DNA of 64,000 nt from the human T2T-CHM13v2.0 reference genome, Homo sapiens: the NCBI RefSeq assembly GCF_009914755.1, contig NC_060941.1, one strand, 5' to 3'. The translations under genes were made by a program, and so were the position numbers. Of the stretch, positions 1 to 64,000 are shown piece after piece; the stretch's first letter is position 1, and each line of letters opens with the position of its first letter. The notes beneath the pieces are model-generated. The model was not told where the DNA came from. It ran no database searches and worked only from the letters and a program-made list of their open reading frames with translations.

Positions 1-377
1 TCACATGTACAGATGTGTCCACTTTAATTTACTGCCACTTTCCTCTGACTTTCCCTTCTTAAATATTCACCCTTTCTCACTGCCCACTTCCATTTTTTGA
101 ACCAAAATATGACCAAATCACGGCTTTCGCTCTGCTTTCCCATTTTTCCTTTGGGGAGCCGGTACGTGATAAGCCAGAGGATGGTTGGTGACATGCATCT
201 ATCCTGGAAAAGGAAAGCCTGAGATAAAATTAGACAGAGAAAACCAATAGTAACTTCTTCAAAGGTCCAGAAAAAACAAAGTCCACCTCAGAATCTGCTC
301 AGGTGTCTATATCCATTGGCCTTTGCATCTTCTCATCATTTTTCTTTAAAAAGTAGCATTCTAAAAATATAAAAACA

Positions 378-680
378 GTCTGGGCACGGTGGCTCATGCC
401 TGTAACTCCAGCACTTTGGGAGGCCGAGGGGGGCAGATCACCTGAGGTCAGGAGTTTGAGACCAGCCTGGCCAACATGGTGAAACTCCGTCTCTACCAAA
501 AATACAAAAAATTAGCTGGATGTGGTGACGCACGCCTGTAATCCCAGCTGCTCAGGAGGATTGCTTGAACCTGAGAGACGGAGGTTGCAGTGAGGTGAGA
601 TCATGCCACTGCACTCCAGCCTGGGCAACAGAGTGAGACTGTTTCAATAAATAAATAAATAAATAATAGAAATAAAAATA
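378..680 (+). mobile_element. Alu (AluS-like)
   Basis: Dimeric Alu consensus with (AATA)n tail. Confidence 0.9.
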
Positions 681-905
681 GTTTTGTTTTGACATAATAA
701 AATTAAAAAGTGTTGCTTTATGCTAGGTTATTTTTTCCTTCAAAAACCTCAGTAGGCTTTCCTGAGCTGACCTGAGATGTAAAGGCAAGTATCTGTGGGC
801 CGTGGCTTGAGTTGTAAGACTAGGTGAAAGACTTTGTAGCACAGCTCAGCTATAAGTTGGGGTCTGCCTTTTTGCATATTGAATCCTTGGTTCTTGTTTC
901 CTAAG

Positions 906-1031
906 ACCTTTCCAGGTGTCCTGAGATGGTTCTCCAGTTGAGTTTGTCATCTGCCACGCCCCGCAGCAAGCCTGTGTGCATTCATAAGAATTCGGAATGT
1001 CTGAAAGAGCAGCAGAAACGCTACTTTCCAG
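906..1031 (+). CDS. SLFN5: SLFN5 internal coding exon (126 nt, phase 1-1)
   Basis: Acceptor tttcctaag|AC, donor CCAG|gtaatt; translates (D)LSRCPEMVLQLSLSSATPRSKPVCIHKNSECLKEQQKRYFP and joins in frame to the next exon (G|TA = V). Confidence 0.93.
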
Positions 1032-1322
1032 GTAATTGGCCATCTCTGGTTGCTTTGGAATATGTTGATTGTTCATTCATATAAAAAATTGACTCCTACT
1101 TTATATTATATACAGAATCAATTCCAGAGGTTTAAGGACTTAAATATGAAAGCCAAACCTTTAAAACTTTTAGTAGAAAGTGTATATGAATAATTGTATC
1201 ATTGGGGTAGGAAAGCATTTCCTAAACCAGACACAAAAGGATCAAACTTAAAAAGACTGATAAATTTTACTACATTAAAATTAAGAACTGTTCCTCAAAA
1301 TATACCTTAAAGAAAGTGAAAA

Positions 1323-1603
1323 GACTGGGCACAGTGGCTCATACCTGTAATCCCAGCACTTTGGGAGGGTGAGGTGTGGAATTGCTTAAGTCCAGGAATT
1401 TGAGACCAGCCTGGGCAACATAGCAAGACCCCATCTCTACAAAGTAGCAGCACTCTACTATGCCAGGCTAATTTTTTAACTTTTGTAGAGATGGAGTCTC
1501 CCTGTGTTGCCCAGGTTGGTTTCAAGCTCCTGGACTCAAGCGATCCTTCCACCTGAGCTTCCCAAAGTGCTGGGATTACAGGCATGAGCCACCACGCCAA
1601 GCC
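1323..1603. mobile_element. Two opposed Alu left-monomer fragments (+ 1323-1443; - ~1455-1603)
   Basis: ctgggcacagtggctc...ccatctctacaaa followed by reverse-complement ttttgtagagatgg...gagccaccacgcc. Confidence 0.85.
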
Positions 1604-1610
1604 ACCAGTC

Positions 1611-1947
<337 letters not shown>

Positions 1948-2033
1948 TAATTTTTTCATTTTTAAACAATGCTATAATATACATTTTACCATAATATACC
2001 TGAGGTGTTCTTTAAGGATAAATTCCAAGTAGT

Positions 2034-2494
<461 letters not shown>

Positions 2495-2515
2495 CTATCA
2501 AAAAGAAAAAAAGAT

Positions 2516-2810
2516 GGCCGGGTGAGGTGGCTCACACCTGTAATCCTGGCACTTTAGGAGACCGAGGTGGGAGGATCACTTGAGCCCAGGAGTTCAAGAC
2601 CAGCCTAGGCAACATGGTGAAACTCTGTCTCTACAAAGAAATACAAAAATTAGCTGCATGTGGTGGCATGCACTTGTAGTCCCAGCTACCTAGAAAGCTG
2701 AGGTGGGAGAATCACCTGAGCTCAGGAAGTAGAGGCTGCAGTGAGCCATGATCATACCATTGTACCCCAGTTTAGGTGACAGAGCAAGACCCCGTCCCCC
2801 CCAAAAAAAA
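2516..2810 (+). mobile_element. Alu (AluJ-like)
   Basis: Diverged dimeric Alu. Confidence 0.85.
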
Positions 2811-3044
2811 GTCTCCATGCTGTCCCTTTTTAGTCAAACTCTCCCCAAATCCCTAACCTCTAGCATCCATTGATCTGTTGCCTGTACCTATAGTTGTGCT
2901 TTACAGAATGTCAGGTAAGTGAAACCATACAGTACGTAATCTTGCCAGGTGTTAAGATGGCACTCTAATGCCTTCCTCACCATCCTTGTTTCCACCTCTT
3001 TGCCTCGCACTTTGGATGTCAGCAACACAAACTGCTTGGAGTGA

Positions 3045-3365
<321 letters not shown>

Positions 3366-3475
3366 TCCTTGCTGTTTCTTGTCCCTGAGTGTTAGTCATG
3401 TGCCCTCTTTTGACCATGTCTCTATTCTCCTCTTCAACTCACTAACTCCAAGTCATCCTTTAATAATCAGCTCAG

Positions 3476-3795
3476 GGCTGGGTGCGGTGACGCACGCCTG
3501 TGATCCCAGCACTTTGGGAGGCCCAGGCGGGCAGATCACTTGAGCCCAGGAGTTTGAGACCAGCCTGGCCAACATGGTGAAACCCCAGCTCTACTAAAAA
3601 TACAAAAATTAGCCAGGCTTGGTGGCACACGCCTTTGGTCCCAGCTACTTGGGAGGCTGAGGCAGGAGAATCACTTGAACCCAGGAGACAGAAGTTGCAG
3701 TGAGCCGAGATCGCACCACTGGTGCGACAGAGCAAGACTCCATCTCAAAAAAAAAAAAAAAGAAGAAGAAAGAAAAAGAAAAAAGAAAAAAAAGA
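3476..3795 (+). mobile_element. Alu
   Basis: Full Alu with TSD aatcagctcagg. Confidence 0.9.
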
Positions 3796-4117
3796 ATCAG
3801 CTCAGGTGTTTCCTTCTTCATAAAGACTTTCATATTTTCTTCTTTCCTAAATTGTACCTTTCCTTGGTATTCACATAATACTTTCTGTCCTTCTCTCTAG
3901 TTGTATTGACCACTTTTTACCATAATTATTATTGTCTGTTTATACCAGCTAATTAGCGCCCCATCAAAATAAGAATTGTTTATCTTTTTATTACTAATGT
4001 ATAACCTATTGTAGATACATAGTAGAGTCCCAGTGTTGATTAATTCTTCTACGTATAATGATGATTACTAGCTTGTCTGAGGCTTTTCTAATTTCTTCCC
4101 ATCCTTTCCCTGTCTAG

Positions 4118-4838
4118 TATTTTCAGACAGAGTGGTATATACTCCAGAAAGCCTCTACAAGGAACTCTTCTCACAACATAAAGGACTCAGAGACTTAATA
4201 AATACAGAAATGCGCCCTTTCTCTCAAGGAATATTGATTTTTTCTCAAAGCTGGGCTGTGGATTTAGGTCTGCAAGAGAAGCAGGGAGTCATCTGTGATG
4301 CTCTTCTAATTTCCCAGAACAACACCCCTATTCTCTACACCATCTTCAGCAAGTGGGATGCGGGGTGCAAGGGCTATTCTATGATAGTTGCCTATTCTTT
4401 GAAGCAGAAGCTGGTGAACAAAGGCGGCTACACTGGGAGGTTATGCATCACCCCCTTGGTCTGTGTGCTGAATTCTGATAGAAAAGCACAGAGCGTTTAC
4501 AGTTCGTATTTACAAATTTACCCTGAATCCTATAACTTCATGACCCCCCAGCACATGGAAGCCCTGTTACAGTCCCTCGTGATAGTCTTGCTTGGGTTCA
4601 AATCCTTCTTAAGTGAAGAGCTGGGCTCTGAGGTTTTGAACCTACTGACAAATAAACAGTATGAGTTGCTTTCAAAGAACCTTCGCAAGACCAGAGAGTT
4701 GTTTGTTCATGGCTTACCTGGATCAGGGAAGACTATCTTGGCTCTTAGGATCATGGAGAAGATCAGGAATGTGTTTCACTGTGAACCGGCTAACATTCTC
4801 TACATCTGTGAAAACCAGCCCCTGAAGAAGTTGGTGAG
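4118..4838 (+). CDS. SLFN5: SLFN5 penultimate coding exon (SWAVDL motif, Walker A GLPGSGKT)
   Basis: Acceptor ccctgtctag|TA TTT TCA GAC AGA GTG; ORF 4132-4878 contains the Schlafen SWAVDL motif and GLPGSGKT (4711-4734); donor GTGAG|gtatgc. Confidence 0.96.
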
Positions 4839-5006
4839 GTATGCTGCTTGTCTGTGTTCACTTTATTTTCTTGAGTGACTGTGGCTGGTGTGGCTTTCAG
4901 TTTACTTGCTAAAATTCATATTGTATTTACCATGACCAGAGGGGTTTAAGAGTAGAATCTGCTTTCTTTGTTTCATTGGGGAAAAACCTGACTCTGTTTC
5001 TTACAG

Positions 5007-5823
5007 TTTCAGCAAGAAAAACATCTGCCAGCCAGTGACCCGGAAAACCTTCATGAAAAACAACTTTGAACACATCCAGCACATTATCATTGATGACGCT
5101 CAGAATTTCCGTACTGAAGATGGGGACTGGTATGGGAAAGCAAAGTTCATCACTCAGACAGCAAGGGATGGCCCAGGAGTTCTCTGGATCTTTCTGGACT
5201 ACTTTCAGACCTATCACTTGAGTTGCAGTGGCCTCCCCCCTCCCTCAGACCAGTATCCAAGAGAAGAGATCAACAGAGTGGTCCGCAATGCAGGTCCAAT
5301 AGCTAATTACCTACAACAAGTAATGCAGGAAGCCCGACAAAATCCTCCACCTAACCTCCCCCCTGGGTCCCTGGTGATGCTCTATGAACCTAAATGGGCT
5401 CAAGGTGTCCCAGGCAACTTAGAGATTATTGAAGACTTGAACTTGGAGGAGATACTGATCTATGTAGCGAATAAATGCCGTTTTCTCTTGCGGAATGGTT
5501 ATTCTCCGAAGGATATTGCTGTGCTTTTCACCAAAGCAAGTGAAGTGGAAAAATATAAAGACAGGCTTCTAACAGCAATGAGGAAGAGAAAACTGTCTCA
5601 GCTCCATGAGGAGTCTGATCTGTTACTACAGATCGGTGATGCGTCGGATGTTCTAACCGATCACATTGTGTTGGACAGTGTCTGTCGATTTTCAGGCCTG
5701 GAAAGAAATATCGTGTTTGGAATCAATCCAGGAGTAGCCCCACCGGCTGGGGCCTACAATCTTCTGCTCTGTTTGGCTTCTAGGGCAAAAAGACATCTGT
5801 ATATTCTGAAGGCTTCTGTGTGA
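5007..5823 (+). CDS. SLFN5: SLFN5 last coding exon (helicase-like C-terminus, ends ...HLYILKASV*)
   Basis: Acceptor tttcttacag|T TTC AGC AAG; contains IIIDDAQNF (Walker B-like), FSGLE and CLASRAK motifs; TGA at 5821-5823. Confidence 0.96.
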
Positions 5824-6076
5824 CAGGAAACCCAAGCCTAAGAAACAATTAAGTGGTTCTCATCTCTAATTAACTGTGAAACCATTTAATCCAAACATGT
5901 AAGCACACACTCACTTATTAAGTCACATACTTTTCTAGGTGCTGGGGATTGAGAACGAATCGATGTAAGATTCCTCCTTTAGGGCAGAGACAGACCACTG
6001 ACAAATACACAGATAGACAAGGAATTTCCCATGGTAAAAAGGGATATCAGTAATTAGAGGACCGTGAGACTCAGAG

Positions 6077-6125
<49 letters not shown>

Positions 6126-6139
6126 TGCACATGTGTGTA
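6077..6139. repeat. (TG)n(CG)n alternating purine-pyrimidine tract
   Basis: Directly visible. Confidence 0.95.
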
Positions 6140-7344
6140 GGTAGATGGAGGGGGTGATTATTTTGGGTGGTCAGGGAAGTGCTCAGTGAGGGAAGAACTT
6201 GTCATGAGAATCTCTGAGCGTGCCAGGCAGACTCGGATATTTTTATAAATTTTTAACATGGCCACTTGCAGAAGAGCTTGAATGGGACGTGCAGCGAGAA
6301 TGTGAAGGATGGAGCAGGTAGCTCATCTGGCCTTGTAGGTGCCGGGAACGGGCAAGACATGTTTTGAAATGTAAGATCACAGACTGTTTTTTGCAAGACC
6401 ACATTATATTACTTTATTATTTTCTGCTTTTTCTTTTAACGACATTAGTGTTTTTGATCACTATATTTTAAAATGCTTTTTGTGAGCCTTTTGGTTATGT
6501 GGAATCTGTTCCTTAGCTCTGATTTTTTATTCTTATGGAGCGTCTTAGGTTACTACATGAAGGTAAGACTGCCACAGTCCCCCAGGGAGGCACACTGTGT
6601 TTTACTGATTGATTTGAAGATGATAGAGAGCCTAGGGGGATGAGTCTATTGGACTCAAAGGTTACATTTTGTTTTTCCATTTAATTTAATAATCAACAAA
6701 ACGACAAAGTCAGTTTAATATCTTTCTTCTGCTGAGTCTTCAGGATGTTAGCTAGTCTTTCAAAAGCCATTGCTACAAAAGTGCAAATTTCTCATTTCCT
6801 GTGGGTCTCTAGAAACTCTCTCAATATTTAAAGCCAAACAAATCCATCTTTTCTGAGAGACAGAAACTAAAAAATTCAGAGTTAATTCACTATTAAAAAC
6901 AGCAAGGCCCTGCTATTTCCCAAGAATAAAGAAATTTAAAATTCTCATTGTAAGAAGTATGAACTTGAAGCTAGAATTGGTTTATTTCTGGCAGCTACTT
7001 ACAATATTAAGAACTTTACTTTTTAAATTTGAGACAATTTCACAGGAAAGCAAGAAATTAGTCTATTGTGAAATGTTTTTACAACTAACTTGGAATATAC
7101 TGCAAATCACTAGTAAGTAGAGACACATTTAAGATAAAATGATTAATAAAACAATTGGTAATTCTGAATAAGGATCTGAATAAATCCAGATCACAGACTG
7201 TTCCTTTACCAATATGTAAAAGAATGTGCAAAATTAGTAAAAATATACCCAAAAATTTACCAGCAACAGAGAAGCAAAGAATGGAGTTCAACCTTACACT
7301 ATAAACATCTAATAGATATGTATGAAAATTTAAAAACTAGAAAA

Positions 7345-7685
7345 GGTTGGGCATGGTGGCTCATGCTTGTGATCCCAGGACTTTAGGAGGCCAAGGTGGG
7401 AGGATTGTTTGAGCCCAGGAGTTCAAGACCAGCTTGAGCAATATAGTGAGACCCTGTCTCTACAAAAACAAACAAACAAACAAACAAATAAATAAATAAA
7501 TAAAATTAGCTGGGAATGGTGATGCACACCTGGAGTCCTAGCTACTCAGAAGGCTGAGGCAGGACGATCACTTGACCTCAGAAGTCTGAGGTTACAGTGA
7601 GCTATGATCATACCAGTGCACTCCAGTCTGGGTGACAGAACAAGACCCTGTCTCCAAAAATTAAATAAATAAAACAAAAAAAAAG
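7345..7685 (+). mobile_element. Alu (AluJ-like) in 3'UTR
   Basis: Dimeric Alu with expanded (AAAC)n(AAAT)n middle linker. Confidence 0.88.
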
Positions 7686-8369
7686 AATTTAAAAGTTTTA
7701 TATAAAGGCATAGCTACTATCTCATCTGCCCAGTGTAGTCATGAATAGATGTCACATAAAGAAAAGAAAACCAGAATTCTTGTTAATATGGCCAGTTTGA
7801 AGGGTGGTGGCGGAGGTATTGAGCAGGCAGCTCAGGGAAATGCCAGGGAGACCCTTGAGCACAGAAACTCCTGATTGTCCCCAGGGACTCTCCGTGGACA
7901 CAGGAGGGATTTTCCAGGATTTCACATGAATTCAATGAAGGGGGCTGTGTCTTATTCCTGGATGCTTTGCCTCCTTCATGGAATTCAGTGGATTTAATGG
8001 AAGTTCCTAGGCAACAATAAAGAGTAGAAACCAGGTTAACAGCGAGGGCCTCATCTCACACCAGATCATATCAGGCTACACAAAAGTAGATGGAAGACAC
8101 CACCCAGGCCTCCAGCTATACACTGGAGAAGAAGCCAAACTAGTCTACTTCATCTAAGAAAGTTGTCAAAGAGAGCCCTTCTATACTATCTTAAGGTAAA
8201 AAGAAAGACTCTACCCAGCTGCCCTGATTAAGCATTAGAAAGATAAGTGTTCTGATCATTAGGCGAAAGACAATGGGGAAAAATGTAGAAAAGAAATATG
8301 ACATGAGCCAGATGAAGAACCCATCCTGAAAGGATATATAACTCAGGGGACAAAAGACAACTCACCATA

Positions 8370-8665
8370 AGTTGGGCGCAGTGGATCACGCCTGTAATCT
8401 CAGCATTTTGGTAGGCCAAGGCAGGTGGATCACCTGAGGTCAGGAGTTCAAGTCCAGCCTGGCCAACGTGGTGAAATCCTGTCTCTACTAAAAATACAAA
8501 AATTAGCTGGGTGTGGTGGTGCATGCCTGTAATACCAGCTACTCAGAAGGCTGAGGCAAGAGAATTGCTTGAATCAAGGAGGCAGAGGTTACAGTGAGCC
8601 AAGATCAGGCCATTGTACTTCAGCCTGGGCGACAAAGTGAGACCCTGTCTCAAAAAACAAACAAA
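8370..8665 (+). mobile_element. Alu (AluS-like) in 3'UTR
   Basis: Dimeric Alu consensus. Confidence 0.88.
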
Positions 8666-10572
8666 GCCTCCCCATAGATGTCTCCTGCCATAGAAGAATT
8701 TAAGAAGTTCATAAATTCAATAAAACAAGAGTTGAAGGCCTGTCCCACTGTACCCAATTTCTCCCTCTCTGAACTGCAGCCTAGAAACTCTCTACAGGCA
8801 GTAAGCTGGGGCAGTCACAGAGGTGACCTCATCTGTTTCCCACATCCTGCATTAGGACAGTGATCAGGGATCAGTATCCTTCATTGACTGATTTCCAATA
8901 TCTCGAGACCTGTTGTTTCATATATTTTGCCTTATTTTGCAATTGTTTCATATATTTTGTCTTATTTTGCAATTGTTTCAGGAGGGAGGATAAATATGGT
9001 CCCTGTTCCTCTATCTTGACCAGAAGCATCTAAGAAGGCAGTGAAGCAACATGTGTACAGTTCTTAGGGAAACAAATTTTGACCTAAAAATATTAAACCT
9101 AGTCAAAATATTATTCTAGTACAAAGGCAGCACATGGGTATTTTTGAACATAAAAGAGTTCTAGAAATACAGGACCCATGAATCATTCTTGAAGAAAAGT
9201 TACTCAGTAAGGAAATCTAGCTAAGCAAGCAACATGTACAAATAAAAGATTATTATAATTGGACCAAAGTTAAGTTTAAATCCATTCACATGTATATAAT
9301 TAAGATATATAGGAATTATAATTACAGAAAAGAATGTTACAAACCTTCACAAAGTAAAAATATTTTTATATCAGATAGATTCTTCTGTTTCAATCCATAA
9401 AACCAGGGTTTGGATCATTTTAAAAAAACAAACAAAAATAATTTATTGGAATCATTAGGGAGGACCTGATAGAATAAAATGACAAGCTGACCAAATAGGC
9501 CTTAGAAGGGAGAGGTGCCTGGGCAGTTACAAGGACCTAGGTAGCAGGGGTGACTTGGCCACAGTCATTTTCTTTACTTGATTTAAGGAGGTTAAATTAC
9601 AGTGAGAGAGTTGCACTTATTTAGTTTGCATACCGTACTCAACTCTTAGCTAGCATAGGGCAGGTTCCTTAGTTGAAAAATTTCCACAAAACATGATGTA
9701 AAGTGGAAAGATCAGTTCCCCCAAAGAATATCAGTTACCAAAGTAGGATGAAAGGATGTTGGGTAGATCAAAACAACAAATGTCCATTACAGCAATTAAC
9801 AAAAGTTAGGGAGTGGGGAAGTCTGAGTGCTAATATGGATTTCAAAACAACTTTAAAAATGGCTTCAAACATTTTATGCTTTTTGTAATTTAGTCATTTT
9901 AATATTAGATAAATCTTCCTGTAACTGAAAGTTCTTGAGTTAAAGAAAAATATTCGGTAGTTCAGCTCTTCCTTCAATTTTATTAGTTGCTTTTTCTTTT
10001 GTTCAAGTGAAATAAACATAAAAATAATTTTAAAATATTATGTATCATATCCTTCGATTTAACATAATTCTATCTAGCTGTTCTTATATTTTCTCTGATA
10101 TATTTTTAAAAGCTTTCTGGAATATTATTAACCTTGAATATTTCTAGTTGATGAGTTTATGAGTGATTTATTGCTTCCTTTTCTCTTTCAGTATTGCTAG
10201 AATTAATTTTATTGACTTTGCCCCTTTGCATAAAGACCTTGAAGGTCACATGCTGAAATCGCCCTCTACTAAAACAAACTCATAGAAATAATGGGGAAGA
10301 TATTTCAAAACATTGCCATATGCATAGCCATCCTCACAACCAAGAAAAGCGCCTCTCCATGAACTAAAACCTATGAGTCATTGGTACAGGTAGGGAAAAT
10401 CTAGGTAAACCACGGTAATACACTGAGGCTGGCACCACCACAGGCCAGGACAACCGTTGTCACAAAGCCAGGACAGAATCTCCCAGCCAGAAAGTGTTGC
10501 CCTGAGGCTGAAGCCAAATTCATTTTGCCCCCAGTTGGCCAGACCAAAGCCTAGAACTAAAAAACCCATACC

Positions 10573-10808
10573 TCAGGGTTTGTCAGCATTGGCACTGCTG
10601 GCTTTTTGGGCTGGACAACCATTTATTGTGAGAGGCTTCTCTATGCACTGTAGGATGTTTAGCAGCATCCTTGGCCCTACTCCCTAGACGCCAGTAGCAA
10701 ATCCACCACCCTCCCTCCCCTACCCCAGGGTTGGTTGTCAGTTGTGACAACCAAAAATGTCTCCAGACATCGCCAAATGTCCCTTGGGGGGTAAAATCAC
10801 CACCACCA
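10573..10808 (+). mobile_element. MER20-like hAT DNA transposon relic
   Basis: tgcactgtaggatgtttagcagcatcc...gtgacaaccaaaaatgtctccagacatcgccaaatgtccc matches the MER20 consensus. Confidence 0.8.
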
Positions 10809-11389
10809 TACCTCTTTTGACTAAAAGAGTTTCCAGAATAGTGGCAGAATATATAGGTCAAGCATAACACATTACAATCAAGATTCAGAACATCAAAGAT
10901 TCTTTTTTAATCCTAAAAGAAAAAGTTTGGAAAATCTACAAAAAGAAGTGTGAATTTGACAATAACTATTTCACTAGCAAGGGTAGACGTAAGCAGAATA
11001 CAGGTAGCATATTCAAACTGCTGTGGAAAAACAACATCAAACCTAGACTTCTCTCCCCAAACTATCATTCAGAGTCGAGGGCAAAATAAATAGATTTTCT
11101 GACTTGGAACAAGTAGGAATAATGTACTTATAGTATTCATCTTCATACAGGGATGGACTATAAGTGATTTTTAAAAAACTTCCTACTTGTTCCAAGTCAG
11201 AAAAACTATTCATATAGGGATGGGCTATTAGCAAGAGTATATGAATAACGTACTATAACAAGAAAAAATGAATTGAGAAGAAAGTAGTGGTTTTAAGAAG
11301 GAAAGGAGAACAAATAAATTAGTGAAACATAAGGTTAAGTCTATACATATTATTTTCTAATTGCCTATTATGTCAGACTACATGTAGTT

Positions 11390-13340
<1,951 letters not shown>

Positions 13341-13561
13341 TGTGTGTGTTTTTACTTGTTCATGTAGTGATTTTATAAATTACTCTTTTAATTTTCTATC
13401 AATGAATATCCTGGGATAAACCCCTCATGATCATAATGAATAATGATGTGTGGAGAGTGGGGAGGGTTTACATATGAAAAATGTAGAAAATACAAAAAGT
13501 GTCTATATATACAAAAATGTAAGTGTTAACATTTTTATATTTGCTTCAAGCTTTTTTTTTA

Positions 13562-13615
13562 AATAAAAGAAATGCAATATTGCAATTAAATTTGTGTTCT
13601 TCTTTCTTCTGTTTC
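13562..13615 (+). terminator. Candidate distal polyadenylation signal
   Basis: U-rich upstream run, AATAAA 13562-13567, downstream tttgtgttcttctttcttctgttt. Confidence 0.6.
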
Positions 13616-13689
13616 ACATCCAATTTATCTCCCCTTCCTCCAGAGGCAGTAACTATCATGGCTTTTGTGGGTATCCTTCAGGCTGTTAG

Positions 13690-13720
<31 letters not shown>

Positions 13721-14307
13721 TCAGATCACACTATCACTAGTGGTGGCATAAGATGAAGTGAAGGTAGAGGACAAGGTACTGGGAATTCCAGTTTATGAAT
13801 TTAGTTTCGAAAGGGATTTAGTTTCCATGGCAACAATAGTCATTATAAAGATTGTAAATTGGCATTTTCGATAGCTCTAGGAAGTTTAGACAACGAAAAA
13901 ATTGAGATTGAAAGAAAAACTATCCAGCTGAGAATATCCATAGAAAACTGGAATGCCTTGATGACAGTTTTGGACAAGTCCCTCATCCTCTATAGATGCA
14001 GGGCAGATATGACTGAGCACCAAGCCAAGGACCTAATTGTAACGGATGGTGAGTTCAATGCCAATGAAATCTGCAACCACATCACATCTCTTTCAGTAAG
14101 GGAAAAGCACTGGTATGGAAGCAGTGGGACCTTGAGACACGGCATAAGGATATTTGGGCAGATACTGAGAACTCTGGAGCCCCAAATACCTTTCAGACAG
14201 GCAGCTACATTGTGCCTAAGAGGATTATCCTTCCTTGCCAAAAAAAAAAAAAATGCCTTCTATTGACTGAATGACTGCTCCCCACTCCATAATAAGAGTT
14301 AGATCTC

Positions 14308-21577
<7,270 letters not shown>

Positions 21578-24500
21578 AAGAGTTAGATCTCAACATAGTC
21601 CAGATGCAGAAATAAAGGCCTGTTCTTGAAGAGGGAGCTTGTACACAAAAATGTTCCAGATCTCATTTGTGTGTATTGGCAGGACCTGGGAGGCAAGTAT
21701 GGGAATGCATACTAAAGATGTAGATGAAGGAGAATGAAATAAAGGCTTGATCTAGCTGAAAGCATTGACGCTCAATAGGGATTGAATGTGTTGGCTTGGG
21801 AGTAGTTGATACTCTGCTAGATTTGGCCAACTGATTTTGGCTTGCTGATGCCTTGACTCAATGTTGGTCTACAGTTAATGAGTTTGAGATTCCCTGACTT
21901 ACGTGGCATTTGGTAGAAACTTGCTGCTCAAAATGTGTCATGTGGAGTTGCTGTAGCAGCATCACTGGGAGCTATTTAAAAATGTAGAATCTCGGGCCCC
22001 ATCCTAGACCTTCTGAATCAGAATTTTAGCAATATTTCCATGTGCTTCATATGCACATTATATGTTACAGTTTGAGAGGCATTGTTCTAGAAGGAGCTCA
22101 AAGACTCAGGGATGTGAGAATATTGAAATGGAGCTACTATGTGCAACACGCTTCGACACTACCCCCCTAGCCAGAATCCCCGAGCAAGCCCAGGGGATGC
22201 ACCTATCACCAAGGAATTAAGACATGCATTGGAGAGGAAGGTACTAGCAGTGCTGGAGTGAGGGGGGAGGCAAGAAGACACCCAGGATACAACATTTAAC
22301 CGGGCACCCACCCTCCGGTACTGATCCTGAATGCATGAGCCTGAAAGTGAATGCCTCCTTTAATATCTTGTGCCAGGGTGCTTCACTAGCCGTGGGCACT
22401 GGTAACCTTGTGAAGCTTTTTGGTGGCTGTTCTCTATAGGCCAGAAATGACAGTGGGGTATGCAGCACTGGAACTGGCTTCCCTTATCTAAACGGAAGTA
22501 GTGGAATCCTGCAGTGGTAGAAGCCAGGTTGCAGTCGTTATTGAACAGCCGAGACAAGATGGACATATTATCCCAATAAACCGTAGGATTGGAGTGGTAA
22601 TCTGAGTGTTTTGACCAGGAGGGATCCATAGTGATGATCATGGCATCCTTACAAATTAAATAGATGGGCAGTCTACTAAAATGTGGCTTGACATACATAG
22701 GCAGAAAAATCCCAGATATACTGGGCATAACCCTATCTTTAGTTGTCATGGTGGGGAATCAAAACCCCTTATCCAGTTTCCAAATATAAACTAATCCAAA
22801 ATCCTACAACTCTTTGGGAAAGAGACCTTTGAGAAAAATCCTGTTACATGGCTGCAGACACATTCTATGACTCTTCCCTCAGTCCTTCATCAGAGGGACC
22901 TGCAGACATTTAATAGGGTGACTCTGTACTGGGGAAATGGAACTATCGAGGGATTCCTAGATTCTGGCTCTGAATGATTCTGGCTCTGATTCTGGCAGAG
23001 ACTGAAGTGCCACATTGGTCCAGCAGGCAGAGGGAGGGCCCAAGGAGCCAGATAATCACTGGTCCTTTGGTTATTTCTCGAGTCTGGACAACGTATAGTA
23101 GACATAGGATTGGAAACTGCCAGAATTCCCACATCAGTTTCCAGATCCAAAAAGTGAGAGTTATTATGTTAGGAAGGGCCAAGTAGAAGCCCCTAGAATT
23201 GTACTCTTCACCCACATCAAAATAGCAATCTTGGCCGGGCGTGGTGTCTCATGTAACCCTAACATTTTGAGAGGCTGAGGTGGGCAGATTGTCTGAGCTC
23301 AGGAGTTTGCGACTAGCCTGGGCAATGTGGCAATAATCCCATCTCTACTAAAACACACAAAAACTTAGACGGGCATGGTGGTGCATGCCTGTAGTCTATT
23401 GCTTGAACCTGGGAGGCAGAGGCTGCAGTAAGCCGAGATGGCACCACTGTACTCCAGCCAGGGAAACAGAGCCAGACTCTGTTTCAAAAAAAATAGCAAT
23501 CACACATTCCTGAGGGGAGTTTCAGAGATTAATCCTACCGTCAACAACCTAATAGGTGCGGAAGTAGTGATTCCTATCACATCCTCACTTGACCCATCTC
23601 TTTGACTGGTGAAAAAGCAGATGGACATGGAGAACGCCAGTGATTTTCACAAACAGGCTGTGATGCCAATATCACCTGCTCTTCTGGGTTGCAGTATCTT
23701 TACTGGAGCAAGTTAATACAGTCCCTGGCACCTGGTTTGCAGCTATTGCTGGCTTCTCTGCTCCCCCACACAATTTCTACAAGACAAGGAAATGAGAAGC
23801 AGTTTGATCTAAGTGGTGGGGCAAGAGGATAGTTTGCCATCTTGCTTCATGACTACCTCAATTCAAATGCATGCTGTCATGATGTAATCAGGACAACTCT
23901 TGATTATTTTGCTATCCCATAGGGATGACATAATGCTAATTGGACCTGATGAGGAAGTATATCAAGTGTGCCTTGGATACATGCCTGCCAGAGGGTAGGT
24001 GACAAACTTCACAGGTTCCAGAGCCTGTCACATCAGTGGTGTTTCTGGAGTTTGGTACCTTGGGACAGGTTGAAACAACATCTCTAAAAGAAAGAATAAC
24101 CTACGAAGCTCCATGCTTGCTTGGTTTATCTGGATTTTGGACAGGCTAATCCATTTTCTGCCAAGCAGTAAGACTGCTAGAGAAGGAAAGTTCTCTCTAG
24201 CAGGTCCAAGTTGTGGTGTACATGTCCCACTATTTGCACACAATGACCCAGCAGACCTAATGATAGTGGGAGACTCTGCAGAAGTCAGAGATCTACCAAA
24301 ATCCCCAATAACAGAATCCCTAGAGTTTTGGAGGAAGGCTATGCCCTCTTCTGCCAACAAGTACTGTCCATATGAAATCAGTATCTCACTTCCCGTGGGA
24401 CCCTGTTGAGACTGAATATCTGACAAATATCTGTGTGACCTGAGCTCTTATCAAATCCAAAGGGGTCATCTCTTCCACTAAATCATACACAGCAGAATTC

Positions 24501-25034
24501 ATCATAAAATGGAACTCATATATGTAAGACTGGGGCCTCATAGGTCTGCAAGAAATTAATAAGCTGTAACAGCAGGTGGCTCAGACTTGCATAGGATCAA
24601 TGTCCACTGCTTCACTGCCTTTCTCTCCACTTACAGCAATGACCTCTTGGGGCACATGACCAGCTAAAGGAGGACAAAAAGGTGTGGGCTTGGTTTGCAA
24701 ATGAAGCTTCATGATCCATAGGTCTCAACAAGAGTGGATGGCTTTTACTCTCCAGCTCCACTCAGGGATAACACTGCAAGACAATGATGAAGGGAAGTCA
24801 TCTAAGTGGGTATACACGTTTGTGTATTTTGGGTGAAATGATAGCCATCACCACGGACTTAGAAACCACAGGAGAATGAAAGTTTAAGTAACCCCACCCA
24901 GTAAAGAATCCCATCCAACTGAGGTGGGCAGGCAGAACTTAGAGAGGGTTGTGGGAGAAGGCTGCTATAACTACCAACCGAGGCCTTGTGACTAGCTTCA
25001 GAAGTAGGTACAAATACAGATAGGTTTTATTTTA

Positions 25035-25420
25035 CCAAAAGAAAAACTTTAGACAAGTTAAGTTTAGCAGAGTTTACTTGAGCAAAGAACAATTCATGAA
25101 TTAGGCAGCATCCAGAACCAGGAGACGTCCAGAGAGCACTCCCTAGCAACATGGGCAGGCAGTATTTATAGAAAGAAAAGGGTAGTGACATACAGAAACA
25201 GCTTGATTGGTTGCAGCTTGGCATTTACCTTCTGTGGACATGGTCTGATCACTTGGCAGCCTGTGATTGGCTGAAGTTTGGCTGCTGTGTATGGGATTGG
25301 ATGGGACTTGGCTATTCGTTACAAGACTATACTCTTAAGTTATGTTGCAGTTTGTTTACTTACTACATTAGGTTACAGTTTGCTATGTATGGAGGCAGCT
25401 TTAGGCCAAATTTAGTTTAA
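25035..25420 (-). mobile_element. MER31-like solo LTR
   Basis: gcagcctgtgattggctg...cagctttaggccaaatttagtttaa; resembles the copy at 26083-26452. Confidence 0.65.
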
Positions 25421-25561
25421 TATAAAATTGCTAATTATTGATGTTTCTTTCTCCTCTTTCCCCTGTGGCCTTATAAAAAGAAGATTGGCCATGGCTAACA
25501 TTTTTGGTTTCAAACGAACATTTGACTGAATTGATACCATGGTAGCTTAACACACTTTATT

Positions 25562-26082
25562 GTGTTGGGGACATTAACTCTTCACCCAGAGGAATGATAA
25601 GATTGGGGTAGGAGGGGAATGGGGAGTTGGCATGCTGGACATCCTCCATTTATTCCTTTGGCATCTATTCTCCATCCTTCTCCAGCCTGCTCTGGGCTGC
25701 AAGAGGCTGCCTGGATAATATCGGTAGGGCTCCCTTGCCATCTGAATTTTGGTTGCTTGGTCAATGGGGACAATGGCTGAAGATGAGAGGGAGGGAGGAG
25801 AGTGAGGTGAGACTATTTTTTTTCTTCTGGTTCTCCTCTTGCGAGTAATGCACGCTGGCTGTGTCCCACAACTAAAGTTCCTATGATGCAGCCTCTTGAC
25901 AGGTCTTTTGATCTCCTGGTTCCAGTAACAACTTCTTCCCCTCAACAGAGCTGCCTGCCCCTCATCAATAGCCCCAAACTATACATTATCTCCTGTGGCC
26001 TCCCTCTTCTCTGTCCACACCTTTGTAAATAGTCCCTTTTGAACTCGTCTCTAATTATGCCTTTGAATGTACCTTGTGTTTG
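25562..26082 (+). mobile_element. ERVL-class LTR (LTR33/LTR16-like), probable 3' LTR of the upstream relic
   Basis: tgtgttggggacattaa...ccacacctttgtaaatagtcccttt pattern. Confidence 0.55.
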
Positions 26083-26452
26083 TTAAAGGAAAACTAGACG
26101 AATTAAATTTAACAGAATTTAATTGAGAAAAGAAGGACTTGTGAAGAGATTCAGAGAGCTCTGAGCCTAAATGTGGGCAGGCAGCATTTATAGACAGAAA
26201 ACAGAAGTGAGGTATAGAAACAGCTTGCTTGGTTACAGCATGGTGTTTGCCTTATTTGGACATAGTCTGATCAGTTGGCAGCCTGTGATTGGCTGCTGTG
26301 ATTGGCTGAGACTCAGCTAGTCGCTACAAAAAAGATAATAAAACTCCTAAGTTAGGCTTTCAGTTTGTTTGCATAGTAAGTTTGGTGCTTGTTTGTTACA
26401 TATGGACTCAGGTATTGAGGCATCCTCAGGTCAAATTTAGTTTAATTTAACA
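26083..26452 (-). mobile_element. MER31-like solo LTR
   Basis: tgttaaaggaaaact...aaatttagtttaatttaaca with TG/CA ends. Confidence 0.65.
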
Positions 26453-26837
26453 TTGTCCTGCTAGGCCTCCTGTGGATATGCCAGGTTAATAATATGGACC
26501 CAGGAAAGACAGCATCTAGCCAGCACTTCTGAAGGATGCATATGAGGCACCTGGAGGATCTTGTTACAACACAGATTCTGAGTCAGTAGATCTGGGATTC
26601 ATCTATTTCTAGTGGAAAGGAAATATTCTAGACCCTTGCTACTCAAAGTGAAGTCTTTGGTCTAGCAGCTCCTACATCACCTGGAATCTTGTTAAAAATA
26701 ATGTCAAGCCTCACCCAGAAAGAACTTCCCAATCAGCAGCTGGTAAGTGCCCAGCTCTGCAGAGCTCCTTTGGGAGAAACCAGAGGCCCCAGTTCTTCAG
26801 GATTTTCCTGGCTGTTTCCCAAAACTGCTCACTCACT

Positions 26838-27207
26838 TTTTTTTTTAATTTTTTATTTCCATGGGTTTTTGGGAAACAGGTGGTGTTTGGTTACATGAGT
26901 AAGTTCTTTAGTGGTGATTTGTGAGATTTTGGTGCACCCATCACCCAAGCAGTGTACACTGAACTCAATTTGTAGTCTTTATTCCTCACCCCCTTCCCAC
27001 CCTTTCCTCCCTGAGTCCCCAAAGTTCATTGTATCATTCTTATTCCTCTGCATCCTCATAGCTTATCTCCCACTTATGAGTGAGGGCATTCGATGTTTGG
27101 TTTTGCATTGCTGAGTTACTTCACTTAGAATAATAGTCTCCAGTCTCATCCAGGTTGCTGCAAATGCCATTAATTCATTTCTTTTTATGGTTGAGTCATA
27201 TTCCATA

Positions 27208-27249
<42 letters not shown>

Positions 27250-27455
27250 TGTATATACGTGTGTGTATATATGTGTGTGTGTATATATGTATATATACAC
27301 ACATACATATATATACATATATACACACATATAATACACACACATATACACACATATGTATACACATATATACACACACACACCACAGTTTCTTTATCTG
27401 CTCATTGATTGATGGGCATTTGGGCTGGTTCCTCATTTTTGCAATTGTGAATTGC
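26838..27455 (-). mobile_element. L1PB/L1PA16-like 3' end with (TA/TG/CA)n microsatellite 27206-27382
   Basis: Reverse-complement L1 3'UTR (ttacatgagtaagttctttagtggtgatttgtgag...). Confidence 0.85.
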
Positions 27456-27623
27456 CACTCATCCTTTTAGCTGCTTCTCTTTCAATTCAAGTTTTCATAA
27501 AAATTCAACAGATTTTTGTTGATTCACTCTTCTTTTTCAGTTCTGCTTCTGAAGCATGGATAGAGACAAGAGTCATATAATGAGGCCAGAATTCTCTGTT
27601 TCTTTTCTTGGCTACTCTTTTTA

Positions 27624-27672
27624 TTAGGTTGGTGCAAAAGTAAAAGCAGTTTTTGCCATTAAAAGTAATGAA
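27624..27672. mobile_element. MADE1 (mariner MITE) fragment
   Basis: ttaggttggtgcaaaagtaaaagcagtttttgccatt matches the MADE1 TIR. Confidence 0.8.
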
Positions 27673-27778
27673 GAAAAGAAACAAAACTGTGCTTGTTTCT
27701 CTGCATCTCACCATTGCTGGCTAACTTTTGGCTATATCTTTACAGTTTTCATCCATTTTATAAAATACTGGGGGAGAA

Positions 27779-28593
<815 letters not shown>

Positions 28594-28652
28594 CCATTCT
28601 ATGGAAATCTTTATTCAACAAGAAAGAATGAGGGAGTTAATGAATACGGGAA
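28594..28652 (+). pseudogene. Schlafen relic, start of penultimate-exon homology
   Basis: caacaagaaagaatgagggagttaatgaatacggga (QQERMRELMNTG) versus SLFN5 caacataaaggactcagagacttaataaatacagaa ([12 protein letters not shown]). Confidence 0.65.
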
Positions 28653-28669
28653 TATAAGAGACAAATAAC

Positions 28670-29036
28670 TTACGGACTGAATTGTGTTCCCCCAAAATTC
28701 GCATGTTGAAGGTTTTAGGGAACTAATTAAGGTTAAATGAGGTCATAAGAGTGGGTCCCTAATCTGATAAAACTGGGGCTTTTATAAGAATAGGAAGAGA
28801 CACCAGAGATCAGAGATTCCGCACCCCCAACCCCAAAGTGCACAGAGAAAAGGCCATGTGAGGAAACAGTGAGAAGGTGGCCATCTACTAACCAGAAAGA
28901 CAGCCCTCACCAGAAACCAAATTTGTCATCATCTTGATCATGGACTTCTTGCCTCCCTAACTGTGAGAAAATAAATGTCTATTGTTTAAGCCAGCCAGCC
29001 TATGGTATTCGACGACAGCCCAAGTAACCTACTACA
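28670..29036 (+). mobile_element. MLT1A/B-like MaLR solo LTR
   Basis: ggactgaattgtgttcccccaaaattc...taaatgtctattgtttaagcca; 5-bp TSD ataac (28665-28669, 29037-29041). Confidence 0.8.
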
Positions 29037-29041
29037 ATAAC

Positions 29042-32490
<3,449 letters not shown>

Positions 32491-33283
32491 ATATGCTTTG
32501 TTTCTCAAAAAGCATTTTTTTTGTTGTTGTTTGTTTATTTTTTTTTAGCAGTGGGGCTGTGGACCTGGGTCCAGAGTATGGAATGATGCAGGTTGGAGGG
32601 GCCATCCCACGCACGCTAGTAAAGTTAGTGAACATGAATGAAACATGGAAGTGTATGTGTCTTGATTATGGTCTTCACTCTGGGATCTGAGAGAAACACA
32701 CAGCTCCTCAGTGGTTCAGACTTGCAAATAATTTATCTTGAGTCTTATCAGCTTACAGCCACCTAAAACACGAAGCTATGCTAATGTTCCCTGTGATAGC
32801 CTTGTTTGGGTTTAGAAAATTCTTATGTGGCCAGTTGGGATCTGAGGTATAAATCTACTCTTAAATAAACAGCAGGAATTGCCTTTAAAGACTTGCTCCA
32901 AGACAAATGAAGAATTTGTGGCTTACCTGATGTAGTTGTGACTATGAAGATCATGGAAAAGATTAAGAATGTGCTTTACTGTGGCAACATTCTTGGCATT
33001 TGTGGAAATTTGCTTTTGAGTAAATTTATTAGGTAAGCAATTTGACTGCGATGATAGCAAATAAATATTATTACTTATTTGCTATCCATTTCATTTTCCT
33101 AAATAACTTAGAGAGGGATTCTTTCTGGTTTCATTGGTAAAAGTAATGTTACATATTCTCAATACATTGCAGTTTAGTATTTAACTTTGCTTCTTTGTTA
33201 ACTGGGAAAGCATGACTTGGTTTCTAAAAATTTTAACAGAATGAAAAACATCTGCCAGGCAGTGATACAAAAATTCTTCATGA
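32491..33283 (+). pseudogene. Schlafen pseudogene relic: penultimate exon, intron (33033-33239) and start of last exon
   Basis: SGAVDLG, KLVN, IYLESY, LFGFRKFL, QLGSEV, NLLLNKQQEL, GLP, MKIMEKIKNV align collinearly to SLFN5 ~4210-4838; donor ATTAG|gtaagc, acceptor ttttaacag|A, then MKNICQAVIQKFFM versus KKNICQPVTRKTFM; stops and frameshifts present. Confidence 0.9.
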
Positions 33284-34880
33284 ATCATCTCAATAGATGC
33301 AGAAAAAGCATTTGATAAAAGTCAGCACCCTTTCATGATACAAATCTTCAACAAACTTCAGAAGAACTACCTTAAAATAATAAAGGCCCTATACAACAAA
33401 CCCACAGCCAGCATCATACTGAATAGGAAAAAGTTGCAAGCATTCCCTCTAAGAACTGGAGCAAGACAAGGATGTTCATTCTCACCACTCCTATTCAACA
33501 TAGTGCTGAACTCATAGGGCAATCAGGCAAGAGAAAGAAATAAAAGGTATCCAACTTGGAAAAGAGGAAGTCAAATTATCTCTGTTCACTGGCAATATAA
33601 CCTTATATCTAGAAATTGCTAAAGACTTCTCCAAAAAGCTCTAGATCTGATAAATGAATTCAGTAAAGTTTCACAATACGAAATCAGTGTACAAAAGTCA
33701 TTAGCATTTCTCTGCATTAATAATGATCAAGCAGAGAACCAAATCAAGAAGGCAATCCCATTTAACATAGCTACAAAAAATGAAGTAAAATAAAATAAAA
33801 TGCCCAGGAATATATTTAACCAAGGAGATAAAAGATCTTTACAAGGAAAACTACAAAACACTGATGAAAGCAGTTGTAGATGACACAAACAAATGGAAAA
33901 GCATCTTATTCTCATGGATCAGAAGAATTAATGTCATTAACATGACCATACTGCACAAAGCAATCTACAGATTCAATGCAATATCTATCAAAATACCAAT
34001 GTTGTTTTTCGCAGAGTTGGAAAAAAACAATCTTAAAATTCACATGGAACCAAAAAAGAGCCCAAATGGCTAAAGCAATCCTAAGCAAAAAGAACAAACT
34101 CGGAAGCAACACATTACCTGATCTCAAACTATACTACAAGGCTATGGTAAGCAAAACACCATGGTACTGGTACAAAAATAGACATATAGATTAATGGAAC
34201 AGAGAACTCAGAAATAAAGCCACACACATACAGCCAACTGATCTTTGGCAAAGTTGACAAAAACATACACTGGGGAAAGGATCCCCTTTTCAATAAATGA
34301 TGGTGGGGAAATTGGATTGCCACATCCAGAAGAATGCAACTGGACTCCTATCTCTCACGATATACAAGATGGATTAAAGACTCAATTATAAGACGTGAAA
34401 CTATAAAAATTCTAGAAGAAAACCTAGGTAAAACTCTTGTGGACATTGATCTAGGCAACGAATTTATGACTAAGGCCTCAAAATCACAAGCAACAAAAAC
34501 AAAAATAGACAAATGGGACTTAAACTAAAAAGCTTCTGCACAGAAAAAAAAATCAATAGAGTGAACAGACCTGCAGAATGGGAGAAAATATTTGCAAACT
34601 ATCCATTCAACCATTCAACAGGGGACTGGCATCCAGAATTTGTGAAAAACTCAAACTTCAACAACAATAACAGCAACAACAACAAAAGTGGGCAAAGGAT
34701 TTGAATAGACATTTTTTTAAAGAAGACATACAAATGACCAACAAGCATATAAAAAAATTTTCAGCATCACTAATTGTCAGATAAATGCAAATGAAAACCA
34801 CAATGAGATATCATCTTACATGAGTCCGAATGGTTATTACTAAAAAGTCAAAAAATAACATATGTTGGCAAAGATGCAGG
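33284..34880 (+). mobile_element. L1 ORF2 internal fragment (L1PB/L1MA-like), truncated at both ends
   Basis: Begins at [12 protein letters not shown] codons and ends before the 3'UTR; no poly-A or TSD. Confidence 0.85.
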
Positions 34881-34884
34881 TCAC

Positions 34885-35462
34885 ATTTCTGACCCCTCCA
34901 AGAGCAGCTGAAACAACTGTTGCACAGAACCTTCAACTCTTTCCAGCCTCCAGGGTGAGACACAACTGTATATTCTAAAGGGTGATAACTGATTGGAAGG
35001 CTTTCCATCTAAGAAGTTTCATACACAGGCTCCTACCCCAGCCTGTGTATGAAACTAGTAGATCTAAGTGCTGGGAGTCCAGAGGCAGACATGACAGGAA
35101 AGTTCTGGAATATGTGAACAAACATGAGTACACGGAATGGCAGAGCATGAAAAGGGATAATAGGGTTGTAAAGCAAGGCAGTACAACAGAAAGGCTCTCG
35201 GTATCTGTGAATGTGTGTCTGTCTGGTTTGTCTGTCTGGTAAGAGGAGTTGGTACATTAGACTGGGAAGTCAGGGAGGCCTCAGTGAGCAAAAAGCTGCC
35301 ATGTGAAACCCTAGGGCAGGTTCTTCTCAGTCTTGACATTCACACTGTGATTGAGTGTGGATATGAAGGATGGGACGGGCGGGGCGGGCATTGTGTCAGG
35401 TCTTGGAGAGGCCAAGAGAGGCAGAGGCAGGGGCAGGGTAGAAAAACAGAATCAGAGCAAAC
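34885..35462 (+). pseudogene. Schlafen relic: C-terminal codons, stop (TGA 34990-34992) and 3'UTR
   Basis: PPRAAETTVAQNLQLFPASRVR-(frameshift)-QLYILKGDN*; downstream ctaagtgctgggag and tcagggaggcctcagtgag match SLFN5 UTR ctaggtgctgggga (5935) and tcagggaagtgctcagtgag (6171). Confidence 0.85.
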
Positions 35463-36039
35463 ATTGTCAGTTGCAAATTATCACTTTTGCAACACTGAAT
35501 TTTCTTGTTTTTCTCCCCTTTCCCTTTCCTTGGCTGGTTAGTTAATATATTTTTATAGCGCCCTTTTCTTTCCTTTGCATGATTGTGAAATCTTGCTGTT
35601 TACCTCTACTTTTAACACCATCCTTGTAAAGTCCCACAGTCCTCACAGTGGTCAGGCTGCATCAGCATAATGGAAAAAACAATATTTCTCCTTGATTTAA
35701 CTTTGGAGAGAGTCTGACAGAAGGAGTGAGTGCTCTCAAATGCCTTCAGTTCTGCTGAGTCCTTAGGAGTCCAGTTAGGCCTTCCTGGGCCATCACTGCT
35801 TGAAGCCCAATTATGTGATTTGTCACATCTTCCTCTAGACTATACTCATGCCTAAAGAATCTCCATCCTTGAAACTCCCATTTCCTGCGTTAATTTCCAG
35901 GAAATGGACTCCCTTCAAGGATCCTCAGAAAGAATCTAAAAAAGGGTCCTTGAAGGCAGTTAATTTCTGGTTAAATAAAACATCTGCCATCTTTTCAGAA
36001 TATAGACTTTTCCTTCTTACCATAAAAAACGTGAGCTTG

Positions 36040-36522
36040 TTCTGGGCAGTGATTTCTTTGCTAGGTCCCAAAAGTACAGGCAATGAAAACAATAATAGAC
36101 AAATGGTATTGCATCAAACAAAAAAAACTACTGCACAGCAAAGGAAATAATTAACAGAGTGAAGATACAGTCCACGGATTGGGAGAACATATTTGCAAAT
36201 TATACAGCATAAAATGGGCTAATATCCAAAATATACAAGGTATTCAAATGACTCAATCGAAAGAAACAAATAACTTGATTAAAAACTGGGCAAACAATGT
36301 GAATACACATTTTTCAAAATACACACAAATGGCCAATAGATATTTGGAAAAATGCTCAATATTACTGATCAGGGAAATGTAAATAAAACCACAATAATAT
36401 ATCACCTCATGCTGTTAGATTGACTATTACAAAAAAGATGAATGAAAACAAGTGTTGGAGAGGATGAGGAAAAAAGAAAACTCTTGTACACTGTTGGAGG
36501 AAATGTAAATTAGTACAGTCAT
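36040..36522 (+). mobile_element. L1MA-like fragment
   Basis: Decayed ORF2 3' region (aatagacaaatgg..., cacaaatggccaatag...). Confidence 0.75.
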
Positions 36523-37572
36523 TGATATGGTTTGGCTGTGTCCCCATCCAAATCTGAGCTTGAATTGTATCTCCCGGAATTCCCACATGTTATGGGAGGG
36601 ACCCAGGGAGAGGTAGTTTAATGATGGAGGCCGTCTTTTCCCATGCTATTCTCATGATAGTGAATAAGTCTCATGAGATCTGATGGGATTATCAGGGGTT
36701 TCCTCATTTGCTTCTAGCTCATTTTCTCTTGCCACCACCATGTAAGAAGTGCCTTCACTTCCCGCCATGATTCTGAGATTTCCCCAGCCATGTGGAACTG
36801 TCCCAATAAACCTCCTTTTCTTCCCAGTCTTGGGTATGTCTTTATCAGCAGCATGAAAACAGACTAATATAGTAAATTGTTACCAGTAGAGGGGTATTGC
36901 TGAAAAGATACCAGAAAATGTGAAAGTGATTTTGGAGCTGGGTAACAGGCAGAAGTTGGAACAGTTTGGAAGCCCCAGAGGAAGACAGGAAAATGTGGGA
37001 AAGTTTGGAACTTCCTAGAGACTTGTTGAATGGCTTTGACCAAAATGCTGATAGTGATATGGACAATAAGGTCTAGGCTGAGGTGGTCTCAGATGGAGAT
37101 GAGGAGCTTGTTGGGAACTGGAGTAAAGGTGGATCTTGTTATGTTTTAGCAAAGAGGCTGGTGGCATTTTGCCCCTGCCCTAGAAATTTGTAAAACTTTG
37201 AACTTGAGAAAGATGATTTAGGGTATCTGGTGGAAGAAATTTCTAAGCAGCAAAGCATTCAAGAGGTGACTTGTTAAAGGCATTCAATTTCATAACAGAA
37301 GCAGAGCATAAAAGTTTGGAAAGTTTGCAACCTGACTATGCAATAGAAAAGAAAACCCCATTTTCTGGGGAGAAATTCAAGCCAGCTGCAGAAATTTGCA
37401 TAAGCAGTGAGGAGCCTACTGTTAATCCCCAAGACCATGGGGAAAATGTCTTTAGGCCATGTCAGAGACCTTCACAGCAGCCCCTCCCATCACAGGTCTG
37501 GAGGCCCAGGAGGAAAAAGTAGTTTCCTGGGCTGGACAGAGGATCCCTGTGCTGTGTGCAGCCTAGGGACTT
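36523..37572 (+). mobile_element. THE1(B)-like LTR (36523-36871) plus partial internal region
   Basis: tgatatggtttggctgtgtcccc...gaaaacagactaata then internal gtaaattgttaccagtagagggg. Confidence 0.9.
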
Positions 37573-40784
<3,212 letters not shown>

Positions 40785-43700
40785 GAGTATGGACAAGATG
40801 GATGAATAGGAACAGCTCTAGTCTGCAGCTCCCAGTGAGATCAGAGCAGAAGTCAGGTGATTTCTGCATTTCCAACTGAGGTACATGGCTCATCTCACTG
40901 GGACTGGTTGGACAGTGGGTGCAGCCCATGGAGGGTAAGCCAAAGCAGGATGGGGCGTTGCCTCTTCTGGGAAGCACAAGGGGTCAGGGAACTCCCACCC
41001 CTAGCCAAGGGAAGCCATGAGGGACTGGGCCATGAGGAATGGTACATTCTGGCCCAGATACTATGCTATTCCCATGGTCTTTGCAACCTTCAGACCAAGA
41101 AATTCCTTCGGGTGCCTACACCACCATGGCCCTGGATTTCAAGCACAAAACCAGGCAGCCATTTGGGCAGACATTGAGCTAGCTGCAGGAGTTTTTTTCA
41201 TACCCCAGTGGCACCTGGAACCCAGCAAGATAGAACCATTCACTTCCCTGGAAAGGGGGCTGAAGCCAGGGAGCCAAGGGGTCTAGCTCAGCAGATCCCA
41301 CCCCCCATGGAGCCCAGCAAGCTAAGATCCACTGCCTTGAAATTCTCTCTGCCAGCACAGCAGTCTAAAGTTGACCTGGGATGTGTGAGCTTGGTGGGGG
41401 GAGGGGGGTCCACCACTACTCAGGTTTAAGTAGGTGGTTTTCCCCTCACAGTGTAAACAAAGCCTCTGGGAAATTGAACTTGGTGGAGCCCACTGCAGCT
41501 CAGCAAAGCTACCGTAGCTAGACTGCCTCTCTAGATTCCTCATCTCTGGGCAGGGCATCTCTGAAAGAAAGGCAGCAGCCCCAGTCAGGGCCTTATAGAT
41601 AAAACTCCCTTCTCCCTGGGACAGAGCACATGGGGGAAAGGGGCAGCTGTGGCCACAGCTTCAGTGGACTTAAACTTTCCTGTCTGCCGACTCTGAAGAG
41701 AGCAGCAGATCTCCCAGCACAGCACTCGAGCTCTGCTAAAAGACACATTGCCTCCTCAAGTGGGTCCCTGACCCCCGTGCCTCCTGACTGGGAGACACCT
41801 CCTAGCAGGGGTCAACAGACACCTCATACAGGAGAGCTCTGGCTGGCGTCTGGTGGGTGCCTTTCTGGGATGAAGCTTCCAGAGGAAGGAGCAGGGAGCA
41901 ACCTTTGCTGTTCTGCAGCCTCCACTAGTGATGCCCAGGCAAACAGGGTCTGGAGTGGACCTCCAGGAAACTCCACCAGATCTGCAGCAGAGGGGCCTGA
42001 CTGTTAGAAGGAAAACTAACAAACAGAAAAGAGTAGCATCAACATCAACAAAAAGGATGTCCACACAAAAACTCCATCCAAAGGCAACCAACATCAAAGA
42101 CCAAAGGTAGTTAAGTCCACAACAATGAGGAAAAACCAGCGCAAAAAGGCTGAAAATTCCAAAAACCAGAATGCCTCTTCTCCTCCAAAGGATTAGAGCT
42201 CCTCACCAGCAAGGGAACAAAACTGGACAGAGAATGAGTTTGATGAATTGACAGAAGTAGGCTTCAGAAGGTGGGTAATAACAAACTCCTCCGAGCTAAA
42301 GGAGCATTTTCTAACCCAATGCAAGGAAGCTAAGAACCTTGAAAAAAGGTTAGAGGAATTGCTAACTAGAATAACCAGTTTAAAGAAGAACACAAATGAC
42401 CTGATGGAGCTGAAAAACACAGCATGAGAACTTCATGAAGCATACACAAGTATCAAAAGCCAAATCAGTCAAATGGAAGAAAGGATATGAGAGATTGAAG
42501 ATCAACTTAATGAAATAAAGTGTGAAGACAAGAATAGAGAAAAAATAATGAAAAGAAATGAACAAAGCCTCCAAGAAATATTGGACTATGTGAAAAGACC
42601 AAACCTACATTTGATTTGTGTACCTGAATGTGACGGGGAGAATGGAACCAAGTTGGAAAACACTCTTCAGGATATTATCCAGGAGAATTTCCCCAACCTA
42701 GCAAGGCAGGCCAACATTCAAATTCAGGAAATACAGAGAACACCACAAAGATATTCCTCGAGAAGAGCAACCCCAGACACATAATTTTCAGATTCACCAA
42801 GGTTGAAATGAGGGGAAAATGTTAAGGGCAGCCAGAGAGAAAGGTTGGGTTACCCATAAAGGGAAGCCCATCAGACTAACAGCGAATCTGTCTGCAGAAA
42901 CCCTACAAGCCAGAAGGGAATGGGGGCCAATATTCAACATTCTTAAAGAAAAGAATTTTCAACCCAGAATTTTATATCCAGCCAAACTAAGCTTCATAAG
43001 TGAAGGAGAAATAAAATCCTTTACAGACAAGCAAATGCTGAGAGATTTTGTCACCACCAGGCCTGCCTTACAAGAACTCCTGAAGGAAGCACTAAATATA
43101 AAAGGAAAAACCAGTACCAGCCACTGCAAAAACATATCAAATTGTAAAGACCATCAATACTATGAAGAAACTACATCAACTAATGGGCAAAATAACCAGC
43201 TAGCATTAATAATGGCAAGATCAAATTCACACATAACAATATTAATCTTAAATGTATATGGGCTAAATGCCTCATTTAAAAGACACAGACTGGCAAATTG
43301 GATAAAGAATCAAGACCCATCAGTGTGCTGTATTCAGGAGACAAATCTCACATGCAAAGACAAACATAGGCTCAAAATAAAGGGATGGAGGAATATTTAC
43401 CAAGCAAATGGAAAGCAGAAAAAAAAGCAGTGGTTGCAATCCTAGTCTCTAATAAAATAGACTTTAAACTGACAAAGATCAAAAAAGACAAAGAAGGGCA
43501 TTATATAGTGGTAAAGGGATCAATGCAACACGAAGAGCTAACTCTCCTAAATATATATGCACCCAATACAGGAGCACGCAGATTCATAAAGCAAGTTCTT
43601 AGAGATGTACAAAGAGACTTAGACTCCCACACAATAATAGTTGGAGTCTTTTACACCCCACTGTCAATATTAGATAGATCAATGAGACAGAAAATTAACA

Positions 43701-46700
43701 AAGAAATTCAGGACTTGAACTCAGCTCTGGACCAAGTGAACCTAATAGACATCCACAGAACTCTCCACCCCAAATCAACAGAATATGCATTCTTCTCAGC
43801 ACTACATCACACTTATTCTAAAATTGACCACATAATTGGAAGTAAAACACTCCTCAGCAAATGGAAAAGAATGGAAATCATAGCAAACAGTCTCTCAGAC
43901 CACAATGCAATCAAATTAGAACTCAGGATTAAGAAACTTACTCTAAACCACACAACTACATGGAAACTGAACAACCTGCTTCTGAATGACTACTGGGTAA
44001 ACAACAAAATTAATGCAGAAATAAATAAGTTATTTGAAACCAATGAGAACAAAGACACAACCTACCAGAATCTGTGGGACACAGCTAAAGCAGTGTTTAG
44101 AGGAAAATTTATAGCACTAAATGCCCACAGGAGAAAGTAGGAAAGATCTAAAATCAACACCCTAACATCAAAATTAAAAGAACTAGAGAAGCATCTGGCC
44201 CCACCAAAGTGTTAAAGGCGCACCGGAAAGAGAACATAAACTCCGCGAGCTAGGCACCAAAACTATGTCCCTTACAAGCAGTAGGAGGAGAATTTGGGCC
44301 CATTCATGTGCATGCCCCCTTCTCACTCTCAGATTTAAAACGAATAAAGAGCAGAAAACAAATAAAGGCAGATTTAGGGAAATTCTCAGATAATCCTGAT
44401 AACTATATATAGGTCCTGCAAGGATTGGGGAGTCCTTTGATCTAACATGGAGAGCTATCATGTTGCTTCTTGATCAGACATTAAGTCCTACTGGAAAAGA
44501 AGCAGCTTTAGCAGCAGCTCAGCAATTTGGGGATCTGTGGTACCTTAGCCAGGTAAACGATCGAATGGCCCAGGAGGAGAGGGAAAAATTCCCCACAGGG
44601 CAAGAGGCAGTCCCCACTGTAGACCCTCATTGGGATACTGACTCAGATCATGGAGATTGGAGCCACAGGCATTTGCTAACTTGCATTTTAGAAGGGTTGA
44701 GGAAGACTAGGAAAAAGCCTATGAACTATTTAATGCTATCCACAATTACACAGGGAAGAGAGGAAAACCCCTCAGCTTTTCTAGAAAGGCTAAGGGAGTC
44801 CCTAAGAAAGCACACCTCCCCAACTCCAGATTCTGTAGAAGGCCAACTTATTTTAAAGGATAAATTTATCACCCAATCATGGCTGACTTTAGGAGAAAAC
44901 TCCAAAAGTCTGCTTTAGGCCCAGAACAAAATTTGGAGACGTTATTAAACCTGGCAACCTCGGTGTTCTATAACAGGGACCAAGAGGAACAGGCCAAAAG
45001 GGAAAAGTGAGATAAGAGAAAGGCTGCAGCCTTAGTCATGGCCCTCAGACAGGCAGACCTTGGTGGCTCAGAGGGAACCAAGAGAGGAGCAGGCCAATTG
45101 CCTAGAAGGGCTTGTTATCAGTGCGGTTTACAATGACACTTTAAGAAAGATTGTCCAACCAAAAACAAACCGCCCCCTCGCCCATGTCCAATATGCCAAG
45201 GCAATCACTGGAAGGCACACTGCCCCAAAGGATGAAGGCCCTCTAGGCCAGAAGCACCCAACCAGATGATTCAGCAATAGGACTGAGGGTGACTGGGGCA
45301 AGTGCCAGCTCATGCCATCACCCTCACAGAGCCCTGGGTAAGTTTGACCATTGAAGGCCAGGAAGTGGACTTCCTCCTGGACACTGGTGCGGACTTCTCA
45401 GTTTTAATCTCCTGCCCTGGACGACTGTCCTCAAAGTCCGTTACTATCCGAGGAATCTTAGGACAGCCTATAACCAGGTATTTCTCTTGCCTTCTCAGCT
45501 GCAACTGGGAGACTTTGCTCTTTTCACGTGCATTTCTTGTTGTGCCTGAAAGTCCCACACCTTTATTAGGGAGGGACACATTAGCCAAAGCTGGGGCCAT
45601 TATCCATCCCAGTCCTAAACACCACCAAATCAGTCCCATAATCCCCAATTTACCAGCCACACAGGCCTCAAATCTCACATGCATAAACTTCAGCATGGCT
45701 CTCAATAAGAACACCTCCCAATGTCAGTCCTGGATATCAATAACCTCAGGTTTCACCTGTCTAACTTCAGGCATTTTTTTCAACTGGGATAACACAGCCT
45801 ATCAATGCCTAAACGGCATTCGGAAAGAACTATGCTTTCTCTCCTTTCTAGCACCTCCTATGTCCATATATACTGAACAAGAGTTACAAAGTCTCCTTAT
45901 ACCCCAATCTCGCCACACATGAGCCCTTATTGTAGGAGCCGGAATACTGGGTGGGCTTGGGACTGAAATTGGAGGCATAACCTCCTCCACCCAATTCTAT
46001 TATAAATTATTACAAAAATTAAAGGATGACATGGAACTAGTTGCCAACTCCCTAGTGACCCTACAAAGCCAGCTTAATTCTCTAGCTGCAGTAGTCCTTC
46101 AAAACCAGAGAGCCCTAGACTTACTAACAGCTGAAAGGGGAGAAACCTGCCTCTTCTTAGGAGAAAAATGTTGCTATTTCATTAACCAGTCAGGAATCAT
46201 TACTAAAAAGTCAAAGAACTAAGAAAATGAATAGAAAGTAGAAAAAAAGGAGCTTGAACACTCAGGGCCCTGGAATATGTTTAACCAATGGATACCTTGG
46301 CTCCTCCGCTTTCTAGGCCCTGCGACAGCCATCCTACTATTATTCGCTTTTGGGCCTTGCATTTTTAACCTCCTTGTCAAATTTGTTTCCTCCAGAATCA
46401 AGGCCATCAAGCTACCAATGGTCTTATAAATGGAACCTCAAATGAGTTCAACTCACGGCTTCTACCGAGGACCTGTATCGACCCACTGGTCCCTCACTAG
46501 CCTAAAAAGTTCCCCTCTGGAGGACACCACAACTGCAGGGCCCCTTCTTGGCCCTTAATCAGCAGGAAGTAGCCAGAACCACCACCGCCCAGTTCCCAAC
46601 AGCAGTTGGGGCGTCCTGTCTAGAGGGGGAGCTGAGAGGAGGTGCCCACTGGGCTTCCTGGGTTGAGTAGGGGCTCAGAAAGCTGTGAAACTCACTCATT

Positions 46701-49700
46701 TCCTGCATCAGGACTTACTTTGGTCCTGGATGAATAATATTGAAGATATATGCTTAAAATATTCCTAACATCAGAATTTGCACACGTGTTTTTTTCCCCA
46801 AGAAAGCTATAAACAGCAAAAATTTTGCTGTGAGCTTCCCTGTGTCCTCTCTCCCTCTCTCCCCTCTTCCTCCCCTGAAACTAAAAGGAATGTTAAAAGC
46901 CCATTTTTCTGTGACCAGCAGACCTTAGCTATGCCCCCAATTCCAATTCCTTGTAAACACAATTTGTAAAATCCTGTGAGATCCTGTCTCCTTTGCCATG
47001 CCACTGCAAGGTTATAAAGTCGATAAAACTTAAGTTACAATTCCGGTTTTTCTCAAGATCCGAGACATGTTAATTGTCTTTGTTTCTCGCTCTGGTAACA
47101 TCTTCCCTCTGCATGTATTTCTCACCTTAAAGACTCTAAGAGGTGATCAAAAAATCTAACACTGGCTACCCGCTCGGGACTCCTTCCATGCTGTAGAAGC
47201 TTTGTACTGTCACTCTGCTTAATAAAGCCTATAGCTTTTTTTCTCTCAGTCCAATCCTTGTCTCTCTCTCACCACGAGCTGCCGCCACACCAAATCTTTG
47301 GCGTGGCTAAGGCAAGAACCTTTGGCATTACAAATCTAGGAGCTGGTTTTTTGAAAAGATTAACAAAATAGATAGATGGCTAGCCAGACTAATAAAGAAG
47401 AAAAGAGAGAAGAATCAAATAGACACAATAAAAAATGATAAAGGGGATATCACCACCGATCCCACAGAAATGCAAACTACCATCAGAGAATACTATAAAC
47501 ACCTCTGTGCAAATAAACTAGAAAATCTAGAAGAAATGGGTAAATTCCTGGACACATATGCCCTCTGAAGACTAAACCAGGAAGAAGTTGAATCCCTGAA
47601 TAGACCAATAACAAGTTCTGAAATTGAGGCAGTAATTAATAGCCTACCAACCACTAAAAGCCCAGGACTAGACAGATTCACAGCTGAATTCTACCAGAGG
47701 TACAAAGAGGAGTTGGTACCATTTCTTCTAAAAGTATTCCAAACAATAGAAAAAGAAGGAATCCTCCCTAACTCATTTTATGAGGTCAGCATCATCCTGA
47801 TACCAAAACCTGACAGAGACACAACAAAAAAAGAAAATTTCAGGCCAATATCCCAGATGAACATCGATGCTAAAATCCTCAATAAAATACTGGCAAACAG
47901 AATCCAGCAGCACATCAAAAAGCTTATCCACCACGATCTTGTCAGCTTCATCCCTCAGATGCAAGGCTAGTTCAATAAACACAAATCAATAATCATAATT
48001 CATCACATAAACAGAACCAATGACAAAAAACACATGATTATCTCCATAAATGCAGAAAAGGTCTTCAATAAAATTCAACACCCCTTCATGCTAAAAACTC
48101 TCAATAAACTAGGACTGATAAAACATATCTCAAAATAATAAGAGCTATTTATCACAAACCCACAGCCAATATCATACTGAATGGGCAAAAACTGGAAGAA
48201 TTCCCTTTGAAAACCAGCACAAGAAAAAGATGCCCTGTCTCACTACTCCTATTCAACATAGTATTGGAAGTCTGGCCAGGACAATCAGGCAAGAAAAAGA
48301 AATAAAGCATATTCAAATAGGAAGAGAGGAAGTCAAACTCTCTCTGTTTGCAGATGACATGATTGTATATTTAGAAAACCCCATGGTCTCAACCCTAAAT
48401 CTCCTTAAGCTGATAAACAATTTCAGCAAAGTCTCAGGATACAAAATCAATGTGCAAAGATCACAAACATTCCTATACACTAATAATAGACAAACAGAGA
48501 GCCAAATCATATGAACTCCCATTCACAATCACTACAACAAGAATAAAATACCTAAGAATACAACTTACAAGGGATGTGAAGGACCTCTTCAATGAGAACT
48601 ACAAACCACTGCTCAAGGAAATGAGAGGACACAAACAAATGGAAAAACATTCCATGCTCATGGATAGGAAGATTCAATATCATAAAAATAGCCATACTGC
48701 CCAAAGTAATTCATAGATTCAATGCTATCCCCATCAAGCTACCATTGACTTTCCTCATAGAATTAGAAAAAACTACTTTAAATTTCATATTGAACCAAAA
48801 GAGAGCCCATATAGCTAAGACAATCCTAAGCAAAAAGAACAAAGCTGGAGGCATCACACTACCTGACTTCAAACTACACTATAAAGGTACAGTAATGAAA
48901 ACAGCATTGTACTGGTGACAAAACAGATATATAGACAAATGAAACAGAACAGATGCCTCAGAAATAACGTTACACATCTACATCCATCTGATCTTTGACC
49001 AACCTGATAAAACAAGCAATGGGGAAATGATTCCCTCTTTAATAACTGGTGTTGGGAAAACTGGCTAGCCATATGCAGAAACCTGAATCTGCACTCCTTC
49101 CTTACACCTTATGCAAAAATTAACTCAAGATGGATTAAAGACTTAAATATAAAACCTAAAACCATAAAAACCCTAGAAGAAAACCTAGGCAATACCATTC
49201 AGGACATAGGCATGGGCAAAGACTTCATGACTAAAACACCAAAAGCAATGGCAACAAAAGCGAAAATTGACAAATGAGATCTAATTAAACTAAAGAGCTT
49301 CTGCACAGCAAGAGAAATTATTGTCAGAGTAACAGGCAACCTACAGAATGGGAGAAAATTTTTGCAATCTATCCGTCTGACAAAGGGTTGATATACAGAC
49401 TCTACAAGGAACTGAAACAAATGTACAAGAAAAAAAAACCCATCAAAAAATGGGCGAAAGATATGAACAGACACTTCTCAAAAGAAGACATTTATGTAGC
49501 CAACAAATGTATGAAAAAAAAGCTCAGCACTGGGCATTAGAGAAATGCAAATCAAAACCACAATGAGATACCATCTCATGCTGGTTAGAATGGCAATCAT
49601 TAAAAAGCCAGGAAACAACAGATGCTGGAGAGGATGTGGAGAAATAGGAGCGCTTTTACACTGTTGGTGGGAGCATAAATTAGTTCAACCATTGTGGAGG

Positions 49701-50307
49701 ACAGTGTGGCGATTCCTCAAGGATCTAGAACCAGAAATACCATTTGACCCAGCAATCCCATTACTGGGTATATACCCAAAGGATTATAAATCATTCTACT
49801 ATAAAGACACATGCACTCGTATGTTTATTGCAGCATTATTCACAATAGCAAAGACCTGGAACCAACCCAAATGCCCATCAATGATAGATTGGATAAAGAA
49901 AATGTGGCACATATACACCATGGAATACTATGCAGCCATAAAAAATGAAGAGTTCATGTCCTTTGTAGGGACATGGATGAAGCTGGAAACCATCATTCTC
50001 AGCAAACTAACACAAGAACAGAAAACCAAACACCACATGTTCTCACTCATAGTGGAAGCTGAACAATGAAAACACATGGACACAGGGAGGGGAACATCAC
50101 ACACCAGGGCCTGTCAGGGGGTGGGGGCATAGGGGAGGGATAGCATTAGTAGAAGTACCTAATGTAGGTGATGGGTTGATGGGTGCAGCAAACCACCATG
50201 GCACATGTATACCTATGTAACAAAACTCCACATTCTGCACATGTATCCCAGAACTTAAAGTATAATAAAATAAATAAATATATAATAAATAAATAAATAA
50301 ATAAAAA
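40785..50307 (+). mobile_element. LINE-1 (L1PA7-like) with 5'UTR, broken ORF1/ORF2, 3'UTR and tail; interrupted by an ERV at 44194-47332
   Basis: caagatggatgaataggaacagctc 5' end; 3' gggttgatgggtgcagcaaaccaccatggc; no TSD found. Confidence 0.9.
44194..47332 (+). mobile_element. Deleted HERV30-like provirus (HERV9/W-related): partial gag, pro, env 3' part, PPT, 3' LTR (LTR30-like 46633-47332)
   Basis: Gag MHR QGREENPSAFLERL; protease LLDTGA...LLGRD; TM immunosuppressive domain LQNQRALDLLTAERGETC + CC; PPT agagggggagc; LTR tgagaggagg...ggcattaca. Confidence 0.88.
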
Positions 50308-51460
50308 GCAAGACTCAATGATCTGTTGCCTATAAGAAACATGTTTCACCCATACAGATACACATAGGCCGAAAATAAAGGGATGGAAAAAGATATTCTA
50401 TGCTAATGGAAACCAAAAAAGAGCAGGAGTAGCTATACTTGTGTCAGACAAAATAGATTACAAGACAAAACTTTTGGCCAGGTGCAGTGGCTCATGTTTA
50501 TAATTCCAGAACTTTCAGAGGCCTAGATGGGCAGATTGCTTGAGCCCAGGAGTTTGAGACCAGCCTGGGCAACATGGCAAAACCTCATCTCTATTTAAAA
50601 TAGAAAAACCACTCAGGTATGGTGGTGCATGCCTGTAGTCCCAGCTAGTCAGGAGGCTGAGGTGGGAGGATCACTTGAGCCTGAGAAACAGAGGTTTCAG
50701 TGAGCCAAGATCACACCGGTGCACTCCAGCCTGGGTGAAAGAGCAAGACCCTGTCTCAAAAAAAATTAACTTTTTGTTGTTTTTATTCATCTTATTGTAC
50801 TGACTATGTCTTGAAAAGTTGGTTTTTACTATATTTGTTTATCATTTAATCTTTCTATTTAAGATAAGAGTAGTTTACACGGCACAGTTACAGTGCTATA
50901 CTATTCTGTGTTTTTCTGTGTACTTTCTATTGCCAATGAGATTTGTACCTTCAGATTATTTTTTCTCATTCATTAATGTCTTTATTTCTGATTGAAGTAC
51001 TGCCTTTCACATCTCTTGTAGGACTGGTCTGGCGTTTATGAAATCCCTGTTTCTGTATGTCTCGGAAAGTCTTATTTCTCCTTCATGTTTGAAGGATTTT
51101 TCACCTGATATACTATTCTAGGGTGGGTGTTTTTTTCCTTCAGCACTTTAAATATGTCATGCCAGCTCTCTCCTGGCCTGTAAGGTTGAAATGTCTGCTG
51201 CCACACTTATTGGGATTCCATTGCATATTATTTTTTTCTTTTCTTTTGCTGCTTTTGGGAGCTTTTCTTTAACCTTGAGCTTTGGAAATTTGATTATTAC
51301 GTGCCTTGAAGTAGTCTTCTTTAGGTTAAATCTGCTTTGTGTTCTATAACCTTCTTGTAATTGGATATTGATTTCTTTCTCTGGGTTTGGGATGTTCTCT
51401 GTTATTATCCCTTTGAATAAACTTTTTACCCCTATCTCTTTCTCTAGCTCCTCTTTGTCC
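50308..51460. mobile_element. Old L1M pieces (+ ORF2 start 50308-50475; - ORF1/spacer ~50770-51460) separated by an Alu (50476-50765)
   Basis: ICCL(Q)ET..HR(L)KIKGWKKI-like codons on +; ORF1-like ORF 51157-51492 on -. Confidence 0.75.
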
Positions 51461-54400
51461 AATTTCCACTCTGTGCCTTTTAAGTGGAACATTTAGACCA
51501 TTTACATTCAACGTTAATATTTATATGTGAGGTTTTTAATCCTGTTGTGATGTTGTTAGCTGGTTTCTTTGTAGTCCCGATTTGTGTAGTTGCTTTATAA
51601 GGTCTGTGAACTATGTATAATACTTAAGTGTGCTTTTGTGGTAGCAGGCATCATTCTTTCATTTCCATATTTAAAACTCTCTTAGGATATCTCGTAATGC
51701 TAGTCTAGTGGTAAAAAATAAGGTCCTTTAACAATTGCTTGCCTGGAAAATATTTTATTTCTTCTTTGTTTATGAAGCTTAGTTTGGGAAGACATCAAAT
51801 TCCTGGTTGGACTTCCTTTTATTTGAGAATACTGAAAATAAGTACTCAATCTCTTCTCATTTGTAAGGTTTCTGCTGAGAAGTCCATTGTTAGCCTAATG
51901 GGGTTCCCTTGTAAGTGATCTGACATTTTTCTCTAGGTGTCGTTTAACATTTTTTCTTTAGTATTGACTTTGGATACTCTGGTGACTATGTGCCTTGGTG
52001 ACATTTGTCTTGTATAGTATCTTGCAGGTGTTCTCCAGGTTTATTGTGTTTGGATGTCTACCTCTCTAACAAGATTAGGAAAACATTTTTGAATTATTCC
52101 TTCAAATAAGTTTTCCAGCTGTTTACTTTTTCTTCTTCTCTCAGGAATTCCAATCTTTTGTAGATTTGGTTGCTTAACATAATCCTATGTTTCTAAAAAA
52201 TTTTACTCATTTTTAAACAATTCTTTATTTCTGTGTGACTGAGTTAGTTAGAAATATTGGTCTTCATGCTCTGAAATTCTTCCTTGTGCTTGATCTAGTC
52301 TGTTGATAGAGATTTCAATAGTATTTTGAAATTCTGTAAGTGAGTTTTTCAATTTCTGAAGATCTGATAAGTTTTAAAAAGATGCTTATCTCTTCCTTCA
52401 TTTTCTGGATTGCTTTAGTAGTTTCCTTGCGTCGATTTTCAGCCTTGTCTTGGATCTCGTTGAGCTGCCTTGCAATCCATGCTTTGAATTCTCTGTCATT
52501 TCTGAGCTTCCTTTTTTGTTAGGGTCCATTGGTGGAGAGCTAGTGTAATCTTTTGGTGGTGTCACAACATTCAGATTTTTCATGGTGCTGGAATTCTTAC
52601 ACTGTTTCCTTCTTATCTGGAGAGGCTAGCACTTCTAATTTTTGTAATTAATTTAATGTGGAAAGAATTTTTTTTCTTTGCCTTTCTCCCCCACCCCATC
52701 TCTAGCAGGGTATAGCTACAGAGTATGTTGAGTAGGGCCTTCTGGCTTTGCTTCTGTAACCCTATGCACTTCTGTTGGCAGGTTTTACACTGGGCTGTGA
52801 TATTTGATCTACAGGCCAGTAGATGGCGCTTAAGGGTAATTGTCAGCTGCGGCACAAGCAGAGGAGTATGTAACTGATCTTTGTTTACTGTGAAGTTCTC
52901 TCTATTGTCTCAGGAGGTGGGCTGGGCAGTGGAGAGCCCCCTACCCTAAGCTTTCCTGTTCTTGGAGGGTAGCTGGAGCCCCTAGCTTGCCTAAGAAGGC
53001 CCCAGTAGTGAGTGCAGGCACCAGCCCTGATGACAGTGGGTGGGTGGCTCCCGGTGAAATGCGCTGAGGTGTCTTTGGGGTGAGGAGGTTAGGGGGCTGT
53101 ACTGGCTCCCCATCCTACATAGGCAGGAACATGATCTGTTTGCCTATCACACCCCTGTTCTGGGCGGGGTTGGTGACTCCTAGTTCAGACACACATAGCC
53201 AATCTCTGGACCCCTACGTGGTTGAGAGCCACAGGAAACTGTTTTGTGAGTCTCCGTGGGAGTGGTTTGGGGGCAAAACTTTGTAACTCAGCCCAATAGA
53301 GATAGCTTTGTGGCTCCTCTGTTTTCTGATGTGGTAGCACTGCTGCTTCATGTGAAGGGTGGGGCGGGGAGAGCTCCACCCCAAACCCTTACATGGTTGG
53401 TTATGGTGGTGTCCGCTGATTGGGTCCACCTGACCTCGGCCCCGGTGGAAGTTATCGGGTGGCAGCAGAGTTGGAATGGGATAGGTAGTTCCCCGTTTCC
53501 AGGACCCCAGACGGCCTGCTGGGACAGTGTATATGAGTCCGGAATGGGCTGGACCAGGGTCAGGCTAGCCCAGACTTCAGGTACGGGCTGTGATGACGAG
53601 GAGTGGGCTAGTCTCCCGGGTCGGTCACCGCTGAACTCTCAGGTGAGGGCAGGCAGAGCACTTGGGCGGTGGAATCCCAAGGAAGATCAAAAGCTTGGGG
53701 GGTTGGGTTTTCAGAAGGGCTCTGGGCTGCAGCTGAAAATGTTTACATGGGGCAGGGTGGCTGTGCTGTGGGTCTTTCACCGGGGAGGGCAGGACCCCTC
53801 AGCTGGGGCAGTGGGGACGGGGCACTCTTGCACTTCCCTCCCACGCAAGCAATGCTGGATTTCACTGCTGCGGGCACACAAAGGTGCAAAGCCTCCTCTT
53901 CCCACGCTGGCCTGGGGGTGGTAGGGATGGAGCCAAAAAGCTTGTTGCTGGCCTCAGGGAATTGGGCTCTCAAAGGAACCGAGCCATGGCCATAATTTCA
54001 GGAAGGGGCAGGAAGGCCGTTGTGGGCCGGAAGCCAGCGAGCCCGATTTGGCAGGGGACAGCAGACGCGGGGAGTCCTCGGTTACACAGTCTCCTCCTTC
54101 TTATCTCAGCTGAGACATCAGTGCTGAAGGCACAGGAAGGTGTCCAGCCTCCTTGTTCCCTCCCAGACCCGGGGGCAACAGGGGTGGAGGGGGAGGCAAA
54201 GGCAACAGAGATCGAAAAGGGCCTGTCAGCTACCTCAATGAGTCCTGCACGCAGAGGAACACCAAGTCTCCACCGCGGTGTTCGGGCAGGAATGGGGCGG
54301 GTGCACTGGGTGCCAGAAGGTGGTGAGCCTCATAGTGTATGCAGAGAGTTGCCCGGTGTGTGCAGTCTGTCCATTGTTCCTCCGTATCTTGGCTGTGACA

Positions 54401-55096
54401 TCCATGCTGGAGGTACACACAAATGTGTCCAGTCTTCTTGTTCCCTCCTTGGCCTGAGGGCAGCAAAAGCGGAGGCAGCGGCAGTGGCGACTGTGGAGGG
54501 CTTGTCAGTTACCTCTGGGGAACTTGATCCCCATTACAAGCCATTACGAGCCACAGTGTTCAGGCGGGGTCAGGGCAGCTGTGCTAGGAGCCCAGGCCTG
54601 GGACCCTGTCTGGTGAGGAGCAGTGGGGATGGAGATGTTGTGCAGTGTGCAGTTTGGCCTCTCCTCAGCACCACAGCTGCACCACAACCTAGGGTTGTGC
54701 AGAAGAGGCTGGTCCCACTTGTTGGCAGGGCTGCATGGGGATCAAAGGCCCAGGGGTTCCACGTGGGCTTGAGTGTGCCTCTGCATAGACCCTCTGTAGG
54801 TCTGGAGGCCTACACAGTGGGGTGGGGGTTGGTCAAGGGACTCTCCCATACCCTGAATTGCAAAGACCTAAGTGTAGATTCCCCAGGGACTCTTTCTCTG
54901 CCTTAGGGAGCTTCTCCCTGCTCCAGCTCTGCCTCTCTCTCTGTTCTCTGTGGGTCCCATCACTTCCTTGAAGAAAATCCTAGCATGATCTCAGCCTATT
55001 CACTTGTAGAGTTAGTATTTACTCACTACTTTGTGTTCCTCTCTGAGAGAGAGGCAGGCACTAGCTGCTTCTACTCAGTCATCTTGAACCGGAACC
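51460..55096 (-). mobile_element. Old primate L1 5' part (L1PA15/16- or L1PB-like: GC-rich 5'UTR + ORF1)
   Basis: Minus strand starts ggttccggttcaagatgactgagtagaagcagctagtg; ORF1-like remnants at ~51.7-52.6 kb. Confidence 0.75.
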
Positions 55097-55105
55097 TGAT
55101 ACTCT

Positions 55106-55410
55106 TCTTTTTTTTCTTTTGAGGCAGGGTCTTGCTCTGTAACCCAGGCTGGAGTGCAGTGGTGTGACCTCAGCTCACTGCAGCCTCAACTTCCCAGGCT
55201 CAAATGATCTTCCCACCCCAGCCTCCTGAGTAGCTGAGACTACAGGCACACATCACCATCCCCAGCTAATTTTTGTATTTGTTGTAGAGACAAGGTCTCC
55301 CTACGTTGCCCAGGCTGGGCTCATGTTTCCCAGGCTGGGCTGCAACTCCTGGGCTCAAGCGATTCACCCACCTCAGCCTCCCAAGTTGCTGGGATTACAG
55401 GGAGGGGCCG
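55106..55410 (-). mobile_element. Alu (AluJ-like)
   Basis: Reverse Alu flanked by gatactctt repeats. Confidence 0.85.
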
Positions 55411-55979
55411 ATACTCTTTTTCTGATAAATGACTCAGTCTTTTTGTGTGGCTGCCAATGGAATCTGTTTTTACATTCCGACAAGTATATTTTGGGTTATG
55501 TCCCAGTGTTGACTACTCAGTGTTAAGCTTCTCAGACACACGGTAGGCCTCTATGATATATAGATTCAGGTGCTCTTTTAGTTTGAACACATTTTATTCC
55601 ATTATCATTCTAAATATTTGCTCCATTCTACTGCTTTATTTTACTCTTTGACAGGTTCCAATTATATATACACTGAAAATCCATTGACTATCTTCTCGTT
55701 AATCTGTTTTTTTCATTTCTTAAAAAATAGTCTTTTATTTTTTAGAGCAATCTTAGATTCCCAGCAAAATTGAGGGGAAGTACAGAGTTCCAGTACACAC
55801 CCCACCCAGCACATGCAGACTCTACCCCCAACCCTCTGCTTCTTAATCAACATCTTTACCAGAGTGGTACATTTGTTACAATTGATGAACCTACATCGAC
55901 ATATCATTATCACCCAAAGCCCATACTTTACATTAGGTTTCTCTCTCAGTGTTGTACCTTCTATGGATTTGGACAGATT

Positions 55980-56361
55980 ATTTTTTAAATTTCATTTCAA
56001 TAGCTTGTTGGGGAACTATTGTGGTTTTTGTTTACATAGATAAGTTCTTTAGTGGTCATTTCTGAGTTATTGGTGCAGCTGTCATCCGGGCAGTGTTCAC
56101 TGTACCCAATGTGGAGCCTTTTATCCCTCACCACCCCTATTCTTCCCCCTAAGTCCCCAAATTCCATTGTAACATTCTTGTGCCTTTGTGTCCTAATAGC
56201 TTAGTTCCCACTTATAAGTGAGAACGTATGATATTTGGTTTTTCATTCTTGAATTATTGCACTTAGAATAATGGTCTCCAACTCCATCCAGGTTGCTGCA
56301 AAGGCCATTATTTTGTTCCTTTTTCTGGCTGAGTCATATTCCATGGTATGTGTATTTTATT

Positions 56362-56397
<36 letters not shown>

Positions 56398-56628
56398 TAC
56401 ACACACATATATATATGTGTATATATATGCCAACATCTACTTTTTTTACTTTTAAATTATGGCCATTCTTGCAGGAATAAGAATGGTAAGGTGGTATCAC
56501 ATTGTGGTTTTGATTTGCATTTCCCTGGTCATTAGTGATGTTGAGCATTTTTTTCATATGTTTGTTGGCCATTGTATATCTTCTTTTGAGAATTGCCTAT
56601 TTATGCCCTTTGCCCACTTTTTGATGGG

Positions 56629-56663
<35 letters not shown>

Positions 56664-58470
56664 TACACACACATATATACATATATATGCATATATATGT
56701 GTATATATACTTATATATACATGTATATATATACATATAAAGAAAATGTGGTATATATATATATATATATATACCACATTTTCTTTATTCACTTGTTGGT
56801 TGATGGGCATTTAGGCTGGTTCCATATTTTTGCAACTTCAGGTTCTCCTGCTAGAAACATGTGTGTGCAAGTGTCTTTTTCATATAATGATTTATTTTCC
56901 TCTGGACAGATATTAGGTAGTGGGATTGCTGGATCAAATGGTAGATCTACTTTTAGTTTTTTAGGGAATCTCCATACTGTTTTCCATAGTGGTTGTACTA
57001 GTTTATATTCCCACTGGAAATGTAAAAGTGTTCCCTTTTCACCACATCCATGCCAACATCTATTTTTTTTTATTTTTAAATTATGGCCATTCTTGCAGGA
57101 ATAAGAATGGTAAGGTGGTATCACAGTGTGGTTTTGATTTGTATCTCCCTGATCATTAGTGATGTTGAGCATTTTTTCATGTTTGTTGTCCATTATATAT
57201 CTTCTTTTGAGAATTGTTTGTTTATGTTCTTTGCCCACTTTTTGATTGGATTATTTTTTTTTTTGCTAATTTTTTTGAGTTCCTTGTAGATTCTGCATAT
57301 TAGTCCTTTGTTGGATGCATAGTTTGCAAATGTTTTCTCCAACTCTGGGTTGTCTGTTTACTCTGATTATTATTTCTTTTGCTGTGCAGAAGCCTTTTAC
57401 TTTAAGTCCCAACTATTTTTTATTTTGTTGCATTTGCTTTTGGGTTCTTGGTCATAAATTATTTGCCTAAGCCAATGTATAGAAGAGTTTTTCTGATATT
57501 ATCTTCTAGAATTTTTATGGTTTCAGGTCCTAGATTTAGGTCTTTGATCCATCTTTAGTTGATTTTTATATAAGGTGAGAGATGAGGATCCAGTTTCCTT
57601 CTTCTACATGTGGCTTGCCAATTATCGCGGCACCATCTCTTGAATAGGGTGTCCTTTCCCTACTTCGTGTTTTGTTTGCTTTGTCAAAGCTGGGTTGGCT
57701 GTAAGTATCTGGGTTCTCTATTCTGTTCCATTGGTCTATGTTCCTATTTTTATACCAGTATAGTTTGAAGTCGGGTAATGTGTTGCCTCCAGATTTGTTC
57801 TTCTTGCTTAGTCTTGCTTTGGCTATGCGTGCTCTTTTTTGATTTCATATGAATTTTAGGATTGTTTTTTCTAGTTCTGTGAAGGACAATGATGGTATTT
57901 TGATGAGAATTGCATTGAATCTGTAGATTGCTTTAGGCAACATAATCATTTTCATAATATTGAATGATACCCATCCATGAGCATGGAATGTGTTTCCGTT
58001 TGTTTGCATCATCGATGATTACTTTCAGCAGTGTTTTATAGTTTTCCTTGTAGAGATCTTTCACCTCTTTGGTTAGGTATATTCCTAAGTACTTAACTTT
58101 TTTTTTTTTTTTGCAACTGTTTTAAAGGGGGTTGAGTTCTTGATTTGATTCTCAGCTTGGTGTGCAGCAGTGCTACAGATTTACATACATTGACTTTGTA
58201 TCCTGAAACTTTACTGAATTCATTTATAAGATCTAGGAGCTTCTAAATGAGTCTTTAGGGTTTTCTAGGTATACAATCATATCATCAGTAAACAGTGACA
58301 GTTTGATTTCCTCTTTACAGATTTGGATGCCCTTTATTTCTTTCTCTTGTTTTTCTGTTTCCCCTTATTTGTCCTCTTGTCATAGATTTTGAGTACTATG
58401 TTGAATAGAAATGGAGACAATAGGCATCATTGTTTTGTTCCAGTTCTCAGGAGGAATGCTTTCAACTTCA
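55980..58470 (-). mobile_element. L1PB-like 3' portion with complex (TA/CA)n tracts and an internal duplication
   Basis: Reverse-complement 3'UTR and ORF2. Confidence 0.85.
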
Positions 58471-58968
58471 TCCAAGCCTTCCATAAAATCCTTGTATAAG
58501 CACTGGTAATAGGATAGGGAAGTTTCAGTCCTGCTAACTCCTGTTCCTACTCCTACTCTACCTCATATTGGGTTGGCAGTCTTTACAAGCACGTCAGCCT
58601 TTGAATTGGTGCCCTGGAAGTTTTCTCTCTAATCCAATGGCACGATCTCCAAAGTTATCAGAAACTTGCATTTAAGAGTTCTTTTCATGAACCCCTCCAA
58701 AGAAGTAATTCTTGAACTGTAGCTGATTATAACTCACTTTTTTTTTTGAGAAGGATCAAAGCCAAACATCAATTGTGGATGACAAAAGTCTTAAGACAGA
58801 CATAAAGACACAGTTGACCAGGAAATTAGGTTATTTATTATTTTAACATAATAATCATACATTACTGACAACATATATTAAGACACATTAGAATTTTAGG
58901 AATTTCATATAATCCTGGAACACATATTAACGACACATTTATATAAATATAACCCAAAGGAAGCTTAA

Positions 58969-59308
<340 letters not shown>

Positions 59309-59381
59309 ACTTCCTGTATAATTCTAACATTACAAATAAGCCTAATAAGCCCAGCATGTCTCTCTTGAAGTTCAGGGAATC

Positions 59382-59743
59382 CATTTCCCAATAAGTTCCT
59401 TATTTCCATTTGAGAACTCCTCAGCCTGGAGTTCATTGTCCATATCACTATCTGCATTTCAGTCAAAACCATTTAACCAATATCTAAGAGCCTCCAAATT
59501 TTCCCTCATCTTCTTGTCTTCTTCTGAACCCTCAAAGCTCTTCCAATACCTGCCTGTTACCCAGTTCCAAACCTGCTTCCACACAAAAACTCACTATCAC
59601 AAGGACAGTACCAACAGGGATGGTGCTGTCATTCATGAGAAATCTGCTCCCATGATCCAATCACCAGCAACCAGGCCCTACCTCCAACATTGGGGATTAC
59701 ATTTCATGAGATTTGGGTAGGGACATATGTCCAAACTATATTA
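59382..59743 (-). mobile_element. MST-type MaLR LTR/internal fragment
   Basis: cccatgatccaatcacc...catgagatttgggtagggaca...ccaaactatatta. Confidence 0.75.
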
Positions 59744-60427
59744 ACCACATATATCTGTTTCTCCAGGATTGGTCCCTGGTGACTTATTTAGTTGTTTGGT
59801 GTGGTCATGTTTTCCTGGATGATCTTGATGCTTGTGGATGTTCATCAGTGTCTGGGAATTGAAGAGAGGTATTTATTGTAGTCTTCATAGTTTGGGCTTA
59901 TTTGTTCCCATTCTTGTTAAGCATTTCCAGGTATTCAAAGGGACTTGGGCCCCAAGCCCAACAATGCTGTGGCTTTTGTAGACTTGTAGAGGTACCACCT
60001 TGGTGGTCTTGGATAAGGTCTGGAAAAAGTCTGTAGATTACCAAGCAGAGACTCTTGTCCTTTTCCCTTACTTTCTCTTAAATAAATGGAGTCTTTCTGT
60101 CTGTGGTGAGCCACCTGGAACTGGGGGTGTGGTGATACAAGCACCCCTGAGGCCACCACCACTGAGACTGTGCTGGATCATACCTGCAGCCAGCATAGCA
60201 CTGGGTCTTGCCCAATGCCCACAATAACTACAATCTGGCTACCATCTATGATCACTCAAGGCTCTAAGACTATACAATCAGCGGGTGGCAATGGCAGCCA
60301 GGTTTGTATCCTTTCCTTCAGGGCAGCAAGTTTCCCCAGGCAGGTCCAGAGATGCTGTCTGTGAGTCAGGAATTGGAGGCAAAAACCAATAAATAATAAA
60401 CATCAGAGAAGAAATAAATAAAATTGA

Positions 60428-60793
<366 letters not shown>

Positions 60794-61654
60794 GTTTTTT
60801 TTTTTTTTTTTTGAAAAGATACATAAAGCCAGGCACAGTGGCTCATGCCCAGCACTTTGGGAGGCCAAGATGGGAGGATTGCTTGAGCCCAGGAATTCAA
60901 CATATGCAAATCAATAAACATGATACATCATGTCAACAGGATCAAAGACAAAAACCATGTGATCATTTCAAGAGATGCTGAAAAGGCATTCAATAAAATT
61001 CAACATTCCTTCATGATAAAAACTCTCAACAAATTGGGATAGAAGAAACATACCTAGACATAATAAAGGCTATATGTGACAAACCTACAGTTAATATGAT
61101 AATATTACATTTCCAGCAGGAGTGTAAAAGTATTTCCTTTTCACCACATGCATGCCAACATCTGTTAATTTTTTATTTTTAATTATGGCCATTCTTGCAG
61201 GTGTAAGGTCATCTTGTTGTGGTCTTAATTTGCATTTCCCTGTCCATTAGTGATGTTGAGCATATTTTCATATGTTTGTTGGCCATTCGTATATCCTCTT
61301 TTGAGAATTGTCTATTCATATCCTTTGTCCACTTTTTGATGGGATTCTTTGTTTTTTTCTTGCTGATTTGTTTGAGTTCCTTGTAGATTCAGGATATTAG
61401 TCTTGTCAGATGCATAGTTTGAAAATATTTTCTCCCACTCTGTGGGTTGTCTGTTTACTCTGCTGATTATTTCTTTTGCTGTGCAGGAGGTTTTAGTTTA
61501 ATTAGGTCTGATCTATTTATTTTTGTTTTTGTTGCATTTGCTTTTGTGTTCTTGGTTATAAACTCTTTGCCTAAGCCAATGTCCAGAAGTGTTTTTCTGG
61601 TGTTATCATCTAGAATTTTAATGGTTTCAGGTCTTAGATTTAAGTCTTTAATTC

Positions 61655-62369
61655 ATTTCCTTTTCCCTAGAGACAATCAAGCTTTCGATGATCATGTGAT
61701 GAGGTTTCCAGTCAGTTCCAGGTGAAGACACCACTGGCCATCAAGAAGCTACCCTCTCCCCACCAGACAGAGCAGGATGAGAGTTCTATAATCCTCAATA
61801 GGTAGGGACGGTGCTCCAAGTCAGCATGAAGCAGTTACAGAAGAAAGACCCTCAGTCCCCCTGCCTCCCATAAAGATTTATGGGGATCACATCTCTCAGA
61901 GGGGAAATGCACAGGAGAACTGGGCCTGGAGGCAGAGAACCTAACCCCACCTCTCCACACCCAAGTAGTAAAGGGATCAGAGGCTACTTTCTTTGTAACT
62001 CTCCCCATCTTTTCTGCATTGCAGATGAAAAATGAAAGTACCTCTGATTGGCCAAGTCTTCATGTATAACTTTGTAACTTTACTTCAGACTCTGATTGGT
62101 CACCTTCCACAACCATTCAGACTGGTTATGGGCCATTATTTCATTTACATAGGGTGTAAAGCAAATAACCAATGGGAAACCTCTTGAGGGTATTTAAACT
62201 CCAGAAAATTCTGTAACCCCTGCTCTTGAGCCACTTGCTTCAGCCCACTCCCATTCTGTGGAGTGTAGTTTCATTTAAATAAATCTGTGCTTTTCTTTCA
62301 TTGCTTTGTGCATTTTGTCCAATTATTTGTTCAAAACACCAAGAACCTGGACACCCTCCACTGGTAACA
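61655..62369 (+). mobile_element. ERV1 3' end: PPT + MER51-like LTR (61908-62369)
   Basis: PPT agaggggaaa; LTR ends caagaacctggacaccctccactggtaaca; several CCAAT boxes. Confidence 0.75.
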
Positions 62370-62996
62370 TCATCAGTAATAATTATGATTATTATTTTAA
62401 ATTGCATGCCACAGAAATAACCAAATTTCCTTGTCAACTGTGTCTTTGACTACGGCTATCCTAAGACTTTTTTCATCCACAAATGTTGTCTTGCTGTGAT
62501 CCTTCCAAAAAACGTTACTAATAATCAGCTACAGTCCAAGTCTTGTTTCTTTGGAGGAGTTCATTAAAAGGACTCTTGAATGCAGGTTTCTGATAACTTT
62601 GCAGATTGTACCATTAGATCAGAGAGAAAACTTTCACTGCACTTATTGAAAGGCTGATATGTTCATAAAGATTGCTAATGCAATATGAAGCAGAGTGAGA
62701 GTTGATTGCATTGACAGAACTAATGGAGGACTGAAATAATTTTTATGGCTTTTTTTGTTTGAAATATTGCTGATTCTTTTTGTTTTGTTTTTTGGAGTCT
62801 GAAGAATTGTTTTCTTTTGAGCTATTTATAAACTTGAAACATATTTTAAGTGTATTAAGTAAATATACGTTTGTAAACAGAATTTGAGTCATATTTTTCT
62901 CTCTGCCTAATTTCTCCAGAATTTGTAAACTATTTGTAAATATTCTTAATTCACAGCAATGTATTTGATTGCATATGGTTCATAACAACATGTTTT

Positions 62997-64000
<1,004 letters not shown>

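What the first reader, a model, noticed from the sequence alone, without database searches (positions are those of the whole stretch)
28594..35462. Fossil extra long-form Schlafen gene hidden in transposon debris downstream of SLFN5
Seen: removing the L1MB/MLT1/Alu block (28653-32490) and the L1 at 33284-34880 leaves pieces collinear with SLFN5 in this window. In order: QQERMRELMNTG | SGAVDLG..KLVN..IYLESY..LFGFRKFL..QLGSEV..NLLLNKQQEL..GLP..MKIMEKIKNVLYC, a GT-AG intron at the same position and phase (33033-33239, 207 nt versus 168 nt), MKNICQAV..FFM | ASRVR.QLYILKGDN* (TGA 34990), then 3'UTR homology. The retained intron shows it is a duplicated, not processed, gene. Established: the human cluster has SLFN5/11/12/12L/13/14 and evolves by birth and death. 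Inference: this is a lost same-strand paralog; I cannot check whether it is annotated.
Basis: partly seen in the sequence, partly recalled or inferred. Interest (0 to 1): 0.88.

Follow-up and report, generated by a model that had tools for sequence, protein, structure and literature searches.

The report
Decayed SLFN5-like gene fragment beside SLFN5
About 15 kb downstream of human SLFN5 lies a very old, transposon-riddled and partly rearranged copy of only the back half of an SLFN5-type gene, a dead relic that records one more ancient duplication in the Schlafen cluster.

Summary
Once the repeat blocks are removed, window 28592-28652, 32491-33283 and 34881-36055 align in order with SLFN5 exon 4, intron 4, both ends of exon 5 and the first ~1.2 kb of its 3'UTR (nhmmer E 1e-38 to 4e-12; 0 of 200 shuffles reach the observed scores). 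The retained, homologous intron rules out a retrocopy.

The relic belongs to the SLFN5 lineage. It is sister to SLFN5 in the tree, grouping with SLFN11/13 is rejected (AU p=0.004), and its UTR aligns only with SLFN5's.

- There is no N-terminal half anywhere in the genome.
- About 670 nt of helicase core are missing, and the L1 fragment lies at that spot.
- A 558-nt inverted copy of the relic's own 3' end (28034-28591) abuts the first piece and cuts an Alu.

Substitutions on the relic's branch are even across codon positions, so there is no sign it ever evolved as a coding gene.

It is absent from the RefSeq table supplied and from the 2025 Schlafen survey. My verdict is a new but ordinary duplicated pseudogene fragment of roughly stem-placental age. 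"Lost long-form paralog" is possible but unproven.

The parts
27774..28033 (+). Alu whose 3' end and A-tail are cut off exactly where the inverted copy begins (rearrangement breakpoint)
   Evidence: Sequence read. Multi-copy Alu hits.
28034..28591 (-). Inverted duplicate of the relic's own 3' end: the last ~80 nt of coding sequence (reads ...ASRVRTQLYILKGD) plus ~480 nt of 3'UTR
   Evidence: 79% identity over 575 columns with 34909-35462, and only these two copies in the genome. K2P 0.194; translation; nhmmer to the SLFN5 3' end, E 3.3e-10.
28592..28652 (+). Relic of exon 4, first piece (reads ..QQERMRELMNTGI*), equivalent to SLFN5 4161-4210
   Evidence: (0/200 shuffles).
28653..32490 (+). Inserted repeat block: an LTR-like repeat at 28655-29040, an old L1 body running to 32490, and two Alus (about 30622-30920 and 31640-31930)
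   Evidence: 5106 first-look candidates genome-wide, best other copies 71-77%. L1-type hits. Alu hits; the flanks join seamlessly in the alignment.
32491..33032 (+). Relic of exon 4, main piece: end of the linker/GTPase-like domain (SGAVDL) and the start of the helicase with a decayed Walker A site (GKT codons deleted)
   Evidence: Frameshifts and stops.
33033..33239 (+). Relic of intron 4. The donor GT is conserved. The acceptor aligned to SLFN5's is mutated.
33240..33283 (+). Relic of the first 44 nt of exon 5 (KNICQAVIQKFFM)
   Evidence: 35/44 identical to SLFN5; 0/200.
33284..34880 (+). L1 ORF2 fragment truncated at both ends. It sits where about 670 nt of helicase core (SLFN5 5057-5726) are missing.
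   Evidence: RVT_1, E 3.3e-10; 29140 first-look candidates, best other copies 73-79%..
34881..34992 (+). Relic of the end of exon 5 with one frameshift and the stop TGA at 34990-34992
   Evidence: (0/200).
34993..36055 (+). Relic of the 3'UTR, homologous to SLFN5's 3'UTR only. It may run on to about 36366.
   Evidence: z 16; SLFN11/13 z about 0; E 1e-21.

Best explanation
This is a non-processed (DNA-duplicated) pseudogene fragment of the SLFN5 lineage.

**What is shown:**
- A genomic segment was copied onto the same strand about 15 kb downstream of SLFN5. It carried at least the distal nine-tenths of SLFN5-type exon 4, intron 4, exon 5 and at least 1.2 kb of 3'UTR.
- The copy has since drifted neutrally.
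- It acquired an LTR-like element and an L1 in exon 4.
- It acquired another L1 in exon 5, and about 670 nt of helicase core are gone at that spot.
- It carries at least 8 frameshifting indels (two more at the splice junction) and stop codons.

**What is inferred:**
- The duplication happened around the base of placental mammals.
- The ~670-nt loss in exon 5 came from a deletion that followed the L1 insertion.
- In the primate era, after an Alu had landed nearby, a 558-nt stretch of the relic's own 3' end was copied in inverted orientation.
- That copy was joined to exon 4 at 28591/28592. The event erased whatever lay upstream.

The relic has no coding function today. It is a record of birth-and-death evolution in the Schlafen cluster.
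For: **Collinear homology:** it covers exon, intron, exon and UTR.

**Placement in the SLFN5 lineage:**
- In the tree on 755 columns the relic is sister to SLFN5. SH-aLRT/UFBoot is 87.6/80 with SLFN12 and SLFN12L included, and 98/100 without them.
- Placement with SLFN11/13 is rejected (AU p=0.004).
- The UTR aligns with SLFN5's (z 16.3, 0/200) but not with SLFN11's (96/200) or SLFN13's (190/200).

**Neutral decay:**
- Changes on the relic branch are 56/183, 59/191 and 51/143 at codon positions 1, 2 and 3 (p=0.56).
- Changes on the SLFN5 branch are 21/148, 14/146 and 32/124.
- At least 8 frameshifting indels (two more at the splice junction), and stops.

**Inverted copy:**
- The arms are 79% identical with K2P 0.194, and occur only twice in the genome.
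- Where the arms differ, the plus arm matches SLFN5 at 32 sites, the minus arm at 29, and neither at 28.
- The boundary truncates an Alu.

**Old inserted repeats:** best other copies are 71-79% identical.
Against: - No other species could be examined, so the age and the order of events rest on divergence alone, and alignment at this depth is uncertain. Noncoding distance to SLFN5 is about 0.42 from the optimised pairwise alignment (68% identity; my Jukes-Cantor conversion). MAFFT gives 0.59-0.79.
- The SLFN5-sister position is not decisive against the SLFN12 clade (AU 0.225) or a basal position (0.178). Parsimony sites split 17/10/8 of 306.
- Gene conversion between the arms could make the inverted copy look younger than it is.
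- Repeat family names (L1MB, MLT1) were not verified.
Confidence: 0.85

Rival explanations
1. This is the reader's view: the relic is what remains of a complete, once-functional seventh long-form Schlafen gene. Its 5' half was later deleted.
For: - The relic's present 5' limit (28592) coincides exactly with a later rearrangement junction. So it very probably extended further upstream before that event.
- The cluster evolves by whole-gene birth and death (PMC12492265, section 6 read).
Against: - No N-terminal or exon 3 homology was found in the window (tblastn/blastn best E 0.12; nhmmer 0 hits at E<=10; no collinear hits among 155).
- None was found in the genome either: 6 matches, all known genes.
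- There is no codon-position bias on its branch, so any functional period was short.
Confidence: 0.3
2. The relic descends not from SLFN5 itself but from the long-form parent of the SLFN12 clade, or from a lineage basal to both SLFN5 and SLFN12.
For: - AU tests do not reject these placements (p 0.225 and 0.178).
- 10 of 35 polarised sites favour relic+SLFN12.
- The survey paper reports that clade 1 arose about 100 Ma from a helicase-bearing parent, and that hedgehog 'SLFN12' carries a SLFN5-like C-terminal extension (PMC12492265, passages and section 6).
Against: - The ML tree and 17 of 35 polarised sites favour SLFN5.
- The 3'UTR and intron align best with SLFN5.
- SLFN12 keeps its own weak remnant of exon 4/5 sequence downstream of its stop. 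So the relic is not SLFN12's detached back half.
Confidence: 0.17
3. It is a processed retrocopy of SLFN5 mRNA.
For: All of the homologous sequence lies within the SLFN5 transcript (exons plus the long 3'UTR).
Against: A 207-nt intron homologous to SLFN5 intron 4 is retained, with the donor at the identical position.
Confidence: 0.01
4. It is chance similarity, or an artefact of stitching short peptides across repeats.
For: tblastn alone is weak (E 8.8e-6; E 1.4e-3).
Against: - nhmmer E-values go down to 1e-38.
- 0/200 shuffles reach the observed score for four separate collinear pieces.
- The pieces join seamlessly across the excised block.
Confidence: 0.01

Closest known systems
Human SLFN5 (window 906-13590; exon 4 at 4118-4838, exon 5 from 5007)
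   Same: Same strand, same exon-intron-exon-UTR order and same donor site. Identity is 62% on the main exon 4 piece and 80% on the exon 5 start. The UTR is homologous. SLFN5 is the sister in the tree.
   Different: Only the back half is present. The reading frame is destroyed, the Walker A codons are deleted, about 670 nt of helicase core are missing, four transposon insertions are present, and an inverted copy of its own 3' end lies next to it.
SLFN11/SLFN13-like broken piece at G000:C17:36470239-36470898 (between SLFN12L and SLFN14, outside the window)
   Same: It is another Schlafen exon 4 remnant with stops, and no N-terminal exon was detected for it.
   Different: It is much younger: 82-87% identical to SLFN11/13. 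It belongs to the other clade and lies on the opposite strand.
SLFN5 pseudogenes of cow and dog (Table S1A/B of PMC12492265, supplement read)
   Same: They are decayed members of clade 2.
   Different: Those are the species' single SLFN5 orthologue gone dead. The human relic is an extra copy beside an intact SLFN5, and that table lists human clade 2 as 1 with no pseudogene.

Membership tests
Schlafen group III (long-form) gene | N-terminal Schlafen core (AlbA_2-type) domain exon | tested here: not met
   No hit in the window. The whole-genome search with the SLFN5 N-terminal 338 aa finds only the six known genes.
Schlafen group III (long-form) gene | Linker / GTPase-like domain with the SWAVDL motif (Pfam PF21026 in SLFN5) | tested here: met
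   Nucleotide homology over the region. The motif reads SGAVDL. The 67-aa open piece alone does not reach Pfam (0 families).
Schlafen group III (long-form) gene | C-terminal helicase domain with Walker A/B | tested here: inconclusive
   The start (GLP.., with the GKT codons deleted) and the last ~35 codons are present. About 670 nt of core are absent.
Schlafen group III (long-form) gene | Conserved intron between the penultimate and last coding exons | tested here: met
   The donor is at the identical position and the intron sequence is homologous.
SLFN5 clade (clade 2) | Groups with SLFN5 rather than with SLFN11/13/14 | tested here: met
   (AU p=0.004 against SLFN11/13). UTR homology is specific to SLFN5. 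Separation from the SLFN12 clade is only moderate (AU 0.225).
Processed pseudogene | Absence of introns | tested here: not met
   The intron relic is retained at 33033-33239.
Once-functional (unitary-type) lost gene | Excess of third-position over first/second-position change on its own branch | tested here: not met
   30.6%, 30.9% and 35.7%, p=0.56. A short functional period cannot be excluded.

The most novel reading that the evidence does not exclude
The relic is the last human trace of a seventh ancestral long-form Schlafen gene born in stem placentals. It would be a complete SLFN5-type duplicate that is sister or parent to the helicase-bearing progenitor of the SLFN12 clade. Intact or longer orthologues may survive at the SLFN5-SLFN11 interval in some mammals (compare the hedgehog 'SLFN12' with a SLFN5-like C-terminal extension).
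Probability: 0.12. Interest if true: 0.55.

Novelty: new member of a known kind. Interest (0 to 1): 0.3.

Why it matters
- **One more ancient duplication.** The relic adds an SLFN5-lineage duplication to the history of an innate-immunity gene cluster known for birth-and-death evolution. The event is of about the same age as the poorly resolved origin of the SLFN12 clade from a helicase-bearing parent.
- **A neutral comparison for SLFN5.** The relic drifted neutrally, so it gives a yardstick for the 3' half of SLFN5, including the helicase region reported to be under positive selection (PMC12492265, passages).
- **A dated rearrangement.** The inverted 558-nt duplicate with a breakpoint inside an Alu is a worked example of a later, small fold-back type rearrangement.
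- **No present-day function.** None is indicated.

Tried and rejected
**1. Search for the relic's 5' half.**
- tblastn and blastn with SLFN5 exon 2 found nothing.
- nhmmer with exon 2, exon 3 and the start of exon 4 against 13591-64000 gave 0 hits at E<=10.
- nhmmer with 22 kb of SLFN5 upstream sequence against 6900-28700 gave 155 hits. The 13 low-copy hits are not collinear; the other 142, on multiply-hit query stretches, were filtered out and not examined.
- The whole-genome protein search found only the six genes.

**2. Tandem whole-gene duplication model.** No collinear homology was found between the SLFN5 upstream region and the interval 6900-28700.

**3. Extension of the inverted arm past the Alu.** None was found (blastn; nhmmer). 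One nhmmer hit at 27689-27784 (E 8e-4) overlaps the Alu edge and was not reproduced, so it was dropped as noise.

**4. 'The relic is the detached back half of SLFN12's parent'.** Rejected, because SLFN12 keeps its own weak exon 4/5 remnant that overlaps the relic's span.

**5. UTR homology to SLFN11/13.** None. Plain blastn also missed the SLFN5 UTR homology. Only the global alignment with shuffles and nhmmer showed it.

**6. Literature.**
- 'SLFN5P' is found in 0 papers.
- Schlafen + SLFN5 + 'partial duplication' is found in 0 papers.
- Bustos et al. 2009 is not held, so it could not be checked for a mention of this relic.
- The supplementary figures of PMC12492265 are a PDF and were not seen.

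Full report
**What is there**

The window is T2T chr17:36208001-36272000. SLFN5's last three coding exons lie at 906-1031, 4118-4838 and 5007-5823.

A tblastn of the SLFN5 C-terminal 553 aa against the whole window gave 8 HSPs at E<=10:
- Two were SLFN5 itself.
- One was at 32647-33030 (E 8.8e-6).
- One was a weak hit at 33244-33282.
- One was a weak minus-strand hit at 28572-28516 to the very C-terminus.
- The other three were weak hits elsewhere in the window (E 3.0-8.0).

blastn of the SLFN5 gene against the rest of the window gave 214 HSPs at E<=1e-2, and only 4 of them fell on low-copy query sequence:
- SLFN5 4573-4814 with 32788-33008 (69.5%, E 3.6e-16).
- SLFN5 4964-5057 with 33191-33284 (75%, E 1.2e-9).
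- SLFN5 5759-5812 with 28571-28518 on the minus strand.
- One unrelated hit near 49.1 kb.

nhmmer was far more sensitive:
- SLFN5 4357-4735 with 32585-32944, E 3.4e-25.
- SLFN5 4508-5060 with 32720-33287, E 1.1e-38.
- SLFN5 5715-6217 with 34885-35314, E 3.9e-12.
- SLFN5 6013-6983 with 35126-36055, E 1e-21.

**Piece-by-piece check**

I built a codon alignment of the penultimate and last coding exons of SLFN5, 11, 13 and 14, and of the penultimate coding exon only for SLFN12 and SLFN12L. All sequences were taken from the same assembly. The relic fragments were then added to it.

| Relic piece | Alignment columns |
|---|---|
| 28592-28652 | 39-99 |
| 32491-33032 | 99-736 |
| 33240-33283 | 743-786 |
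| 34881-34993 | 1477-1586 |

- The pieces are strictly collinear. The two flanks of the excised block 28653-32490 abut each other.
- The add-fragments step dropped 4 of the 113 nt of the last piece.
- Local alignments beat 200 of 200 dinucleotide shuffles for four pieces. Only the poorly preserved 32491-32621 is weak (8/200).

**Intron and UTR**

- The 207-nt interval 33033-33239 is homologous to SLFN5 intron 4 (z 6.4, 0/500; z 8.5, 0/200).
- The donor is at exactly the SLFN5 position. The acceptor aligned with SLFN5's has decayed (ACAG to AAAA).
- The sequence after the stop aligns with SLFN5's 3'UTR (z 16.3, 0/200). It does not align with SLFN11's (96/200 shuffles as good) or SLFN13's (190/200). 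SLFN5's own UTR does not align with SLFN11's either.
Global alignment carries it to about 36366 (downstream part 0/100 shuffles).

A retained intron rules out a retrocopy.

**Which Schlafen**

Identity of the relic pieces to each gene:

| Relic piece | SLFN5 | SLFN11 | SLFN13 | SLFN14 |
|---|---|---|---|---|
| Main exon 4 piece | 61.8% | 57.5% | 57.4% | 45.7% |
| Exon 5 start | 35/44 | 26/44 | 25/44 | 26/44 |

- The ML tree used the 755 columns where the relic has a base and 7 rows. SLFNL1 and the broken SLFN11/13-like piece at 36.47 Mb were left out.
- It puts the relic sister to SLFN5 with support 87.6/80, or 98/100 when the two short SLFN12 rows are removed.
- AU tests reject placement with SLFN11/13 (p=0.004). 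They do not reject placement with the SLFN12 clade (0.225) or basal to SLFN5+SLFN12 (0.178).
- Polarised sites split 17 (relic+SLFN5), 10 (relic+SLFN12) and 8 (SLFN5+SLFN12) among 306 comparable columns.
- SLFN5 has the shortest branch in that clade, so long-branch attraction would pull the relic away from SLFN5, not toward it.

**State of decay**

- Relative to SLFN5, the retained ~860 nt carry 10 length differences that are not multiples of three. Two of these lie at the splice junction. There is one stop in the alignment frame.
- A single-frame read of 36240647-36241027 has 6 stops.
- The GKT codons of Walker A are deleted.
- SLFN5 5057-5726, most of the helicase core, has no counterpart. 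An L1 ORF2 fragment (RVT_1, E 3.3e-10) occupies 33284-34880.
- That L1 is cut at both ends and has no 3' tail. I infer from this that a deletion followed its insertion.

**Was it ever a working gene?**

I counted relic-branch changes at sites where SLFN5, SLFN11 and SLFN13 agree, and SLFN5-branch changes at sites where the relic, SLFN11 and SLFN13 agree:

| Branch | Position 1 | Position 2 | Position 3 |
|---|---|---|---|
| Relic | 56/183 | 59/191 | 51/143 |
| SLFN5 | 21/148 | 14/146 | 32/124 |

- The relic branch shows no bias (chi-square p=0.56). The SLFN5 branch shows the usual signature of constraint.
- The relic therefore drifted neutrally for essentially its whole life.
- No N-terminal core exon, exon 3 or upstream intron homology was found in the window.
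- The genome-wide search with the SLFN5 N-terminal 338 aa found exactly the six known genes.

- 28034-28591 is an inverted copy of 34909-35462. Identity is 79% over 575 columns with 38 gap positions, K2P is 0.194, and these are the only two copies in the genome.
- It carries a better preserved C-terminus (..ASRVRTQLYILKGD).
- Where the arms differ, the plus arm matches SLFN5 at 32 sites, the minus arm at 29, and neither at 28. So the arms diverged symmetrically.
- Its inner end abuts the first relic piece at 28591/28592.
- Its outer end cuts a plus-strand Alu (27774-28033) that lacks its last bases and A-tail.
- It does not continue beyond the Alu.
- The relic's 5' limit coincides with this junction. 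So the relic most likely extended further upstream before the rearrangement, and its original extent cannot be read from this genome.

**Relative ages (inference)**

Noncoding distance between the relic and SLFN5:
- About 0.42, my Jukes-Cantor conversion of the 68% identity in the optimised pairwise alignment.
- 0.59-0.79 from MAFFT.

Other distances:
- The coding tree gives the relic a branch of 0.40, against 0.13 for SLFN5.
- The inserted LTR-like repeat and the L1 are 71-79% identical to their best other copies. That corresponds to roughly 0.14 or more per copy.
- The arms differ by 0.19, or about 0.10 each.

The order is therefore duplication, then old repeat insertions, then inverted duplication. 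Using recalled human-lineage neutral rates (about 0.2 per site per 100 Myr), this puts:
- The duplication at roughly 100-160 Ma.
- The inverted copy in the primate era, which agrees with the cut Alu.

The survey paper dates SLFN5's birth to about 160 Ma and the SLFN12 clade to about 100 Ma (PMC12492265, section 6 read).

**Is it known?**

- The RefSeq table supplied lists nothing between SLFN5 and 84 kb.
- Table S1A of PMC12492265 (supplement read) lists human clade 2 as a single gene with no pseudogene. No species in that table has two clade-2 copies.
- Full-text searches for 'SLFN5P' and for Schlafen + SLFN5 + 'partial duplication' found 0 papers.
- Bustos et al. 2009 is not held, and GENCODE could not be consulted. 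Prior description therefore cannot be excluded.

**Verdict**

This is a real, very old, non-processed pseudogene fragment of the SLFN5 lineage that was later rearranged. That makes it a new member of a known kind. The claim of a lost complete long-form paralog is possible but unproven, and the neutral substitution pattern argues against any long functional life.

Noticed in passing
Outside the window: G000:C17:36470239-36470898 (minus strand), between SLFN12L and SLFN14: This is a second broken Schlafen exon 4 remnant with TAG stops. It is 82-87% identical to SLFN11/SLFN13 over 0.9-1.6 kb, so it is far younger than the relic studied here. No last exon or N-terminal exon was detected for it.
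   Followed up: partly
L018 (G000:C17:36355001-36363000), minus strand, about 3841-4265 downstream of the SLFN12 stop: Short collinear matches to SLFN5 exon 4/5 sequence lie beyond the point where SLFN12's coding homology ends (24-38 nt at 84-92%, E 3.6e-4 to 2.4e-6). They suggest that SLFN12 still carries a decayed stub of its lost helicase region.
   Followed up: no
window 14311-17228 versus 40786-44198: These are two long, collinear, highly similar stretches (nhmmer E down to 3.5e-188). They coincide with intervals masked as repeats and are presumably two copies of one younger L1 family. A segmental duplication was not excluded.
   Followed up: no
window 36523-36599 (minus strand) versus L010:6403-6479, just upstream of the SLFN5 start codon exon: A 77-nt match at 87% identity (E 2e-21). 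It is probably a shared interspersed repeat.
   Followed up: no
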